Positions 1-64,000 of a stretch of DNA of 64,000 nucleotides are shown one piece after another; the first letter of the stretch is position 1, and every line of letters starts with the position of its first letter. Source of the stretch: Bacteroidota bacterium. GTDB lineage: Bacteria; Bacteroidota; Bacteroidia; Bacteroidales; JAAUTT01. The stretch is from NCBI GenBank assembly GCA_023429135.1, contig JAEYWD010000094.1, positions 66,402-130,401 on the forward strand, written 5' to 3'. A program made the position numbers and the translations under genes. The notes under the pieces are model-generated. The model ran no database searches. It worked only from the letters and a program-made list of their open reading frames with translations, and was not told where the DNA came from.

Positions 1-3000
1 CAAACCGACGGACTTACATTTACTTTTGTTAGCGAAGATATCATAAGAGACGAAGGAACTCAGGACTTCAAATTAACCATCAGCAAGGGCAAACTGGATT
101 TGCCTGAAGAATTCGAAAAGCAGTTCCAGGTCACTCCCATAACCGAGATGAAAGTTGTTAGCATCACAAAAATTGAAGATGGCCGTCAACCGAAGATCCG
201 CCTGGAATTTTCTGACGAGTTCGATCCCGAACAAAATCTCCAGGGAATGATTAGTATTAAACCAAAAACAGACTTCAAAATTCAAAAGCTGGGCACTTCG
301 CTAATTCTCGACGGCGATTTCCGTTTTGGCAATGAATACACCGTGGTTGTAGAAAATGGCATAAGAAGTCGCTGGGGAACAAAAACAAAGGAACAGCAAG
401 CCTCAACACTCAGGTTCTCCGATATCAAGCCCCAGGTGGAATTTGCGTCGGGTGGTATTATTCTGCCATCGGGGAACAATTTCAAACTTCAGTTTTACAC
501 GGCTAATTTAAAAAGGGTCCACATCGAAATTAAAAAAGTATTCGACAATAGTCTGTATTCCTTCATCGAAGAAGAGCAGGTAAGCAGTAACCGCGACCGC
601 AAAGCGCCATTCAACAATGCTTACATTAACCGGGTTGGAGTGATTGTCCATAATGAAACATTCGAAATTGGCGATACCAAAAACTCCTGGCTGCTCAGCG
701 AAATGGACTTAACAGAAGTGGTAAAGAAACACGATAAATCGTTACTTCTTATCCGCCTGAATTTTAATCCACGCGATGTGCTGGTGGATCCAGGGACCAG
801 TTCCGATGATTATATAGGAGAAAACGGACAGGTTTTTAAACCGCTGTTTTTCTCCGACATTGGCTTAACCGTAAAACAAACAGGGTCGGAGCTCGTGGTT
901 TATGCCACAGATCTTTCGAAGTGTACGCCCATGAGCGGTGTAAATGTAGAGCTGCGTTCCTCGTACGAGGACGGCACCCGGGAATCGGGTGAAACAAATA
1001 GCGACGGCATTGTACGGTTCTCTGCCGATTATATTTACAATGCATACATCCAGGCCGAGAAAGATGGCGACAGAAGTATTGTGAAATTTAACGAAATGCA
1101 ATGGAATATATCCGGTTTTGACATTTCGGGGACCAATGCCGACGAGCAACCCATAAAAGCATTTATTTACACTGAACGTGGCGTATATCGCCCCGGCGAC
1201 GATATCAACATTGCAGCAATAATAAGAAATGCGGAAGAAGAGTTTCCTGATGATCATCCCGTAACGCTTGAAATGTACAATCCGCAAGGAAAAAAAGTTT
1301 ATACCGTTACTTCCAAAAAGAATAAAAAAGGATTTTTCCACTTCCCGGTAAAAACCCGCGAAGCAGACCCAACCGGAAGCTGGAGGGCAACCCTAATGAT
1401 TGGCGACTCTGAGTTTGAAAAGGAAATAAAAATTGAAACGGTTGTTCCTTACCGGTTAAAGGTTAACATAGAGACTGCCGGAAACCAGATTAACTGGACG
1501 GCAAACAAACTTATTTTCGATATCAAAAGCTCGTACCTGTTTGGTAATCCGGCAGCAAATCTGCCTGTAACTGCCGATCTGGAGATCACAGGAACCGAAA
1601 AGCAATTCGCCGGATACGATAATTACTCGTTTTCAAATCCGTCGCTCGATTTCAAAGACATCCAAAAATCAATATTCGAAGGTACCCTCGATAACAATGG
1701 TATTCGCCATATTGAATGGGAAATGCCTCAGTTTACCAATGTTCCGTCGTCGTTAACATTCAAGGTAACTGCCAAAGTGCTTGAAAAAGGTGGCCGCCCA
1801 AACATCAACTGGATAACCATACCCTACCAGCCGTATTCAAACTACGTTGGACTACAAGCTCCAAGATATAACTATGTTGCTACCGGCAGCGATTCCGATA
1901 TCCCTTTTGTTGTTTTAAACAACGACGGCAAACCTGTTGCCGGAAAAACGATCAAGTACAGGATCTACCGCAACGACTCTTACTGGTGGTGGCATTACGA
2001 TTCGAAACGCAATCTCCGTTTCAAGACCGATAACAACACCGTCCTGGTGAAGGAAGGAATCGTTGTATCGAAAGAAAATCAAAACTATATCAAATTTTTG
2101 CCGGTTGAGAAAGGTCAATATCTGGTAGAAGCAACTGACGAAAGCGGAACACGACATTCTGCAGGTGTGTTTATCGATGCTTATCCTTACGGAGGAAATG
2201 CAGGTGGTGATAAAAACGAAGGTACACTGTCGCTTTACGCCGATAAAAAGAAATATTATGTGGGCGATGAAGCAAATATTCAGTTTCCGGCACCCAAAGA
2301 AGGATTAATATTGGTTACCATTGAAAAGGGAAGCGAAATTCTGGAACAAAACTGGTATAAACCACAAAAGGAAGGCGAGTTCTCGCTTAAAATCCCAATA
2401 ACTTCCGACATGGTTCCTAACGTGTATGTTTCGGTGTCGTTAATGCAACCGCACTCACAAACCAAAAACGACCGTCCCATCCGCATGTTCGGTATACTTC
2501 CGCTCAATGTGGAGGACAGGGATACCCGATTCGAATTCGACATAATCACCGCTTCCCAGTATAAACCCAAGGCGCCGTTTGAAATCACCGTTCAAACGAA
2601 AGATCAGGAAGAAGCACAGTTCACTGTTGCAGTTGTGGATGAGGGATTGCTGGCTCTTACCCAGTTCCGAACACCCGACCCATGGAAATATTTCTTTAAA
2701 AAGCAACGGCTGAATATAAATACCTATGACCTGTTTTCGGAGATAATTGCCGCGAACAAGGGCGATGTGTTCAAAACCTTTTCCATTGGTGGCGATGAGG
2801 ACTACCGGGAGTCGCAGCTACAGCCCGAAAAGGGGAAGCGAAGGTTTGTACCGGTATCGCTTTTCAAGGGGCCTGTAACTACTGATGCCAGCGGAAAAGC
2901 AACTATTAAATTCAATATGCCCGAATATGTAGGGGCAGTTAGAGTTATGGTGGTAGGTGCCCGCGAAAACAGTTTTGCCACAGCCGAAAAAAATGTCGCC

Positions 3001-4845
3001 GTAAAATCGGATCTGATGATTCTGGGCAACCTGCCACGGGTTATTGGTCCGGCTGAAAAATTTACGGTTCCGGTAAATGTTTTTGCATTGAAAGACAACC
3101 TGGGAACCGTTAATGTTGAAATTAAAACCGAAGGTCCGCTGGTGGTTGAGGGTGAAAAATCTGTTCCATTAACATTCATGAAAGCAACCGACCAGGATGT
3201 ATTTTTCAACCTGCAGACAAAAGCTGAAGCAGGCCAGGCTAAAGTTACCATTACTGCAAAATCGGCAACCTATACGTCGAGCTATACAGTCGACCTGATG
3301 GTTCGTCCGTCTTCTGCACGCGAATATTCATCGAAAGACCAGACAGTGTTGGCTGGTCAGAATATCACCATACCTGTTCCGGGTACCGGCATTAAAGGCA
3401 CCAACAGAGCCACCATCACGGTCTCGGCATTTCCTGCAGTAAATTTTTCTCACAGGCTCAACTGGCTTATTCATTATCCTTACGGATGTATCGAGCAAAC
3501 CACATCATCGGTATTCCCGCAGTTGTACATCAAAAAATTCATGCAATATCCTGAGGCATTTTCGAAGTCGATTGATGAAAATATCAATGCTGGTATCCAG
3601 CGACTGAGGAGGTTTCAGCAATTCTCGGGTGGATTCAGCTATTGGCCTTATGGCGAATCGGTTTCGGAATGGGGAACATTGTATGGAGGCCATTTTCTTG
3701 TGGAAGCTAAAAAACTCGGATATTTTGTGGAAGAAGACCTTTACGAGAACTGGTTGAATTATACTGCCGGACAGGCACGTAACAATTCGGGAGATCTTAC
3801 AACCAGAGTCTATCGGGCTTATATTCTTGCTTTGGCCGGAAAACCTGAAACTTCGGAGATGAACCAGTTACGCGAAAGCAAACTGAGTGAGATGTACAAT
3901 GTACAGAAATGGATGCTGGCAGCAGCTTACCATCTTTCGGGCCAGACGGACAAAATAAACGACATTATCCGCAACACCTCCATGGACGTAAAGGATTACT
4001 CGGAATTTGCAGGCACCTATGGCTCCGGCCTCCGTGATAAAGCAATGATTCTGGATGCCCTGGTGGTTTTGAAACGTTACGATCAGGCCGATGCGCTTAC
4101 CAGGGAAATTTCAAAATACATCTCATCCACCACCTGGTATTCAACCCAAACCATTGGCTATTCCTTGCTGGCTATGGGTCGATACATCACCGAGCTTACC
4201 AAAGACCAGAAGGACAACTCCATTGCGGGAACGGTTATTTTTGCCGATGGCACCCGTACCCCAATTTCAACGAACAAAACCTTCTCCCTTGATCTGAAAA
4301 AAGGCTTCGGACAAAATTTACAGGTGGAACTTGCAAACGAGTCCGGCGTGAAAAAAGCGTATGTTAACCTTTCGTGGAACGGTGTTCCGCTTAAAAGTAC
4401 GCTTACCGATGAAAACAAGAATATAACCATGACGGTTAAATGGTACAACGATGAAGGTCAGTCGATTGACCCTTCGGATCTGAAACAGGGTACCACTTTC
4501 TGGGGCCATTTCCATCTGGAGAAAAACAGCGGCGTTCCTGCTGTGGAGGAAATGGCTCTCACCCAGGTGTTGCCCTCGGGTTGGGAAATTGAGAACACCC
4601 GTCTGCTGAACGAATCGTTGCCAACATGGGCATCATCACTTCAACTGAATAAGGAAGAGTATCTCGACATACGCGACGACAGAATAATGTGGTTTTTCGA
4701 CCTGCATAACCAGGCTGACTTTATTGTTAAGCTGAATGCTGTAACCGTGGGCGAGTTCGACCTTCCGGCAACAATTGCCGAAGCCATGTACAACGACAGC
4801 TATAAAGCAGTAAAAACAGGCAAAACAGTAAAGGTGACCAAATAG
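1..4845 (+). CDS. alpha-2-macroglobulin family protein (bacterial A2M, YfhM-like); 5' end lies outside the window
   Basis: Frame 1 is open from nt 1, with no stop before the TTG at 100 that the ORF track uses, so the gene is cut by the window edge. It gives over 1,580 aa of beta-rich MG-domain-like sequence. The thioester motif C-I-E-Q sits in 'YPYGCIEQTTSS' at 3487..3498. pbpC starts 6 nt after the stop, which is the classical A2M/PBP1C pairing. Confidence 0.9.
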   Translation, partial: QTDGLTFTFVSEDIIRDEGTQDFKLTISKGKLDLPEEFEKQFQVTPITEMKVVSITKIEDGRQPKIRLEFSDEFDPEQNLQGMISIKPKTDFKIQKLGTSLILDGDFRFGNEYTVVVENGIRSRWGTKTKEQQASTLRFSDIKPQVEFASGGIILPSGNNFKLQFYTANLKRVHIEIKKVFDNSLYSFIEEEQVSSNRDRKAPFNNAYINRVGVIVHNETFEIGDTKNSWLLSEMDLTEVVKKHDKSLLLIRLNFNPRDVLVDPGTSSDDYIGENGQVFKPLFFSDIGLTVKQTGSELVVYATDLSKCTPMSGVNVELRSSYEDGTRESGETNSDGIVRFSADYIYNAYIQAEKDGDRSIVKFNEMQWNISGFDISGTNADEQPIKAFIYTERGVYRPGDDINIAAIIRNAEEEFPDDHPVTLEMYNPQGKKVYTVTSKKNKKGFFHFPVKTREADPTGSWRATLMIGDSEFEKEIKIETVVPYRLKVNIETAGNQINWTANKLIFDIKSSYLFGNPAANLPVTADLEITGTEKQFAGYDNYSFSNPSLDFKDIQKSIFEGTLDNNGIRHIEWEMPQFTNVPSSLTFKVTAKVLEKGGRPNINWITIPYQPYSNYVGLQAPRYNYVATGSDSDIPFVVLNNDGKPVAGKTIKYRIYRNDSYWWWHYDSKRNLRFKTDNNTVLVKEGIVVSKENQNYIKFLPVEKGQYLVEATDESGTRHSAGVFIDAYPYGGNAGGDKNEGTLSLYADKKKYYVGDEANIQFPAPKEGLILVTIEKGSEILEQNWYKPQKEGEFSLKIPITSDMVPNVYVSVSLMQPHSQTKNDRPIRMFGILPLNVEDRDTRFEFDIITASQYKPKAPFEITVQTKDQEEAQFTVAVVDEGLLALTQFRTPDPWKYFFKKQRLNINTYDLFSEIIAANKGDVFKTFSIGGDEDYRESQLQPEKGKRRFVPVSLFKGPVTTDASGKATIKFNMPEYVGAVRVMVVGARENSFATAEKNVAVKSDLMILGNLPRVIGPAEKFTVPVNVFALKDNLGTVNVEIKTEGPLVVEGEKSVPLTFMKATDQDVFFNLQTKAEAGQAKVTITAKSATYTSSYTVDLMVRPSSAREYSSKDQTVLAGQNITIPVPGTGIKGTNRATITVSAFPAVNFSHRLNWLIHYPYGCIEQTTSSVFPQLYIKKFMQYPEAFSKSIDENINAGIQRLRRFQQFSGGFSYWPYGESVSEWGTLYGGHFLVEAKKLGYFVEEDLYENWLNYTAGQARNNSGDLTTRVYRAYILALAGKPETSEMNQLRESKLSEMYNVQKWMLAAAYHLSGQTDKINDIIRNTSMDVKDYSEFAGTYGSGLRDKAMILDALVVLKRYDQADALTREISKYISSTTWYSTQTIGYSLLAMGRYITELTKDQKDNSIAGTVIFADGTRTPISTNKTFSLDLKKGFGQNLQVELANESGVKKAYVNLSWNGVPLKSTLTDENKNITMTVKWYNDEGQSIDPSDLKQGTTFWGHFHLEKNSGVPAVEEMALTQVLPSGWEIENTRLLNESLPTWASSLQLNKEEYLDIRDDRIMWFFDLHNQADFIVKLNAVTVGEFDLPATIAEAMYNDSYKAVKTGKTVKVTK

Positions 4846-4851
4846 TGCACG

Positions 4852-7164
4852 GTGAGGAAAAAGCTTAAAATTTCGCTTTGGATTTCTTTGGGAGTGCTTG
4901 CCATTTATCTGGCAATACCATTCCCGAAGAATTTCATGAAAATTCAATACAGTAAGGTAATCCGCGACGAGCACGGCAAAAATCTGCGGGTATTTTTGAG
5001 CAACCAGGATCAGTGGTGTTTCCCAACCGAAGACAGCATTGTAATTCCTGATAAATTAAAAACTGCAGTTTTAACATTCGAAGACAATTACTTCCAATGG
5101 CACCCGGGAGTTAATCCGGTTTCGGTGTTAAAGGCAGCCAGGCTCAATTTGAAAAAAGGAAAAGTTGTAAGCGGGGCAAGCACCATTACCATGCAGGTAG
5201 CGCGGATAAGAGGAAGACACAGCCGTACCTGGGGCTATAAACTCATGGAAATGTTTCAGGCTTTAAAAATAGAGTTGCACTATTCCAAGAAATCAATTCT
5301 AAAACTTTACCTCGACCATGCGCCTTATGGCAGTAATATTATCGGGTACAGAGCCGCCTCAGCCCGATATTTCCGAAAAGCCCCCAACGAGCTGAGCTGG
5401 GCCGAGGCATCGTTGCTTGCTGTATTACCCAACGCACCATCGCTGGTGTCACCATTATCCAATCCCGAAATATTGAGAAAAAAGCGGAATGCATTATTAA
5501 AAAGGCTGCTGCAGAAAAAAGAAATAGACTCTACCACCTACCAACTTTCACTGGTCGAGAATATTCCACAAAAAGAATATCCGTTTGAAGTAGTAGCCGG
5601 GCATTTAACGCAGCGGTTAAAAAAGCAAAATTCCGGAGCCATTGTCACCACTACGCTCGATTACAAAATTCAGAAACACCTGGAATACCGTGTCAGTCAG
5701 TACTCGTTTACTCTCCGGCAACAGGGAATTAAAAATGCTGCAGTGCTGGTTGTCGAAACCCAAACCGGGAAAGTAAAAGCTTATGTGGGCTCGCAAAATT
5801 TCTTTGACAGGGAAGGTCTTGGCCAGGTGGACGGGGTGATGGCACGTCGCTCGTCGGGCTCCATTCTTAAACCCTTTCTGTATGCATTGTCCATGGACGA
5901 AGGTATCATTCTACCCCAAACTCAGGTTACCGATATACCCTCCTATTTCGATGCCTTTACCCCTAACAATGCCGACGAAAAATACAATGGCGTAATACCT
6001 TCGAAAGAAGCGCTGGTGCGGTCGCTGAACATTCCGGCAGTGCGACTGCTTAACACTTATGGCGTTAATAAATTCTATTCGTTCCTGACACATGCCGGAG
6101 TATCCACCCTTTTCCGCCAGCCCGACGACTATGGCTTACCTCTTATTCTGGGAGGAGCAGAAGTAACCGTTTGGGACATGGCAACCCTGTACAAAGGACT
6201 TGGCAGCAGAGGAAAGTTTTCGCCCATTCACTATTTGCTGAAAGATTCGGCGAGGTATAGAAACGAACACCGTGATCTGATCAGCTCAGGAGCATGCTTT
6301 CTCACCCTCGAAATGCTCAAAGAGCTGAAACGACCAGGATCAGAGTACTACTGGGAACAATACCAGAACCAGAAACCACTCGCCTGGAAAACAGGAACAA
6401 GCTACGGACATAAGGATGCGTGGGCTGTGGGAGTATCGCCGCAATGGACAATCGCGGTGTGGGTGGGCAATTTCGATGCCGAATCGAACCTGAACCTCTC
6501 CGGTGCTGCCAGTGCAGGGCCGCTGCTCTTCGGCATTTTTAACTATCTGCCCAAAGATCCAAAACTGAAATGGTTCGAAAATATCGAAATGGATTTCAGA
6601 GAAGTTGAGATTTGCCAGGAAACAGGCTTTTTGGCTGGTTCCAACTGCCCGAACAAAACGAGGGTAAATGCCCCGGTTTACATGCTCCCGCTACGCCTGT
6701 GCCCTTACCATGAACAAGTTTTTGTGGATGACCAGGAAAAATATTCCGTTTGCTCTTTCTGCTGGGGCAATGGGCACCATGAAAAAAAAGTGCTGATTTA
6801 TCCGGCAGACATTGCCTATTATCTGAAACAAAGAGGACAGCCGGTAAATAACATACCCGATCATAACCCAGCCTGCGAAAAAATTGCCGGAACCGATCCG
6901 CTGAAAATACTTTATCCTATTGATTCAGCACGAATTTGGATTCCACGCGATTTCGACGGAAATTACCAGAAGGTAATTGCCAAGCTTGCCCACCATCACC
7001 CCGATAAGAAAGTATTTTGGTATCTCGATGGCAATTTCCTGGGAACCTCGTCAGGAAATCATAACAAAGCCATTGAAATAAAAACAGGATGGCACCAGCT
7101 TTCCGTAACCGACGAGGATGGCCATTCATCCAGAATACGATTCTATGGCAGGGAGAAAATTTGA
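4852..7164 (+). CDS. pbpC: penicillin-binding protein 1C (bifunctional glycosyltransferase/transpeptidase-like)
   Basis: 770 aa with a GTG start and an N-terminal membrane anchor ('ISLWISLGVLAIYLAIPF'). GT51 transglycosylase motifs are present ('TFEDNYFQWHPGVNP', 'GASTITMQVAR'), followed by a transpeptidase-like region and a PBP1C-type C-terminal domain. It lies directly downstream of the A2M gene. Confidence 0.9.
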   Translation: MRKKLKISLWISLGVLAIYLAIPFPKNFMKIQYSKVIRDEHGKNLRVFLSNQDQWCFPTEDSIVIPDKLKTAVLTFEDNYFQWHPGVNPVSVLKAARLNLKKGKVVSGASTITMQVARIRGRHSRTWGYKLMEMFQALKIELHYSKKSILKLYLDHAPYGSNIIGYRAASARYFRKAPNELSWAEASLLAVLPNAPSLVSPLSNPEILRKKRNALLKRLLQKKEIDSTTYQLSLVENIPQKEYPFEVVAGHLTQRLKKQNSGAIVTTTLDYKIQKHLEYRVSQYSFTLRQQGIKNAAVLVVETQTGKVKAYVGSQNFFDREGLGQVDGVMARRSSGSILKPFLYALSMDEGIILPQTQVTDIPSYFDAFTPNNADEKYNGVIPSKEALVRSLNIPAVRLLNTYGVNKFYSFLTHAGVSTLFRQPDDYGLPLILGGAEVTVWDMATLYKGLGSRGKFSPIHYLLKDSARYRNEHRDLISSGACFLTLEMLKELKRPGSEYYWEQYQNQKPLAWKTGTSYGHKDAWAVGVSPQWTIAVWVGNFDAESNLNLSGAASAGPLLFGIFNYLPKDPKLKWFENIEMDFREVEICQETGFLAGSNCPNKTRVNAPVYMLPLRLCPYHEQVFVDDQEKYSVCSFCWGNGHHEKKVLIYPADIAYYLKQRGQPVNNIPDHNPACEKIAGTDPLKILYPIDSARIWIPRDFDGNYQKVIAKLAHHHPDKKVFWYLDGNFLGTSSGNHNKAIEIKTGWHQLSVTDEDGHSSRIRFYGREKI

Positions 7165-7543
7165 GAAAAGAGGCGATAGCGATTAGTCCATTATGGCTAT
7201 GTTCCACATGTTTTTTAAGGCTGAAGGCCTTGGATAATAAAGCCCAGGGCAAAGCGAAGCGGCACCCTGGGTTAAGCAACAGAATTAATTTTTGGCGGCG
7301 TGAAACCACCTCAAAAAAAGCTTTATGCTTAACATCGCCGCAATTGTGATTCTATTAATGTCCATGTATAGTTCGATTTATCCATAACAATACCAACCAT
7401 CAGCTTTCCAACTTGTTTAATGATTATACTGTCCGCAGTCCTCTCCCGATAGCTATCGGGACCACTGACGACAGCAAACAGCCTCCTCAAAACATATTGG
7501 CTGTGGGCCGTGGACCGATGTCTGTCGACTAAAAAAATAAGAT

Positions 7544-8161
7544 ATGCAGCAAACACTCTTTAATATCACCCAGGGCATCAACATACTGCCATACGACGGA
7601 GAGGCGTTGTTTTACCCGGGCTTCCTTACGGAAACAGAGAGCAGCTTCTACATGAAACAACTTTTACAGGAATATCAATATAAACAACTTTTGATTCACA
7701 TCTACGACAAAGACGTTCTTCAACCGCGTCTCACGGCTTTTTGCGGCGAACCTGGTGTTGGCCTGGAGTACTCGGAAGAAACGCTGAAAGTTCAGCCATG
7801 GAGCACAAACCTGCAAGTTTTGCGGGAACGTGTTGAGAAAGTAGTCGGGGTTAAATTCACCCACGCATTACTCAACCTCTACCGTGATGGGAAAGACAGT
7901 GTAAGCTGGCACCGTGACAAAGAGCGCAACTGGGGAGCCGAGCCCGTAATTGCTTCTTTGAGCATGGGCGCTGCCCGCACATTCCAGTTCAGAAATTACG
8001 AAGAAAAGTCAGTTACCAGAAGCGTTGAACTCACTCCGGGAAGTCTGCTGATTATGCAAGGCGCCACCCAACGCTGCTGGGAACATCAGATTGCCAAAAC
8101 AAACAAGCGTATTGGGCCGCGGCTGAATATCACTTTCCGGAAGCTGAAACTGGAAAACTGA
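7544..8161 (+). CDS. alkB: alpha-ketoglutarate/Fe(II)-dependent dioxygenase, AlkB-like DNA/RNA repair enzyme
   Basis: 205 aa of AlkB-type length. The layout fits the family: 'LLNLYRDGKDSVSWHRDKE' (HxD iron ligands), '...CWEHQI' and 'RLNITFR' (2OG-binding Arg). Confidence 0.8.
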   Translation: MQQTLFNITQGINILPYDGEALFYPGFLTETESSFYMKQLLQEYQYKQLLIHIYDKDVLQPRLTAFCGEPGVGLEYSEETLKVQPWSTNLQVLRERVEKVVGVKFTHALLNLYRDGKDSVSWHRDKERNWGAEPVIASLSMGAARTFQFRNYEEKSVTRSVELTPGSLLIMQGATQRCWEHQIAKTNKRIGPRLNITFRKLKLEN

Positions 8162-8164
8162 TTC

Positions 8165-8827
8165 TTATTTCAGATATTCCATCATTTTACCGACAATAGC
8201 TTTCGCTCCTTCGGCAATATCAACGACTGTGGCATTGAGCATGTAACAGGGGGTCGAAAACAGCAGATTCTGCTCGTCGACAACCACCCGGCCATGGGTA
8301 GAGATGATGATATGCTTTGCCCCCAGACTTTCCAGAGCTTCGATTGTTGGCGTTTCGTCGCCAATGGTGATTTTTACATTGCCCAATGCCAATGCAAAAA
8401 GAACAGGTGAGATGCACAATGCCCCGACAGGCTTTTTAAGCTGGTGCATGGAAACAATGGCCTGTTGCACATCGGGATTAAGCTTCGCTTTTGCACCTTC
8501 AAACGCCCATGAAGAAAGATTTTTGGCAGCACCAAAGCCTCCGGGAAAAATGAGGGCATCAAACTTCGGGGCCGCAAAAGCCGATAATGGAAGAATTTTA
8601 CCTCGCGAAATGCGTGCAGCTTCCACCATTACATTCCGTTGTTCTGGCATCTCTTTTCCGTTAATATGATTTACAACATGATGCTGCATCACATCGGGCG
8701 CAAATATCTGGTATGAGGCACCATGCAACGCAATGGCATACATTGTCATCACTGCTTCGTGAATTTCAGCTCCGTCGAATACTCCACATCCGGAGAGTAC
8801 GATGGCAAAATTTTTCTGAGGGTTCAT
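8165..8827 (-). CDS. elbB: isoprenoid biosynthesis glyoxalase ElbB (DJ-1/PfpI superfamily)
   Basis: Starts 'MNPQKNFAIVLSGCGVFDGAEIHEAVMTMYAI...', and 'GALCISP' carries the nucleophile-elbow Cys. I moved the start to the ATG at 8827, because the 17-codon upstream extension in the track has no ElbB-like counterpart. Confidence 0.8.
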   Translation of the reverse strand: MNPQKNFAIVLSGCGVFDGAEIHEAVMTMYAIALHGASYQIFAPDVMQHHVVNHINGKEMPEQRNVMVEAARISRGKILPLSAFAAPKFDALIFPGGFGAAKNLSSWAFEGAKAKLNPDVQQAIVSMHQLKKPVGALCISPVLFALALGNVKITIGDETPTIEALESLGAKHIIISTHGRVVVDEQNLLFSTPCYMLNATVVDIAEGAKAIVGKMMEYLK

Positions 8828-9481
8828 ATTTAAATATTTAAGTTTCAAATTGAAGCAACAGGCTAAAAAGATTGCCAAAGGGCAGCATGCAAATAAGAAG
8901 CAGGGAGAAGTATCGCATAGTTGTATAATTTAATCATGGTTGTCTGGTTAAAAGATTAAAACTGGTAGCCGCTAATCGGCTAAGAATTTATTTTTGTAGT
9001 CATCCGTTCTACAGACGCAACGCAGCTATGCAGCTTTTTTTTTAGTCGCAGAGCGACGACCTGTTTGTAGTAATTCTACGATATGCTTAAATTAAGCCCC
9101 ACCGGGCGACCTGTTTGAATTGGCTGCTATTCATAATGTTTGTAAAAATTTTATTGTTTACCGGATAACAGTGTAATTTAATAGTAAATATAGTGAATGG
9201 TAGCAAATATTTGAGGAGGTTAATACTCGGAGGTAAATTACCCAGGTAATTTTTATACTTTTTAGAAATATTATCTAGGTAATAATATTTTCTTTCATTT
9301 GGGTCAAAGCTTCATTTTTTGTTATGGGTGATGCAAAATCCAGGTATTCCAGGAAAGATAGCCGATTAATCTGAAAAATCCTTGCACGTCCAACAACTGT
9401 CCGGAAGGATTTCATTATATGAAATTAACAAAGTGACATACAGCGCAATACACCCATTTGAATATTACTATACATATATCT

Positions 9482-9530
9482 GCACTTCATAAGTGCAATC
9501 TAGAGTGATTTTTGCACTTATGAAGTGCAA
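9482..9530. repeat. pair of mutually reverse-complementary 17-nt quasi-palindromes (TGCACTTCATAAGTGCA / TGCACTTATGAAGTGCA) separated by 15 nt
   Basis: Read directly from the sequence at 9482..9498 and 9514..9530. Each copy is nearly self-complementary, and each is the exact reverse complement of the other. The pair lies inside a roughly 1-kb ORF-poor region. Confidence 0.8.
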
Positions 9531-9904
9531 AATGCTCATTCTGGATAAGCGTTATGCTTATATAATTAGCAATTTCGACACGGTTTATGATGCGGAATCG
9601 GGATGTAAATTTTGTTTAATTGACTTATTCAGGAACCGGTCTGTTGAATAGTAAAGAGGATGATTAAAGAGCGAATCAAGCCAATGCCTTGGATAATATT
9701 CCAGATTGCCGTTCTTGTCGTAAATAATTGAAATATTCATCGAATTTAGGATTCTTAATTAGGTTCTGCCCATTGGAAAAAGATGAGGATACAGGATTAC
9801 GCTAAAAGAAGGAGGGTAAGTTTTTTCAAGGCATTTCGGTTTAAAGTCCAAACATAGAATACAAGGAGAATTTGCAATACATAATGTTTTCTGATTTCAT
9901 CCGA

Positions 9905-10747
9905 TTAATTATCCTGCACATAAACCTTTACCGCCGGCCGGTGTCCCTTAAGGGGATGTTCATCGTAGATGCTCGCACTCATCCATTTATAACTCACTTT
10001 TTCGGGAGTAAAATTAAAACTTATGTGAGGATCTTTCCTGGCCTCTTTCAGGCTTCTGCTTTCAATCCGGTTTCCTGCAACAGCAATATCTACAATAAAT
10101 CCCGTTGATGGTATTTTATTACAATACTTTGAAACATCTATTCTCAGCCAGCCAGTTTTTGTGGGGTGAACAATAATATTTTCACCTATCAGATCCTCCC
10201 CGTAAGTTCTTAATGAAGTATCTGGTTTCAATATTCGTAAATTGATCACCAAATCTTTCCCTTTAATCTCAGAAATATTCACTGCTATTGAATTAATATT
10301 TGCGCTTCTGCCATAAGGGAAATAAACTCTAAACCAGCCAAAATTGTAACTAACCATAAGCGAATTAACAATAAAGCTATTCCTCTTGCTTCCAATATTT
10401 ATTTCTTTAATAGGTTTATTAAAAACCACAACTGGACCTAATTGGACCACTTTAGGGATAATCCTGATTTCAGACATATTAGTTGGCATAGCAACTATGG
10501 TATCCCGGAATCCCACACTTGAAATTAATAATTGACGAGTCGAAAAGACAGAAGGAATATCCAATCTGAAATTACCCAAAGAATCGCTTAGCGTTCCTTT
10601 ATCGGTTTTGTAAATCATCACATAGGCGAATGGAACACCCTGATTATAAGCCTCATCTACAATCTTACCTCTGATAACCAACTCTTGAGAAATAGCACTA
10701 ACAATTAAATCATTTTGTGCCTGGATAACCGGGAATTTATAAACCAA
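9905..10747 (-). CDS. CarboxypepD_reg-like domain protein, probably frameshifted at its signal peptide
   Basis: 'VIRGKIVDEAYNQGVPFAYVMIYKTDKGTLSDSLGNFRLDIP' matches the carboxypeptidase-regulatory-like beta-sandwich pattern. The listed ORF starts at a TTG and has no signal peptide. An out-of-frame ATG at 10782 encodes 'MRNLTLLFYFVF', and a T6 run (A6 on the + strand, 10746..10751) lies between the two frames. See findings. Confidence 0.55.
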   Translation of the reverse strand: MVYKFPVIQAQNDLIVSAISQELVIRGKIVDEAYNQGVPFAYVMIYKTDKGTLSDSLGNFRLDIPSVFSTRQLLISSVGFRDTIVAMPTNMSEIRIIPKVVQLGPVVVFNKPIKEINIGSKRNSFIVNSLMVSYNFGWFRVYFPYGRSANINSIAVNISEIKGKDLVINLRILKPDTSLRTYGEDLIGENIIVHPTKTGWLRIDVSKYCNKIPSTGFIVDIAVAGNRIESRSLKEARKDPHISFNFTPEKVSYKWMSASIYDEHPLKGHRPAVKVYVQDN

Positions 10748-10900
10748 AAAACAAAGTAAAATAGCAGAGTCAGGTTACGCATAAAGATAAACTCGTATTA
10801 ATTTTGTTGAATTTTTTGGGTATAAAACAAGGTTAGAAAAATCCTTATGGGGTGCAAACTTATAGTTGGTGAATTGAACTGTAAAAGAAAGTAAATCGAA

Positions 10901-10953
10901 AAGACACAAAGGCATCAAGAAAATGATACTTTGTGCCTTCGTGTCTTTGTGTT
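10901..10953. repeat. imperfect hairpin built from CACAAAG/CACGAAG-type units; probable terminator 3' of the GH2 gene
   Basis: The left arm is 'AAGACACAAAGGCA'. The right arm 'TGCCTTCGTGTCTTTGTGTT' ends 10 nt before the GH2 stop codon at 10963. The 3' arm 'GTGTCTTTGTGTTCA(A/G)ATT' recurs at 25964..25985. Confidence 0.6.
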
Positions 10954-10962
10954 CAAATTCAA

Positions 10963-13557
10963 CTATATCTCATCCAGTTTTATCATTTTCAGGTTGGAAG
11001 TGAATTCCTTCAAATCCATTTCGTGCGCAGGTGTAAAAGTAACCTTAACAATTTGCCCCGGAAGAATGTCAAAATAATTATCGCTGAAGAAACCATCGCC
11101 ACTTTCGAGACTCATGTATAGATTTTTGATAAGTTTTGGCGACGACAGGTTGAGAATAAATGTTCCGTTTTCTTCCTTTATTTCACTGATTACTGAAGTC
11201 TTTGGTAAACTAAGATCTTTAGGAGGCAGAAAATACAGAATATTGGAGCTCAAAACCTGATCACCTTCTTTTACTTCGGTGTACAGCAACGATGTTTTCA
11301 AAGCTGACGCAGGAACAATATTGGCAAGATCGTTGTTAAAAAACTCCTTACTGCTGTTTGGTTCAAGCGTCGCGGGGATGTTTTTTTCAAACAACACTTT
11401 TCCTGAAAAGTCAATTACTTTCAGAACCAGGTTGGTTTGCTTCTGCTCAAAAAGATCGTTCACAACATAAACGCTGATTCTGGAAGAGTCTTTGTTGGGC
11501 GATACCAACACATCCGAAAAAGCTTTTTTTGTGTAATACATCTGTGCTTTCCAGCGGCGGTAATAGTCGGTACTACTCCACGATGCTACCGGCCAGCAGT
11601 CATTAATCTGCCAGAACAGTGTTCCCATACAGTAAGGCTTTGCGCGACGGTGCGCTTCCATAGCGAATTTTATACCTTCGGCCTGCAATACTTGTCCCAC
11701 GTAGAGGAATTTGCGGAAGTCGGTTGGAACTTTATAGTCGCGCTGCATATAGTTTTTAATGGTTCCGTTTCCGATAGAAGAACGCTGATGAGCTTTCATT
11801 ACATCCGAGAAAATATCGTAATCGGAAGGAATGGTATAAGTTCTAACGGTATTGAATTCGGGGAACGACTGAAAGCCGTATTCACTCATAAACCGACCGA
11901 TGTTGGTTTCGTATTCTTCAAAAGGCTTCTGGCCCCACCATACATCCCAGTAATGAACATCGCCGCTGTGCGCTTTCAGGTCGGAATGCTTTTTCCAGCC
12001 AGCTATAGGAGATGATGGCCAGTAGAATTTGTCGGGATCGTATTCTGCAACCACTTTTAACAAGATTGCATGGAAGATGGTATCGTAAGCATGCCAGATG
12101 GCTTTGCGCTGCTCTGCATTATATTGTTGTTTCCAGCCCCAGCCACCTTTTTCGTTGAACTCCTGCCAGGCCACATCAATTTCGTTGTTTCCGCACCATA
12201 GAGCAACAGACGGGTGATTACGCAACCTTTTCACATTGTCGATGGCTTCTAGACGTACATTCTCCAGGAAAGCATCGTCGCCGGGGTACATGCTGCATGC
12301 GAACATAAAATCCTGCCACACCAGAATACCATATTTGTCGCACAAATCGTAAAAAACATCATTTTCGTAAATACCACCGCCCCAAACGCGGAGCATGTTC
12401 ATCTTCGTATCGTAAGCAGACTTAACAACTTTTTCATATTCAGCAGGTGATACACGCGGTAGGAAGTTATCGTTGGGAATATAATTGGCACCTTTCATAA
12501 ATACAGGCTTGCCATTCAATTCCACATAAAAACTCTTACCCAGCGAATCGGGCTCCTGAACAATTTTAACGGTGCGTATTCCGATATTAGCTTCCTTGTT
12601 ATCGATCACCACGTCATCAATTTTAAGGTTTCCGGTGAGACTATAGATAAAAGCCTCTCCTAATCCGTTGGTCCACCACAATTTGGGATTATTTACAGTA
12701 AGATTAACCTCACCTTTGCATAAACCAGGCTTCAGGCTTATAGAACCGGTTGCCCTGATGGAAGAATCGTTACTGCAAAAAACTTCGAGATCGGCGCTTC
12801 CGTTCGCGGATGACTGGACTTCGAAAACAGCTTTCAGAGTAGCTTTATTTGCTGCAACCGATTGCTGAATAATTTGCAAATTATTAATGCGTGCATTATT
12901 CCAGGCCTTAAGAGAAACGGGCCGCCAAATTCCCGAAGTAACAAATCGTGGTCCCCAGTCCCAACCATAGTGATATCCGGCTTTGCGGGTGAATACGCTT
13001 ACTCTTTTGTCACCAAGACCGCCATTTTCGCTTTGATCGTTCGAAGCAGGCAGACCATAGCCGAATTTCTCCAGTTCTTTTAAGCCTATCTTAATGGGAG
13101 AGTGGAAATATATCTTCAGGATATTATCGCCTACCTTCAGAAAATTCTTGCAGTCCACATTCCATTCACGAAACATGTTATCGGATTTCAGCACCAGCGA
13201 GTCGTTCATATAAACATCGGCGTAGGTGTCGAGACCCTTAAAGCAAAGTTCAATATTTTCGCGCTGCAGTATTGTACTGTCAACTTTGATAGTATTCTGA
13301 TAAATCCAGTCTTTTTTGTCGATCCATTGCAGATTTTTCTCGTTTGTGCGATAAAACGGATCTTCTATCTTCTTATTCATCAAAAGATCGGTATGCACTG
13401 TTCCAGGAATTTGGGCAGGCAACCATTCTCCCGAATCGGCCTGCTTGAACTGCCATCCGGATGAAAGATCCATACTGGTGACAGGAGCGACTTCTTTCAT
13501 CTTACTGCAGGAGATGATTGTGAGTCCGAGTAACAGCAATAAATAGTAGTGGTTCAT
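10963..13557 (-). CDS. beta-mannosidase (glycoside hydrolase family 2)
   Basis: The start was moved to the ATG at 13557, giving 'MNHYYLLLLLGLTIISCS', a lipoprotein-type signal. The GH2 mannosidase layout is present: 'GYHYGWDWGPR', 'WQDFMFACSMYP', 'LWCGNNE' and 'MSEYGFQSFP'. Confidence 0.85.
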   Translation of the reverse strand: MNHYYLLLLLGLTIISCSKMKEVAPVTSMDLSSGWQFKQADSGEWLPAQIPGTVHTDLLMNKKIEDPFYRTNEKNLQWIDKKDWIYQNTIKVDSTILQRENIELCFKGLDTYADVYMNDSLVLKSDNMFREWNVDCKNFLKVGDNILKIYFHSPIKIGLKELEKFGYGLPASNDQSENGGLGDKRVSVFTRKAGYHYGWDWGPRFVTSGIWRPVSLKAWNNARINNLQIIQQSVAANKATLKAVFEVQSSANGSADLEVFCSNDSSIRATGSISLKPGLCKGEVNLTVNNPKLWWTNGLGEAFIYSLTGNLKIDDVVIDNKEANIGIRTVKIVQEPDSLGKSFYVELNGKPVFMKGANYIPNDNFLPRVSPAEYEKVVKSAYDTKMNMLRVWGGGIYENDVFYDLCDKYGILVWQDFMFACSMYPGDDAFLENVRLEAIDNVKRLRNHPSVALWCGNNEIDVAWQEFNEKGGWGWKQQYNAEQRKAIWHAYDTIFHAILLKVVAEYDPDKFYWPSSPIAGWKKHSDLKAHSGDVHYWDVWWGQKPFEEYETNIGRFMSEYGFQSFPEFNTVRTYTIPSDYDIFSDVMKAHQRSSIGNGTIKNYMQRDYKVPTDFRKFLYVGQVLQAEGIKFAMEAHRRAKPYCMGTLFWQINDCWPVASWSSTDYYRRWKAQMYYTKKAFSDVLVSPNKDSSRISVYVVNDLFEQKQTNLVLKVIDFSGKVLFEKNIPATLEPNSSKEFFNNDLANIVPASALKTSLLYTEVKEGDQVLSSNILYFLPPKDLSLPKTSVISEIKEENGTFILNLSSPKLIKNLYMSLESGDGFFSDNYFDILPGQIVKVTFTPAHEMDLKEFTSNLKMIKLDEI

Positions 13558-13712
13558 CCGAACATAATTATTTTTTATAGGTCGGATGCCGCTAGCAAGT
13601 TGCTTTTGTTCATGTACGTTTAGTTTGCCTTGTTTGTGAGAATGCTGACGCTTAGTTGTGTTTTGGCAATAACATGCTCGGTTCATAAAGTAATTAAGGT
13701 TAAGTTTGACAT

Positions 13713-15617
13713 TCATTTTCTTTTAAGAAAAAATTTTGTAGAAGGCTTAGGGATATAATTATCTTCGATAAACGACATAAAACCCAGCAAGGCACCCCAG
13801 TGATAAAAAGGATCGCTGTTGTTTACGTCGTCAGAATAGCCGGTAATAGCATTGTAATTTTCGTAAACCCCACCTTTTTCGAGCCAGTTTTGGAGCAACA
13901 GGTTATACGATTTTTTAATCAGATCTTTACGGGCATCAGGAAGGTTGTAATTAGATATTCCCACATAAACGAGGAAATTCATAGGAGCCCAGATGCGTCC
14001 TCTCCAGTAGTTCTGGTCGGTAAAAGCCGGATCGTTGCGCGAAATACTTGGAATTACCCATTCGCTGTAAAACTCTCCGGGGTTAAAGTAATGCTCTTTC
14101 ATCATTCTTTCGGCCTGACTTTGGCTGGGAAGACCTGTTAGCAGCGGATAAAAATTTGTGGGAGACAGTCTGTTGCTGAATGTATTATTATCAGTCCGTT
14201 TATTGAGATAAATACCTTTTTCTTCACTCCAGAGATCTTTCAGGACCTTTGAATAAGTTTCGGCACGAGCTCTCAGTTCTTTGGCGTCTTCTTTTTTCCC
14301 AAGAAGTTCAGCAATTTCCGAAAGATTCTGACAATCCCAGATATACATTGAAGTGAGACCTACATCGGCAAGTTCCAGCACATGTTTACTCTTGTTAAAA
14401 GGAACATTGTCGTACATAGGCGAATTATCCAGTCCCGATTCGTACATGGCTGCCTGGAGATTATTTGATTCGAAAGCATACGATGGATCGTTCACCGGAT
14501 TTGATCCCCAACTCAGGAATCCGTCGTTGTCGCGATTTTTAGGCCACCAGCGGTTCCAGGTAAGAAGTTCGTCGTAGGTTTCCTTTAGAAACCAATCTTC
14601 GCCAAAACGTTTATAAATTTCCTTCACAATAAAACTGCCCACAGGAGGCTGACTTCTGTCCAGAGAAACTTTACCGTATGATGCAGCAAAATTCGGAATA
14701 AAACCTCCTTCAGTAATCGACTTTGTTATTTCAACGGCATTTGCATAGGCAAGGTCTTTGTTGAAGAGTGAAAACATGTAGCTGACAAAATAAGTATCCC
14801 AATCGAACAATACATAACCACCCCAGGTTGAATTCCACGAACGGCTTACAGGGGTAATCACCCTTTTGTTCTGCGGATCGTAAATGGTGTTCCATCCCAA
14901 AACCGACGACATTGTGCGGTACACTTCCGAAAGGCCCTCGTACAGCATGGCTTCGCGCTCCATATTATTTCTTTTGGTTTCCACAAACGAGCGGATATCT
15001 TCCATACTCATCGGGTTGCCGGCATACAGACCTACTTCGCCCTCTAACGGGATAGCCAGGTATGGCGTATTTGTGGGAATATAATCCACTGTTTGTTTGT
15101 TAGGAGAGCCAATAATCATGGTTTTACTTCCGGCTTCTGCAATAATCTGATTACCCGAAAGTGATAATCTGCCCGGATAATTCCATAACATTCCGCTTTC
15201 TACTATGATATTGGGGACTTTTTGAGTTACCTTCATAGCAGTGATAAGGGCCACCCACTGGTCACCTTTTGCAGCGGTTTGGATCCTGAAAGTATTATTG
15301 CTCCATTCCACAAGTACTTCGGTATAACTTCCGTCAGCGGCGTGCCATCCGGGAGTAAGTTTCTCAGGTCTACCTTCACGTACGCGAAACGATTCTTTCA
15401 AATATGAATTTCCGTTAGCAGTATTGTTAAAGCAAATGTTTACGGCGATAGCCTCAGGCATAAGTACATGCGAAAACATACTTTCGGTATTCCAGGTATT
15501 CCAACCATTTGCCAATGAGCTTTGTAATGATTTATATTTTTCGCTGTAAGGAGTAACTTGAGCAAAAACGCGAACACTTGCAAGAAGAACAAGAATAGCT
15601 ATAATTGAATGCTTCAT
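13713..15617 (-). CDS. secreted six-hairpin (alpha/alpha)6 glycoside hydrolase, GH63/MGH1-like
   Basis: 634 aa with the signal peptide 'MKHSIIAILVLLASVRVFAQ'. Motifs typical of the GH63/GH37-clan catalytic barrel are present: 'FDWDTYF', 'DNSPMYD' and 'YWRGRIWAPMNFLVY'. The family assignment rests on motif memory alone, and the substrate is unknown. Confidence 0.55.
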   Translation of the reverse strand: MKHSIIAILVLLASVRVFAQVTPYSEKYKSLQSSLANGWNTWNTESMFSHVLMPEAIAVNICFNNTANGNSYLKESFRVREGRPEKLTPGWHAADGSYTEVLVEWSNNTFRIQTAAKGDQWVALITAMKVTQKVPNIIVESGMLWNYPGRLSLSGNQIIAEAGSKTMIIGSPNKQTVDYIPTNTPYLAIPLEGEVGLYAGNPMSMEDIRSFVETKRNNMEREAMLYEGLSEVYRTMSSVLGWNTIYDPQNKRVITPVSRSWNSTWGGYVLFDWDTYFVSYMFSLFNKDLAYANAVEITKSITEGGFIPNFAASYGKVSLDRSQPPVGSFIVKEIYKRFGEDWFLKETYDELLTWNRWWPKNRDNDGFLSWGSNPVNDPSYAFESNNLQAAMYESGLDNSPMYDNVPFNKSKHVLELADVGLTSMYIWDCQNLSEIAELLGKKEDAKELRARAETYSKVLKDLWSEEKGIYLNKRTDNNTFSNRLSPTNFYPLLTGLPSQSQAERMMKEHYFNPGEFYSEWVIPSISRNDPAFTDQNYWRGRIWAPMNFLVYVGISNYNLPDARKDLIKKSYNLLLQNWLEKGGVYENYNAITGYSDDVNNSDPFYHWGALLGFMSFIEDNYIPKPSTKFFLKRK

Positions 15618-15828
15618 TTATATTTTGGAAATATGAGTTGTATTACAAAGTAACAAAATAATATAAAGGCTCCAACAATAGGACTGTTAAAAAGATGGGA
15701 GCCTCAGCAAAAGTTTTTACGCATGGTTTAAAGACGATTAATATAACTATTCCTAAATTGTTGCGAAGGGAGGCAAATTACTTATAAAACACCATTGAAG
15801 CCATTTACTACTAAGAAGTATTACCCAA

Positions 15829-16100
15829 TCAAAAAAGGTCTGAATGTGTACCGGTACGAACGAGGGTAATTTCATTATTAGTTACAGTAAACCAAATAAT
15901 TAACCAGTCAGGTTCAATATGAGCTTCGTAATGATTTTTGTAATCTCCTTTAAGTAAATGAGTTTTGTATTTAGAAACAGGTAAAGTTCCCGTATCTTCA
16001 AGTATAATGAAAGCTTAGTGAAGTTTTTGGATGTCGTATCTTCTTTTTAGAACTCTTTATAATCTTTCTTGAATTGAGTTGAAAAACTCAGGATATACAT
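15829..16100 (-). pseudogene. decayed YafQ/RelE-family type II toxin (one frameshift and one in-frame TAA)
   Basis: My translation runs as follows. The ATG at 16100 gives 'MYILSFSTQFKKDYKEF', ending at a TAA at 16047..16049. A 1-nt frame shift near 16050..16056 then continues as 'VLKRRYDIQKLH', ending at a TAA at 16015..16017. After that comes 'AFIILEDTGTLPVSKYKTHLLKGDYKNHYEAHIEPDWLIIWFTVTNNEITLVRTGTHSDLF' and a stop at 15829..15831. The C-terminal 'EAHIEPDWLIIW...LVRTGTHSDLF' is the YafQ/RelE signature. The total span of 272 nt is not a multiple of 3. Confidence 0.75.
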
Positions 16101-16104
16101 ATAG

Positions 16105-16311
16105 CTAGGAGTTCAATTTCTTAATTAAATCATCCACGTTCGCCGATTTGATCACCTTTCCGGCTTCAGCATCACGCATCGCCTTCAGAGTAGTTTTATT
16201 AGGAGTTTTGGCTTCCTCAAACCTAATAAAACTTTCCCCCTGAAACTTTTTCAGGAACTCTAAAAGACTCTTGCCTTTCGGGGTACGTTCGTTAATGGTT
16301 ATAGTTGTCAT
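16105..16311 (-). CDS. type II antitoxin (RelB/DinJ-like partner of YafQ-type toxins)
   Basis: 68 aa. The stop is 4 nt upstream of the decayed toxin's ATG. The C-terminal 'PNKTTLKAMRDAEAGKVIKSANVDDLIKKLNS' resembles the antitoxin tails paired with YafQ/RelE toxins in Bacteroidota. Confidence 0.6.
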   Translation of the reverse strand: MTTITINERTPKGKSLLEFLKKFQGESFIRFEEAKTPNKTTLKAMRDAEAGKVIKSANVDDLIKKLNS

Positions 16312-16394
16312 AAAATCAAAATTTCAAGCAAATATACCAAAATCATTCCATCTAACCGCAGATTTTCCAGTTTTAGAAAGCTGTAAGTATGGCG

Positions 16395-17414
16395 CTATAA
16401 AGACGATTCCCTGATGATTAATTCATGTCTGATAACAATTGAGCGCGTAATTTGAGATCCCTGCTTTCTGCTCAGCCGGTCGATAAGGGTTTGAGCCGTT
16501 ATTTGTCCCATTTCAAAACCTTTATAATCCACTGTGGTGAGATGTGGCTCTATTACACTGGAGATATAGTCGTTGTTAAAACCGGCAAAAGCAATATCAT
16601 CGGGTATCCGGATATTACTTTTACGAAGGGCGATCATGCAGCTCACGGCACACGAGTCGTTTGCTACAAAAACAGCATCGGGTTTGAGATTCATATCAAG
16701 GATTTTAGCTGCCACCCCTGTTCCAGCATCACGACTTAAGTCGGTAACAAACAGGTTAGAAGGATTGAATTCAACACTGTGATCTCTTAGAGCCTGTAAA
16801 AAGCCATTGTAACGATCGCGGTAAACATTACGGGCAAGATTACCGGTAACATGCACCAGATTTGTGCAACCTTTCATTAACAGATGAGAGGTTACCTCTT
16901 GAGCTGCCTTATAGTTATCGATAACGATGGTGGGGCAATCCTCCAGGTCGGCCACCCGGTCGAAAAACAAAACAGGTGTCCCTTTTTTAATAAAAGGTCT
17001 GAAATGTTCGGGCGACTGGGTATTTGATGCCAAAGAAACCATCAACCCGTCTACCCGGTTGTTGAACAAGGTACGGGCATTCACCTTTTCCTTATCCTCC
17101 GATTCAAGCGACTGACTAATAATCAAATTATAACCTGCTTCGTTAACAACCTTTTCAATGCCGGCAATTACATCCGACATAAACATGCTGTTCAGCCTTG
17201 GAACTATCAACCCAAGAGTATTGGTGCGGTTGTTTCGTAAACTGCTTGCAAAGGTGTTCATCTGGTAGCCCATTTCGGCGGCGGTTTCCAGAATTTTCTT
17301 TTTGGTTTTCTCTGTAATGGCAGGATGATTTTTAAGCGCACGACTTACCGTAGCCGTGGAGACATTCAGCTTACGGGCAATATCGTAAATGGTAACTTCT
17401 CTGTTGTTTGCCAT
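16395..17414 (-). CDS. LacI family transcriptional regulator
   Basis: 339 aa. The N-terminal HTH 'VTIYDIARKLNVSTATVSRALKNHP' is followed by a periplasmic-binding-protein-like sugar-binding core. Confidence 0.9.
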   Translation of the reverse strand: MANNREVTIYDIARKLNVSTATVSRALKNHPAITEKTKKKILETAAEMGYQMNTFASSLRNNRTNTLGLIVPRLNSMFMSDVIAGIEKVVNEAGYNLIISQSLESEDKEKVNARTLFNNRVDGLMVSLASNTQSPEHFRPFIKKGTPVLFFDRVADLEDCPTIVIDNYKAAQEVTSHLLMKGCTNLVHVTGNLARNVYRDRYNGFLQALRDHSVEFNPSNLFVTDLSRDAGTGVAAKILDMNLKPDAVFVANDSCAVSCMIALRKSNIRIPDDIAFAGFNNDYISSVIEPHLTTVDYKGFEMGQITAQTLIDRLSRKQGSQITRSIVIRHELIIRESSL

Positions 17415-17457
17415 CTCTTTAAAAAAGATTGGTAAAGTAAACAGAAATTAAACAAAT

Positions 17458-17473
17458 ATGCAACTGGTTGCAT
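17458..17473. promoter_or_regulatory. candidate LacI-family operator (ATGCAACTGGTTGCAT)
   Basis: A 16-bp palindrome that is imperfect only at its centre, 44 bp upstream of the lacI-family gene start. It follows the TGnAAC-CG-GTTnCA style of LacI-family operators. A near-identical second copy lies at 17680..17695. Confidence 0.55.
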
Positions 17474-17610
17474 AAAATTAGTCAATAGCTTTTGATCCAT
17501 GGTCAATAGCTAATTCAGTTCGTACGCTCGGCGTAGTCACATTCGGCTGGAAGCTGGCAAAAGCAGACTTATTGAGACGCTAAGCTTAACAGAGTTTTTC
17601 CTTTGCATTT

Positions 17611-17641
17611 GGCTGTGGTCTGAAGTCCGTCGTCTGTGGAC
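17611..17641. repeat. CTGTGG/CCACAG-rich 31-nt intergenic repeat (GGCTGTGG-N14-TCTGTGGAC)
   Basis: A same-orientation relative lies at 7499..7529 (GGCTGTGG-N14-TCTGTCGAC). The 3' 21 nt (17622..17642) recur as a 20/21 inverted copy at 19875..19895. Confidence 0.7.
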
Positions 17642-17679
17642 CTTTCTTTTCAATATTTCACACCCCTGAAAATTAATCT

Positions 17680-17695
17680 ATGTAACCGGTTGCAT
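17680..17695. promoter_or_regulatory. candidate LacI-family operator (ATGTAACCGGTTGCAT)
   Basis: A near-perfect palindrome with a central CG, 50 bp upstream of the SDR gene ATG and about 18 bp upstream of the candidate -7 box at 17713..17720. Confidence 0.55.
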
Positions 17696-17712
17696 AAATT
17701 AAATCAATTTTC

Positions 17713-17720
17713 TACTTTTG
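17713..17720 (+). promoter_or_regulatory. candidate Bacteroidota -7 promoter box (TACTTTTG, matching TAnnTTTG)
   Basis: The sequence matches the TAnnTTTG consensus and lies 25 bp upstream of the ATG at 17745. Confidence 0.4.
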
Positions 17721-17744
17721 ACCTTTGAATAAAAACTATAAGGG

Positions 17745-18512
17745 ATGAAAACAGAAAGAGAATTTCTTTCTATCGATAACAAACTTATTCTTATAACGGG
17801 CGGAGGAACAGGTCTGGGGCTTGCCATGGCCAAAGCTTTTTTAAGCGTCGGTGCGAGGGTGATTATTACCGGAAGAAGGATGGATGTGTTGCTTAAGGCG
17901 GCTAAAGATCTTGGAGGAAATATTTTTACTGAATCTTTTGATATCACAAGGTTTAAAGCTATTCCAAACTGGATTAACTGCCTGGAACAAAAATACGGAG
18001 CTATTGATGTTCTGGTTAATAATGCAGGAATTCATATCAAAAAGGAAATTTTAGAGTATACCGATGAAGATTTCCATAATGTAATCCAAACCAACCAGGA
18101 AGCAGCGTTTATTCTATCGCGCGAGGTTGCCCGGGCAATGTCAGTGCGTAAGTCAGGAAATATCCTTTTTATAAGCTCCATGGCATCGCAATACGGCATA
18201 CCAAAAGTAATTGGTTACACGGCTGCAAAATCGGCCGTAGAAGGTATGACCCGTGCCATGGCCGTTGAACTCTCGCCGCTGGGAATTCGTGTTAACTGTA
18301 TTGCTCCTGGATTTATCCGCACCGATATGTCGGCAGGTGCTCTGGATAAAGATCCTGAACGAAAAGCAAAAGTTCTGGGACGCACTCCAATGGGCGACTT
18401 GGGTTCTCCCGACGATGTTGCGAATGCAGCGGTGTTTTTATGCTCCCAGGCTGCTAAATACATTACAGGAGTTGTGTTGCCGGTGGATGGTGGAAATTCT
18501 ATCGGATTTTAA
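17745..18512 (+). CDS. SDR family oxidoreductase (KduD / gluconate-5-dehydrogenase-like; possibly fructuronate/mannonate-linked)
   Basis: 255 aa. It has the 'TGGGTGLG' cofactor loop, 'NNAG', and the catalytic 'S...YTAAK' (YxxxK). Confidence 0.85.
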   Translation: MKTEREFLSIDNKLILITGGGTGLGLAMAKAFLSVGARVIITGRRMDVLLKAAKDLGGNIFTESFDITRFKAIPNWINCLEQKYGAIDVLVNNAGIHIKKEILEYTDEDFHNVIQTNQEAAFILSREVARAMSVRKSGNILFISSMASQYGIPKVIGYTAAKSAVEGMTRAMAVELSPLGIRVNCIAPGFIRTDMSAGALDKDPERKAKVLGRTPMGDLGSPDDVANAAVFLCSQAAKYITGVVLPVDGGNSIGF

Positions 18513-18662
18513 ACACAGACTCTTCATTAAGAAAATGGAATATAGAAAAGTTATTACACCGAGAACCACTGAGGAGGCACGGAGAACCACAGAGTTATGC
18601 TACCCTTTTCAGGACTCAAAGTAAGCTTTGAACTTAAATTCAAGCTATCAAACAAAAATATT

Positions 18663-19871
18663 ATGAAAATAACCAAAGCCGAATTAATCGTTTGCTCTCC
18701 GGGCCGGAACTTTGTAACCCTGATGATCCATACCGACCAGGGAATTTATGGTTTGGGCGATGCAACGCTCAACGGTCGGGAACTGGCCATAGCCACCTAT
18801 CTTGAGGAATACTGCATTCCCAGCCTGATTGGCCGAAATCCGCTCGACATTGAAGACATTTGGCAATATTTCTATAAAGGGGCGTACTGGAAAAGGGGTC
18901 CGGTTACCATGACTGCCATTGCTGCTATCGACATGGCTCTGTGGGATATTAAAGGCAAGTTCCTGAAAACCCCTGTTTACAACCTTCTTGGCGGAAAAAG
19001 CCGCGACAGGATACTTGTATATTGTCATGCCAACGGTGTGGATCTTTCGCATACGCTTGAGGTAGTGCAACATCATAAAGAACTGGGCTATCAGGCTATT
19101 CGTGTTCAATCGGGTATTCCCGGAATTACAAAGACTTATGGTGTTGCAGCAAAAGGCGAAAACTACGAACCTGCCACCCGAACCCTACCCCGCGAGGATA
19201 GTTGGAATACCGAAAAATACCTGCGGTTTATGCCTAAACTTTTCCGGGAAGTACGGGATAAATTTGGAGACGATATTTATTTATTGCACGACTGCCACCA
19301 CCGGTTGACCCCCATTGAGGCGGCCCGGTTTGGCAAAGAAACAGAGCCTTTTCATTTGTTCTGGATGGAAGATCCCATATCGGAAGAATTGCAGGAATCG
19401 TTCCGTATTATACGAAAACACACAACCACACCGGTTGCAGTCGGTGAAATCTATAACTCCATATTCGATTGTCAGCAACTTATTACCGAACAGCTTATAG
19501 ATTATTTGCGCATGACCATTGTTCATGGCGGCGGTATTACGCATCTGCTCAAGGTGGCACATCTGGCCGAAATTTATAACGTACGCACAGGATTTCACGG
19601 AGCAACAGATCTGTCACCGGTAACCATGGCAGCCGCTTTGCACTTCGACATGGCTATCCATAATTTTGGCATCCAGGAACACATGCCCCACGAGAAAATT
19701 GTTGACGAGGTTTTTCCGCATGAGTATTATTTCAGGGATGGATTTATGTATGTAGGCGATAAACCCGGGTTGGGTGTGGATATTGATCTCAATCTTGCCG
19801 TTAAATACCCTTACCAGCGTGCATTTCTTCCGGTGAACCGCGCCGAAGACGGCACCATGTGGAACTGGTAA
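18663..19871 (+). CDS. manD: enolase-superfamily D-mannonate dehydratase (ManD family)
   Basis: The start was moved to the ATG at 18663 ('[40 protein letters not shown]...'). The ManD-type N-terminal capping domain is followed by a barrel with 'DCHHRL' and 'WMEDP'. Confidence 0.8.
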
Positions 19872-19874
19872 TTC

Positions 19875-19895
19875 GGTCCACAGACGACAGACTTC
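19875..19895. repeat. inverted copy (20/21) of the 17622..17642 repeat core
   Basis: GGTCCACAGACGACAGACTTC compares with the reverse complement of 17622..17642, GGTCCACAGACGACGGACTTC. A further degenerate copy, CCATCGTCGCCTGTGGTC, lies at 19929..19948. Confidence 0.75.
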
Positions 19896-20020
19896 GGTCG
19901 ACAGTTAAGCAGCCGCTTAAAATATTGGCCATCGTCGCCTGTGGTCAAACTTAATTTAATAAAAACTTGACATTACTACATCAGGAACATTACATTTACA
20001 CAGCTCTGAAAAACATCGTT

Positions 20021-22894
20021 ATGAGAAACGTCACTAACTACTGCCTCCGCTTCAAAGTGGTACTTGTTTTTGCTTTTTCACTTCTGGGTTCAACAATTCA
20101 TGCTCAGGAAAATTTCATCAGCTTTACGCTCGAAAGGGAAAATTTCTGCATTTCAGCTTCTAACAAGAAAACAACCATCCTCCTTGCAGAAGATGAACAT
20201 CCTGCAGTTAAGAACATCGCCGGAATTTTTGCCAACGATTTAAAGATGGTAACAGGAGTAACTCCAGATGTTAAAACTAATAAATCGTCTAAAGATGATC
20301 AGGTTATCATTATCGGAACCCTGGGCAGCAGCAAGTTAATCGATGCCCTGGTAAAAAAAGGAACTCTGAATGTTTCAGCCATACACAATAAGTGGGAATC
20401 ATGTTTGATTCAGGTTATCAGTTACCCGAAAGCCGGAATTAAAAAAGCTTTGGTTATTGTTGGAAGTGATAAGCGCGGAACCATTTACGGCATGCTTGAA
20501 GTTTCAAAGCAGATGGGTGTTTCGCCATGGTACTGGTGGGCTGATGTTCCGGTAATCAGAAAGCCTGAAGTTTTTGTAAAACCCGGAAGATATATTCTGA
20601 ATGAGCCGAAAGTAAAGTATCGCGGTTTTTTTATCAACGATGAAGCTCCGGCCCTTTCGGGATGGTCGAAGGAAAAATTTGGTGGTTTTAACCACCTGTT
20701 CTACGAAAAAGTTTTTGAGCTACTGCTTCGCATGAAAGGCAACTACCTGTGGCCAGCAATGTGGGGAAGCGCTTTCAATGCAGATGATTCCCTTAACCAG
20801 AGAACAGCAGATAACTATGGTGTTGTAATGGGAACCTCGCATCACGAGCCCATGGTAAGAGCGCACGATGAATGGCGGCGATTTGGATCCGGTCCCTGGA
20901 ATTACGAAAAGAACGAACAGAAACTGAAAGAATTCTGGACACAGGGCATTAAACGTATGGGAACTTCCGAAAATATTGTTTCGCTGGGAATGCGTGACGA
21001 TGGCGATATGCCCATGTCGCAGGAGAGCAACATTGCCCTGCTGGAGCGGATTGTAAAAGATCAGCGCGAAATTATTCAAAATGTTACCGGCAAATCTCCC
21101 GAAAAAACTCCCCAAATGTGGGCGTTGTATAAAGAGGTGCAGGACTATTACGATAAAGGCATGAGGGTTCCCGATGATGTTACGCTTTTACTTTGCGACG
21201 ACAACTGGGGCAATATCCGGAAACTCCCAAACCTGAATGACAAACCCCGGAATGGAGGATACGGCATTTACTACCATTACGATTATGTTGGCGGTCCACG
21301 AAATTACAAATGGATAAACACAAACCCCATTGCCCGCGTTTGGGAACAGATGCACCTGGCTTATGAATACGGAGTGCGACAGGTTTGGATTGTAAACGTA
21401 GGCGACATCAAGCCCATGGAGTTTCCGCTTCAGTTCTTCCTGGATTATGCCTGGGATCCCGACAAAATTCAAGCAAATCAGCTAAGGGATTATACAAAAG
21501 CATGGAGCGAAAGTCAATTTGGGAAAGAATATGCCGATTCCATTTCCGGTTTTATAACCACATACCTGAAATACAGCGGCCGACGGAAACCCGAACTCCT
21601 TTCACCCGAAACATACAGTATTACCAATTACAATGAAGCTGACAGAATTATCCAGGAATCCAAAACTTTATTAACCCAGGCTCAATCAATTTCAAAAAAA
21701 CTTTCTCCTGAATATCAGGATGCCTATTACCAGTTGGTTTTACATCCAGTTGAGGCGTTGGCAAACCTGAACGAATTATATGTAACAATTGCAAAAAACC
21801 GTTTACATGCCCTCCAGGGACGAGCATCAGCAAACGATCTCGCCCAAAAAGCAAAAGAATTGTTTTTAAAGGATTCATTAATCACACTTTATTATAACAA
21901 AACACTGGCAAATGGAAAGTGGAATCACATGATGGATCAGACCCATATTGGCTATACCTACTGGCAACAACCCCCGTTAAACAGGATGCCTAAAGTGGAA
22001 CTGACAACACCTGAAGATACTGCAATAATTAAAATGGGAGTTGCATGTGGAGATTCTTATACCTGGAAACCATACAGAAGTGCTATCGAACTCCCACAAT
22101 TTTATAGCTACGATAAAACTCCCCAATATTTCGAGATTTTTAACCGTGGAACCATTCCCTTTACCTATTTTGTCGAATCGTTTACGCCCAAACTGAGGGT
22201 GTTTCCGCGTACCTTTACACTTAAAGCCGGAGAATCGGCTGAGATTGAAGTGGAGGTCAAATGGGAAGAAGTTAAGGGTTTAAATGTAAACATTCCTGTT
22301 CAGGTAATTGCTACGACAGGACAAACTGTAAAGGTAAAAGTAATTGCAAACAATTATGATTCTGCTGAAATAAGTGGTTTTGCTGAAACAAACGGCTATA
22401 TTTCAATGGAAGCGGAGCATTTTACGAAGAAGGTTGAGAATAACGGCATTCAATGGCTTGTTATCCCCGATCTTGGAAAAACACTCTCGGGGATAACTCC
22501 CATTCCTGTTACAAGTGAACCCCAAATTCCCGACGACAAGGGATCGTACCTCGAGTATGAAGTTTTCCTGACAGATACCGGTGCAATCACCATCCATACG
22601 CTTATGTCCCCAACATTAAACTTCCATAATAAAGGGCTCCGTTATGGTATTTCAATCGACAATGAATCACCCCAGATTATCGATGTTCATTCTGACACAT
22701 CATTAAAAACCTGGGAAAAATGGGTGAGCGATAACATTATTGATAAGAAATCCTTCCACAGGATTGCATCGCCCGGGAAGCATGTTGTCCGTTTTCGTAT
22801 GATAGATCCGGGGCTAGTTCTTCAGAAAATTATTATAGACTCCGGTGGTTTGAAGGATTCGTACCTGGGTCCTCCGGAGAGTCCAAAACTTTAA
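20021..22894 (+). CDS. glycoside hydrolase family 115 (xylan alpha-1,2-glucuronidase-like)
   Basis: The start was moved to the ATG at 20021 ('MRNVTNYCLRFKVVLVFAFSLLGSTIHAQ' signal). GH115-typical blocks are present: 'VIVGSDKRGTIYGMLEVSKQMGVSPWYWWADVP', 'YRGFFINDEAPALSGW' and 'LLRMKGNYLWPAMW'. Confidence 0.8.
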   Translation: MRNVTNYCLRFKVVLVFAFSLLGSTIHAQENFISFTLERENFCISASNKKTTILLAEDEHPAVKNIAGIFANDLKMVTGVTPDVKTNKSSKDDQVIIIGTLGSSKLIDALVKKGTLNVSAIHNKWESCLIQVISYPKAGIKKALVIVGSDKRGTIYGMLEVSKQMGVSPWYWWADVPVIRKPEVFVKPGRYILNEPKVKYRGFFINDEAPALSGWSKEKFGGFNHLFYEKVFELLLRMKGNYLWPAMWGSAFNADDSLNQRTADNYGVVMGTSHHEPMVRAHDEWRRFGSGPWNYEKNEQKLKEFWTQGIKRMGTSENIVSLGMRDDGDMPMSQESNIALLERIVKDQREIIQNVTGKSPEKTPQMWALYKEVQDYYDKGMRVPDDVTLLLCDDNWGNIRKLPNLNDKPRNGGYGIYYHYDYVGGPRNYKWINTNPIARVWEQMHLAYEYGVRQVWIVNVGDIKPMEFPLQFFLDYAWDPDKIQANQLRDYTKAWSESQFGKEYADSISGFITTYLKYSGRRKPELLSPETYSITNYNEADRIIQESKTLLTQAQSISKKLSPEYQDAYYQLVLHPVEALANLNELYVTIAKNRLHALQGRASANDLAQKAKELFLKDSLITLYYNKTLANGKWNHMMDQTHIGYTYWQQPPLNRMPKVELTTPEDTAIIKMGVACGDSYTWKPYRSAIELPQFYSYDKTPQYFEIFNRGTIPFTYFVESFTPKLRVFPRTFTLKAGESAEIEVEVKWEEVKGLNVNIPVQVIATTGQTVKVKVIANNYDSAEISGFAETNGYISMEAEHFTKKVENNGIQWLVIPDLGKTLSGITPIPVTSEPQIPDDKGSYLEYEVFLTDTGAITIHTLMSPTLNFHNKGLRYGISIDNESPQIIDVHSDTSLKTWEKWVSDNIIDKKSFHRIASPGKHVVRFRMIDPGLVLQKIIIDSGGLKDSYLGPPESPKL

Positions 22895-22916
22895 TCACCT
22901 TTCAATGCACATTCAA

Positions 22917-24851
22917 ATGAGAAAAATTCTGATTCTGTTCTTTTTTCTGATTATTTATAATCATGCTTTTACCCAGGTAAAACTCCCGAAGCTTATCAGC
23001 GACGGAGTGATCCTTCAAAGAGATGCAAAAGTAAAAATCTGGGGCTGGGCTTCGGCAAACGAAAACGTGTTGGTAAAGTTCCTAGGTTCAACCTATAAAA
23101 CAGTAGCAGACAGTCAGGGCGACTGGAGTATTGAGCTTCCCAAAATGAAGGCTGGCGGACCTTACGACATGGAAATTAAAGCCAACAACACCATCACCAT
23201 CAAAAATATTATGGTAGGCGATGTATGGATCTGCTCGGGGCAATCGAATATGGAACTCTCCATGGAAAGAGCCAGTCCGCTCTATCAAAAGGAAATTGAA
23301 CAGTCGGATAATCCAAACATACGGCAGTTTGTGGTTCCCAAGCGATATAACTTCAATGTTGCCGAAAAAGATCTGGTGGGGGGAAGCTGGGTTTCGGCCA
23401 GTCCAAAAACAATCATGGGATTCTCGGCAGTTGCCTATTTCTTTGCCAAAAACCTTTACGACACTTATAAAGTTCCTATAGGATTAATCAACAGCGCATT
23501 GGGAGGATCTCCCGCTGAAGCCTGGATAAGTGAAGAAGGCCTGAAGCAATTTCCCGAACATTTTAATGAATTGCAAAAGTTTAAGGATAGTACTCTCATC
23601 AAAAAAATTGAGAGTGCAGACAACATCCGCTCACAAAACTGGTACAAAGGTCTCGGGCAAACTGATGAGGGGTATTTACAATCAGAAAACTGGAGAAGTC
23701 CATCGTTAAACACCTACGGTTGGGATACGATAGAAGTTCCGCGGTATTGGATAGGAACACCTCTGGAAAACAAAAACGGGGTGGTATGGTATCGCAAAAA
23801 AATAAACGTTCCAGCCTCCATGAGCGGTAAACCAGCCCGACTTTTGCTTGGCCGCATAGTGGATGCTGATTCGGTTTTTGTAAATAATAAGTTCGTCGGA
23901 ACAACCAGTTACCAGTACCCACCGCGGAGATATAACATTCCGGCAGGGCTTCTCAAAGAAGGAGAGAATACCATTGTGGTGCGGGTAATCAGCAATGCCG
24001 GAACAGGAGGATTCGTGCCCGACAAACCTTATGAAATTATTGCCGGAGATGAAAAAATCGATCTGAAAGGAACATGGCTTTATAAAGTGGGAGCAACCAT
24101 GGAGCCCCTGGGTAGTCAGACCTTCATAAGATGGAAGCCCGGTGGGCTTTACAATGCCATGATACATCCTCTGCACAACTTAAGTATAAAAGGAGTCGTC
24201 TGGTATCAGGGAGAGTCCAACGCTTCCAGGGCACTGGAATATAAAGACCTGTTTGGCGCCATGATTTCCGACTGGAGAAAACGCTGGAACCAAGGCGACT
24301 TCCCGTTCATTTTTGTGCAGCTTCCAAATTTTATGGAAGCCAAAGACCAGCCTGAAGAAAGTGACTGGGCTCTGATCCGGGAAGCTCAGCTAAAAACACT
24401 AAGTCTCCCAAATACCGGAATGGCCGTTGCCATTGACCTGGGAGAATGGAACGACATCCACCCTTTACGGAAGGCTGAGGTGGGTTACCGGCTGTCACTG
24501 GAGGCCCGACGTATCGCTTATGGTGAGAAAATGCTTGTAAGCCGCAGTCCGGTTTTCAAATCCATGAAAGTAACGGGAAATAAAGCTGAACTTACTTTTG
24601 AAAATACCGGCAGCGGAATGGTAACCAAAAATAATGTGCCTTTAAAAGGGTTTTCAGTTGCCGGTTCCGACAGGAAATTTGTTTGGGCAGAAGCCACCAT
24701 TCAAAACAACCGGATAATAGTAAGCAATCCTTTGGTACCAAAGCCCGTTGCAGTGCGATATGCCTGGGCCGATAACCCGGAAGGAGCAAATTTATACAAC
24801 CGCGAAGGATTACCCGCTTCACCCTTCAGAACAGATGATGGAGGGAAGTAA
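22917..24851 (+). CDS. sialate O-acetylesterase (SASA) family carbohydrate esterase
   Basis: The signal peptide is 'MRKILILFFFLIIYNHAFTQ'. The catalytic block 'GDVWICSGQSNM' and a second SASA half ('VVWYQGESN') are both present. It starts about 20 nt after GH115. Confidence 0.8.
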   Translation: MRKILILFFFLIIYNHAFTQVKLPKLISDGVILQRDAKVKIWGWASANENVLVKFLGSTYKTVADSQGDWSIELPKMKAGGPYDMEIKANNTITIKNIMVGDVWICSGQSNMELSMERASPLYQKEIEQSDNPNIRQFVVPKRYNFNVAEKDLVGGSWVSASPKTIMGFSAVAYFFAKNLYDTYKVPIGLINSALGGSPAEAWISEEGLKQFPEHFNELQKFKDSTLIKKIESADNIRSQNWYKGLGQTDEGYLQSENWRSPSLNTYGWDTIEVPRYWIGTPLENKNGVVWYRKKINVPASMSGKPARLLLGRIVDADSVFVNNKFVGTTSYQYPPRRYNIPAGLLKEGENTIVVRVISNAGTGGFVPDKPYEIIAGDEKIDLKGTWLYKVGATMEPLGSQTFIRWKPGGLYNAMIHPLHNLSIKGVVWYQGESNASRALEYKDLFGAMISDWRKRWNQGDFPFIFVQLPNFMEAKDQPEESDWALIREAQLKTLSLPNTGMAVAIDLGEWNDIHPLRKAEVGYRLSLEARRIAYGEKMLVSRSPVFKSMKVTGNKAELTFENTGSGMVTKNNVPLKGFSVAGSDRKFVWAEATIQNNRIIVSNPLVPKPVAVRYAWADNPEGANLYNREGLPASPFRTDDGGK

Positions 24852-24997
24852 ATATATTGAATCATTTGCGGCTGTTAACTCTTGTATTTCTCTGTGAAAT
24901 GGTAATTGTAAACAGAATTTTAAAGCGCCTTGATTGACACAAATAAAGATAAAACCCTAAGCAGGGTTTTCAGGCAGATAATTGCCACCAGTTATTT

Positions 24998-25031
24998 AAA
25001 AGCTGACTCCTGGGAAGCAGTCAGCTTTTTC
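24998..25031 (+). terminator. rho-independent terminator after the esterase gene
   Basis: The stem AGCTGACT (25001..25008) pairs with AGTCAGCT (25019..25026) and is followed by TTTTT. A second small hairpin, AAAACCCT-aagc-AGGGTTTT, lies about 40 nt upstream. Confidence 0.6.
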
Positions 25032-25091
25032 ATTTCAACCAACCGATAGATCTGCTTGTTTTCCTATTTTTGAATTTCAAAATAAGCGAAA

Positions 25092-25898
25092 ATGATCTCC
25101 AGAAATATTAAAACCATACCCTATTACTTCTTCGAAAGTTTATCGAAGTTCCCAAGCTTGTGTCATTTTGTTTCCACCCGTGATGGAGGCATCAGCGAAG
25201 GAACTCATTCTGCTTTAAATCTGAGTCTGCGCGTAAACGACGATCCCTATAGTGTGAAACGCAACAGAGAGCTTATTGCACGCTCTTTTAGTATTGCTCC
25301 ACAACAGCTTGTTTTTTCAAGTCAAACCCATGACGATAAAGTTGCAGTGATCGATTCCGGATTTATGGAATTATCAGAAGATGACCAGAATACCTATTTG
25401 TACGGATACGATGCCATGGTAACAAGTCTTAAAGACATATGCATCTGCATTTTAACCGCCGACTGCGCATCAATTCTTCTTTACGACACCGAAACTCCCG
25501 CCATAGGTATTGCTCACGCCGGATGGAAGGGAACGGTAAAGAAAATAGCAGCTAAGACCATTGCTGCCATGACTGAGAACTATGGCAGCAAAGCCGAAAA
25601 CATTGTCGTCGCAATAGGCCCTTGCATTTGTGGGGAATCGTTTGAAGTCGGAGAAGAAGTTGCAGAAGTTTTTGAAAGCACTTTTAACCACAACGAAAAA
25701 ATTGTTTTAAGAAAACCCGAATGGATTAAGCCCCACGTGAATATAGTGGCAGCAAATATTGAAATTCTGAAAGAAGCGGGAATTAAACCTGAAAATATTG
25801 AAACCTCGGGAATATGTACCTATCAGAATTCCGACATTTTCTTCTCAGCAAGAAAACAAGCTGCTGGCAGGTTTGGAGCGGGGTTGATGATGAGGTAG
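25092..25898 (+). CDS. pgeF: peptidoglycan editing factor PgeF (YfiH / polyphenol-oxidase-like family)
   Basis: 268 aa. The family His/Cys/His pattern is present: 'SQTHDDKV', 'LTADCASILLYD' and 'GIAHAGWKGT'. Confidence 0.85.
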   Translation: MISRNIKTIPYYFFESLSKFPSLCHFVSTRDGGISEGTHSALNLSLRVNDDPYSVKRNRELIARSFSIAPQQLVFSSQTHDDKVAVIDSGFMELSEDDQNTYLYGYDAMVTSLKDICICILTADCASILLYDTETPAIGIAHAGWKGTVKKIAAKTIAAMTENYGSKAENIVVAIGPCICGESFEVGEEVAEVFESTFNHNEKIVLRKPEWIKPHVNIVAANIEILKEAGIKPENIETSGICTYQNSDIFFSARKQAAGRFGAGLMMR

Positions 25899-25910
25899 GC
25901 ATAAAATATA

Positions 25911-25978
25911 AACACAAAGACTCAAAGACACGAAGAAAATACTGTAGCTATTTCTTAGTGTGCCTGTGTCTTTGTGTT
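25911..25978. repeat. long imperfect hairpin of CACAAAG/CACGAAG-type units between convergent pgeF and GH5 (probable bidirectional terminator)
   Basis: The left arm AACACAAAGACTCAAAGACACGAAGA (25911..25936) faces the right arm TCTTAGTGTGCCTGTGTCTTTGTGTT (25953..25978). It belongs to the same family as 10901..10953. Confidence 0.6.
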
Positions 25979-25991
25979 CAGATTTAAAAAT

Positions 25992-26984
25992 TTATTTCCC
26001 CTGCAGCACCTTCTTAAAGAAAGCTCCCTGCCGGGTAGGGGTATAATTCCAGTCACTGAACATCATAGGTGCCCAATCGGGATCGAACACCCAAACTACC
26101 CACGATATGCCCTTTTTAGCGGTATAATCCACCAGCGTTTTTCCATATACCTCATCGCCGGTAACAGGAATATGAACCCCTTTTTCTTCGGGAAGCGCAA
26201 ATCCCACTTCGGTTAAAATAACAGGATATTTATCAGCAACAAAACCCCAGTCCTGTTCCCATTGTGGTTCCCAGGGTTTGGATCTCTTCTCGGGATACGG
26301 ATGAGAAACATAGGCAATGTTTGAAAAATTCAAAGGTTCGTTTTTTACAGGTGTTAAATCGTAAGCCCAGTTAAAACCTGCCACCAATGGAATAGCTTTG
26401 GGATTGTTAGCCAGAATAACTGTTATCAGGTCGGTCATAAGCTCCTTCCATTGGGTCCAGGAACAACTCCCCAACTGGTTATTGTAAGTAGTTGGTTCGT
26501 TAAATATTTCGTACATGGCAACTACAGGTTCGTTGGCATATTTGCGCGAAATGGTGAGCCAGAACTCAAAGGTTTCCTTTTTGGTGGTATTATACATCTC
26601 ATTTTGGTAAAGTTCGGTACGGAGATTACCAATGGAGTGCCAGTCGATAATCAGGTAAACATTCACTTCCTTTGCCCACTGTACAGCCTGATCTATCAGC
26701 TTCAAATAATTGTCCGGACCACGTTTGCACCAGGCTACTGGATGCACAGGTAAACGAACAATATTGGCTCCCCAGGCTTTTGCTTCTTCAAAATGTTTTT
26801 TGGTCCATTTCCCGGCCTTTTCAAGTTTATCAGGATCGGAGAAATTGAGGCCGCGGAATACAATTGTTTTGCCGCTTTCGTCAACAAATTTATTGCCGGA
26901 GACTTTGATAAGGGGCATATTGGTTTGTGCCATAACAGTAGCAAAACACGAAATAACTATTAGTAATGCGAATAGTTTTTTCAT
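25992..26984 (-). CDS. glycoside hydrolase family 5 (cellulase/endo-beta-glycanase-like)
   Basis: The start was moved to the ATG at 26984 ('MKKLFALLIVISCFATVMAQ'). 'ANIVRLPV', 'YEIFNEPT' (acid/base Glu) and 'ILTEVGF' (nucleophile Glu) fit GH5. Confidence 0.8.
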   Translation of the reverse strand: MKKLFALLIVISCFATVMAQTNMPLIKVSGNKFVDESGKTIVFRGLNFSDPDKLEKAGKWTKKHFEEAKAWGANIVRLPVHPVAWCKRGPDNYLKLIDQAVQWAKEVNVYLIIDWHSIGNLRTELYQNEMYNTTKKETFEFWLTISRKYANEPVVAMYEIFNEPTTYNNQLGSCSWTQWKELMTDLITVILANNPKAIPLVAGFNWAYDLTPVKNEPLNFSNIAYVSHPYPEKRSKPWEPQWEQDWGFVADKYPVILTEVGFALPEEKGVHIPVTGDEVYGKTLVDYTAKKGISWVVWVFDPDWAPMMFSDWNYTPTRQGAFFKKVLQGK

Positions 26985-27090
26985 AATCGACAAAGAATTA
27001 ATCAATAAACATAAAAATAATCTTAAAAGATCATGTAAAAAAAATCCGGAACATAATTCCGGACTTTTTTCATTAACAATATAGCAATAA

Positions 27091-28254
27091 TTAGTTAGGT
27101 GTACAAATTCTGAAATTATCGAAATATGTTGAAAATTTGTTGTAAGCTTGTTTGTTTGGCTTGAACGTTAACCGAAGATTATCAATTGTTGTCACGCCTG
27201 TGATGCCCATAACAGATAATGGAACTGTCACCGTCATCCAGTCATTAGTTTTAAATCCAGTTGTTTTATATTCAGTCCATTCCTGAGGTCTGAAATTAAA
27301 GGATTTATCCCACATTTCGTTGATTGCCACTGAGAATGTTGCATGCTCCTCAGCTTTCAGGTTATCAGTCCACACCCAAGGCTCATTCGCTTTTACCTCA
27401 AATTTTAAAACCTTTCCGGTAAGATCCATTTTATTCACTTTAGTTGGATAATTTCCACACGTTGAGGATATGTATTCCTCATTCTCCTTTAACTCTCGTT
27501 CAATAAAACCATATTTTTTATTAATCGATTGCTCATCTTCCCTGAAGTCATTCATCCAACTTCCCCAGCACCAAGTTGAAAACCAGGTTGTACCAGGTTG
27601 ATCAAAGTCAGCCAACCAAACACCTTCATCACGATATTTCGCTATTGCAACCGAAGTTCCTCCATCTCCTTCAACTGTTATCAGTGACCCTGGTTGCGCT
27701 CCATCGGGTATTTTAATCGTGGTGGCATGCTCGCTTTGAGCAAGAATTTCTGCATTTAAATCTCCAATTTTTACGGACTTTATAAAAAACAAGTAATCAC
27801 CCAATACCTTGGTTGTGCTGCCTGGTGCAGCCATTTCGTTATACAGACCTTTTACAATAGGTTTGGGAAGATCAACCTTAAAATCGGTAGAAAATTCTTT
27901 CCCGCTTTTTGTAACCAAACGGACTTTATTCAGCAGTTCTCCTGGCAGTTTGGAAGGAACAGCACAAATAATGTTTGAAGAAGTTACAAAGTTGGGATTA
28001 ATGAAGGCTTTAACATCGTTGAACCAAACCTCTTTTACTGATTGAAGATTCGATCCCTGGATGGCAATATATAAACCAAAAGCTCCCGCAGTAATGGACG
28101 AATCTTTTTCAACCACGCGAAAGTTCTTGATAGAGGGCATTGCATCGTCATCATCATCCTTGCAGGCGTAAAAAGCAAACGAGACAACCAACGCAATAAG
28201 TGTCAGTTTAATCATTCCTGATTTTATTTTATTCATTTCTGTCTTCATTTTCAT
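27091..28254 (-). CDS. PUL-encoded surface lipoprotein, putative glycan-binding protein (IPT/TIG-like N-terminal domain)
   Basis: The lipoprotein signal is '...LIALVVSFAFYACKDD'. It sits immediately downstream of SusD, the position typical of SusE/F-like SGBPs. 'ITAGAFGLYIAIQGSNLQSVKEVWFNDV' resembles an IPT/TIG strand pattern. The function is an inference. Confidence 0.5.
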   Translation of the reverse strand: MKMKTEMNKIKSGMIKLTLIALVVSFAFYACKDDDDDAMPSIKNFRVVEKDSSITAGAFGLYIAIQGSNLQSVKEVWFNDVKAFINPNFVTSSNIICAVPSKLPGELLNKVRLVTKSGKEFSTDFKVDLPKPIVKGLYNEMAAPGSTTKVLGDYLFFIKSVKIGDLNAEILAQSEHATTIKIPDGAQPGSLITVEGDGGTSVAIAKYRDEGVWLADFDQPGTTWFSTWCWGSWMNDFREDEQSINKKYGFIERELKENEEYISSTCGNYPTKVNKMDLTGKVLKFEVKANEPWVWTDNLKAEEHATFSVAINEMWDKSFNFRPQEWTEYKTTGFKTNDWMTVTVPLSVMGITGVTTIDNLRLTFKPNKQAYNKFSTYFDNFRICTPN

Positions 28255-28297
28255 AATTGTTAATCATTACACTATCTAAAAATTGTACCAGTTGTAA

Positions 28298-29980
28298 TTA
28301 ATTTCCCATAACCGAGAAATCAAAAGGAACCGGATCTTTCAAAAGATTAGGATTGATAGAAACGTCAACTTCAGGGAATGGCAGTTTAAATGTTGAGTGT
28401 GTTGGGACAAATTTACTGCTATTCAGCGTTACAGCGCTGTTCGGATCTTTATAATAGGCTGTTAAACCATTATAAGAGCCTCTTTCCTGTTCACCTAATT
28501 TAGAGATAGCCAAATCGGGTTCAAAATAGTGTAAGCGAACATAGTCGTACCAGTTGTCACCTTCATAAGCTAACTCTAATCTTCTTTCTTTAAAGACCTC
28601 CCAGAAATCAATGGAAGTTTTAGGTGTCCAACCTGAAATGGCTCTTGCACGAACGGCATTATAAGCTTTTAGTGCAGAAGCATCGGTAGTACTTGAATTA
28701 ACAGTAGGCAGGAAAGCCTCGGCATAAACGAGGTAAATATCAGCTAAACGAAGAATATGAGTACTTAGGCTGGTTTTCATAAAGTCGGACGGTACACCTC
28801 CAGTTTCAGCAACGTGGTCTTCTTTGCTTCCAACAATATGTTTCACTCCGTAAGCGCCGGTTGGACTGGCAAAAACGCTTTCATTATCGTAGGTACAGGT
28901 AAAACCACCTTTGGTTCTCCACCAATTGGTATATTTATCATTTACCATCATCATGGTAGCTTTACGTCGTGCATCGGTGTTATTCCTTGTTTTGGATTTG
29001 GCATCTTCTCCGAACGCATTCTGCAAATCGATAGAAGGACCCGACCAGGTTCCCCAACCATCGCCATGACCGGTGAAGTTCTGAACAGCCAAGTCGGCCT
29101 GCATAGCATTCTGCGGTCCCCAATCGGAGGCAACCACCCAGTGCCATGATATTAAATTCTCAGGATTACGATTCCCTTTCGAAATAGTGAAAAGATCAGC
29201 ATAATTTTCGGTGAGAGCCAGACCACTTTCATTAATTACCTTGCCGGCATACAATTTAGCTTTTTCAAGATCATCGGCATTTCTGGTTCCGCTTTGTCCC
29301 AAACCTGAGCGGGTAAGGTAAACTTTTGCAAGTAAACCATAGGCAGACCATTTATTAATACGGCCAGGCAAACCTTGGGCAGGAAGAAGATCAGAAGCCT
29401 GAGTTAAAGTTCTGACAATGTATTCATAAATGTCGGCTGCAGTATTTTTCATCACATTGGATGCCTGTCCGTTTTCAATCAACTTCGAGTTGCTGTGAAT
29501 AATTGGAGCATCGTGGAACATTCTTACAAGATAAAAGTAAGCCATTGCTTTCCATACCATTGCTTCGCCAATTACAGCATTTTTAACTTCGGGGCTGCAG
29601 TTTGGTCCGGCTTTCTTGGTAACATTCTCGATAACGCTGTTGCAATATGCAACCGCAGTCCATACAGAGTTGGAAGCATTTAAAAGGTCGGTTGTGGAAC
29701 CGGTAACCGAGAAACTAAAGAACGGATCGGTACCTCCTTTGTTAGCATTACCTGCCATAGCATCGCCAATGGCGAGAAATGCTCTTTGATAATCGAACCA
29801 AACACCTCCGTAAAGAGGGTTAGCCGATTGATACAACTGATCGTCAGTATTATAAAAACTATCGGTTGTATAGGAATCTTCGGGCGGACGGTGTAAGAAA
29901 TCTTCCGAACACGCATTGCCAATAAATATGAGCAGAACAATTAAAAAGAACTTGCTTTTGTTATATAATAATTTTCTCAT
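28298..29980 (-). CDS. susD: SusD/RagB family nutrient-binding outer-membrane lipoprotein
   Basis: 560 aa with the lipobox 'FIGNACSEDFL'. SusD-type TPR-like blocks are present ('RAFLAIGDAMAGNA', 'YAEAFL', 'ERRLELAYEGDNWYDYVR'). It starts 13 nt after SusC. Confidence 0.9.
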   Translation of the reverse strand: MRKLLYNKSKFFLIVLLIFIGNACSEDFLHRPPEDSYTTDSFYNTDDQLYQSANPLYGGVWFDYQRAFLAIGDAMAGNANKGGTDPFFSFSVTGSTTDLLNASNSVWTAVAYCNSVIENVTKKAGPNCSPEVKNAVIGEAMVWKAMAYFYLVRMFHDAPIIHSNSKLIENGQASNVMKNTAADIYEYIVRTLTQASDLLPAQGLPGRINKWSAYGLLAKVYLTRSGLGQSGTRNADDLEKAKLYAGKVINESGLALTENYADLFTISKGNRNPENLISWHWVVASDWGPQNAMQADLAVQNFTGHGDGWGTWSGPSIDLQNAFGEDAKSKTRNNTDARRKATMMMVNDKYTNWWRTKGGFTCTYDNESVFASPTGAYGVKHIVGSKEDHVAETGGVPSDFMKTSLSTHILRLADIYLVYAEAFLPTVNSSTTDASALKAYNAVRARAISGWTPKTSIDFWEVFKERRLELAYEGDNWYDYVRLHYFEPDLAISKLGEQERGSYNGLTAYYKDPNSAVTLNSSKFVPTHSTFKLPFPEVDVSINPNLLKDPVPFDFSVMGN

Positions 29981-29992
29981 GGATTGCGGAAA

Positions 29993-32900
29993 TTAAAATG
30001 AAACATTTAAACCGAATGAATAAATCCTTGGCGACGGGTACCTTCCGTTATCAAGTCCAAATACATAAGGATCGAGTGTGTCCTGACCAATTTCAGGGTC
30101 GAAACCTGTGTATTTTGTAAAAGTGACAAGGTTCTGGACACTGGCACTCAGTTTTAGCTGTTGAATACCAAACTTGGATATTAATGAATTTGGCACATTG
30201 TAAGCAAGGCTTACGTTTTTAACCCTGAGGAAAGAACCATCTTCAAGATATCTGTCGGACATACGGAGGTTCTGGTTTGGATCGCCCCAATGAGCACGTG
30301 GAACATCGGTATCGGGATTCATAACGCGAACGTTGGTAACATCTTCGAACCAGTTGTTAACTCCATTTGCCGGATATACAATACTGGGATCAATAGCTTC
30401 AAGCTTGGCCCTGTTTGTAACAAGCTGCAACTGGTTATCCCATTGACTTGTCATAGAACTGATGTTTCTTCCAAAATAGTTGAACAACTTGTTGCCATAC
30501 TGACCCATGAGGAAAACATTCAGTTCAAAACCTTTGAAACGGAAAGCATTGGTTACACCAAAGGAGAACTTAGGCATCGAAGATCCAAGAATGGTACGGT
30601 CGTACTCGTCAATTAGACCATCAGGTGTTCCGTCGGGGCCACTAATATCTTCAAATTTAAGGTCGCCTGGGAATACGGTATTGTCGCGGTTGAAAACAGG
30701 ATTGCCGCTGTTGTCAACTTTAAATCCTTTGGGTTTCGGACTGTCGAGAATGTCCTGCATGTCCTTGTAAACGCCTGCAACTTTGTATCCGTAGAAGTTA
30801 CCAATTGGCTGACCGGCTTCAGTAACTGTAATAAGGTCGAACCACTGTGCATAACCATATAGTTTGGCATCGCTTGTACCTATGTTAACCAGTTCGTTGC
30901 GGTTAAATGTAAGGGCAACATCGGTATCCCACTGGAAATCGCCTGTAAAATTCTTTGTCGATAAAGAGAATTCGAGACCTTTGTTCTGAATTTCGCCAAA
31001 GTTACCCATAGGAGCCTTCATGTTGAAGGCGGGGTTGCCGCTTGTTCCCATGTACGAAGGCAACTGCATCTGCATAAGCATATCTTTGGAAGTCTTCATA
31101 TAAGCTTCAATAGTAAGGTCAATTCTGCTGTTGAAGAACGAAAGATCAAGACCGAGGTTTGTCATTTCTGAAGTCTCCCAGCGAATATTTGGATTGGCAA
31201 AGTTCGACATGCGGAACCCCGCTCCCAGGTTAGTAGGAAGTTTTGCTAACGAAGAACCCCACCGGTAACCGCCGATGTTCTGATTTCCAGTTTGTCCCCA
31301 GCCTAATCTTAATTTAAGATTGTTCATGGTTTGATTAACCGACTGCATAAAAGGTTCGTTCGAGATTTTCCATGAACCTGCAACAGCAGGGAAGTAAGCC
31401 CAACGATTGTTCGGACCAAAATTGGAAGATCCGTCAGCACGGTAAGTAAATGTTATGAAATACTTGTCGGAGAAATTGTAGTTCAAACGGGTATAGTATG
31501 AGCTAAGTGCACCCGATCCTCTACCTGAACCAACCGCCATCGACTTAAGGTCGCCAAGACCTGGCTCATGAATATCGTTTGTAGGTAATGATTTGGATTC
31601 ACCACTCATATACTCATAACCCCATGAAGATGCTTCCTGACCTACCATGGCAGTAATGTTATGCTTTGTAGCCAGACTAACATTATAAGTCAGGTAGTTC
31701 TTAAATTGCCAGAAAGTATTCTGATTGTAACGTTTCGAAGAAGAGTTCTGATCGTTAATAACAGTACCGTATTTATAGGTTGGTTTGAAGGCATAACCAT
31801 TGGTATAACCCAGGTCACCACCAAGTTCCGATCTTAATTGAAGTCCTTTGAAGAGTTTGATATCCGCATAAATGTTGCCAAGCAAACGGGTACGTTTCAT
31901 CTGGTTTTCTTCGTCCAGAGCTTTTGCAATGGGGTTTATACGGCCACTCACACCTTCGCCGGTTGCAGTAGCATAAGTTCCGTCGAGATTATAAACCGGA
32001 ACATCAGGAGTTTGCTTGGCTGCAGTTTGAATAATACCACCTGTTTGGTCGTACAAACCAATATGATCAGTAGTATTGGAAAGCATCAGGCTGGTACCTG
32101 TTTTTAACCACTTTTTCAAATCAGAATCAATATTAGCACGGAAGGAATACCTGGTAAAGTCAGAACCTACAATAGTACCATCCTGTTTATAGTATCCGCC
32201 GCTAAGTGCATACTGAGCAACATTTGAACCGCCTGTAGCTGTTAAGTTATGACTCTGCATTGGTGCAACACGGAAAATTTCATCCTGCCAGTTAGTACCT
32301 TCACCAAGTAAAGATGGATCGGCAAATTCGGCACGAGGAGTTTTGCCGTTTGTTTCAGCGGAAAGGTCGTTCTGATATTCGGCAAATTCACGAAGGTTCA
32401 TTAATTTCAAACGTTCAACCTGTGTTTGAACTCCATACATTCCTTCGTAAGTAAACTTAGCACTGTTGGCTTTTCCACGACGTGTGGTGATGAGCACAAC
32501 ACCGTTTGATCCACGAGAACCGTAAATAGCAGTGGCCGAAGCATCCTTCAGAATTTCCATCGAAACGATATCTGATGGGTTGATACTGGACAATGCCGAA
32601 AAAGCAGTTTTTCCACCACCACCTGCTGAACCTAAACCTACATCGTATACAGAACCCAGTGATGAAGAAATAGGCACACCATCAATTACATATAATGGTT
32701 CTGCATCGGAGTTTAAGGTTGATGTACCACGGATACGGATGGAGCTTGATGAACCAGGCTGACCCGAAGTTTGGATTGCGGTTACACCGGCAGCCCTTCC
32801 CTGAAGTGCCTGATCAAGACTTGAATTGATAGAGGCTTTAACCTTATTTTCGTTTACCGAAACGGAAGAACCCGACAAATCACTTTTCTTGCTGGTACCA

Positions 32901-33622
32901 TAACCAATTACCACAACTTCTTCCAGTTTTTCGACATCGGGAATCAAAACAATATTGATTTCGGTGCGGCCTTGTACTGAAATTTTTTCAGTCATATAAC
33001 CAACATATGAGAAAACCAGAACAGAATTACCGGTAGGCACCTCAATTGCAAACTTTCCGTTAATATCGGAAGTAGTACCTAATGTAGTTCCGTCGACAAC
33101 AATATTAACACCTGGTAACGCCTCGTTAGTTGCCTGATCCACAATTGTACCTTTAACGGTAATATTCTGGGCAATACTGCTGATGGTTATACTTCTCTGC
33201 AGGGCCAGTTCGTTGCGTTCAACCGGACGAAATACCTCGGGAAGAATTGCATTAAGAAATCTGTTTTTCTTCTTCACCGGATAAATAACGTAGTATTCGT
33301 TGTTGATTTGTTCACACCGCAGATCGGTGTTACTCAGAAGCCGGTCAATAGAAGCTTCCAGACCTTCCTTTGAGATCTGCTCAACAGACACATCCGAATA
33401 TTTCTTGTCTAATAATCCGGCTTCATAGGAAAAATTAACCTGAAATTGTTTTGCAAGAGCATCAAAAGCTTGATTAAGGGTTACACCAGTATCCTCATTA
33501 GCCTGAGATTTCGTAAAATTAGATCCGTTTGCAAGCAATTGCTGCGAAAATGTATTTGCATACATCAGACAGAATGCCAAAACCAGATACAATTTGCTTC
33601 GCCAAAATAGTGGTTTTTTCAT
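29993..33622 (-). CDS. susC: SusC/RagA family TonB-linked outer-membrane transporter with N-terminal STN signalling domain
   Basis: 1,209 aa. The domain order is a signal peptide, an STN-like segment ('LNQAFDALAKQFQVNFSYEAGLL...NNEYYVIYP'), a CarboxypepD_reg domain ('VKGTIVDQATNEALPGVNIVVDGTT'), a plug ('VVVIGYGTSKKSDLSGS') and a C-terminal barrel ending '...YSFGLNVSF'. Confidence 0.9.
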   Translation of the reverse strand: MKKPLFWRSKLYLVLAFCLMYANTFSQQLLANGSNFTKSQANEDTGVTLNQAFDALAKQFQVNFSYEAGLLDKKYSDVSVEQISKEGLEASIDRLLSNTDLRCEQINNEYYVIYPVKKKNRFLNAILPEVFRPVERNELALQRSITISSIAQNITVKGTIVDQATNEALPGVNIVVDGTTLGTTSDINGKFAIEVPTGNSVLVFSYVGYMTEKISVQGRTEINIVLIPDVEKLEEVVVIGYGTSKKSDLSGSSVSVNENKVKASINSSLDQALQGRAAGVTAIQTSGQPGSSSSIRIRGTSTLNSDAEPLYVIDGVPISSSLGSVYDVGLGSAGGGGKTAFSALSSINPSDIVSMEILKDASATAIYGSRGSNGVVLITTRRGKANSAKFTYEGMYGVQTQVERLKLMNLREFAEYQNDLSAETNGKTPRAEFADPSLLGEGTNWQDEIFRVAPMQSHNLTATGGSNVAQYALSGGYYKQDGTIVGSDFTRYSFRANIDSDLKKWLKTGTSLMLSNTTDHIGLYDQTGGIIQTAAKQTPDVPVYNLDGTYATATGEGVSGRINPIAKALDEENQMKRTRLLGNIYADIKLFKGLQLRSELGGDLGYTNGYAFKPTYKYGTVINDQNSSSKRYNQNTFWQFKNYLTYNVSLATKHNITAMVGQEASSWGYEYMSGESKSLPTNDIHEPGLGDLKSMAVGSGRGSGALSSYYTRLNYNFSDKYFITFTYRADGSSNFGPNNRWAYFPAVAGSWKISNEPFMQSVNQTMNNLKLRLGWGQTGNQNIGGYRWGSSLAKLPTNLGAGFRMSNFANPNIRWETSEMTNLGLDLSFFNSRIDLTIEAYMKTSKDMLMQMQLPSYMGTSGNPAFNMKAPMGNFGEIQNKGLEFSLSTKNFTGDFQWDTDVALTFNRNELVNIGTSDAKLYGYAQWFDLITVTEAGQPIGNFYGYKVAGVYKDMQDILDSPKPKGFKVDNSGNPVFNRDNTVFPGDLKFEDISGPDGTPDGLIDEYDRTILGSSMPKFSFGVTNAFRFKGFELNVFLMGQYGNKLFNYFGRNISSMTSQWDNQLQLVTNRAKLEAIDPSIVYPANGVNNWFEDVTNVRVMNPDTDVPRAHWGDPNQNLRMSDRYLEDGSFLRVKNVSLAYNVPNSLISKFGIQQLKLSASVQNLVTFTKYTGFDPEIGQDTLDPYVFGLDNGRYPSPRIYSFGLNVSF

Positions 33623-33739
33623 AGTGAAATAGATGTTTTAAATAGTTGTTTTAGTTAATTAATTTTTTTTCTCTGTAGCTGTTAGCTGTTACAGATAATG
33701 CTTTGAATTAAGTGTTTGTCGTTTTTGTTTCATAGTAGT

Positions 33740-34753
33740 TTAATTTTCATGTTTTCTGTCAATATTTACATTATTACCATCACGTTTTATATCAAGATTA
33801 AATAGTTTTTCCAGTGTTTTAAAGAGTACATCTACATTATTGGTTGGGGCTGCGATTTTTATCCGTTTCGTATTCAGCCCCGAATCTTTTATTTCTACAT
33901 GCACACCATAAGTTTCCTGAATGATTTGCGTTAACTCAAGCAGCGAAATATCGTCGAACATAAGTTTGTGGGATGTCCAATAAGAATAGATGTCGGGATT
34001 TACCTTCTTTTTGGTTATTTTACTATCGGTTTTTGAATATTCAATATAATCCCCTGGCTTCATATCAATCTCCTTCACATTCGAAATATTGTCGAAATGA
34101 AGTTTGATACTGCCTGTACTCAGAATTACTTTTGTGTTGGCCTTTCGGTTTGTTACGTTAAAGCTGGTACCAACAACTTCAATGGTTACATCTTCGGCAT
34201 GGACCAAAAATTTGGCCTGCCCCGTTCCAGTTTTCTTTGTTACATTGAAAAAAGCCTCGCCTTCGAGCCATACTTCGCGGGTCTTGTTTGCATCCCACAC
34301 ATCTATATAGGTTAACTTGGAGTTGCCGTTAAGGGTAACATGTGAACTATCGGGAAGAATTACCTCTTTCAGTTCGCCATAATTTGAAAATACAACCTGA
34401 CGAGCAGGGTCTTCGACCCTAAATATATTGGTTAATATTAATATTCCAGCAACAATGGCGGCAGCAAGGCCGGCCCAAACAGAAATACGGCGGACATTCC
34501 AATGGCCCGACTGCCGGGAGTGATACCTGATATCCTTCCAGAGATCTTTCACTTCCGATTTCTGAAGCAGCTTTTGTTCCACACCTAGTGCCTCAACTAT
34601 TTTCCGGGCGTCGGAAATTTCTTTCGATAGCTCCGAATGGTCTTCAATAAACTGATTCCAGAATTCGTGGTCGGACTTTTCCGGCTGAAGCACCCATTTC
34701 TTGAACCCGGCGTGAAAGATAAAATCTTCCGAATCTTTAAAAATTATTTCCAT
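33740..34753 (-). CDS. FecR family anti-sigma factor
   Basis: The start was set at the ATG at 34753. There is a single TM ('VWAGLAAAIVAGILILTNIF'). The FecR periplasmic domain ('EVWLEGEAFFNV') is followed by a C-terminal domain of the type that contacts the SusC STN domain. Confidence 0.85.
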   Translation of the reverse strand: MEIIFKDSEDFIFHAGFKKWVLQPEKSDHEFWNQFIEDHSELSKEISDARKIVEALGVEQKLLQKSEVKDLWKDIRYHSRQSGHWNVRRISVWAGLAAAIVAGILILTNIFRVEDPARQVVFSNYGELKEVILPDSSHVTLNGNSKLTYIDVWDANKTREVWLEGEAFFNVTKKTGTGQAKFLVHAEDVTIEVVGTSFNVTNRKANTKVILSTGSIKLHFDNISNVKEIDMKPGDYIEYSKTDSKITKKKVNPDIYSYWTSHKLMFDDISLLELTQIIQETYGVHVEIKDSGLNTKRIKIAAPTNNVDVLFKTLEKLFNLDIKRDGNNVNIDRKHEN

Positions 34754-34979
34754 TCTTAAACAAATTTCAATGCTCTTCACCTCAAAAGAAGGCCTTCAAT
34801 CTACCTTCTTTGCAATCGATTTCAAAAAATGGTTATAACTCATTTAATTTCAACCATTAAAATTGAAAATATTGCGATTAAAAATTTTAGTCAGAACCTT
34901 ATAACTATAAAAGGCAATACCTAAATTTTTGTATGCACCGTTTTAAAAAAAAAATGAAAAAAATAATAAAAACTTTTGG

Positions 34980-35591
34980 CTACCTCCTGTACATTCTCAT
35001 AATCAGGAACATGCTTATTATTTTACTGTTCCCAACTTCTTGCCTTAAAGTTTTGATGGCTTTAAAAATTATTGTCCTGGCCGACTGATAACTTATGGAC
35101 ATCACCTCTGATATCTCATCGTACCCAAGCTCCTGATAAAATTTAAGATAAATGGCTTCCTTCTGACGTTTGCTTAATTTCTGCAAAAGCACTTTTACCT
35201 TTCCTTCCATTTCAAAATTTGTTTCCTCATCTATAAGCATATTTTCCACCGATGGTACCTGATTATCTTTCATCTCTTCGCTCTCATTATTCTCGAACCG
35301 GAGATGTATTATTTTACCACTGTTACGCGCTATTTTGCGCCGAAGACTTTTTAAAAGATAGAACTTAATATTATTGGTAGTACCCAGGTTGGAACGGTGA
35401 TTAATCAGCTCATAGAAAAGCTCCTGAATGCAGTCTTTTACAAAATCGCCATTATTGTTGAACTTGATTCCATAATTGTAGAGTGCATCAATATGAGAAT
35501 GATAGATTTTAGAAAGAGCAGTTTCATTTCCTTCTTTAAATTTATCCCAAACAACCGCATCACTAAGTTCTGAAAAAGCATGGGTGCTCAT
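34980..35591 (-). CDS. ECF-type RNA polymerase sigma-70 family factor
   Basis: 203 aa. The sigma region 2 ('HIDALYNYGIKF...DCIQELFYEL') is followed by a region 4 HTH ('QKEAIYLKFYQELGYDEISEVMSISYQSARTIIFKAIKTLR'). Confidence 0.85.
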   Translation of the reverse strand: MSTHAFSELSDAVVWDKFKEGNETALSKIYHSHIDALYNYGIKFNNNGDFVKDCIQELFYELINHRSNLGTTNNIKFYLLKSLRRKIARNSGKIIHLRFENNESEEMKDNQVPSVENMLIDEETNFEMEGKVKVLLQKLSKRQKEAIYLKFYQELGYDEISEVMSISYQSARTIIFKAIKTLRQEVGNSKIISMFLIMRMYRR

Positions 35592-35874
35592 CCGCAGGAA
35601 TCAGTTTTTATAATCACAAATGTAAAAATTATTCAATATCAATGATTGTCAGTATTTATTAAAGTGTAAAAGTAACAACTAAAATTAAATCCTAAATAAA
35701 CATGAACTTATTTACATATTTATCAGAATGTATTTAGAATGCTTCTAAAATAAAAGTTTATTGTACATTCAATTTAATTTTTATTAAATATTGATTTATT
35801 TTGTGCCTGCTTTTTTAAGCACAACAATATATATTTTAGCTATATACAATTAAAGAAATTTAATATTTTAAAAA

Positions 35875-37092
35875 ATGAAACAATCAGTTGCAATATTATG
35901 TGCAGGAGGACCCGCACCGGGTATCAATACCGTAATCAGTTCGGTTACCAAAGTTTTTCTTCGGAACGGATTTGAAGTAATTGGAGTACACGAAGGATAT
36001 AAAACTCTTTTCAAAGGCGAGCCCAATATCGAGAAACTCGATTTTATGCATGCTGACAGCATTTACAGCCGTGGTGGTTCAGCGCTCCGTATGAGTCGTT
36101 TCAAGCCTAAAGATGACGATTTCAAACCTGATTTTTTTGAAAAATTCAATGTTAAACTTTTGGTTACAATCGGTGGCGACGATACAGCTTCAACTGCTGC
36201 ACGTTTAACAAAATATCTGCAATCGAAAAACCTGGATGTTAAAAACATTCACGTTCCAAAAACCATCGACAACGACTTACCTCTTGCCGAAGGTATTCCA
36301 ACATTTGGTTACCACTCTGCTAAAGAAGAAGGCGTTCGCTTGGCAACCACCGTTTATGAAGATGCACGTACCAGCGGAACCTGGTTTGTTGTAGCTGCCA
36401 TGGGTCGCGAAGCTGGTCACCTTGCTCTGGGTATTGGTGCTTCGGTTCACTATCCTATGATCATCATTCCTGAGATGTTCAACAAAACCAAACTTACTTT
36501 CGAAGCCATTACCAACCTGGTTGTTTCGTCTATTCTGAAGAGAAAAATTATGGGTATTGACTATGGTTGCGCCATCATCAGCGAAGGTGTGTTTCATTTC
36601 ATGAGCGACGAAGAAATTATTGGTTCGGGCATTCAGTTCACCTACGACGATCATGGTCACCCTGAATTAGGAAACGTTTCGAAATCACATATTTTCAATT
36701 ACCTGTTACAGGTGAAATTAAAAGCTCTTGGTCTCAATGTAAAAAGTCGTCCCAACGAAATGGGTTACGAACTCCGTTGCTGTCGCCCCATTGCATACGA
36801 CTTAAACTATGCCACCCAGTTAGGTTTAGGCGTTTACAAGCTTTACAGCGAAGGTAAGAGCGGTTGCATGGTTACCCTTAACCAGAATAACGAAATTGCT
36901 CCTCTTTACCTCAAAGATGTATCGGACGAAAAAGGAAAAGTTATTCCTCGCCTGGTTAACATCGAATCGGCAAGGTTTAAACTGACCATCGAAAACAATC
37001 TTCATTACATCACCTCTGAGGATTATGAAGCTGCAAAAAAATATGTTCAGAACCCCGAAGAATACGACTTCAAGAAGATTTTGAACTGGTAA
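35875..37092 (+). CDS. pfp: 6-phosphofructokinase, predicted pyrophosphate-dependent
   Basis: 405 aa with 'GGPAPGINTVI', 'TIGGDDTAST' and 'HVPKTIDNDL'. The Asp in GGDD and the Lys in PKTIDND are the residues that distinguish PPi-dependent from ATP-dependent PFKs. Confidence 0.8.
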   Translation: MKQSVAILCAGGPAPGINTVISSVTKVFLRNGFEVIGVHEGYKTLFKGEPNIEKLDFMHADSIYSRGGSALRMSRFKPKDDDFKPDFFEKFNVKLLVTIGGDDTASTAARLTKYLQSKNLDVKNIHVPKTIDNDLPLAEGIPTFGYHSAKEEGVRLATTVYEDARTSGTWFVVAAMGREAGHLALGIGASVHYPMIIIPEMFNKTKLTFEAITNLVVSSILKRKIMGIDYGCAIISEGVFHFMSDEEIIGSGIQFTYDDHGHPELGNVSKSHIFNYLLQVKLKALGLNVKSRPNEMGYELRCCRPIAYDLNYATQLGLGVYKLYSEGKSGCMVTLNQNNEIAPLYLKDVSDEKGKVIPRLVNIESARFKLTIENNLHYITSEDYEAAKKYVQNPEEYDFKKILNW

Positions 37093-37095
37093 AAC

Positions 37096-37125
37096 AAAAA
37101 AGGCTGCCGAATGGCAGCCTTTTTT
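37096..37125. terminator. bidirectional rho-independent terminator between pfp and the GH20 gene
   Basis: AAAAA-AGGCTGCC-gaat-GGCAGCCT-TTTTT. The stem runs 37101..37108 / 37113..37120, with an A-run on one side and a T-run on the other, between convergent genes. Confidence 0.75.
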
Positions 37126-37152
37126 GTTTTATGACATTTAAACCATTTTTCT

Positions 37153-39039
37153 TTACATCGCTCCCATCCTTGCTTCCAGTTGCTTGCGGCTCAATGTTAT
37201 TAAATGCCCTATCGGTTTTCCGTCACGATAGGTAATAGTACGCAGCGTGATGGGGCCTTCGGGTAATTCAACCGGCTTTGTATATTTGGCTGTGAACTTA
37301 TCTGGCATAGCATCGTCGATGGTGTAATAAATTTCTAGATTTGGAACCTCAGCTTCCATAATCAGTACAAGTTTTTCATCTTTCTTTTGTGTGCGGATAA
37401 TAGGATCGTACACTGCCGTGGAATAGTTGATATTTCCGGCTTCAGCCCTTTTGAAAAAATACTCCATTCGCGGAACAAAATTTTCCCAGTTTTTAGCAGT
37501 TTTCGGTGACCAGAATACCTCCGAAAGAGCCCATGCCCGGGGGAAGGTCATATATTCAGCATGGCGAAATGTTGGAAGTTGCTCACTCCAAAGATTACCC
37601 TGTCCGCCAAGTATGTGTTTGGGATCGACATTGTCGGGAACGGGTTCGAAGCTATAGGACTTGCTTACACGCAGACTGGCATAGATGGGTGGCTCAATGG
37701 TCGGCTCTCCTTGCATATAATCAATATATGCATATGTTGTTGGAGTCATTATAACATCGTGACCCATATGAGCCGCTTCAATACCGTGTTTCATGCTTCT
37801 CCAGCTCATAAGTGTGGCTTCGGGCGAAATTCCCCCTTCAAGAATTTCGTCCCATCCCAGTAATTTTTTACCCTTTGTTTTAAGAATACCTTCCACGCGG
37901 TTCATAAAATAACCCTGAAGGTCTTCCACGTGACGGATATTCAGCTTTTTCATCAAAGCCTGACAACCTTCATCCTGAAGCCAGAAACCTTTGTAACATT
38001 CGTCGCCTCCAACATGTATGTACTGAGCCGGGAATAAGGCAGCAACTTCAGTAAAAACTTTATCGAGAAATTCGTACACTTTTTCGTCCGAAGGATTTAA
38101 GGTATTATCCACATGCATTTTAAAGGTACCATTGCCATACCAATCGGCAAAGTTGGTTCCTGGGTTAACCATGGTATTAGGATTCTTTGTACAGCTAAGT
38201 TCCGGATATGCCGCAATAGCAGCCATGCTATGGCCGGGAACATCAATTTCAGGAACAACAGTTACATTTCTGTCGGCGGCATATTTCAAAATTTCCTTGA
38301 TATCTTCCTGGGTATAAAATCCACCATAAGTAGTGGGTTCGCCGGGTTTTGGTTCGGCGCGGTCGCCAAAATGACCGGCACGTTCAACTCTCCAGGCCCC
38401 AACTTCGGTGAGTTTGGGTAACGATTTTATTTCGATACGCCAACCGTTATCGTCGGTAAGATGCCAGTGAAATACATTGTACTTATAGCGGGTCATTTGA
38501 TCGATATAGCGTTTTACTTCTTCTTTTGTAAAGAAATTACGACTTACGTCGAGCATTAAACCACGCCATGCAAACCTGGGATAATCCTTGATTTTCACGG
38601 CAGGAACCGGCCAGGTGGCTTTTACCGGAGTTGTACTTTCAATTTCGAGCGGAAAGAGCTGAAGCAGCGTTTGAGCGCCATAATATAATCCGGCGGGTTG
38701 ATTTGCCTCAATAACAATACCTTTAGAGGATACTTCAAGTGTGTAGCCTTCTTTTCCAAGTTCGGGACTGGCAGTTTCATTCAATTTTAACAAAATGGTT
38801 CCGGAATTGCCTTGTTGAGCTTTTAGTTTAAAACCGGTGGATCTGTTTAATCTTTCTGCCAGGTTTGCAGCAGCAAACTGTCCTTCGGCTTTGTTAAATG
38901 CAATAGAAGCACCGCTGGTTAACATAAAAGTTCCCCCCATTTGCTTCATCTCAACAGGTTGGGGAATCAGCCTGACAGTTTGCTGTGCAGAAACCTGCAA
39001 CACTGCCATAATAAGTAGAATTGAAAATAAGTGTTTCAT
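37153..39039 (-). CDS. beta-N-acetylhexosaminidase (glycoside hydrolase family 20)
   Basis: 628 aa with the signal 'MKHLFSILLIMAVLQVSAQ'. GH20 blocks are present: 'RGLMLDVSRNF', 'NVFHWHLTDDNGWRIEI' and 'IHVGGDEC' (catalytic D-E). Confidence 0.9.
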   Translation of the reverse strand: MKHLFSILLIMAVLQVSAQQTVRLIPQPVEMKQMGGTFMLTSGASIAFNKAEGQFAAANLAERLNRSTGFKLKAQQGNSGTILLKLNETASPELGKEGYTLEVSSKGIVIEANQPAGLYYGAQTLLQLFPLEIESTTPVKATWPVPAVKIKDYPRFAWRGLMLDVSRNFFTKEEVKRYIDQMTRYKYNVFHWHLTDDNGWRIEIKSLPKLTEVGAWRVERAGHFGDRAEPKPGEPTTYGGFYTQEDIKEILKYAADRNVTVVPEIDVPGHSMAAIAAYPELSCTKNPNTMVNPGTNFADWYGNGTFKMHVDNTLNPSDEKVYEFLDKVFTEVAALFPAQYIHVGGDECYKGFWLQDEGCQALMKKLNIRHVEDLQGYFMNRVEGILKTKGKKLLGWDEILEGGISPEATLMSWRSMKHGIEAAHMGHDVIMTPTTYAYIDYMQGEPTIEPPIYASLRVSKSYSFEPVPDNVDPKHILGGQGNLWSEQLPTFRHAEYMTFPRAWALSEVFWSPKTAKNWENFVPRMEYFFKRAEAGNINYSTAVYDPIIRTQKKDEKLVLIMEAEVPNLEIYYTIDDAMPDKFTAKYTKPVELPEGPITLRTITYRDGKPIGHLITLSRKQLEARMGAM

Positions 39040-39154
39040 ATCAGGTAGATGTGTTTATAAATTAGTATAATAGAATCGGATGAAATTTCGGAAATAAATC
39101 AGCAGTCTGATTAATAATCCAAAGAGTAAACGGAGAGCTTTGCTGAGAATATCA

Positions 39155-39526
39155 CTATTTCTTTGCTTTCAGGTAAACCTTATTCCCGTTTTTATTGATG
39201 TAATACTCGCCACCCTGAGGTCCGGCATAAACAATCTGACCATCGGGACCTTTTTTGTTGGCCACAACTTTGTCGTTTTCTTTTAAATAAGTTTTATTAC
39301 CATTCTTGTTGACGTAATAAATTCCTCCTTTTACACCTTCGTAAACAGGCTGTCCATCGGGTCCTTTGCGCCCGTTAATTATTTTATCACCAAGGTCGGG
39401 TTTTTCGACTACTGCGGTAGTTTTCTTTTTCTCGGGAGCATTTTCTGCTGCTTTTTTGGGTTGAGCTGCAAGGGATACACTGAATGCCAGGAACACAAAT
39501 AAAATTCGATAGAAAGGTTTTATCAT
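39155..39526 (-). CDS. small secreted basic protein with two tandem 'KGPDGQxVYxGxxGGxYYxNKNGNKxYLK' repeats
   Basis: 123 aa with a signal peptide ('MIKPFYRILFVFLAFSVSLAAQ'). Two about 32-aa repeats are visible in the translation. The GGxYYxxxNGxKxY pattern resembles the Pfam 'PBCV-specific basic adaptor' motif, as I recall it. Confidence 0.6.
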   Translation of the reverse strand: MIKPFYRILFVFLAFSVSLAAQPKKAAENAPEKKKTTAVVEKPDLGDKIINGRKGPDGQPVYEGVKGGIYYVNKNGNKTYLKENDKVVANKKGPDGQIVYAGPQGGEYYINKNGNKVYLKAKK

Positions 39527-39590
39527 AGAATAAAGATTAGAAAAACAAATTTATGAATTACCACGACTCAAAAAAGCTGCTAAATGTCAA

Positions 39591-40706
39591 TTAAATATTT
39601 ATTTTCCAGCCCCGGGCTTCGATTTTCCATTCGTCGGCAGCACGACCTTCGCGAATCACAATAACGCTGTCGTAACGCGAAACTGTTGGGCAAATATGCC
39701 AGGGAATACCATAAAAATGATCGCCCACTTGAAATTTACCCGCATCAGGAGTTTCGATTACCAGATGCTCTTCGCTATGCATTTTAACCGAATAGTTATC
39801 TAATCCGATTAATTTGACCCGTGGATGAGGCATTTCGGAGGCTACAGCTTTATGTCCCAGGTCGAGACAAAGCAAACCGGGTCCAGGCTTACTAACAATC
39901 CTTGTGAGTAAAAGGGCGGCATAAAGAAAATTAAGATCGGGATATTGCTGCGAATAGCCATAGTCCCATAACACTGTTGTACCCGGACTTAATTCGATAC
40001 GACCTTTCCGTGCAGCATGGATAGGAAATGTAGGAGAACCAGAAGTTATAATTGTTGGAACGGGAAGGTTTTGATTTTCCAATACTGCCTTTAATTCAAG
40101 TACCGGCTCAAAATCCCGTTCGCTGTTAATTTTACGCTCTGCCGGTGAAGAATCGTGAATATGGCCGTCGTATGCATGTAATCCGGCAGGCTTGAGATAG
40201 GGTAGTTCATTTATCAATTTGTACAACTCCATGGCTTCATTACCCGGAGGCACACCAGTGCGGTTCATCCCGATATTCAGGTCGAGATACAAATCAATAT
40301 CACTGTCGAAAGCTATTGCAGTTTGGGAAATATGGTGAATAGCTTCGGGTGAATCAGTTATCGCGGAAAAGGAAGCATATGGGTATGCTTTTTTGAGCTG
40401 AAACAGGCGATGAAGATTAGGACCCATAGGCTGCATAGCCAAAAGAATATCTTTTACACCTGTCATAGCAGCCAGTTCGGCTTCGGCAATATTGGAACAT
40501 TTACATCTTGTAATGCCAAAATTATCCTGAATACGCAATATCTCACCCATTTTATGGGTTTTGATATGAGGTCGTAACCGACAGGCATCACCAGCTATAT
40601 CAATCATGCGGCGAATATTTTCCTCCACCCGGTGATAATAAATCAACAGATTAGGCGACGGAATTTCGTCAACATTTTCAATTTCGAACCAGCGAGAATT
40701 TTCCAT
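39591..40706 (-). CDS. D-threonine aldolase / D-serine dehydratase-like fold-type III PLP enzyme (DSD1 family)
   Basis: The start was moved to the ATG at 40706 ('MENSRWFEIENVDEIPSPNLLIY'). 'RLRPHIKTHKMGEI' carries the HxKTHK PLP-lysine motif of this family. Confidence 0.7.
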   Translation of the reverse strand: MENSRWFEIENVDEIPSPNLLIYYHRVEENIRRMIDIAGDACRLRPHIKTHKMGEILRIQDNFGITRCKCSNIAEAELAAMTGVKDILLAMQPMGPNLHRLFQLKKAYPYASFSAITDSPEAIHHISQTAIAFDSDIDLYLDLNIGMNRTGVPPGNEAMELYKLINELPYLKPAGLHAYDGHIHDSSPAERKINSERDFEPVLELKAVLENQNLPVPTIITSGSPTFPIHAARKGRIELSPGTTVLWDYGYSQQYPDLNFLYAALLLTRIVSKPGPGLLCLDLGHKAVASEMPHPRVKLIGLDNYSVKMHSEEHLVIETPDAGKFQVGDHFYGIPWHICPTVSRYDSVIVIREGRAADEWKIEARGWKINI

Positions 40707-40707
40707 A

Positions 40708-41172
40708 TCAATAAAGTTCAAATACAGCTTCAACTTCAACAGCAATATTCAAAGGCAAAAACATGCCCACAGCGCTTCGTACCCCAATGCCCATTTCCTC
40801 CCCAAAAATTTCAGCCATCAGTTCACTAAAACCGTTGATTACTGCCGGATGATGTTCAAAATCGGGTGAACTGTTCACCATTCCAAGTACCTTTACAAGA
40901 CGTTTTATTTTATCGAGATCGCCAAAATGAGTCCTGATGGTCGAAAGCATGGTTAGTCCAACCTGCCGGGCAGCCATTTTTCCTTGTTCAAGGTTAAGAT
41001 CTGCTCCTACCCTCCCTTTAAAAAGTGTTCCATCGTTATTCATCGGACCCTGTCCAGAAACATAAAGAAATTTATCAACCACAAGAACCGGCTTATAAAC
41101 TCCAACGGGAGCCGGTGCAGGCGGCAACACAAGATTCAGTTCCCTCAACCGGGCTTCAGGATTAGCTGTCAT
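40708..41172 (-). CDS. ridA: RidA/YjgF family reactive enamine/imine deaminase
   Basis: 154 aa showing the YjgF/RidA pattern: 'YVSGQGP', 'QVGLTMLSTI' and '...LPLNIAVEVEAVFEL'. Confidence 0.8.
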   Translation of the reverse strand: MTANPEARLRELNLVLPPAPAPVGVYKPVLVVDKFLYVSGQGPMNNDGTLFKGRVGADLNLEQGKMAARQVGLTMLSTIRTHFGDLDKIKRLVKVLGMVNSSPDFEHHPAVINGFSELMAEIFGEEMGIGVRSAVGMFLPLNIAVEVEAVFELY

Positions 41173-41292
41173 AATTTATATTGTTAGGGATATTCAGCTA
41201 AGATACAACCTTTGCTTTGAAAGAAAACGTTTGACATAAATGATAAGTTTTGATTTTTTTATAGCTTAGCTTAAAATCTAATTTATCACAAA

Positions 41293-41691
41293 ATGAATTG
41301 TCCGAGATGCAACACAGGACTCAATAAAGAATCTTTGAGAGTAGTTAATGAAACCATCGAAGTTGATACGTGCAGCAACTGTGGTGGCCGATGGTTTGAG
41401 AAGGACGAATTATCCAAAGCGGATAAGATTGTGGAACCCACTATTTTGGAAATCAGGAGAATTCCAAAAGAAAAGGAACAGATGGAAGGATTATACTGTC
41501 CTTCCTGCCAAAATGGTAAAATAATGGCGAAGATCGAAAACCCGAGAGATACTCATGTAATTATGGATTATTGCCCTATGTGTAACGGAATATGGCTGGA
41601 TAAAGGTGAGCTGGAAGCAATTCAGAAAGAAAACTGGGGGGTAACATTTAAAAGAATGCGCCAGTGGTTATTGCGCGAGGAGCCTGAGTAG
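41293..41691 (+). CDS. tandem TFIIB-type zinc-ribbon protein (zf-TFIIB family)
   Basis: 132 aa with two CxxC...CxxC units, each followed by 'W(F/L)(E/D)KxEL': 'CPRC...CSNCGGRWFEKDEL' and 'CPSC...CPMCNGIWLDKGELEAI'. Confidence 0.7.
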   Translation: MNCPRCNTGLNKESLRVVNETIEVDTCSNCGGRWFEKDELSKADKIVEPTILEIRRIPKEKEQMEGLYCPSCQNGKIMAKIENPRDTHVIMDYCPMCNGIWLDKGELEAIQKENWGVTFKRMRQWLLREEPE

Positions 41692-41696
41692 CAGTG

Positions 41697-42938
41697 TCAG
41701 GATATCTCCAGACCCAGCATGGTTATATCGTCGAAAATTGCTGGATTATCTCCTTTGATGGATTTGAGATCTATAATATCGCTGATGTTTTTGTCGATTG
41801 AATTGTCGTTGCATATACTTTCTTCCAGGAATTTGGTTCCAATACTTACATTTTCTCCTTCGAGCAACTCTACCAAGCCATCAGTGTAAAGCAGTATTTT
41901 TACAGGCTCGGCAATCTGCATATAGCCCTTTACAACATAGGGAATATCGTCGAGCATCCCAAGACCAACACAACCACTACGCAGGAAATCTAGTTTCTTG
42001 CTGTCGTGATGGTAAATAAGTGGCGGGTTATGGCCAGCGTTTATATATTCAAACTCACGTGATTTAATGTTAAAACGACCTATAAAGAAGGTGATAAATT
42101 TTTCACCCTTTGCATTAAACAAAACCCTGTCATTTAATCGCTCTATCAAAAATTTCAGTGGAATATCCTTGGTAAACAAGGCTCTGAAAGTTGCCTGAAA
42201 GTTAGACATCAGGAGAGCTGCAGAAATACCCTTCCCGGAAACGTCGGCAATACAAAAGCCGATTTCGTTTTCATCAAGATTGATAACATCGTAATAGTCG
42301 CCACCCACATCGAAATGCGGATGATAGAAAGCCGAAATTTTCAGATGATCGTTCTTTGGGAAGCTGTCGTTTTGGGGAATCAGCATCGCCTGCATTTTGC
42401 GTGCAAGTTCCATCTCTTTCTTCATTGCAGCCTGCTTGAGACTTTCCTTAAACAACCGATTGTTCTCAATGGCAGTAATAATAATATTGGTAAGCGTCTG
42501 TATAAAATTAAGGTGCTTTATTGCAGGGCTTACCCCATCCTGTTCTTCTTCAATATCGCCGATAAGCACGTAGGCCACCAGAATATTATTATTAAAAACA
42601 GGAATAACAATGTCGTAGGACGTTAAAGCTGGGTTTGTGGAGGAAGTGATGAAACTGATGTCCTGAAAACTTAACAGATCCCGTTCAACATCGATATTAA
42701 TAGGAAGTGGAGCGCCATCGTCGCCACACTGGGAACTCAGGAGACGCTGCCAGCCGTTATTGTATCGGTAAATTAGTATTTTACCGATGTTAAGATTTTC
42801 GAGAATGATGTTCTTATAGAGGGTCAGGAGATCTCCCACAGGCATATTGGCATTAATAGCCTGCGTAATCTCAAGCAATGCATTCAGCTTAAAATTTATT
42901 ATTTTCAGCTTTTTTAGCGATGCTTTCTCCATATACAA
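41697..42938 (-). CDS. PP2C/SpoIIE-family protein serine phosphatase with N-terminal GAF-like sensor
   Basis: 413 aa. The C-terminal half has SpoIIE/RsbU blocks ('GGDYYDV', 'IADVSGKGISAALLMS', 'YINAGHNPP', 'LYTDGLVE'). Confidence 0.8.
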   Translation of the reverse strand: MYMEKASLKKLKIINFKLNALLEITQAINANMPVGDLLTLYKNIILENLNIGKILIYRYNNGWQRLLSSQCGDDGAPLPINIDVERDLLSFQDISFITSSTNPALTSYDIVIPVFNNNILVAYVLIGDIEEEQDGVSPAIKHLNFIQTLTNIIITAIENNRLFKESLKQAAMKKEMELARKMQAMLIPQNDSFPKNDHLKISAFYHPHFDVGGDYYDVINLDENEIGFCIADVSGKGISAALLMSNFQATFRALFTKDIPLKFLIERLNDRVLFNAKGEKFITFFIGRFNIKSREFEYINAGHNPPLIYHHDSKKLDFLRSGCVGLGMLDDIPYVVKGYMQIAEPVKILLYTDGLVELLEGENVSIGTKFLEESICNDNSIDKNISDIIDLKSIKGDNPAIFDDITMLGLEIS

Positions 42939-42945
42939 AGCAATT

Positions 42946-42976
42946 AAATTCCGTTAAATTTATTTTAACGGAATTA
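42946..42976 (-). terminator. candidate efp terminator hairpin
   Basis: AAATTCCGTTAAA-tttat-TTTAACGGAATTA, pairing at 12 of 13 positions, about 35 nt downstream of the efp stop on the minus strand. The U-tract is weak (TTTAATTGCTTT). Confidence 0.45.
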
Positions 42977-43010
42977 TTTGCTAAAATTAAGATATTTTTT
43001 GGATTTCCGA

Positions 43011-43577
43011 CTACTTTGCGCGTTCGGAATATGACTTATCACGGGTATCAACTTTAATTTTATCGCCCTGGCTGATAAACAGCGGAACCTGAACAATAGC
43101 GCCGGTTTCGAGTGTTGCGGGCTTAAGAGCAGTGGAAGAAGCTGTATCGCCTTTTAATCCTGGCTCGGTATAAGTAACTTCCAGCACAACATGAGGCGGA
43201 AGTTCGCACGAAAGCGGAGTTTCGGTATCAACATGATAAACAACCTCAACATACTGTCCTTCTTTTAAAAATTCGGGAGAATCAATAATCTCTTTGGAAA
43301 CAGCTATTTGTTCAAAAGTATCAGTGTGCATCAGGTTATAGCCACCTTCATCGCTGTATAAAAATGTATACGGACGGCGTTCCACATTTGCCAGGTCGAT
43401 CTTCACTCCCGAGGTAAAGGTGTTATCTATTACACGTCCGGTGGTAAGGTTCTTAAGTTTGGTACGCACAAAGGCAGGACCTTTGCCTGGTTTTACATGC
43501 TGAAACTGCACAATAGTGAATAAGTCGCCATTAAATTCGATGCACAAGCCATTCTTGAAATCTGCTGTCGTTGCCAT
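43011..43577 (-). CDS. efp: translation elongation factor P
   Basis: 188 aa, starting '[49 protein letters not shown]...', which is canonical EF-P. Confidence 0.95.
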
Positions 43578-43711
43578 TGTTATTTTTTTAAATTTTCGGC
43601 AAAAATAGTTAAATCAATTAATTATTAAAAAAATGTTTGATTTTGATAAAGCAATCTGCCGAAATAAAGATATGGTAATGTTTAAAGATGTCTTCAAAGG
43701 AGAATCAACAC

Positions 43712-44425
43712 TTACTTCAATTCCGTAATTTTAACAGCACCAAAATTATACTTCTGAACAGAATGGCTATTACTATAATCAATAGAATACTTTTTTATAT
43801 AAAGTGTATTTTCATCCTTCCATCTCACTTCATCAGGCCCCCAGAGATTAATTTCTTTTTTCCATTTTAAAATGGCTTTTCTGCCCGAAATCTCAAAAAG
43901 CTGGATTCCATTGTAATCGTATCCGGCTTCGATATCACAGGAGTAAGTTATAAAATGCTTTTTATCCGGCGAAACAACAGGAGGTCCCCAAACATAAATT
44001 TTAGAACCATCTTTTTTATCCATCAGAAGATACTCGCTCCCTTCGTAATAAGAGATAAAAACCAGCCAGTAATCAATATCCTTGCACGATTTGGTATAAT
44101 TAAAGATGTGATAACTGTCACCTTCTTCATCTCTGTCGTTAGTTAAAACCGAATCAGCTCCATTTTCAAGTTTAAACACAATTTTAAGCGAATCCTGAAA
44201 GACTCTGGTAGAGTCATCAATAACAGAGGTAAAAGGAGAAACAACACTCACCGAGTCGGCAGTTCTGAATTCTTCCAGACTGATTGAATCGGTGCGAAAG
44301 TTGTCAATAACTTCTTCCTGTGGGGTATTGGTAGCAGGAGCTTCTGCAGAATCTACCATCAAATTTTTTTGGTTCGATTTACATGCAATTAATAGAACAA
44401 GCAGCAGGATGGAGAAAGTTTTCAT
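43712..44425 (-). CDS. hypothetical lipoprotein
   Basis: 237 aa with the lipobox 'LLVLLIACKSN'. I recognise no motifs. Confidence 0.55.
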   Translation of the reverse strand: MKTFSILLLVLLIACKSNQKNLMVDSAEAPATNTPQEEVIDNFRTDSISLEEFRTADSVSVVSPFTSVIDDSTRVFQDSLKIVFKLENGADSVLTNDRDEEGDSYHIFNYTKSCKDIDYWLVFISYYEGSEYLLMDKKDGSKIYVWGPPVVSPDKKHFITYSCDIEAGYDYNGIQLFEISGRKAILKWKKEINLWGPDEVRWKDENTLYIKKYSIDYSNSHSVQKYNFGAVKITELK

Positions 44426-44483
44426 CGATGTTAGGTGTGGTTAATAAATAATAAAGATAATACTTTTACAATTGCACAACCTC

Positions 44484-46679
44484 CTAATTGCTTCGCTGGT
44501 ATATTCTGACATAATCTACTTCCATGGTAGTGGGGAAAATTGTTTCGTCCACCCCTTTTATTCCACCCCAACCTCCACCAATTGCTAAGTTTAATATTAA
44601 ATGAAATGGCTGATCGAAAGGCCATGTGTCAGATCCGGTCTTTTCGTTTTTAAAGGAAAAATAAAGTTCTCCATCCACATAGCTGCGAATTTCATTTTCG
44701 TCCCATTCTGTTGCATAAACATGAAAGTCCACCATTGCTGAATTGACATTTATTTGTCGTCCAACCTGGGTTTTTTTCACATGATTGTAGGCTTTCGTAT
44801 GAACAGTCGAATGAATGATACCAGGATCGTAGCCCACATGTTCCATAATATCTATTTCGCCACTTCCAGGCCAACCGCCATACCTGTTTTCTGTAGGAAG
44901 CATCCATATAGCAGGCCATGTTCCCCGGCCCTTCGGCAGCCTTGCCCTTACTTCAACTTTCCCGTACTTCCAATCACCTTTATTTTTAGTAGTGAGTCTG
45001 GCTGAAGAATAAGCCTTACCGGAAGTGGGCTCTTTACGGGCGGTAATTTTTAATGTCCCATTACTTACGTTTGCGTTCCTTGACTCGGCATTAGTATACC
45101 ACTGCAGTTCATTGTTACCCCAACCGTAGCTGTTTCCGCGAGTATCGTAATTCCATCTGGTAGTGTCGGGCATACCGGCAATACTGAATTCATCTTTCCA
45201 TATAAGATTCCATCCATTATTATTTTTAACAGATTCAACCGGAACTATCTCTTTCTTGTACAAATTACCAAATCTATCAATTACTTCAACTGTTACCCGT
45301 GCTTTTGGATCTTTTACGCAGGCTTTAAACAAGTGATTAGTTTCGTCGGCACTTAACCATGAATGTTTCTTGTTTCTGCCAGGCTGATATAATTCATTAG
45401 CCAATGGATCCTTACCCCAATACTGTTCCATTTCCCCTATTAATTTGCCATCTTCATACCAAGTCACTTTCCAGGCTGGGTCGTAATTGTAAACGTTCAC
45501 AATTACACAGTCGGGATACTTTTCTTCAGAACCTATCGGATACACCTTAAACTGATCGTCCTTGCTCATATTTACACCTTTAAAATACCAGGAGAGTTTA
45601 TCTCCATCTACCTCATAAATTGTATATCCTTGTGGACTGCCATCAACAGATACATCGCCCTGCCACCAGGCTCCACTGGCTGCAGCGTGTACATGCTCAA
45701 ATAAGTTTGGGGTAATTATGGTATTCCATTGGGTGTGGCTATGCCCAGCCAAAATGTGAGCATTAAAAGGTGACAGAATTTTAAATAATGCGTCTTTATT
45801 CATTACCGATCCTGATAAAGAAGGACTATTGGTTTTGTTGGGACTTATATCAACAGTTGGAATATGCACTCCTACAATCACCGTACTTCCGGGCTTAACT
45901 TCTGCCAAATCCTGCTCCAGCCACCGGAGCTGCATTTCGTTAATGTAACCGATATACCTGTATGAATAGCCATAATAGAAAACATCCTTTAAAACAACAT
46001 AGTGAATCCGACCTTTGTTGAACGAATAATATGCAGGACCAAATTTTGCAGAATACGAAACAGATGAGAGTTCATCGGACCGTTTATTATAATCCATATC
46101 ATGATTTCCTAGTACCTGGTAAAATGGTAAACCTGTTTGAGAAATTACTTTTTTATAATCATCGTAAAAGTTTAATCTGTCGAATACCAGATCGCCCAGA
46201 CTTATTGCATGAACCGGCACCTGCTTTGATATTTCTTTAACTGTTAAATTTATGTCCTCAACCACCACTTTTAGTTTATCAAATTCTTCCATTTCGAGCA
46301 CCTGCGGATCTGCCCAGGCAATGAAAGTGTGTGATTGCTGCGACTTTTCCGACTTTGTGATTTCGAAATCAATATTCTGCAATTTTTCACCTTTCCGAAT
46401 AGCTTTATAGAATACCGGAACACCATCAACTACCGGGGAATCGTAACCCGAAGGAAGCGTATAATAAATATAGTCCCGGTCACTGGTGGTAACTAAATTA
46501 TATCTTCCTTTTTTATCAGTTTTAACAATTGTAACGCCATCGGTTACTGGTACATTGGAAATTCCTGCACCATTACTGGTGATGGTTCCTTTAATGGTGA
46601 TGATATCGCGGGCAGCAGCTTTACTATCAGGCAACAAACAAAACAATACAAAAAATAACAGAACTACATTTCTTTTCAT
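44484..46679 (-). CDS. secreted fusion protein: calcineurin-like metallophosphoesterase (N-terminal about 480 aa) plus GH16 beta-glucanase domain (C-terminal about 245 aa)
   Basis: The signal is 'MKRNVVLLFFVLFCLLPDSKA'. Metallophosphatase motifs are 'WADPQ', 'SLGDLVFD', 'VLGNHD' and 'LAGHSHTQW'. GH16 shows 'WPAIWMLP' and the catalytic 'GEIDIME' (EIDIME at 44841..44858), and the protein ends '...VDYVRIYQ'. Confidence 0.8.
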   Translation of the reverse strand: MKRNVVLLFFVLFCLLPDSKAAARDIITIKGTITSNGAGISNVPVTDGVTIVKTDKKGRYNLVTTSDRDYIYYTLPSGYDSPVVDGVPVFYKAIRKGEKLQNIDFEITKSEKSQQSHTFIAWADPQVLEMEEFDKLKVVVEDINLTVKEISKQVPVHAISLGDLVFDRLNFYDDYKKVISQTGLPFYQVLGNHDMDYNKRSDELSSVSYSAKFGPAYYSFNKGRIHYVVLKDVFYYGYSYRYIGYINEMQLRWLEQDLAEVKPGSTVIVGVHIPTVDISPNKTNSPSLSGSVMNKDALFKILSPFNAHILAGHSHTQWNTIITPNLFEHVHAAASGAWWQGDVSVDGSPQGYTIYEVDGDKLSWYFKGVNMSKDDQFKVYPIGSEEKYPDCVIVNVYNYDPAWKVTWYEDGKLIGEMEQYWGKDPLANELYQPGRNKKHSWLSADETNHLFKACVKDPKARVTVEVIDRFGNLYKKEIVPVESVKNNNGWNLIWKDEFSIAGMPDTTRWNYDTRGNSYGWGNNELQWYTNAESRNANVSNGTLKITARKEPTSGKAYSSARLTTKNKGDWKYGKVEVRARLPKGRGTWPAIWMLPTENRYGGWPGSGEIDIMEHVGYDPGIIHSTVHTKAYNHVKKTQVGRQINVNSAMVDFHVYATEWDENEIRSYVDGELYFSFKNEKTGSDTWPFDQPFHLILNLAIGGGWGGIKGVDETIFPTTMEVDYVRIYQRSN

Positions 46680-46764
46680 CTGAATTAAATTTTTTATATA
46701 AAAATGCCAACCTTCATAGTTAAGTAAAACTGAGGAATGAAGGCTGGCAAAAGTTAATTAAAAA

Positions 46765-48288
46765 TTATTTTAAAAGCCACATTAACTTGTTAATTTCATC
46801 ATATCCTTCATATTGACGATCCAAAGCCTCAATAAGGTTTTCGCGATTATAATTAGTTTCGGAAGACGGATACAGCCAACGCATCGGTATAGCATCCTTT
46901 TTATTCTCGTTTAAACTGGTATTCGGATTAATCGGGAAAACCGGGTATTGATTCCGACGATATTCAAAATAACTGCTTTCTGAATTCTGCATGAAATTAA
47001 GAATATATCGCTGCATCCATATCTGCTTCAGTTGTTCTTCAGGTGTAGCCTTGAAAGCAGCTTCACCCGTAAAATAGTTATTGATATAATTCTGGTCTAT
47101 AGCCATTCCGTGTGCATAACTTGCTTTAGTTGCCATAACAGAAGCCAGGGCTGCTTTAACCCCCGATTCGTAATAGTTTTGTGCTGACCCGGTATTTATC
47201 CATCCCAGAATATAAGCTTCGGCAAGAATTAATTGCTGCTCGGCATAAGTCATCAGCATGCGGGGTTCGCTATCACTTTCCAATAAATATCTTGAATTCA
47301 ACAGTGAATACATATTAGCGCTATGCCCCTGATTCATGACCTCATAATCAATCGATACATCAACACCCACGTATGCAGCCGGATCCGATTGTGTTTTTCC
47401 TCCGGCTATCTGAGCTCCAGCCGGGTCGGCAAAATAAAACAACCGCCTGTCATTAAGTGCTTTCAGGTTGTCTATTAATAAGGAACTGAGAATTGTCCGG
47501 CTTGTAAAAAGGTTATTGGTTCCCGACATTGGATGCATATTGGTAGTAGAATATTTCAACCCTAAATATCCGGTAGAATTTTCAAGGATAAAACCAGAAG
47601 CTACTATTTCGGCAAACCGCCCCTTAATGTTTAATGATGCAACATTCTCTTTTTTACTTAAACTCATCAATACCTTTAGTGCAAAAGCATTTGAAGCTCT
47701 TCGCCACTTTGCCGGATCGCCGTTATATGGTGTTGGATCACCTGAAAACGTAATTCCTTGTGCAAAAAATGTATCTGCCTCTTTCAATTCATTGAGGATT
47801 CCGATAAAAACCTGTTCCTGAGTATCGTACTTAGGGCGGTAATTACCTTTGTCGCCCTGATTGGTTTCGCTGTATGGGATATCACCAACTTCCATTGTTG
47901 TATGATAAAACATATAAGCCCTCGAGAATTTGGCAAGTCCTTTATAAGAATTTTCCATTGTACTCCCTTTAGCATACTCAAGCATTTTATCAATATTGGG
48001 AAGAATTGTCATTATGCCAAAGTCGGTACTTCCGATTTTATTATATTGGGCATTCATTTGACTTTCATTGGCATACCCAATATATTTAGCCAGTGCGTTT
48101 GGCTGAAGGTAGGCAATTGCATCGCGCCCGTTAAATTTGATATTCTCCAGTATCACGCTGGTTGCAACCATGGATGCACTGGCCTGAGTTATGGTATCAG
48201 GATTCTTATTTATTTCTTCAAATTTGTTACACCCAGAGAGCAACAAAAAAGGAAGAACTATACCTGTAAATATTTTCTTTTTATTCAT
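46765..48288 (-). CDS. SusD-like (SusD_like_2 type) outer-membrane lipoprotein
   Basis: The start was moved to the ATG at 48288 ('MNKKKIFTGIVLPFLLLSGCNKFEEINKNPD'). It lies directly downstream of a SusC-type transporter. Confidence 0.75.
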   Translation of the reverse strand: MNKKKIFTGIVLPFLLLSGCNKFEEINKNPDTITQASASMVATSVILENIKFNGRDAIAYLQPNALAKYIGYANESQMNAQYNKIGSTDFGIMTILPNIDKMLEYAKGSTMENSYKGLAKFSRAYMFYHTTMEVGDIPYSETNQGDKGNYRPKYDTQEQVFIGILNELKEADTFFAQGITFSGDPTPYNGDPAKWRRASNAFALKVLMSLSKKENVASLNIKGRFAEIVASGFILENSTGYLGLKYSTTNMHPMSGTNNLFTSRTILSSLLIDNLKALNDRRLFYFADPAGAQIAGGKTQSDPAAYVGVDVSIDYEVMNQGHSANMYSLLNSRYLLESDSEPRMLMTYAEQQLILAEAYILGWINTGSAQNYYESGVKAALASVMATKASYAHGMAIDQNYINNYFTGEAAFKATPEEQLKQIWMQRYILNFMQNSESSYFEYRRNQYPVFPINPNTSLNENKKDAIPMRWLYPSSETNYNRENLIEALDRQYEGYDEINKLMWLLK

Positions 48289-48355
48289 TTTCCAAGTTTT
48301 AAAAAGTAATTGCGACGTGGCACTCAAATATAAGGCGGTGCCAGCCAACATAATG

Positions 48356-51300
48356 TTAAAAATCAAATTTCAGATTGAATCCTATGTAACGCAACGAAGG
48401 ATCACTAAAGTTCTCTGTACCGCCATCAGGATCGGAATACTTAAAATCCTTGGCCCACAGGAAAATATTTTGACCCACAGCCGAAATGGAAGCGCCTTTG
48501 CTGTGAAATTTGGCACAGATCTTTTTAGGTACAAAATACGTAAGTGAAATTTCTCTGAGTTTGAAAAAGGTTGTGCTGTAAACGTCAACCGGAGATGCAG
48601 CGCCTCCCCATGCTGTACCTTTATGCAGGTTCTCTATATACGATTTATAGGTAACGGGCACGCTGTTAGGAGCATAAACCCTGGTATCGCTGGTAATGTT
48701 TCCATAAGTATCGTATGTTGCTGTACCTGAAACAACCTGAACCCCTTTGCCAATATAATTTTTGGTGCCAGGCTGGGTGGCATCCAGGTATCGTTCCGGC
48801 ACCACAGAGTTAGGATGAGATCCGGCACGCCACATATACATTTCAGTAATTGTTTGGGTCAATCCGCCAACACGGCCATCGGCAGATACATTCAGCATCA
48901 GGTTTTTGAATTTCAACGACGAGCTTAAACCCCATATCCAGTCCGGATCGGAATATCCGTATCTTGAATCGTACGCCATGTACAAGGGTAATCCGTTATT
49001 ATAGATTATGTTACCCTGAGGGTCTTTCTGGTAATCGCGCAGTACATAAGCATCGGCTCTTTCACCTTCTTTTACCCAGGGCTTATCGGCCGAATATACC
49101 GAATCGAGTTGAGTATAATACCTGGCATATTTCGACCAGTTTACCGAAATGTCCCAATTCCAGTCCTTCGATCGTACCGGCACCACCGTTGCAGAAATTT
49201 CGGCACCCTTGCGTGTAATCTCCTCATCTATATTAATGTAATTGCTTGTATATCCTGATGCAGGACTAATACCTGCCGATTTTAAAAAGTCGTACATCCT
49301 TTTGTTGTAATAAGCAACATCAATGGATACCCTGTTCTGATACAGGTTAATCATGGTACCAACTTCGAAAGTTGAAGATGATTCAGGCAGTACATCAGTT
49401 CCCCGGATAACAGTAGGGTAAGTTGCCGAACTCAGAGTACCCCAGACATTGTTTGTAATGGAAAAAACTGAATTGATATCGTATATTCCGGCAGGCATCT
49501 TAACAGAAACCCAGGACCCTCTTAACTTCCATAAAGAAAGCCATTCCATTTTAGGGAGTAATTCCGAGACAACAAAGCTTCCCGATAATGAAGGATAAAT
49601 GTAGGAGCGAGTTGATTCGGGCAAAGTAGAAACCCAGTCGTTACGCAAAGTACCTTCGGCAAAAACCATATTTTTCCACGATACCCCCATACGTCCGTAA
49701 ACACTGTTCACCTGCCTTTTATATATATTTGAGGCAACATTCAAAGGGTCGACTGAAGCTTTTAACGAATAAAAAGCTGGTACCGAAAGCCCTCCTTTTG
49801 TTCTTGTTTCAATTCCTTCGTCCTGGCCGAAGTAAACAGCTCCCCCAATGAATCCTTCAAGAATAAAATCGCTTAACTTTTGATTGGCCGATAATATAAA
49901 ATCGTTATTGATACTGTAGCCTCTGCTTAAACCAAGATTATAGGACCCTTTTTGCGACTCTCCCCATATTTGTGTACCATTAGGAATTACTACTGCACTT
50001 CCGGCTCCCTGAAATGAACCCTTGGAGATTTTGACTTCCTGCCTGTCGCTATAAGTATCGTAACCAGTCCTTAAAGTTGCTTTTAACCAGGATGCAAATT
50101 CATAATCCAAAGATATTGTACCATTTAGAATATCTTTATTTACACTGTGAGTTCTCTGGTACCGGTCGAAATAGGGATTGTTATTACCGGCAGTATAACT
50201 GGAATTCTGAACTTCGTTCGGAACCAGCCAGTAATCCTTGTATTGCCTGATGTCCCAATCCGGAGCCGACCAAATCAGCAGTGAATACATAGGATCGTAA
50301 CCAGTATATCCGTTAAATCCTTTATGAGGTGAAAAATGTTTGTTATATGCCATACTGGACGACAGCGTAAACTTGTTAATTTTTATATCGCCACCTATGC
50401 TATAAGTTATTTTATCGAAAATTGAGTTAGGGTATTGACCTTTGTTTTCGACCCATGTGACTGAGGCGCGTAAACTGCCGAATTCACCTTGCTGTACGGC
50501 GCTAACATTGTTGTTTAAAACAAACCCCTGTTCCAGAAAATTTTTGAAATTATCTTTTCCAATAGGTAGATAAGGCATCGCTTTTAGCGACTTTGAGACA
50601 GGATCCCATTGAATAACTTCCCGCCCGTCGAGCGGAATACCCCAAGCCCCATCGGCAGAACGTGCATAAGTATTGGTAGCGGTATTAACAACACGGCCAT
50701 AGGTCGACTGCATTTCGGGAATGGCAAGATATCCGGCAGCAAACATAGTACTGCTGTTCAATGAAACCGACAATCCTTTACTGGCAGTACCTTTACGCGT
50801 GGTGACCATAATTGCACCGCTGGCTCCCCGGTAGCCATAAAGTGCAGATGCGGTGGCTCCTTTCAAAACACTGATGTTCTCAATATCATCCGATGGGATA
50901 TCGCGTAAACTCATATTACCGTACGGAACACCATCAATAACCAATAAAGGGTTCTCTCCCCTGATCTGAATGCTCGGTTCTGAAGTAAACTCAGTACTGT
51001 TTTTAACCATAAGACCGGAGACCTTTCCGGTTAACGATGTAGCTACATCCACACCTTTCACTGTTGTTAAATTGTCTCCTGTAACTTTTTGAACAGAGTA
51101 TCCAAGAGCCTTTTCACTTCTTTTGATGCCCAACGCCGTAACAACTACTTCATCGAGTGTTTTAATTTCGGGAACTAACCGAATATTAATATTTGCCTGA
51201 TTAGCAATTATTCTTTCACTAACGTACCCGATAAAAGAAACCAGCAATACTGATTTATTGTCGGGTACATCAATTGAATATTTGCCATTCACGTCCGAAA

Positions 51301-51703
51301 TAACACCCGTTGTTGTTCCTTCTAATACGATATTGGCTCCGATAATTGGCTCACCTGTTGCAGCATCGGTAATTATACCCGATACTTTTTGTTGCTGGAG
51401 TGTATAAGGGGAAATAACAACAATGTTATTTTCGAGGACCATATACGATGCCGAGGTTTGTTCAAGCAGCATCTTCATAATTTCCTTCAGGGAGGAATTC
51501 TTAACATTAAATGAAACCATCTTGTCAAGAATCTTAAAATCGTCGGAATAGAAGAAGCGGTAAGATGATTTACTTTCAACCATTTTTAATACTTCTTTAA
51601 CGGATACCTCTTCAGCCAGAATATCCATTTTGATATCCTGAGAGTAAAGCGAAGCAGATACTTGCAAGGTGGTTAACAGTATTAGCAGAAATGATAGTTT
51701 CAT
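48356..51703 (-). CDS. susC: SusC/RagA family TonB-linked outer-membrane transporter with N-terminal STN signalling domain
   Basis: The preferred start is the ATG at 51703 ('MKLSFLLILLTTLQVSASLYSQ'); the track's alternative is 51769. The domain order is STN-like ('VSVKEVLKMVESKSSYRFFYSDD...NNIVVISP'), CarboxypepD_reg ('VSGIITDAATGEPIIGANIVLEGTT'), a plug ('VVVTALGIKRSEKALGYS') and a barrel ending 'IGFNLKFDF'. Confidence 0.9.
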   Translation of the reverse strand: MKLSFLLILLTTLQVSASLYSQDIKMDILAEEVSVKEVLKMVESKSSYRFFYSDDFKILDKMVSFNVKNSSLKEIMKMLLEQTSASYMVLENNIVVISPYTLQQQKVSGIITDAATGEPIIGANIVLEGTTTGVISDVNGKYSIDVPDNKSVLLVSFIGYVSERIIANQANINIRLVPEIKTLDEVVVTALGIKRSEKALGYSVQKVTGDNLTTVKGVDVATSLTGKVSGLMVKNSTEFTSEPSIQIRGENPLLVIDGVPYGNMSLRDIPSDDIENISVLKGATASALYGYRGASGAIMVTTRKGTASKGLSVSLNSSTMFAAGYLAIPEMQSTYGRVVNTATNTYARSADGAWGIPLDGREVIQWDPVSKSLKAMPYLPIGKDNFKNFLEQGFVLNNNVSAVQQGEFGSLRASVTWVENKGQYPNSIFDKITYSIGGDIKINKFTLSSSMAYNKHFSPHKGFNGYTGYDPMYSLLIWSAPDWDIRQYKDYWLVPNEVQNSSYTAGNNNPYFDRYQRTHSVNKDILNGTISLDYEFASWLKATLRTGYDTYSDRQEVKISKGSFQGAGSAVVIPNGTQIWGESQKGSYNLGLSRGYSINNDFILSANQKLSDFILEGFIGGAVYFGQDEGIETRTKGGLSVPAFYSLKASVDPLNVASNIYKRQVNSVYGRMGVSWKNMVFAEGTLRNDWVSTLPESTRSYIYPSLSGSFVVSELLPKMEWLSLWKLRGSWVSVKMPAGIYDINSVFSITNNVWGTLSSATYPTVIRGTDVLPESSSTFEVGTMINLYQNRVSIDVAYYNKRMYDFLKSAGISPASGYTSNYINIDEEITRKGAEISATVVPVRSKDWNWDISVNWSKYARYYTQLDSVYSADKPWVKEGERADAYVLRDYQKDPQGNIIYNNGLPLYMAYDSRYGYSDPDWIWGLSSSLKFKNLMLNVSADGRVGGLTQTITEMYMWRAGSHPNSVVPERYLDATQPGTKNYIGKGVQVVSGTATYDTYGNITSDTRVYAPNSVPVTYKSYIENLHKGTAWGGAASPVDVYSTTFFKLREISLTYFVPKKICAKFHSKGASISAVGQNIFLWAKDFKYSDPDGGTENFSDPSLRYIGFNLKFDF

Positions 51704-51928
51704 AGTCAGGATTAAATATTTCAATCCTACAGGTATACAAATAGGATTACAATTACGATTTATTTTCATAATTTTACGTCAGTTTAGTTATTTAAATAAT
51801 TGAACATGAACCCCCATTCCACGGGGTTTCTCAACGGAAACGAATTGGGCCGCAATCCCGATTCGTTTTTTTATTTTTAGTATTATGTGACCATAGGCGT
51901 TTGTTTTTAGGTTATTAAAGAGTATATG

Positions 51929-53035
51929 TTATTGATAAAATCTCATTAGTAAGTTATTATCCTGCTCAATATTGATGATCCCTTTCTCAATTTTATATTT
52001 TAACGGGATAGTATGTCGCATAATTACCATAACCTGTTCAATGGTTTCATTTTCTATAGAGCCAGAAAAATGGAATTTCTTTATTGAATCGGAAGCAAAT
52101 TGAATTTTAATATTATACCTTCGTTCCAGATCACGGGCCAGATCTCCAAGTTTTTGTTTTTCTATAACCCATCGACTGTCTTTCCATGATGTAAAAAGTT
52201 CAGTTTTTACCTGTTCGGTTTTTGTAACCGGGGCAGATATATCATTAGCTTCAGGTAACTTTTCTTCAATTTTGTCGTCGGCACTATTTTTTTTCTGGAC
52301 GGTTCCGGTATTATCTTCCTTTTTATAATAAGTCACCGTTTCCTTGGGTTTCATTTCAACCATAAATTCTCTGTCACGACTGTCTTTTCCTTCGATCACC
52401 ACTTTCCCTTTTTCCAGGGTGGTTACAATGGAGGCATCTTCAGGATAAGCCTTTACATTAAATTTAGTTCCCAAAGCCTTTATGTTAATTTTTCCGGTTT
52501 TAACCACAAATGGTTTTGAAGGATTGGTAACAACGTTGAAATACGCCTCCCCGGTAAGTTTCACTTCCCTGCTTTCAGCATTATAGCTTTCATCGTAAAC
52601 AAGTTTACTTCCACTATTTAGCCATACTTTGGTACCATCAGGTAATGTGGCGACAGCCCTTGAACCAAGAGTAGCCTCAAACGCAACTGTAGCAGGAGAA
52701 AGCTTATTTGATTCAGATAACTGATTATACAAAACAACTCCTGAGATTACTGCTAACAAAAGGACTGCAGCAACTTTTAATGTCAGATTCAAAACATTGC
52801 GTTTAACACCCTTGCTTTTGAGTTCTCTTCCTTTCCCGTTTTGTGAATTTGCTTCCAAAGTTAATGGAGAAATTTGGGAGGAAGCTAACCAGATAGTACG
52901 TATAGAATTGAAATAAGAAAGATTTTCGGTGGATTCAGCCAACCATTCCGAAAGATGTTCGCTTTCAAGAGGTGTTGTTTCGCCCGCTAAAAACCGGATA
53001 ATCAGGTCTTCTTTATCAAACGGCAAATTTTTCAC
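51929..53035 (-). CDS. FecR family anti-sigma factor
   Basis: 368 aa with one TM ('LKVAAVLLLAVISGVVLY'), the FecR domain ('EVKLTGEAYFNV') and a C-terminal signalling domain. Confidence 0.85.
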   Translation of the reverse strand: MKNLPFDKEDLIIRFLAGETTPLESEHLSEWLAESTENLSYFNSIRTIWLASSQISPLTLEANSQNGKGRELKSKGVKRNVLNLTLKVAAVLLLAVISGVVLYNQLSESNKLSPATVAFEATLGSRAVATLPDGTKVWLNSGSKLVYDESYNAESREVKLTGEAYFNVVTNPSKPFVVKTGKINIKALGTKFNVKAYPEDASIVTTLEKGKVVIEGKDSRDREFMVEMKPKETVTYYKKEDNTGTVQKKNSADDKIEEKLPEANDISAPVTKTEQVKTELFTSWKDSRWVIEKQKLGDLARDLERRYNIKIQFASDSIKKFHFSGSIENETIEQVMVIMRHTIPLKYKIEKGIINIEQDNNLLMRFYQ

Positions 53036-53106
53036 AGTTAAAAAAGTAATTATTTTTAACTATGACGTAAAACAAATATCAACGGTCTACAAGGATGGTT
53101 GAAATT

Positions 53107-53679
53107 TCATAAATATTTTTTTAATTCTTCCTGCAACTTATGAATTGCTCTTACCATTTGGGTTTTCACCGTACTTAGCGACAAAGAGAGCTTTTCGGAT
53201 ATTTGCGGATAACTAAGCTGTCCGAACCGGCTCAAAATAAATATTTCTTTGCACTGGGGAGGCAGGTGATCAATAGCCTGCTTTATCCTGGTTTCAAGAT
53301 CATCAGAAAAATAAAAATCAAAGAAATGATTGTCCTCTGTTATTTCAAATATTTTTAACCGAAACTTAGAGTCGTCATACGAAATTGCCTGGATATCTTC
53401 TCTGGCTTTGTTATTTCGTAGAAAATCAATACATGCATTGTGGACCGAACGATAGAGAAAGGATTTTAATGAAGTGGTAATATTTAAATTTTCACGCATA
53501 TTCCATAATTTTAATAATACTTCCTGAACAGTATCCTGAGCATGTCCGGTATCATTAATTATGCTTTTGGCGTAAATTGTCAAGGGTTGAAAATATAAGC
53601 GGATTAACATGCTAAAAGATCGTTGATCTCCAGCAATCAGGCCTCTTATAATTTCAATATCCCCGTGTTCCATTACCAA
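53107..53679 (-). CDS. ECF-type RNA polymerase sigma-70 family factor
   Basis: 190 aa. Region 2 ('DTVQEVLLKLW') is followed by a region 4 HTH ('CKEIFILSRFGQLSYPQISEKLSLSLSTVKTQMVRAIHKL'). Confidence 0.85.
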   Translation of the reverse strand: MVMEHGDIEIIRGLIAGDQRSFSMLIRLYFQPLTIYAKSIINDTGHAQDTVQEVLLKLWNMRENLNITTSLKSFLYRSVHNACIDFLRNNKAREDIQAISYDDSKFRLKIFEITEDNHFFDFYFSDDLETRIKQAIDHLPPQCKEIFILSRFGQLSYPQISEKLSLSLSTVKTQMVRAIHKLQEELKKYL

Positions 53680-53950
53680 CGCAGTCCATTAATATAAGTT
53701 TCTGAACACACTTTAGTTATTTTCGTAAGGGTGTATGTTCAACGTCTCTTATCCATTTCGAAGGAAAACAGAATTTAATCTCCTTTCATTCATATTTTCG
53801 ATAAGTTTTTCCGTAAATATATGATTTTTCATCCCTGTTAAATATGATTAATCAATAAAATGGGAAAGATCAGTCGTAATTCGGAAATTTGAATAAAAAT
53901 CTTCAAAATTTTTAAAGCCTTTAATAAATTTGTAATCTTAATGTGGTGTA

Positions 53951-54640
53951 ATGACAACCCTGGCCGAAAGAATCATAGCTTTTAACAAGACGCTTGAATT
54001 TACAGGCAGTCTGCCCGAGGGCATAAAAATTCTCAACCCCTTCCGCGACAATGAATATGCGCTGGAGCTGTCATCGGAGTTTTACAGGAAATATTACAAT
54101 GACAATAATCCCCGGTACTTAATCCTGGGCATCAATCCCGGCCGCTTTGGGGCCGGTCTCACCGGAGTTCCCTTTACCGATCCTAAACGACTTGAGGCAA
54201 ACTGTGGCATTTCAAATCGCGGACTAAAAGCACACGAGCCTTCATCAGTATTTATTTACGATATGATTAAAGCTTTTGGCGGAGAAGAAAAGTTTTATGG
54301 CAAATTCTACATACATTCCATTTGTCCGCTGGGTTTTACCTCAACCAACAGCAAAGGCCGGGATGTAAATTATAATTATTACGACAATCCGGAGCTATTA
54401 AAATCGGTTTACAACTTTATCATATGGAATATCAAAACCCAGATTAATATGGGTGTATTTACCAATGTTTGCTTCTTTTTCGGAACGGGCAAAAACCAGC
54501 AGTTTTTACAAAAGTTAAATAAAGAATTTCATTTTTTTGGAGAATTGGTCGCCCTTGAACATCCGCGGTTTATTATGCAGTACAAGGCGAAGGAGAAGGA
54601 GGAATATATACGGAAGTATATTGAAATATTAAATTTTTAA
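53951..54640 (+). CDS. uracil-DNA glycosylase superfamily protein (SMUG2-like)
   Basis: 229 aa. 'YLILGINPGRFGAGLTGVPFTDP' matches UDG motif 1 (GxNPG) and 'LEHPRFIMQ' matches motif 2 (HPS/R). The sub-family call rests on memory of the Bacteroidota SMUG2 group. Confidence 0.55.
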   Translation: MTTLAERIIAFNKTLEFTGSLPEGIKILNPFRDNEYALELSSEFYRKYYNDNNPRYLILGINPGRFGAGLTGVPFTDPKRLEANCGISNRGLKAHEPSSVFIYDMIKAFGGEEKFYGKFYIHSICPLGFTSTNSKGRDVNYNYYDNPELLKSVYNFIIWNIKTQINMGVFTNVCFFFGTGKNQQFLQKLNKEFHFFGELVALEHPRFIMQYKAKEKEEYIRKYIEILNF

Positions 54641-54672
54641 TTAGAGGGAGTTCACTACCTCCCCCTACAAAA

Positions 54673-55320
54673 TTATTTCCCTTTCAGAAATCCCACACTG
54701 AAATCCGATTTTCCAAGAAAGATCACATCTCCCGCATCGCCCATTACCTCGTCCACAAGACCAAATTCGCGGGCTTCCTCAGCATTCATGTATTTGTCGC
54801 GCAAAAAATATTCTTCAATTTCCTTCCAGGTGTGCCCTGATTGTTTCCCCATAATGTGAAATATCTGGGTTTGCAGTCGCTCCTGCTCGCGGGTGGCAAT
54901 GCGTACATCTTCTGTATATCCCTGTGATCCGCCTCCTGTAGGATGCATGTGAATGGTAGCATGCGGCAGTGCAAAACGTTTTCCCTTCTCGCCCGAACTC
55001 AGCAGAAATGTCCCCATGCTGCCGGTAAACCCAACAGCGTAAGTCGATACCGGAGCCGACAGCATTTTCATGGTGTCGTAAATGGCCAGTCCGGCATAAA
55101 CCACACCGCCCGGACTGTGGATATACAAATGAATGGGTTGTTTGGGGCTAACACTGTTCAGGTAAAGCAGTTGTGCCACTACCAGGTTTGCCACTGTGTC
55201 GTTAATAGGACCACCGAGAAAGATGATCCGCTCTTTCAGCAGCAAACTGTAGATGTCGTATGCACGCTCTCCGCCACCGGAGCTATCGATTACCATTGGT
55301 ACTAAGCTTGAATGTATCAT
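54673..55320 (-). CDS. clpP: ATP-dependent Clp protease proteolytic subunit (divergent, orphan copy)
   Basis: 215 aa containing '[38 protein letters not shown]'. The catalytic Ser is in '[11 protein letters not shown]', the His in 'IHMHP' and the Asp in 'FLRDKYM'. No clpX or tig neighbour is present. Confidence 0.8.
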
Positions 55321-55466
55321 ATTGTGTTTATTTAGAGTTTAGACAATAAGGTGTTAGGCTATAGCGGTTCAGGCTATAGGAGAGTCTGTAATTGATGTCA
55401 TATAATTGGGAATGAATAAATTTCTTTGCGAGCTTTACATTTTCTTTACGCCCTCTGCTTATCTAA

Positions 55467-55739
55467 TTAGTATTTTCCGAATATCTCCATCATCCTTCTT
55501 CGAAAATCTTTCTTATCAGGATTATTGAACAGTTGCTGATGCAAGCTCTCCAATTCCTCTTTCATTTTTTTACGGTGGTATATCTTCACAAGCCAATAGG
55601 TTTTCTTTTGAAGTTCTACATCGCTCCGTAGACCGGTGTTGACTTTCAATCGTGAAGCGAAAAGCATCCGGTTCCAGGGACTAAGCTTTCCGGCAAGATA
55701 TTGCTCAATAGTTTGAGTATCATTCAACGAAGTCTTCAT
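55467..55739 (-). CDS. small hypothetical protein, possible cognate partner of the upstream sigma factor
   Basis: 90 aa. Its start overlaps the sigma-factor gene by 20 nt. 'IEQYLAGKLSP' resembles the N-termini of small anti-sigma-like proteins in Bacteroidota. The function is an inference. Confidence 0.45.
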   Translation of the reverse strand: MKTSLNDTQTIEQYLAGKLSPWNRMLFASRLKVNTGLRSDVELQKKTYWLVKIYHRKKMKEELESLHQQLFNNPDKKDFRRRMMEIFGKY

Positions 55740-56268
55740 AAGCCAGCGATTTTTGTTTTACAATTTCCCTTACTTTTTCGAGACATTTATACTTTTGCAC
55801 ACTTGCCGAGTGCTCGTTTGCAAATCCCAATGACTTTACAATTGTTCTGATACGCTGCTGCTGATAGTAAAAAGCGCGTAACAGATCCAGACACCTCTTG
55901 CCGGCACGTTCCAGATACATCAGCAGTTTTTGAGTCTTTACAGGCACTTCGTAATCCTCGGGAATGCAAATTTGCAGTTCTGTTGCCGATAGAGAAACCA
56001 TTTCTGCTCCCACTCTGAATTTACGCATCCAGAGATGTTTTGCAATGCCAAGAATGTAGCCATTGCGGTTTAACAGATGTTCCCGTTGGTTCATTTCCAT
56101 GTAAATAACGAGGGCATCGTGAAATATATCTTTAGCGTCGTCGAGGTCTCCTCCCATTTTCTGAACAAACCGGGCCACCACCGGAAAGCACTGCTCGTAC
56201 AAAGCTTCCATACTGCTGCTGAAAGCCATTGTCTCCTTTCCTGTTTTTTTAATCTCCAGCGTTTCCAT
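55720..56268 (-). CDS. sigma-70 family (ECF-like) RNA polymerase sigma factor
   Basis: 182 aa. Region 2 ('DAKDIFHDALVIYME') is followed by region 4 ('CLDLLRAFYYQQQRIRTIVKSLGFANEHSASVQKYKCLEKVR'). Confidence 0.7.
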   Translation of the reverse strand: METLEIKKTGKETMAFSSSMEALYEQCFPVVARFVQKMGGDLDDAKDIFHDALVIYMEMNQREHLLNRNGYILGIAKHLWMRKFRVGAEMVSLSATELQICIPEDYEVPVKTQKLLMYLERAGKRCLDLLRAFYYQQQRIRTIVKSLGFANEHSASVQKYKCLEKVREIVKQKSLAYEDFVE

Positions 56269-56445
56269 AATCGTCCTTTTTAATATGTGCCGGCAAGCAT
56301 TAAAATATCACCAATAAAAACATATTTTTTTCAAAATTAGTTTAAAATAGTTTTCCGGTTAGCATCTTACCAATAGAACAATCCCTTGTTGAAAATTTTA
56401 ATTTTTATAATTTAGCACCATTTGGCAACGACATACATTCTTAGC

Positions 56446-57111
56446 ATGAAACAACTGTTCCTGTTCTTTCTCATTTTTCTAGCCACTACAGCTTTCTCCC
56501 AGAACTGGAAAGAATACATTATCGACGATAATCTCACACTTACTTTCCCCGAAAATTACACCATTACCGATACTATGAACCAGAAAGTAATTATGGCTCA
56601 GCTTGATTATGGACTGGTAATGGTTACTGCTATGGAAAACAAAGGGGAATATGAAATAGCTGTAACCGATGAGAACGATCTTAGAGATGAATACAAAGGG
56701 CTCCGTAAAGGAATGCTCCGGTCGGCAAAGGGGAAATTAATAGTCGAAGGACCGTTAAAAAAGGACGGACTGTTATTCTGGAATTTCTCATATTCCGCCC
56801 GAATGGGCGAAGCTAAGCAGAGCCGCTATTGCCGGATCCTGCTGTTGAATAAACATATCTATACAATCAATTTCTGGGAAGTGAACGACAAATCGGGCGA
56901 AATGGCTCCGCTACGCGAAAAGTTTTTTTTGTCGGTTGTGGTTCCGAAAGGGATTGGATTGCAAAATCAATTGAATGTGATCGATGAGAAAACCGCCTCC
57001 GATCGCGTGGGCAAACTGATCAGCAATTTAGCAGTTAAGCTGCTATTCGGAACCATCGTAATTTTACTGGTAGTTTGGGTTTGGCGAAAGGTCAAAAAAC
57101 AAGCAAAATAA
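56446..57111 (+). CDS. hypothetical protein with N-terminal signal and C-terminal TM anchor
   Basis: The start is set at the ATG at 56446 ('MKQLFLFFLIFLATTAFSQ'). The C-terminus is 'LLFGTIVILLVVWVW' followed by a basic tail. Confidence 0.5.
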   Translation: MKQLFLFFLIFLATTAFSQNWKEYIIDDNLTLTFPENYTITDTMNQKVIMAQLDYGLVMVTAMENKGEYEIAVTDENDLRDEYKGLRKGMLRSAKGKLIVEGPLKKDGLLFWNFSYSARMGEAKQSRYCRILLLNKHIYTINFWEVNDKSGEMAPLREKFFLSVVVPKGIGLQNQLNVIDEKTASDRVGKLISNLAVKLLFGTIVILLVVWVWRKVKKQAK

Positions 57112-57318
57112 ATTATAACCCCTCGGGAAGACTACTGAACTTCATTTCCTTGCTCATGAATTTTAAAGGATGAGTTCAAAATCATTTATTGAAATTTTGT
57201 TCGTAAGTGCCACAACCGGACGTGAAGTTTCCTAAAAGTATTGAAATCCCTTTTTATCGAGAGTAATTTTATAGAATAAAAGTCGGTCTTTAGGTCATCA
57301 ATTTCCAAAACCTATTTT

Positions 57319-57741
57319 ATGAAAACTAAAATTCTATTTGTTACTTTTCTGTTGGCTGCATTTGCATGTGGCATAACTGCCCAAAGCCTTCAAAAAGGAA
57401 ATTTGGTTGGAGCGCACACTATGAAACTCACATTAAAGCCTGGTGTAACCGAAAAACAGTTCATCGACTTTTTTAACGAAAAATACAAACCGGCCTTTAA
57501 CAAAGCTATACCCGAATGGCAGGTATTCCTGGTAAAAAGCATCAGGGGAGAAGTTCCCAAAGATACCTATGGATTAATTTATGTAATTAAATCGGTTCAG
57601 GACCGTGATAAATTTTATAATACTGACGGTACTGAATCATCATTTGGAAAAACTGTAAGGGAGAAGCTTAAACCCATTTTCGAGGAGTTTGACAAGATTT
57701 GTACTTTTGAAACAGTTTATACTGATTGGGAAGTATTATAA
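57319..57741 (+). CDS. small secreted hypothetical protein
   Basis: 140 aa with the signal 'MKTKILFVTFLLAAFACGITAQ'. A hairpin, CCCGGA-N8-TCCGGG at 57768..57787, follows the stop. Confidence 0.5.
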   Translation: MKTKILFVTFLLAAFACGITAQSLQKGNLVGAHTMKLTLKPGVTEKQFIDFFNEKYKPAFNKAIPEWQVFLVKSIRGEVPKDTYGLIYVIKSVQDRDKFYNTDGTESSFGKTVREKLKPIFEEFDKICTFETVYTDWEVL

Positions 57742-57947
57742 TTGTTGCTGTAAGTTGTTTTTAGGAGCCCGGAGGATTTCTTCCGGGTTTCTTGTCCGAT
57801 GTTTCCACCAGGAGTATTTAATAACCTTAAGAATGCCATTTTAACCCTGGAAATATCAGGATGCATAATTTGCGAAAAATTTAGGATAGTTTTGAACAAA
57901 ATATTTCATAATTGGTTTACAACAAACCAATATTAACCCCAACCAAA

Positions 57948-58712
57948 ATGAGCCTCAGTTACCTTGAATTTATCAAGCAACATTCTCTGGATGCCCGAAT
58001 TGGCATTAACCCGGAGATTGGACAATTTGTGCTCGACAACAAAGTGAAAACCCTTTTTGGATACTTCCCTTTTGGGTATTATCTGTTAGATTACCATACC
58101 CAGAAATTCGAATTCATAAACAATTCGGAATCACTGCTTGGATACACCATGGACTACTTCCTATTGGGAGGCTTGCCTGCATCCCTTAAAAATTTTCATC
58201 CCGACGACTTTGTAATCTTCTCGGAAAAATTGTTTCCCGATATTATTAAGTTTTTTTCCGAATTAAGGTCCGACGACAGGGACTACTACCGTGTAACGTA
58301 TAATTACCGGTATAAAAAGAAGGATAGAACCTATATCCACCTGCAGCAACATTCAACTTTTACCGATTTTAACCTGTTAAATCTCCCGACCCGGAATTTT
58401 GCTTTAATAAATGACATTTCGGCCTGCAAGCGCGATAACGCGCTGGTGCTTACCATTACCCGTGTTAAGGAAGGAAAGGAAATGTTAGTTTTACAAAAAC
58501 GGTTTAACCACGAAAAACCTTCGATTTTCACTGACCGCGAAAAAGAAATTCTGGATTTAGCAATGAAAGGTTACACCGGAAAGGAAATAGCCGGCAAATT
58601 GTTTATTAGCCTCAACACTGTACGAAACCACAAACAAAACATGATGGAAAAAACCAACACCCCTAACATTGCAAGCCTGATAGATTACGCTTTTAAAAGC
58701 GAAGTAGTTTAA
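57948..58712 (+). CDS. LuxR-family transcriptional regulator with N-terminal PAS-like sensor domain
   Basis: The ATG at 57948 is preferred over the TTG at 57912. The C-terminal LuxR HTH is 'FTDREKEILDLAMKGYTGKEIAGKLFISLNTVRNHKQNMMEKT'. The N-terminal roughly 190 aa has the size of a PAS/GAF-type sensor. Confidence 0.7.
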   Translation: MSLSYLEFIKQHSLDARIGINPEIGQFVLDNKVKTLFGYFPFGYYLLDYHTQKFEFINNSESLLGYTMDYFLLGGLPASLKNFHPDDFVIFSEKLFPDIIKFFSELRSDDRDYYRVTYNYRYKKKDRTYIHLQQHSTFTDFNLLNLPTRNFALINDISACKRDNALVLTITRVKEGKEMLVLQKRFNHEKPSIFTDREKEILDLAMKGYTGKEIAGKLFISLNTVRNHKQNMMEKTNTPNIASLIDYAFKSEVV

Positions 58713-58984
58713 CTATTTACTTTCCGGGAGACAGGTAAACCTTAGTTACTGTAAACCAGGGAGGCTTATCGTGGCTTCATATTGGGCATTTGGTATCCAA
58801 ATAAACAGCCGTTTCAGGTAATGAGCAGGTTGGTAGCAAAAGATTGTAAGTGAGTTGTGATGAGAAGTAAAGATAGTACAAAAGGACTATTTACCTCCCT
58901 TCTTTTTAAAGGTAAATTTATGCTATTAATTACTCTCACTACATTCAAAACAAATCAAACTCACCTGAATCTATTTAAAACCTT

Positions 58985-61900
58985 ATGCTCCGAACTATTC
59001 AATATAATTGTCAAAGTGGCGAGCCTTTCAAAATTGACGAAACTGCGGATTTGTTAATTATCCGAACCTTAAAATATACTGATCCAGATTATATCCTGAA
59101 AACAATTCCTGGAATAAAGGCCTTCTGGAGAAATATCAGAAAACATGACCAATTTCCTGATTCTTCAGTTTTTTTATATCAAATTGTCGAAACCACCGAA
59201 CCTTCCTTACTTAGAGATGAGCTAAAGAACATTATAGAAAAATATAACCACCCCAACATATGTTATGCAGGCACAGTGATGCGTTATGCCGATTCCGGCG
59301 TTTACCAGATATATACCGGGAATCTCTTTATAAAATTTCAGGATAGCGCGTCCACACATTCCATAAACAGTATTATCCGTAATCACAAACTGGATGTTAA
59401 AAGAGATCTTCCCTTTGCAAGGAACTCCTTTTTTGTTGCGCCTCACGATGATATAGGAAGGGACATCTTTGATCTTAGTATGGAATTGCTCCGGTACAAA
59501 GATGTATCACACTGTCATCCGGAATTAGTTGTAAAAAGGAAATATGTTTTCAGGAACATCCCGGTAGATACAAATACTGCATCCAAAATTCCTCAAAATT
59601 GGGTTTTTGATAAGATAAACCTTAATAAAGCCTGGAAATATACGAGAGGTGAGAATATCCGTATTTGTGTAATTGATGACGGACTAGACTTTGGCCATCC
59701 TGCGTTCTCAAGCTCAGGTAAAATTGCGGCATACAGAGACATGCTGGATTCTACCAAAACCAAAAAACCTGTGCATCACACGGGGGAAATGCATGGCACA
59801 GCTTGCGCAGGAATAGCATGTTCAAATGATTTTCGTGCTCCAGGCATTGCCCCGGGGGCACAACTTATGCCCGTAAGATCGGTTGGTTTGGGGTCAGTAA
59901 CCGAATCGGAAGCCTTTTATTGGGCAGTACAAAATAAAGCGGATATTATTTCCTGCAGTTGGGGACCTCCTGATGGAGATTTTACATCTAACAAAAAGAA
60001 TAATTTTGTTTATCCCATTCCCGATCATACTGATTTTGCTATCCGTTACGCTGCCACAAGAGGCCGGAATGGAAAAGGATGTCTGATTTTCTTTGCTGCA
60101 GGCAATGGGAATGAGAGCATTAAACTGGATAAGTATGCTTCGCATCCTTATGTTATGGCAATAGGAGCCTCAAATATGAATGATGAAAAAACAAGCTACA
60201 GTGATTACGACAGTCCTATTTTTTGTACATTCCCAAGTGGCGAATATGTTAACGACGGAAAAGGATGGAAACAGATTAACGGAGTAACGGTACCTGACCC
60301 AACAGGTAAAGATGGTTATGACGATACTGATATTTTTAAACTTTTCAGCGGTACTTCGGCATCCTGTCCCGGAATGGCCGGAACCGCAGCATTACTATTA
60401 TCTCTTCGTCCGGATTTAACACGCCTTCAGGCAAAAGATATTCTTTCAAAATCATGCAAACCTCTGGGTAAATCTATTACCTCAAATTTAAGCACTTATG
60501 ATGACCAATTTGGGTTTGGTTTAATCCAAACAGATCTAGTAATTCAAAACGCTCTTAAATTTAATAAAACAGCTATGGATAACGAAAGCAAAACACAGAC
60601 TAAGGGGTATTCCCTTCACATTGGTATTAATGAGGTATCTGCGGAATATTACGGAGATATTGTGCCAAAACTTTACGGTTGCATTAAGGATATGCAGAAA
60701 ATGAAATCTTTAGCCGTAAAGTTGGGATATCAAACCAAAACATTGGAAAATGAAGCTGCAACCAGTAGCAGAATTCTTGACGAAATAAAGTCACTTTCCG
60801 AAACGGCTAAACCGGGCGATATGGTCCTCATAACCTATGCAGGTCATGGTGCACCTATTATTGATGAAAACAATGATGAGCCCGACGGATATGATGAAGC
60901 GTGGGTTACTTATGATGGTTTTCTGATTGATGATAAAATTTATCAATCGTTTCAGGAATTTAAAAAAGGTGTAAAAATTCTTGTGGTTACTGATTCGTGC
61001 CATAATGGAACGGTTACGAGACTAGTAAATTTTAATAAGTATAAAAAAAGATCCCTAAGAGGAGATATCAGGTACAGGTTCCTTGAGCTGGATTTGGTAA
61101 ACCAAATTCTTAGCAGGAATGGTCAAACGCAGCGGTCGTTAAAAATTACGGAAAAGAAAAAGGACAAAAGCTCTAAAACAGGGCAGATAGAACTGAATGT
61201 GCCTGTTAAGTTATTGGCAGCCTGTGCTGATGACCAGGTTGCAGGAGAAAATCAAAATGGAGGGCTTTTCACATATCACCTGATTGAAACATTCAATAAT
61301 TTTAACAATTCGATCACCTATACAAGTCTGATTGATAACGTCAAAACCAGGATGCCCTCTAGTCAGCAACCTCAAATAACTGACGAAGGATTAACTGACA
61401 ATGAATTTGATGCTTTAATGGCCTTTTCGATAGAAGCATCGAGGAAAGAACATGAAATACTGCAAGCAGAAATACCTGTTGTTGAATTAAAAAGATCTTC
61501 AATAATTGCGGTGGAAACCGATGAAATGTTTCTTAATTTAAGTTCTTCGTCGAGCCTCCGGTCTACCGGTCCTGAAAATTCAGATGTACTGAAAGTGGTA
61601 GATGGAAAAGTTGACGGAGAAAGTATAGCTGGTGAAACAGATTGGGATAAAGCATACAATCTATATTTTTCGAATCAGGATAAAAACATTGAATTTATTG
61701 AAGCTTATTTACCTCCTGAATCCTACGAAGATAGATTTTATGCAGGAAGGGACACTGAATTAAAGGAATCGGATGAATTTGACTGGCTAAAAACATATCC
61801 TCCATACAGCGATATCCACAAAAATGTTCCATTTGACTGGCACCTCGACAATGAGCATAGTCAGCTTAAAGCTGCCAGGGAAATAGTCTATCCTGAATTA

Positions 61901-64000
61901 ATAACCGGAGATACTTACGATAAAAGTAAGCCTAACGTATATATTGCACATATCGATACCGGAATTCTGGAAGACCATCCTTCGAAGCCCGAAAACCTGA
62001 TTCTGAAAGTTACTGCCGATAATGATACAATAATTACAGGAGCTGAGGATAAAGATGTTATTACCCCGGGAGAACAGCAGGGACATGGTAATGCCACGCT
62101 GGCTATTCTAGCCGGTGGAAAATTAATGGGAACACAAACTGGTGGCGAATTTTCCGGATATTTTGGAGCTATCCCTTTTGCCAAAGTTGTTACCATTAAA
62201 GTTAGCGATTATGTTGTGTTACTTAGCGGAAAAAGAGTTGCTGAGGCAATTGAGTATGCTATTACTCTTGGAGTGGATGTTATAACCATGAGTATGGCAG
62301 GTTTACCTTCCAAAGCAATGGCCAAAGCTGTAAATAAAGCATATGAAGCCGGCATTGTTATTTGTAGTGCTGCCAGTAACAGTTGGGTTAAAGGGTTAAA
62401 AAAGGCCGCACCCGACTGTATGCTATATCCGGCAAGATTCGACCGAACCATAGGGGTGGTGGGAGCAACCTATACTCAGGTGCCGTATGTTTATAAACTT
62501 CATAATACCGAAACCCGAACCGCAGGTGGCTGTTATATGCAAATGAGTTATGGCCCCAGAGCTGCAATGAATACTGCCATTGCCGGGTACACTCCAAATA
62601 TTGCATGGTTTGAAGTTGATATGAAAAAAGAAAAAGGTAAATTGCCATTCGTTAAAAACGGAGGAGGAACATCAAGCGCTACACCACAGGTTGCGGCGGC
62701 GGCAGCTCTATATATTCAAAAATACCGGGACGAAATTGAAAAAATAGCTGGAAAAGACAAATGGAAAAAGGTTGAAATTGTAAAAGCAGCTCTTTTTAAA
62801 TCAGCTCATAAATTGAACGATTATTCCGAATTTTATGGTAACGGAATTCTAAGAGCCAAGAATGCCCTCATGATAGAACCTAAGGATATTGAACTTCCTA
62901 AAGAAAAGGCACCTGAGGCAAAAGATGAAGGATCTTTCCTCAAAAGCTTATTTTTTGTTTTCAGAAGAAGTTTAATTGACAATCAGCACGACCAGAAGTT
63001 GACTCAAATGATGAACACAGAATTGATGCAACTGATGCATCGTGAGCCTGAATTATTCCCGCTGTTAAAAAATTACAATTTTTCGGACCCGAAAGAGGAA
63101 CTTACTTATGATGACAGGATACTGCTGATTGATGTTGTTCAGAGATCCAAACTCGCATCTTCTTTTTTGAAGAGTAACATTGTAACGAAAAAAATGCCCG
63201 ATTCTCCTGCTATTACAAGAGGAGTAACCATCGATTCGTTTCACATTAACAGCCTGGAACTGGAATCGCTATACGGAAATTATAACCTCAGAAGCTCAGG
63301 TATTAAATATGTAATTAAATCATTTAGAAAAAATATCGGGGAAGAGAATTTCAATCTGGATCTATCTGTTGATGAAATAGAACTAGAAATAAACGGTCCT
63401 TTAACCAGGGACGCGAATACCTCACTCAACCTGATTACGAATTTCACGAAAAATGACCGTCAGTGTGCAATCCTAGTTGAAAAGGAACTGGATGGAGAGA
63501 CTGTTGCCGAGTGGGTGTTTGACCAACCAATCCAAAATCAGACCTCCCGGGATTTCAGTTTTAACCGGAACGGGCGTGATGGAAATCAGTTTACAATTGA
63601 TTTTAGTGATCACCTCCCGAATACTAACCGAAATCTGTTCTCCAAAATCGGAAAAGTATTAATCAAAGTTATCAGTTGGTTGTCGCCGCAGGATGAGCAA
63701 GCAGGCAATTTTAAAGAATGGCTCGCCCGAATGGGAAAATCCAGATACATGGTAATGGGATATGATTTGGAAAGTTCAACAAATAGATGGATCAATCTGG
63801 ATAAAAAGGCCGAAATGTGGGATGCCATCTCAAAAGACAGTAAACCCGTTTTACTCCTGTTCCCGGGGCTATTCAGAGATGTAACCGAGAACTTCACCGA
63901 TCTTCTTTCCAATTCTGCAATTCTGGAGGCTTTAAAAAATAAGTACTCCCGTTATGTAATTGGATTCAATATGCCCGATATAATCGCAGGTATTGAAGAA
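58985..64000 (+). CDS. leaderless multi-protease fusion protein (propeptide-like N-terminus / peptidase S8 / caspase-like peptidase C14 / peptidase S8 / unknown C-terminal region); 3' end lies outside the window
   Basis: This ORF is absent from the supplied track. Frame 2 is open from the ATG at 58985 (in-frame TAA at 58976..58978) to base 64000, giving 1,672 codons. S8 domain 1 has D 'CVIDDG' (59675), H 'HGTACAG' (59792), N 'AAGNGN' and S 'GTSASCPG' (60356). The C14 domain has H 'YAGHG' (60845) and C 'DSCHNG' (60998). S8 domain 2 has D 'AHIDTG' (61955), H 'GHGNAT' (62084) and S 'GGGTSSATPQVAAAAA' (62672). All these codons are in the same frame. There is no N-terminal hydrophobic signal. Confidence 0.85.
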   Translation, partial: MLRTIQYNCQSGEPFKIDETADLLIIRTLKYTDPDYILKTIPGIKAFWRNIRKHDQFPDSSVFLYQIVETTEPSLLRDELKNIIEKYNHPNICYAGTVMRYADSGVYQIYTGNLFIKFQDSASTHSINSIIRNHKLDVKRDLPFARNSFFVAPHDDIGRDIFDLSMELLRYKDVSHCHPELVVKRKYVFRNIPVDTNTASKIPQNWVFDKINLNKAWKYTRGENIRICVIDDGLDFGHPAFSSSGKIAAYRDMLDSTKTKKPVHHTGEMHGTACAGIACSNDFRAPGIAPGAQLMPVRSVGLGSVTESEAFYWAVQNKADIISCSWGPPDGDFTSNKKNNFVYPIPDHTDFAIRYAATRGRNGKGCLIFFAAGNGNESIKLDKYASHPYVMAIGASNMNDEKTSYSDYDSPIFCTFPSGEYVNDGKGWKQINGVTVPDPTGKDGYDDTDIFKLFSGTSASCPGMAGTAALLLSLRPDLTRLQAKDILSKSCKPLGKSITSNLSTYDDQFGFGLIQTDLVIQNALKFNKTAMDNESKTQTKGYSLHIGINEVSAEYYGDIVPKLYGCIKDMQKMKSLAVKLGYQTKTLENEAATSSRILDEIKSLSETAKPGDMVLITYAGHGAPIIDENNDEPDGYDEAWVTYDGFLIDDKIYQSFQEFKKGVKILVVTDSCHNGTVTRLVNFNKYKKRSLRGDIRYRFLELDLVNQILSRNGQTQRSLKITEKKKDKSSKTGQIELNVPVKLLAACADDQVAGENQNGGLFTYHLIETFNNFNNSITYTSLIDNVKTRMPSSQQPQITDEGLTDNEFDALMAFSIEASRKEHEILQAEIPVVELKRSSIIAVETDEMFLNLSSSSSLRSTGPENSDVLKVVDGKVDGESIAGETDWDKAYNLYFSNQDKNIEFIEAYLPPESYEDRFYAGRDTELKESDEFDWLKTYPPYSDIHKNVPFDWHLDNEHSQLKAAREIVYPELITGDTYDKSKPNVYIAHIDTGILEDHPSKPENLILKVTADNDTIITGAEDKDVITPGEQQGHGNATLAILAGGKLMGTQTGGEFSGYFGAIPFAKVVTIKVSDYVVLLSGKRVAEAIEYAITLGVDVITMSMAGLPSKAMAKAVNKAYEAGIVICSAASNSWVKGLKKAAPDCMLYPARFDRTIGVVGATYTQVPYVYKLHNTETRTAGGCYMQMSYGPRAAMNTAIAGYTPNIAWFEVDMKKEKGKLPFVKNGGGTSSATPQVAAAAALYIQKYRDEIEKIAGKDKWKKVEIVKAALFKSAHKLNDYSEFYGNGILRAKNALMIEPKDIELPKEKAPEAKDEGSFLKSLFFVFRRSLIDNQHDQKLTQMMNTELMQLMHREPELFPLLKNYNFSDPKEELTYDDRILLIDVVQRSKLASSFLKSNIVTKKMPDSPAITRGVTIDSFHINSLELESLYGNYNLRSSGIKYVIKSFRKNIGEENFNLDLSVDEIELEINGPLTRDANTSLNLITNFTKNDRQCAILVEKELDGETVAEWVFDQPIQNQTSRDFSFNRNGRDGNQFTIDFSDHLPNTNRNLFSKIGKVLIKVISWLSPQDEQAGNFKEWLARMGKSRYMVMGYDLESSTNRWINLDKKAEMWDAISKDSKPVLLLFPGLFRDVTENFTDLLSNSAILEALKNKYSRYVIGFNMPDIIAGIEE

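Follow-up and report, generated by a model that had tools for sequence, protein, structure and literature searches.

The giant gene and its domain layout

The end of the window (the whole stretch of 64,000 nucleotides that was analysed) is occupied by a giant gene, the reading frame of which is preceded by a TAA in frame 2 (58976-58978), starts with the ATG at 58985 and runs for 1,672 stop-free codons to the last base. Re-translation of positions 58976-64000 returned the same open frame as the original prediction, and all nine catalytic motifs quoted there were found verbatim (9/9). The chance of such a stop-free run under the local base composition is about 1e-51. The frame had been described as absent from the supplied ORF track, which is explained by that listing omitting frames running off the window; only antisense shadows of 80-100 aa are given there. 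Extension of the contig, as had been suggested, places the stop codon 741 nt beyond position 64000 (gene L001:10001-15757). The complete protein (P0001) has 1,918 residues and is 100% identical to the window frame, and the window holds its first 87%. The features encoded at the locus are presented in Table 1.

Table 1. Features of the giant gene and its upstream neighbour, in window coordinates
Feature	Residues	Position (nt)	Strand	Basis or remark
LuxR/GerE-type regulator gene		57912-58712	+	Upstream neighbour, not conserved with the giant gene
Giant gene, first 1,672 of 1,918 codons		58985-64000	+	Translation and full-length match
N-domain, two tandem ferredoxin-like β-α-β-β-α-β units	1-186	58985-59542	+	AF2, pLDDT 83
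Basic tripeptide K184-R185-K186, candidate autoprocessing site	184-186	59534-59542	+	Conservation and disorder
S8 module 1 (S8-1), kexin/furin/mirolase-like	222-511 (Pfam)	59648-60517	+	Pfam, PDB matches, alignment
C14 orthocaspase-type module	540-816	60602-61432	+	Pfam, 1.5e-23
Variable linker	817-950	61433-61834	+	Consensus of homologues
S8 module 2 (S8-2)	~951-1300	61835-62884	+	Second PF00082 stretch, PDB matches
Helical bundle and β-sandwich	1335-1620	62987-63844	+	AF2, pLDDT 75
R1475	1475	63407-63409	+	Kept in 72/75 homologues
R1549-G1550 loop	1549-1550	63629-63634	+	R1549 kept in 71/75 homologues
DUF7379 start, lipase/esterase-like α/β-hydrolase	1623-1799+	63851-64000	+	Pfam PF24096, 2.2e-23

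The chain opens with a pro-domain of two ferredoxin-like units, continues with the kexin-like S8-1, the orthocaspase-type C14 module, the linker and the second S8, and closes with the helical/β-sandwich region and DUF7379 (PF24096). The last is a fourth catalytic module, which starts at nt ~63851 and continues past the window. Pfam recovered the two S8 domains and the single C14 domain that had been expected (Peptidase_S8, 1.6e-58 over two stretches; Peptidase_C14, 1.5e-23), while nothing credible was obtained at E ≤10 for the three Pfam-unannotated segments. Across 75 aligned homologues, the residues of the four catalytic sets do not vary, or hardly do; for the proteases, whose catalytic residues are invariant, this bears out the earlier view of three apparently active modules from two clans on one cytoplasmic polypeptide. 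The protein had also been called leaderless, which is correct in the sense that no signal peptide is found at the hydrophilic N-terminus of the window protein: the N-termini of the homologues align from residue 1, and residues 2-28 are strands of a folded domain in the AF2 model. Por_Secre_tail, the T9SS domain, was not found by Pfam in four full-length members. Judging by its sequence, the giant appears to be a cytoplasmic single-chain protein with four hydrolase modules.

The N-domain has no Pfam family. In Foldseek, its best compact match is to the chaperone ORF2 that serves the kexin-like serine protease of Aeromonas sobria (3wqb_B; prob 1.0, rmsd 2.6 Å over 89 columns), and the model is consistent with a propeptide- or chaperone-like domain. 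The tripeptide K184-R185-K186 stands directly after the invariant P179-E180 and ahead of a disordered stretch (aa 187-194, pLDDT <50), with K/R frequencies of 0.83, 0.64 and 0.87 at the three positions in the 75 homologues; cleavage may take place here, and the basic junction is an indirect hint of the preference of kexins and furins for paired basic residues. In S8-1, the catalytic D231, H270, N374 and S458 are all invariant in the 75 homologues, and the module, with its triad and oxyanion Asn, scores 198.8 bits against PF00082 (cut-off 21.8). Residues 1-525 are 35-40% identical to stand-alone kexin-like subtilases. These relatives, which consist of an N-domain, an S8 domain and a P-domain, are widespread across many phyla and have neighbours that look housekeeping. 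Among the relatives of S8-1 there are also fusions with peptidoglycan hydrolase or tyrosinase domains. Since P_proprotein is present in the stand-alone relatives (3.3e-13 in that of locus L024), and no P-domain (PF01483) was found by Pfam after S8-1 in the giant, the module is kexin-like by descent and lacks the domain by which S8B is defined. The giant does not belong to the mycosins (156.5 bits for TIGR03921, against a curated cut-off of 278.75) or to IetAS, as the IetS match has an E value of 0.0044 and no conserved ATPase neighbour was found.

The C14 module scores 84.2 bits against PF00656 (cut-off 21.4) and carries a His-Cys dyad, H621 and C672, invariant in the 75 homologues. PDB entry 3bij (GSU0716) aligns with it over the whole chain (4.6e-44). 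Also invariant in these homologues are C566, D569 and D670, which we take, by metacaspase structures, to be candidate S1-pocket residues for a basic P1; an Arg/Lys P1 specificity is predicted for the module from its sequence. The sole conserved element of the linker, ‘WDKAY...I.FVEPD’ (aa ~887-907, nt ~61643-61705), may be a remnant of an S8-2 propeptide. A second full pro-domain ahead of S8-2 was considered and rejected, the hhalign comparison with the N-domain placing its last helix and strand in register without reaching significance (P 0.008, prob 5%). S8-2 itself is identified by the second PF00082 stretch and by PDB subtilisin matches over aa 1056-1161, and its catalytic D991, H1034, N1132 and S1230 are invariant in all 75 homologues. 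Its NCBIfam matches to QhpE (2.1e-12) and PatA/PatG (0.014) are weak and both far under the curated cut-offs.

For the helical and β-sandwich region (aa 1335-1620), no Pfam relative was found, and a profile search against PDB sequences found nothing. A fold assignment for aa 1335-1625 was abandoned, as Foldseek against the PDB gave just weak MATH/TRAF-like β-sandwich matches (prob ≤0.63, E ≥0.016). The R1549-G1550 pair sits in a loop that is hypervariable in the alignment and of low confidence in the AF2 model; R1549 and G1550 are kept in 142/150 and 137/150 stand-alone DUF7379 relatives, respectively. Instead of being cleaved, this Arg-Gly loop could serve a structural or regulatory purpose.

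The original prediction expected something relevant just past the window, and two such elements lie there: the remainder of the lipase-like hydrolase domain and a small PA-IL/LecA-like gene overlapping the stop codon of the giant. DUF7379 scores 83.7 bits (cut-off 33) and has a nucleophile-elbow Ser together with Asp and His. The triad S1696/D1842/H1877 is encoded beyond the window; S1696 is invariant in the 75 aligned giants, where D1842 and H1877 reach 90% conservation or more, and in the stand-alone relatives the three residues are kept in 149/150, 150/150 and 150/150. Related proteins also match PGAP1, LCAT, Palm_thioest and DUF676, and these weak co-matches to lipase/thioesterase families point to a lipase/esterase-like substrate class. 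One strongly hydrophobic stretch (aa 1758-1776, mean KD 2.06) lies within the domain.

Homologues, gene neighbourhood and pairing with caspase-family proteases

About 85 homologues share the domain order, with 30-56% identity, and almost all are from Bacteroidota. The giant is present in about 18 of 185,579 species representatives, patchily over several Bacteroidota orders, and no relative of it was found on viral contigs, which tells neither for nor against the reading given below. A natural split variant is broken at the boundary between S8-1 and C14. About half the loci have the small PA-IL/LecA-like gene next to that of the giant. Kinship of its product with the internal β-sandwich, the N-domain or the helical region was considered and rejected (hhalign prob ≤0.3%).

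According to Pfam and PADLOC, the 110 neighbours flanking the giants are heterogeneous metabolic, envelope and housekeeping genes. A defence-island context was rejected, as these neighbours gave generic matches (OmpA to ZorB, IscS-like to DndA/SspA, a σ54 activator to RtcR) and single Shedu-like and PDC matches. Patatin was likewise rejected as a conserved partner: Pfam places it in 4/110 neighbours, and regex/BLAST located two, one of which (L003) abuts the gene. One copy of the giant lies between two integrase genes and another adjoins a KAP NTPase, and the PADLOC ‘caspase’ and ‘subtilase’ models match the giant itself. The link to gasdermins or NTPase-coupled caspases drawn in the original prediction did not hold, in that no such partner is conserved: Pfam found no gasdermin gene at the locus of the window (L001) or at other loci, there was no bGSDM model among the PADLOC matches of the 110 neighbours, and no conserved NTPase partner was found at L001 or among these neighbours. 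MoxR, vWA and VMAP genes are absent from L001 and from the 25 most frequent of the 134 Pfam families of the 110 neighbours, and the giant locus is therefore not a VMAP ternary system. Conserved precursor, cyclase, oxidase or transporter genes were not found near the giant.

The family of the C-terminal module is far larger, comprising 5,442 representatives in an exhaustive profile search (E ≤1e-3). In 6/6 independent contexts examined, the stand-alone DUF7379 gene is directly downstream of a CHAT gene. Of 20 other large proteins with DUF7379, 17 also contain a caspase-family domain, CHAT in 12 and C14 in 5, and these fusions occur in both domain orders. Some proteins have two or three DUF7379 copies and one CHAT. 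TCAD7 occurs on one CHAT partner, TPR-S on one fusion, and one DUF7379-CHAT relative has a weak SAVED_CHAT match. The partner CHAT proteins carry no export signal by Pfam. According to Kaur et al. (2020, PMC7159879), a caspase-superfamily domain in the VMAP ternary systems ‘always’ has a gene for an α/β-hydrolase next to it, and in the same work TCAD7 and TPR-S are defined as domains of Aravind-lab conflict systems. Both partners, the caspase-family protease and the α/β-hydrolase, are fused in the giant. On sequence grounds, a widespread two-gene module, made of a caspase-family protease and a β-sandwich-DUF7379 protein, seems to be present in the giant in fused and enlarged form, with two subtilases added. 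The two-gene module is predicted to belong to the conflict/regulated-cell-death toolkit.

No PADLOC model matched the CHAT partner, DUF7379 or the small PA-IL-like protein, and PADLOC v2 has no entry for the CHAT+DUF7379 operon. Literature searches found no paper mentioning DUF7379, no experimental work on this operon and no paper describing the giant protein family, members of which carry no annotation beyond ‘S8 family serine peptidase’. The claim of an uncharacterised architecture is upheld by this for the protein as a whole, and has to be narrowed for its C14+DUF7379 core, which is the fused form of a known predicted pairing.

Proposed mechanism and alternatives

We consider the giant to be a fused four-hydrolase conflict or cell-death module in which a zymogen cascade arms DUF7379, a reading to which we give about even credence. 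The original idea of a proteolytic-cascade effector is a reasonable inference; we think it probable that the giant is made as a zymogen and that its proteases, acting in cascade, arm the hydrolase, and a conflict or cell-death role is suggested. The protein would be synthesised as an inactive zymogen, and a trigger would allow S8-1 to cut itself loose from the pro-domain ahead of it, at the basic residues 184-186, upon which the proteases would cleave each other. The C14 module, with its predicted Arg/Lys specificity, or one of the S8 modules, would then cut the β-sandwich at its Arg1549-Gly1550 loop, which is presumably exposed and is kept across the family, and this would free or unmask the hydrolase for an attack on acyl-ester substrates, for example membrane lipids. 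The small PA-IL/LecA-like protein may be a sensor, a regulator or a substrate. That a self-contained cytoplasmic S8, C14 and S8 cascade arms a lipase-like executioner precisely at the Arg-Gly loop, and that the same logic operates in thousands of CHAT+DUF7379 operons across phyla, is put forward more tentatively, as a possibility we rather doubt.

It is unlikely, though worth weighing, that the proteases are the real effectors, acting by promiscuous cleavage of proteins of the cell or the invader, with DUF7379 and the β-sandwich as regulator, scaffold, membrane anchor or substrate recruiter. All three protease sites are intact, the hydrophobic stretch of DUF7379 could be a membrane tether, and Kaur et al., in the part of the text considered, merely say that caspase and hydrolase ‘operate together’. 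The conservation of the DUF7379 triad in 149-150 of 150 relatives nevertheless argues for catalysis over a purely structural role, and the presence of two or three DUF7379 copies per CHAT better fits a hydrolase effector. Slightly less probable still is a role inside the cell in housekeeping or development, in which the giant would process specific substrates by regulated proteolysis and deacylation, with no part in conflict. The ordinary metabolic and envelope flanks with no defence-island signal, and the stand-alone kexin-like S8-1 relatives in many phyla with their housekeeping-looking neighbours, are consistent with this. Such a function would however not be expected of a gene missing from most relatives and so patchily spread (~18 species representatives), and one copy lies in an integrase-flanked island, while DUF7379 associates with the conflict-system domains CHAT, TPR-S and TCAD7.

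We regard as improbable that the giant is a secreted or surface degradative multi-enzyme, used for nutrition or for attack on cells and exported non-classically, even though many large S8 proteases are secreted by Bacteroidota, some S8-1 relatives carry the peptidoglycan hydrolase or tyrosinase fusions mentioned above, and the lectin-like small partner could bind glycans. Neither a T9SS C-terminal domain (four full-length members) nor a signal peptide (window protein) was found, the alignment of homologues from residue 1 speaks against a leader, proteases of the C14 and CHAT families typically act inside the cell, and the CHAT partners are without a Pfam-detectable export signal. The weak S8-2 matches to QhpE and PatA/PatG raise the question of whether the giant is a maturation enzyme for ribosomal peptide natural products, similar to those subtilases; this is the least probable reading, very improbable in our estimate, considering that both scores are far under the curated cut-offs and that no conserved precursor, cyclase, oxidase or transporter genes lie nearby.

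If the proposed mechanism is true, the giant would be a one-gene model for the control of an enzymatic effector by a caspase-family protease in bacteria, and a bacterial counterpart of the caspase cascade which ends in an enzymatic, membrane-destroying effector. The parallel between prokaryotes and eukaryotes in protease-driven cell death would then extend past gasdermins, DUF7379 would gain a function, as would the CHAT+DUF7379 operon with its thousands of representatives, and protease-activated hydrolases would stand as a new and widespread class of cell-death or immunity systems. The giant offers an explicit candidate cleavage site, Arg1549-Gly1550, and four separable catalytic knock-outs. 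Even without a conflict role, a cytoplasmic kexin-like zymogen that shares its chain with an orthocaspase and another subtilase would be unusual for protease biochemistry.

Comparison with known systems

One close parallel is with the VMAP ternary systems, a computational prediction (Kaur, Burroughs, Iyer & Aravind 2020, eLife, PMC7159879) in which, in the part of the paper considered, a caspase-family protease is obligatorily tied to an α/β-hydrolase; the co-occurrence of DUF7379 relatives with TCAD7 and TPR-S is a further likeness. The giant differs in that a single polypeptide unites both enzymes with two S8 modules and a pro-domain, and in having no MoxR, vWA or VMAP nearby. A term search of the accessible text of PMC7159879 found neither the free-standing CHAT+DUF7379 operon nor the S8-C14-S8-DUF7379 fusion.

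With the stand-alone kexin-like subtilases and the Aeromonas sobria protease (3wqb), the giant shares S8-1 and an N-domain with an ORF2-like fold and a basic junction. It differs from the former in that C14 and all downstream modules stand in place of the P-domain, and from the secreted Aeromonas sobria ASP in being without a signal peptide.

Caspase-family proteases also act in cascade in prokaryotic immunity, in the type III CRISPR-associated CHAT/caspase systems (SAVED-CHAT, Craspase); unlike these, the giant locus has no CRISPR, SAVED or cyclic-oligonucleotide component. The orthocaspases and metacaspases (GSU0716, 3bij; MaOC1) resemble the C14 module in the His-Cys dyad and in conserved acidic residues that are candidates for the pocket, whereas the C14 module of the giant has a subtilase on either side and is tied to a hydrolase. 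A 2012 survey of prokaryotic caspase architectures, in the part covered by a term search, makes no mention of subtilases. Finally, the bacterial and fungal gasdermin systems differ in their effector, which is a pore former, while that of the giant would be an α/β-hydrolase, with no gasdermin gene at any locus; the proposed logic is nonetheless the same, a protease from the same families (C14/CHAT, S8) removing the inhibitory part of a membrane-damaging effector.

The complete gene and its modules

Translation of positions 58976–64000 gave a TAA stop, two codons, the ATG and then an open frame of 1,672 sense codons that reaches the final base of the window, as had been predicted from the sequence. 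The chance probability of so long an open frame is about 1e-51, given the local base composition (stop probability of 0.068 per codon). Only antisense ORFs of 80–100 aa are listed for this span, and since the ORF listing leaves out frames running off the window, the giant gene was missing from it. Every motif quoted in the original prediction was found in the translation, and the Pfam search it called for returned Peptidase_S8 (1.6e-58, two stretches) and Peptidase_C14 (1.5e-23). The generic PADLOC models “subtilase” and “caspase” also match this frame, and NCBIfam gave sub-threshold matches only (mycosin, QhpE, PrtP, EACC1-type caspase). A search of the protein collection identified a 1,918-aa protein (P0001) that is 100% identical to the window translation, and 25.7 kb of the 248-kb metagenomic contig carrying its gene were fetched (L001). 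Extended in this way, the gene runs on for 741 nt after the window, and P0001 has a fourth Pfam domain, DUF7379 (PF24096; aa 1623–1799, 2.2e-23), of which the first ~50 residues lie within the window. The predicted S8/C14/S8 order stands, but the number of hydrolase modules was understated, being four rather than three.

The giant protein shows four intact active sites and a pro-domain-like N-terminus. Across 75 aligned full-length members, D231, H270, N374 and S458 of the first subtilase (S8-1), H621 and C672 of C14, D991, H1034, N1132 and S1230 of the second subtilase (S8-2) and S1696 of DUF7379 are invariant, and D1842 and H1877 of the latter are at least 90% conserved. The N-domain (aa 1–186) was modelled with AlphaFold2 from a 25-sequence alignment as two tandem β-α-β-β-α-β units (pLDDT 83), followed by a disordered segment (aa 187–194). 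Foldseek returned generic tandem ferredoxin-like folds and a compact match (prob 1.0, rmsd 2.6 Å over 89 columns) to 3wqb_B; this chain is ORF2, which serves the kexin-like Aeromonas sobria serine protease as a propeptide-like external chaperone and which the N-domain resembles. P179-E180 is invariant, and aa 184–186, directly behind it, are K/R in 83%, 64% and 87% of the homologues; the best solved relatives of S8-1 are mirolase, kexin and furin. Because of the ORF2-like fold, these basic residues and the kexin-like relatives, S8-1 is read as part of a kexin-like zymogen in which aa 1–186 would serve as pro-domain or intramolecular chaperone and would be processed at a candidate basic junction. 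The N-domain and S8-1 together (aa 1–525) have more than 570 relatives among stand-alone proteins of 550–740 aa from Cyanobacteria, Actinomycetota, Acidobacteriota, Planctomycetota, Burkholderiales, Nitrospirota and Chloroflexota, and the one member tested has a proprotein-convertase P-domain (P_proprotein) at its C-terminus. The loci of this family, which is without a signal peptide, have heterogeneous neighbours; some in Bacteroidales lie between a GlcNAc-2-epimerase-like gene upstream and a 145-aa gene downstream, both immediately adjacent.

The linker (aa 817–950) is poorly conserved except for one element, “WDKAY...I.FVEPD”, which can be aligned in register with the final helix and strand of the N-domain; since this match is not significant (P 0.008), a second pro-domain before S8-2 is unproven. 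The S8-2 segment (aa ~880–1470) has stand-alone relatives in “S8 family serine peptidases” of 1,030–1,240 aa on rhizobial and other plasmids, each with a tightly coupled, overlapping downstream hypothetical gene, and the Methylorubrum one adjoins SIR2, AAA-ATPase, 3'-5' exonuclease, DUF2235 and an IS element. The region that follows (aa 1335–1620; model pLDDT 75) combines four helices with a β-sandwich of roughly nine strands, with loops of pLDDT <50 at aa 1517–1523 and 1545–1552, and has no significant structural or sequence relative in Foldseek and PDB profile searches.

Coordinates of the giant gene, its relatives and the surrounding features (L, loci; P, proteins)
Feature	Location	Strand or remarks
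SusD-like	46765-48366	-
SusC-like TonB-dependent receptor	48356-51769	-
FecR anti-σ	51929-53035	-
ECF σ	53107-53679	-
Four ORFs	55467-57741	90 aa (-), 182 aa (-, weak σ70 region-2 match), 229 aa (+), 140 aa (+)
LuxR-type gene	57912-58712	
Giant gene, part in window	58985-64000	+
Giant gene, complete	L001:10001-15757	
Small PA-IL/LecA-like β-sandwich gene	L001:15711-16136	~130-140 aa; outside window, overlaps giant's stop L001:15755-15757
Split giant gene	L018:9326-14062	N-domain+S8-1 687 aa; C14+S8-2+helical part 885 aa
Giant gene and small partner between integrase genes	L093:1608-12893	
Stand-alone kexin-like family	L020-L081, e.g. L024:10004-11992	>570 loci, many phyla
CHAT then β-sandwich-DUF7379 two-gene operon	L082-L088, e.g. 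L082:4067-7509; L088:3052-6482	stop/start overlap in some
S8-2 stand-alone relatives	L089-L091	plasmids NZ_CP006991.1, NZ_CP104968.1, NC_011758.1
DUF7379 + second α/β-hydrolase + CHAT + TPR-S	P0160	1,857 aa
Three DUF7379 copies + CHAT	P0134	2,357 aa
C14 + DUF4384 + DUF7379	P0193	

The C-terminal module and its caspase-family partners

An exhaustive profile search with aa 1335–1918 gave 5,442 representatives at E ≤1e-3, of which 553 reach E ≤1e-30; most are proteins of about 500 aa made up of the β-sandwich and DUF7379. The genes of these stand-alone proteins have that of a CHAT-domain protease (637–961 aa) immediately upstream on the same strand in six of six contigs (which include MAGs named Saprospiraceae, Chloroflexi, Ramlibacter and Krumholzibacteria in their sources), with a spacing from a 4-nt overlap up to 283 nt, and one of the six CHAT partners also carries TCAD7. 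Among the top matches, 12 of 20 other large DUF7379 proteins contain CHAT and five contain C14, on either side of DUF7379. DUF7379 is strongly coupled in evolution to caspase-family proteases. P0134, P0135 (2,374 aa) and P0160, which have two or three DUF7379-type domains and CHAT, represent a separate multi-hydrolase/caspase-family architecture.

The hydrolase region of the large relatives co-matches PGAP1, LCAT, Palm_thioest, DUF676 and generic Abhydrolase families, and some relatives are named “esterase/lipase family protein” in their sources, so DUF7379 is predicted to be an α/β-hydrolase of the lipase/esterase/thioesterase type. The triad S1696/D1842/H1877 is kept in 149, 150 and 150 of 150 stand-alone members, respectively. 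The sole strongly hydrophobic stretch of P0001 (aa 1758–1776) falls within this domain and may be a lid or membrane-binding element.

R1475 is conserved in 72 of the 75 giants and R1549 in 71, with Lys in three more. Each is a single conserved Arg before Ser/Gly or Gly in a hypervariable, gap-rich loop, that of R1549 having a pLDDT <50 in the AlphaFold2 model. In the CHAT-partnered stand-alone family, R1549 is kept in 142 and G1550 in 137 of 150 members, and R1475 is lower (64/150). R1549-G1550 is a candidate P1-P1' activation site, because a single conserved Arg-Gly pair, placed some 75 residues before the hydrolase in a loop that is exposed and otherwise variable, is the pattern expected of such a site. 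In the C14 module, C566, D569 and D670 are invariant among the 75 giants, and presumably match the acidic S1 pocket from which the Arg/Lys specificity of metacaspases stems.

Distribution and neighbouring genes

The same domain order is common to about 85 clusters (1,800–2,050 aa, 30–56% identity), named only “S8 family serine peptidase” or “hypothetical” in their sources, the closest relatives of P0001 being from Flavobacteriales and related MAGs. A scan of 185,579 species, with one genome per species, found about 18 full-length loci, all in Bacteroidota (Flavobacteriales, Cytophagales including three Dyadobacter, Chitinophagales and Saprospiraceae), so the gene is rare and its distribution patchy. 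It is also partly mobile: the two integrase genes flanking one copy (L093) are of the tyrosine type and have Arm-DNA-bind_5 domains, pointing to an island that may be integrative and mobile. Elsewhere (L092) the giant gene is followed by a KAP-family NTPase gene, and in a natural variant (L018) it falls into two ORFs, with the break precisely at the S8-1/C14 boundary and without the β-sandwich/DUF7379 part.

ORF clustering of the 18 full-length loci yielded one conserved neighbour and no other, a protein of 128–162 aa present in 11 of 21 loci (these 18 and three more), whose gene in most cases lies immediately before or after the giant gene, in the same orientation. A profile search of the PDB with this protein gave lectins of the PA-IL/LecA family (6ygq, 5.7e-4; PllA, 3.4e-3), and Pfam PA-IL is matched just under threshold. 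The small protein keeps an invariant N-D...Y.NN.G motif, perhaps the counterpart of LecA's Ca2+/sugar loop. A relationship to the giant's internal β-sandwich was rejected, as hhalign shows none. According to Pfam and PADLOC, the 110 neighbours of giant genes are heterogeneous housekeeping genes; no consistent defence genes, gasdermin or STAND/AAA NTPase were found among them (PADLOC; Pfam, 25 most frequent of 134 families), nor MoxR/vWA (same Pfam families). The LuxR-type gene upstream was rejected as a partner, as it is not conserved beside the giant gene. Further upstream in the window, which stems from a member of the Bacteroidota, are a SusD/SusC/FecR/ECF σ cluster typical of Bacteroidota and, between the ClpP and LuxR genes, four ORFs without a significant Pfam family.

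Proposed role and relation to known systems

The giant protein is most likely cytoplasmic, because its N-terminus is hydrophilic, its homologues align from residue 1, the first residues of P0001 are already inside a folded domain in the AlphaFold2 model, and no Por_Secre_tail or other export domain was found by Pfam in four full-length members. A role in secretion or nutrition is unlikely, as is one in RiPP maturation. We propose that the protein would be a zymogen whose proteases target each other as well as the Arg-Gly loop, with the DUF7379 hydrolase as the putative executioner, in conflict or regulated cell death. Taken jointly, these steps are held with evenly balanced confidence, because the loci have no defence-island context. 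The main alternatives would reverse the parts, the proteases being the effectors and DUF7379 a regulator or anchor, or place the protein outside conflict, as an intracellular processing machine.

PADLOC v2 has a model for neither the CHAT partner nor DUF7379, and the literature searched contained no experimental paper on a caspase-family/α-β-hydrolase pair and none naming DUF7379. In that literature there seems to be no description of the S8-C14-S8-DUF7379 fusion, of the CHAT+DUF7379 operon in its free-standing form, of the conserved Arg-Gly loop or of the PA-IL-like partner. The core logic, a caspase-family protease with an α/β-hydrolase, is a previously predicted pairing and not new: according to Kaur et al. 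(PMC7159879), a caspase-superfamily domain in VMAP ternary systems always has an α/β-hydrolase gene next to it, and the same laboratory counts α/β-hydrolases among the effectors that hydrolyse membrane lipids (PMC8195603).

Follow-up and report, generated by a model that had tools for sequence, protein, structure and literature searches.

Among bacterial relatives of the caspases, GSU0716 of Geobacter is the 'bacterial type I metacaspase' of Choi & Berges 2013, and a linker of 'about 50 aa' has been noted for proteins of the GSU0716 type (PMC3734836). In its solved structure, 3BIJ, the linker peptide IRYRA is reported to block the catalytic cleft, lying over Cys135, Gly85 and Asp133 (PMC3881575); a search of the literature found no published biochemistry on GSU0716. 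The residues of the specificity pocket have been defined for the type II metacaspase AtMC4 (6W8R/6W8S/6W8T), in which Lys225 is locked between the catalytic His and Cys, serving both as a self-inhibitor and as the first site to be cleaved when Ca2+ is added, and in which the linker residues beside Lys225 form a β-strand with the core. Type II metacaspases possess an extended p20-p10 linker of ~150 aa and occur only in the green lineage (PMC5756287). Orthocaspases as a class are described as cleaving after positively charged residues (PMC6426788), and MaOC1, the orthocaspase of Microcystis aeruginosa, autoprocesses and requires cleavage of the p20 from the chain for activity (PMC5756287).

Two further systems bear on what such proteases may act upon. 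LcCaspase cleaves LcHydrolase, a lipase-like α/β-hydrolase zymogen, at two conserved sites between R and G, leading to cell death (Evans et al. 2025, bioRxiv, PMC12642450). In polymorphic toxins, 'releasing peptidases', which sometimes occur in arrays, have been proposed to free the toxin by autoproteolysis (Zhang et al. 2012, PMC3482391).

The window (the whole stretch of 64,000 nucleotides analysed here) ends within a giant ORF that encodes P0001, a protein of 1,918 aa made up, in order, of a pro-S8 unit, a C14 domain, a second S8 domain and DUF7379 (Table 1). Its ATG at 58985 is preceded by a stop codon at 58976-58978, two codons upstream, and the residue numbers used in the earlier note (H621, C672, S458 and S1230) agree exactly with this start. 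The segment for which that note had claimed a caspase-like module (60605-61380, + strand) translates as residues 541-799 of this single ORF, and every string that it quoted was found on the translation (GYSLHIGINEV, GCIKDMQKM, YAGHGAP, DEPDGYDEAWVTYDG, KILVVTDSCHNG, KYKKRSLRGDIRYR, KITEKKKDKSSK and VKLLAACADDQVAGENQNGGLFTYHLIE). The explanation that we favor as a whole is that P0001 is a multi-hydrolase that carries a catalytically competent metacaspase module, probably governed by a switch at Arg698 of its linker and, more speculatively, licensing the hydrolase. Domains of this kind are known; what is unusual is the joining of four enzymes, a new fusion variant; subtilase fusions go unmentioned in the Asplund-Samuelsson 2012 survey of prokaryotic caspase architectures.

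Table 1. Features of the P0001 gene and their positions in the window.
Feature	Coordinates	Strand	Residues	Remarks
Giant ORF	58985..64000	+	1-1672 of P0001	continues beyond window end
Subtilase 1, putative N-terminal pro-region	58985..59647	+	1-221	ends in conserved HPELVVKRK
Subtilase 1 (Peptidase_S8)	59648..60517	+	222-511	D231, H270, N374, S458
Metacaspase-type p20-like part	60605..61009	+	541-675	C566, D569 (S1 pocket), H621, D670, C672
H621 codon	60845-60847	+		
C672 codon	60998-61000	+		
p20-p10 linker	61010..61210	+	676-742	most basic region; includes invariant-basic R679
IRYR	61067..61078	+	695-698	Arg698, proposed pseudo-substrate/P1 self-cleavage residue
p10-like part	61211..61399	+	743-805	acidic S1-pocket residue E755
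Spacer	61400..61936	+	806-984	poorly conserved except C-terminal part, consensus WDKAY...I.FVEPD
Subtilase 2 (Peptidase_S8)	61937..62854	+	~985-1290	D991, H1034, N1132, S1230
Spacer and N-terminal extension of hydrolase unit	62855..63850	+	1291-1622	R1475, R1549
R1475 codon	63407-63409	+		Arg in 70/76, then Ser or Gly
R1549 codon	63629-63631	+		Arg 73 and Lys 2 of 76; Gly next in 62/76
DUF7379 (PF24096), start	63851..64000	+	1623-1900 of P0001	mostly beyond window

The module is almost certainly an active-type metacaspase, as predicted from several lines of comparison. PF00656 (Peptidase_C14) matched residues 555-805 over profile positions 11-230 of 233 with a score of 84.2 bits (E 1.5e-23; curated cut-off 21.4 bits), and a phmmer search of the PDB returned GSU0716 (3BIJ) as the closest solved structure (E 2e-45 over 277 residues), with metacaspases matched at 1e-10 to 1e-5. 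In its AlphaFold model (pLDDT 91.2, pTM 0.90) the module has the caspase-haemoglobinase fold, and Foldseek ranked 3BIJ first (TM 0.84-0.89), followed by type II and type I metacaspases (0.6-0.75), with AtMC4 among the top 20 matches, and then by caspases and MALT1 (~0.55). The p20 layout of the caspase/metacaspase fold that had been read from the sequence was thus borne out by the profile, by sequence hits to solved structures and by a model of high confidence, with similarity to the caspase fold far above chance. H621 lies in YAGHG and C672 in DSCHNG; they align with H84/C135 of GSU0716 and with the dyads of Yca1 and AtMC4, so that the dyad described in the earlier note as intact is canonical. 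Together with G622, C566, D569 and D670, the two residues are invariant in 76 of 76 homologues, and residue 755 is always acidic (Glu in 74, Asp in 2). Because dyad and pocket residues are invariant, chance similarity and a pseudo-enzyme were both rejected.

The acidic S1 pocket that sets metacaspases (C14B) apart from caspases (C14A) is present as D569 (in G-C-x-x-D), D670 (two positions ahead of the catalytic Cys) and E755 (in the p10 motif). We take C566 and D569 to be equivalent to Cys92 and Asp95 of TbMCA2. Judged by motif, E755 probably corresponds to Asp352 of AtMC4, and the position of Ser84 in the AtMC4 pocket is occupied by Ala619 (Ala in 65 and Ser in 11 of the 76 homologues). These pocket residues and the Arg bound in 3BIJ suggest that the module would cleave after Arg or Lys. 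A p10-like domain is also present: the alignment to 3BIJ reaches chain residue 277, and the p10 motif A-C-x-D-x-Q-x-A-x-E is conserved among homologues. There is no N-terminal Pro-rich/zinc-finger prodomain of the eukaryotic type I kind, subtilase 1 directly preceding the module; this agrees with the 'bacterial type I' of PMC3734836, which is devoid of a prodomain. The module belongs to MEROPS family C14, in its GSU0716-like 'bacterial type I metacaspase'/orthocaspase branch. Assignment to type II was rejected on the length of the linker (67 aa, and 48-73 aa across the family, not ~150 aa) and on the host, a bacterium and not a member of the green lineage.

The basic stretch noticed earlier beyond the catalytic Cys does occupy the p20/p10 linker position, lying exactly between the strand that bears this Cys and the p10-like part. 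It has 17 K/R in 67 residues and a net charge of +11, and no other region of the 1,918 aa is as basic, the only windows that equal or exceed it being overlapping or adjacent ones (starts 659-679; single-window binomial P = 0.0015). Across 76 homologues the median net charge of the linker is +5, and the median K+R fraction is 0.18 in linkers vs 0.11 in whole proteins. Its conserved features are Arg698 (Arg in 75 and Lys in 1 of the 76), Arg679 and the helix at 702-711. In the AlphaFold model IRYR forms a short strand (pLDDT ~94) between low-confidence loops, and the core of the linker, consisting of this strand and helices 702-711 and 716-720, is ordered (pLDDT ~94-96). The Lys/Arg-rich runs at 687-693 and 728-733 were modelled with low confidence and fall in alignment columns gapped in 24-54 and 51-74 of 76 homologues, respectively; as a conserved switch these runs were rejected, and the Lys-rich loops are lineage-specific and secondary cleavage sites at most.

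IRYR of P0001 (residues 695-698) is identical to the IRYR of the 3BIJ peptide, and the equivalent of Arg698 is kept in GSU0716 (IRYR-A), in a plasmid-borne caspase of Bacillus toyonensis (ITYR-S), in the pSymA caspase of Sinorhizobium meliloti (APR-A) and in six C14-DUF7379 fusions. The activation switch suggested in the earlier note survives in altered form: the reportedly cleft-blocking segment of 3BIJ (PMC3881575) recurs here as the same IRYR, but the Lys/Arg runs that the note had emphasized are unconserved. A built-in pseudo-substrate or self-cleavage switch is probable, being well supported by homology with these proteins but unproven. In the resting protein, to judge from 3BIJ and from conservation, the linker would fold back onto the module, and Arg698 would sit in the S1 pocket as a pseudo-substrate that blocks the cleft, like Lys225 in AtMC4. 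To become active, the module would then cleave itself after Arg698 or have its linker displaced, possibly with help from Ca2+ bound at the acidic loop DENNDEPDGYDE.

An improbable variant of this arrangement makes the linker a permanent, uncleaved lid, in which Arg698 acts as a reversible plug that gives way to a ligand, Ca2+ or a substrate without proteolytic maturation. The modelled, ordered and conserved core exceeds what a cleavage loop would need, type I metacaspases are able to work as monomers whose p20 and p10 stay joined (PMC3734836), and crystals of wild-type AtMC4 retain uncleaved Lys225 when Ca2+ is absent. MaOC1 and AtMC4, however, both require cleavage for activity, and a strictly conserved basic residue on a substrate-like strand within a pocket specific for Arg/Lys typically marks a scissile site.

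The two S8 stretches were jointly detected by Pfam with an E value of 1.6e-58. The catalytic triad and oxyanion Asn of subtilase 1 and the catalytic residues of subtilase 2 are invariant in the 76 homologues, and in the alignment of homologues all four catalytic centers of the family are conserved. Residues 1-221 have no Pfam match, and the N-terminal region has no significant sequence match in the PDB; the HPELVVKRK motif suggests that these residues act as a propeptide. Residues 1-525 form a unit that recurs co-linearly in many other S8 fusion proteins, likewise without signal peptides. In related S8 fusions that contain no caspase, the pro-region again ends in basic residues, so that the subtilases might also cut after Arg/Lys. 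The C-terminal part of the spacer at 806-984 is a possible pro-segment of subtilase 2. The subtilases of P0001 may serve as upstream activators, parallel effectors or self-processing enzymes.

If the subtilases were the enzymes that cut the linker, the metacaspase would be a passive zymogen within a one-way intramolecular cascade that proceeds from S8 through the metacaspase to the hydrolase, until a subtilase clips the basic linker. The invariance of both S8 triads, the hint of autoprocessing after basic residues given by HPELVVKRK and by the caspase-less S8 fusions, and the exposed, low-confidence Lys/Arg-rich loops that flank the conserved linker core are all consistent with such a role. 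Stand-alone GSU0716-like caspases without an adjacent subtilase nevertheless keep the same linker Arg, as do C14-DUF7379 fusions without S8, so that this Arg is no adaptation to fusion with a subtilase. Since, moreover, the homologous segment reportedly occupies the caspase's own cleft in 3BIJ (PMC3881575), we consider cleavage of the linker by the subtilases unlikely and retain the Arg698 switch as the preferred reading.

DUF7379 was detected on P0001 by Pfam with an E value of 2.2e-23 and models as a lipase-like α/β-hydrolase domain (pLDDT 88), bacterial lipases being its best Foldseek matches; a sequence search of the PDB gave nothing significant, and a literature search for DUF7379 found no papers. 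The domain recurs elsewhere in fusions to Peptidase_C14 or CHAT domains. Its relatives were gathered by an exhaustive HMMER search, a word-indexed homologue search having given one protein only, and Ser1696, Asp1842 and His1877 are present in 61 of 61 distant relatives. Among these 61 proteins the position of R1549 is Arg in 59 and the next residue is Gly in 52; in P0001 itself, R1475 and R1549 are followed by Asp and Asn. The stand-alone DUF7379 protein P0139, which represents the only such locus checked, has no protease gene nearby, so that the R-G motif may serve a structural role instead of being cleaved. Three isolated conserved arginines of the family lie in otherwise variable loops.

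More speculatively, the freed Arg-specific protease might cut after R1475 and R1549, just upstream of the hydrolase, thereby freeing or switching on a lipase-like effector that attacks membranes. Such licensing of the hydrolase by the metacaspase, drawn by analogy with the published protease-activated α/β-hydrolase death effectors, is a tentative extension of the model, possible though not probable. A more elaborate scheme, which we regard as doubtful, would make the single chain a cascade of nested zymogens (a pro-subtilase, the metacaspase plugged by its linker Arg, the second subtilase, and the hydrolase masked by its N-terminal extension) that are activated one after another inside the cell, with destruction of the membrane as the outcome. 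Such a chain would amount to an initiator-executioner-effector death pathway without a separate sensor, possibly gated by a PA-IL-like partner; no sensor domain was recognised in P0001 by Pfam, NCBIfam or PADLOC.

P0001 belongs to a conserved Bacteroidota family of ~85 sequence clusters with the four-hydrolase fusion. Neither P0001 nor any other family member has a recognisable signal peptide, as judged by Kyte-Doolittle hydrophobicity in 12-residue windows over the first 45 residues of 85 homologues (highest value 1.81), and P0001 is therefore presumed to be cytoplasmic. A secreted digestive protease of a polysaccharide/protein utilisation locus was rejected on the stop codon two codons 5' of the ATG and the signal-peptide-less family. 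The family is patchily distributed and its gene neighborhood differs from locus to locus. A small conserved PA-IL-like protein (~140 aa) adjoins the gene in 9 of ~17 loci examined; no other conserved neighbor and no conserved defence-island context were found across the loci examined. A gasdermin-type system was rejected, no gasdermin gene lying beside the protease in the window or in family loci, as was a known defence system, PADLOC having matched nothing beyond generic 'caspase' and 'subtilase' models and, weakly, an IetS model; NCBIfam gave only sub-threshold mycosin-like and similar matches. Phage origin was likewise rejected, a search of 50,697 phage records having given a single weak, partial match. 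Plasmids commonly carry stand-alone relatives.

Alternatively, the protein might be an exported toxin, either polymorphic-toxin-like or the cargo of a contractile injection system, whose caspase and subtilase domains free a C-terminal lipase toxin and whose small neighbor is an immunity factor or chaperone. Cargo of this kind requires no signal peptide. Caspase-like and subtilisin domains are listed among the processing peptidases upstream of C-terminal toxins, those of the PVC pathway in Bacteroidetes included (PMC3482391); the Maribacter homologue at locus L085 lies ~4 kb from tube, sheath and Pvc16 genes, and the PA-IL-like protein adjoins the gene at about half of the loci. Against this, tube or sheath genes were found in neither the window, L001 nor any other family locus examined except L085, and the injection-system assignment was rejected, such genes lying beside this one homologue only. 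Searches of Pfam and of PDB sequences found no trafficking domain at the N-terminus, the C-terminal domain is constant, not polymorphic, among ~85 homologues, and the small partner may stand on either side of the gene and is missing from roughly half of the loci. We therefore view an exported toxin as distinctly unlikely.

A non-lethal housekeeping or regulatory protease complex, acting for instance in quality control or developmental processing with a metabolic hydrolase, would suit the setting of the gene: the window is a piece of ordinary Bacteroidota chromosome with polysaccharide-utilisation genes and without a PADLOC system beyond the generic model matches. Metacaspases also have non-death roles; MaOC1, for instance, cleaves an antitoxin (PMC7935541). 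Neither the patchy distribution nor the variable neighborhood is typical of housekeeping genes, however, and four hydrolase centers apparently kept in check by propeptide-like segments and a linker plug resemble a restrained destructive machine, making this reading very unlikely.

By itself the caspase-like module adds little, being another GSU0716-like member with a kind of linker self-inhibition already known from plant metacaspases. The interest of the protein lies in its context, which brings together two subtilases, an Arg-type metacaspase and a lipase-like hydrolase in one polypeptide devoid of a signal peptide. If the conserved arginines are cleavage sites, P0001 would provide a compact model for the licensing of death effectors by bacterial caspase relatives, and a role would be assigned to DUF7379, a large family without a function that recurs with caspase and CHAT proteases. 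Should the cascade hold as well, it would be the first cascade of subtilase and metacaspase to be described from bacteria, and DUF7379, with >7,000 sequence clusters, would be a protease-licensed lipase.

Compared with the systems described above, P0001 resembles the releasing peptidases of polymorphic toxins in its order of peptidase domains upstream of a C-terminal toxin-like domain, but it lacks the trafficking domain, the polymorphic C-terminus and the consistent downstream immunity gene of those toxins, and a link to a contractile injection system is seen at one locus of the family only. With MaOC1 it shares a prokaryotic C14 domain, a His-Cys dyad and conserved specificity-pocket residues; the orthocaspase, however, is a single-domain protein without a recognisable p10, whereas the module described here has a clear p10-like part and is accompanied by three fused hydrolases. 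AtMC4 has the same caspase-like core and acidic S1 pocket, although the identity is only 15-18%, its linker is a domain of ~150 aa vs 67 aa here, and the equivalent of its Ser84 is Ala; Ca2+ dependence has been shown for AtMC4. The likeness to GSU0716 is closer, with 31-32% identity over the whole module, the same dyad motifs (of the YSGHG and DSCHSG types), a linker of ~50-70 aa, an identical IRYR and no N-terminal prodomain, but GSU0716 is a stand-alone protein of 285 aa, whereas the module of P0001 is internal, between subtilases, and its linker contains extra Lys-rich insertions. LcCaspase and LcHydrolase are products of two genes, with sensor domains attached, in Actinobacteria and Pseudomonadota, whereas P0001 is a single Bacteroidota polypeptide to which two subtilases are added and in which no sensor was recognised; LcHydrolase also differs from the DUF7379 unit in how its sites are spaced. 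P0001 nonetheless joins a caspase-type domain and a lipase-like α/β-hydrolase in a single polypeptide, and two isolated conserved arginines, one of them in an R-G motif, lie upstream of its hydrolase.

The segment at 60605–61380 is not a separate gene; on the forward strand it encodes residues 541–799 of a single reading frame that follows a stop codon at 58976–58978, starts with an ATG at 58985 and is still open past 64000. The peptide strings quoted in the earlier note were all recovered on translation of this segment, and its numbering of H621, C672, S458 and S1230 agrees exactly with a start at this ATG. A database search supplied the complete protein, P0001 (1,918 aa), which is encoded on a 248-kb metagenome contig and is 100% identical across the part that lies in the window. 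Its domain layout was taken from Pfam, apart from the end of the hydrolase at about 1900, which is our own placement. A signal peptide is not possible: the frame is open for just two codons ahead of the ATG, and a hydrophobic N-terminus is found in 0 of 85 homologues. The full architecture is common to ~85 clusters, nearly all from Bacteroidota, including Dyadobacter, Polaribacter, Maribacter, Brumimicrobium, Saprospiraceae and Cytophagales. Both subtilase triads and their oxyanion asparagines are without variation in the 76 aligned full-length homologues from which the conservation counts for this family were drawn.

Layout of the giant protein P0001 (residues) and features of its surroundings (window positions, or positions in the named locus)
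Feature	Position	Strand	Remarks
N-terminal region	residues 1–221		
Subtilase 1 (Peptidase_S8)	residues 222–511		Pfam
Metacaspase module	residues 541–805		
Spacer, metacaspase module to subtilase 2	residues 806–984		
Subtilase 2 (second Peptidase_S8)	about residues 985–1290		Pfam
Spacer before DUF7379	residues 1291–1622		
DUF7379 (PF24096)	residues 1623–1799		Pfam match; hydrolase unit taken to about residue 1900
PA-IL/LecA-like protein, 141 aa	L001 15711–16136 = window 64695–65120	+	beyond window end; Pfam E 0.0018, sub-threshold
Divergent weak sigma-70-like protein, 182 aa	within 55720–58712		upstream of giant gene
Two proteins without Pfam match, 229 aa and 140 aa	within 55720–58712		
LuxR/GerE-type regulator, 266 aa	within 55720–58712		
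Bacterial α2-macroglobulin, 1,581 aa, and directly after it PBP1c-type penicillin-binding protein, 770 aa	100–7164	+	
ClpP	54673–55320	-	beside uracil-DNA glycosylase family gene; region 53951–55320
Shared downstream neighbours of two homologues	L083 12988–19253; L084 12665–17349		soil metagenome contig (L083); Dyadobacter sp. SG02 (L084)

The caspase/metacaspase fold that had been proposed for the segment is borne out by both profile and structure. Residues 555–805 match Peptidase_C14 (Pfam) with 84.2 bits (cut-off 21.4; E 1.5e-23), and the best solved relative, the stand-alone caspase-like protein GSU0716 of Geobacter sulfurreducens (3BIJ), aligns at E 2e-45 over 277 residues that span the entire module, post-cysteine insert included, followed by yeast, trypanosome and plant metacaspases (1e-10 to 1e-5). 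An AlphaFold2 model of residues 536–815 based on 63 sequences (pLDDT 91.2, pTM 0.90) likewise placed 3BIJ first in a Foldseek search of the PDB (TM 0.84–0.89), ahead of the type II metacaspases AtMC9 and AtMC4 (Arabidopsis metacaspase 4), type I metacaspases, and then caspase-6, caspase-7 and MALT1. The proposed dyad also held, as His621 (YAGHG) and Cys672 (DSCHNG) align on the catalytic residues of solved relatives, among them GSU0716, whose numbering was compared with the residues named in PMC3881575 (His84, Gly85, Asp133, Cys135). The module has a p10-like part and a 67-aa linker, while an N-terminal prodomain is absent from it. His621, Gly622, Cys672, Cys566, Asp569 and Asp670 do not vary in the 76 homologues, and position 755 is Glu in 74 and Asp in 2 of them. 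Cys566 and Asp569 form what we take to be the metacaspase G-C-x-x-D pocket motif. Asp670 and Glu755 match by motif the AtMC4 residues Asp137 and Asp352, which hold Lys225 in an acidic pocket. Together, the profile and structure matches and the conserved dyad and pocket argue for a bona fide metacaspase-type protease with an acidic S1 pocket, which is probably active and would be expected to prefer Arg or Lys. The loop DENNDEPDGYDE after His621 resembles an acidic metacaspase loop, pointing to a possible tie to Ca2+.

The Lys/Arg-rich stretch described after the catalytic Cys is the most basic region of the protein, with 17 Lys/Arg among the 67 residues of the linker (676–742) and a net charge of +11; family-wide, linkers are 48–73 aa long, with a median net charge of +5 and a median K+R fraction of 0.18, as against 0.11 for whole proteins. 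The earlier note had seen in this stretch a built-in activation switch. From the conserved linker Arg and the precedents of 3BIJ, AtMC4 and the Microcystis orthocaspase MaOC1, a switch in the linker is well supported by homology, but its location needs refinement, since the Lys-rich runs fall mostly in gapped columns (KYKKRS..., 687–693, in 24–54 and KDKSSK, 728–733, in 51–74 of the 76 homologues). The switch residue would instead be Arg698 of the conserved IRYR core, a column with 75 Arg and 1 Lys; Arg679 (72 Arg, 4 Lys) and a hydrophobic helix pattern at 704–712 are also kept. The model agrees with this column conservation: the variable Lys-rich loops (675–692 and 721–739) are poorly modelled, with pLDDT from below 50 up to 76, whereas IRYR forms a short β-bridge (pLDDT ~94) that is followed by confident helices at 702–711 and 716–720. 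Equivalents of Arg698 are present in GSU0716 (IRYR-A), in caspases of a Bacillus toyonensis plasmid (ITYR-S) and Sinorhizobium meliloti pSymA (APR-A), and in six caspase-DUF7379 fusions of a more distant branch.

Subtilases might cut this linker first, given the basic end (HPELVVKRK) of the subtilase 1 pro-region and the similarly basic ends in related caspase-less S8 fusions, although the linker arginine is equally kept in caspases without any subtilase. Alternatively, the linker might stay intact as a lid. We favor a switch at Arg698. In AtMC4, the linker residue Lys225 is clamped between the dyad, its neighbors join the core in a β-sheet, and Ca2+ sets off a cut at Lys225 and then further cuts in the linker; MaOC1 requires autoprocessing for activity (PMC5756287).

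The pro-subtilase unit (58985–60560, residues 1–525) has no signal peptide and in other phyla is joined to differing C-terminal domains (database proteins P0086–P0120), including tyrosinase/hemocyanin, Peptidase_M15 or Amidase_2 peptidoglycan hydrolases and BNR/sortilin propellers; the pro-region end HP[ED]L...[KR]..[RK] is kept in all of them, and these fusions look like a superfamily built on a modular plan, 'protease plus destructive enzyme'. On S. meliloti pSymA (L087 1947–5840), a 638-aa protein ends in a GSU0716-like caspase module, and its gene comes immediately behind one for a papain-like C1 peptidase, another multi-protease setting for such a caspase.

Residues 1584–1918 are modeled as an α/β-hydrolase (pLDDT 88), best matched by true lipases of Staphylococcus, Geobacillus, Burkholderia and Pseudomonas (E ~1e-7, TM ~0.45–0.5), and the Ser1696/Asp1842/His1877 set is nearly without variation in the 76-homologue alignment. 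The strongly hydrophobic segment 1758–1776, beyond the window (Kyte-Doolittle 19-residue mean 2.06), lies in a helical 'lid' insertion of lower model confidence and may be a membrane-binding hairpin. DUF7379, on which a literature search found no papers, comprises 7,152 clusters in an exhaustive HMMER search. Among the members sampled are Peptidase_C14 + DUF7379 fusions and proteins that join DUF7379 to a second LCAT-like hydrolase and CHAT, with or without TPR-S; thus, this hydrolase recurs in association with clan-CD proteases.

The homologous unit reaches ~150 residues upstream of the DUF7379 Pfam boundary, where R1475 (63407–63409) and R1549 (R1549–N1550, 63629–63634) stand out in an otherwise variable Ser/Gly-rich region. 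R1475 is Arg in 70 of 76 homologues, followed by Ser or Gly, and R1549 is Arg in 73 and Lys in 2, with Gly next in 62; among 61 distant DUF7379 proteins the latter position is Arg in 59, with Gly next in 52. Isolated conserved T/S-R-G/S motifs upstream of DUF7379 may represent shared protease-recognition sites. When the N-termini of eleven stand-alone ~500-aa DUF7379 proteins (relatives among P0139–P0243) were read, several had a T-R-S/G-like motif ~35–45 residues in, and those lacked a signal peptide. In a 2025 preprint (PMC12642450), the caspase-like LcCaspase cleaves the α/β-hydrolase associated with it at two R|G sites, both conserved, and the cleaved form is lethal to cells. By analogy, the metacaspase module, once unplugged, would cleave at R1475 and R1549, and this cleavage would license the lipase-like domain. 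Licensing is the weakest step of the proposal, because P0001 itself has Asp after R1475 and Asn after R1549, neither of them Gly, and because the single stand-alone DUF7379 protein with a checked locus has no protease gene close by.

Outside the giant gene, the window is unremarkable Bacteroidota chromosome that carries glycoside hydrolases, an ECF sigma/FecR/SusC set, the α2-macroglobulin and PBP genes, which are a recurrent bacterial pair, and ClpP, with no ClpX among the ORFs examined in the window. Such a bland context would fit a housekeeping role for the giant protein; its patchy distribution and variable neighborhood do not. Of the genes upstream, only the LuxR/GerE-type regulator has a counterpart elsewhere, a weak one at one other locus, and no neighborhood is conserved between species save for a small PA-IL-like protein (132–162 aa) whose gene adjoins the giant one in the same orientation, on either side of it, at 9 of about 17 loci examined. 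Here its 141-aa ORF overlaps the giant gene's stop by 46 nt. The protein has no signal peptide and is a candidate regulator, sensor, substrate or immunity factor. The neighbors shared by L083 and L084 are a dCache_1 protein (1,290–1,353 aa) and a peptidoglycan hydrolase (Amidase_2 or CHAP, with PG_binding_1). In Maribacter sp. (L085), T4 gp19-like tube, sheath and Pvc16_N genes (1–3302) lie ~4 kb upstream of the homologue, pointing away from it, and a KAP-family NTPase gene (13006–15666) lies downstream. The giant protein might be exported as a toxin, with 'releasing peptidases' (PMC3482391), as the 4 kb between the Maribacter homologue and contractile-injection-system genes would suggest; however, neither these genes nor the NTPase occur at the other loci examined, the former are absent from the window, and the C-terminal domain is not polymorphic.

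The segment as noted is largely explained: a module with a self-inhibitory basic linker is a member of the described GSU0716-like bacterial metacaspases/orthocaspases. Less ordinary is the fusion of pro-S8, C14, S8 and lipase-like hydrolase, best described as a variant of recently recognized protease-effector modules; subtilase-caspase fusions are unmentioned in a 2012 survey of prokaryotic caspase architectures. This four-enzyme fusion is compact and testable as a system, and it gives a functional lead on the large DUF7379 family. AtMC4, MaOC1 and the 3BIJ structure already give the linker mechanism in outline, and the solved linker-lysine mechanism of AtMC4 matches the picture for the Arg698 linker.
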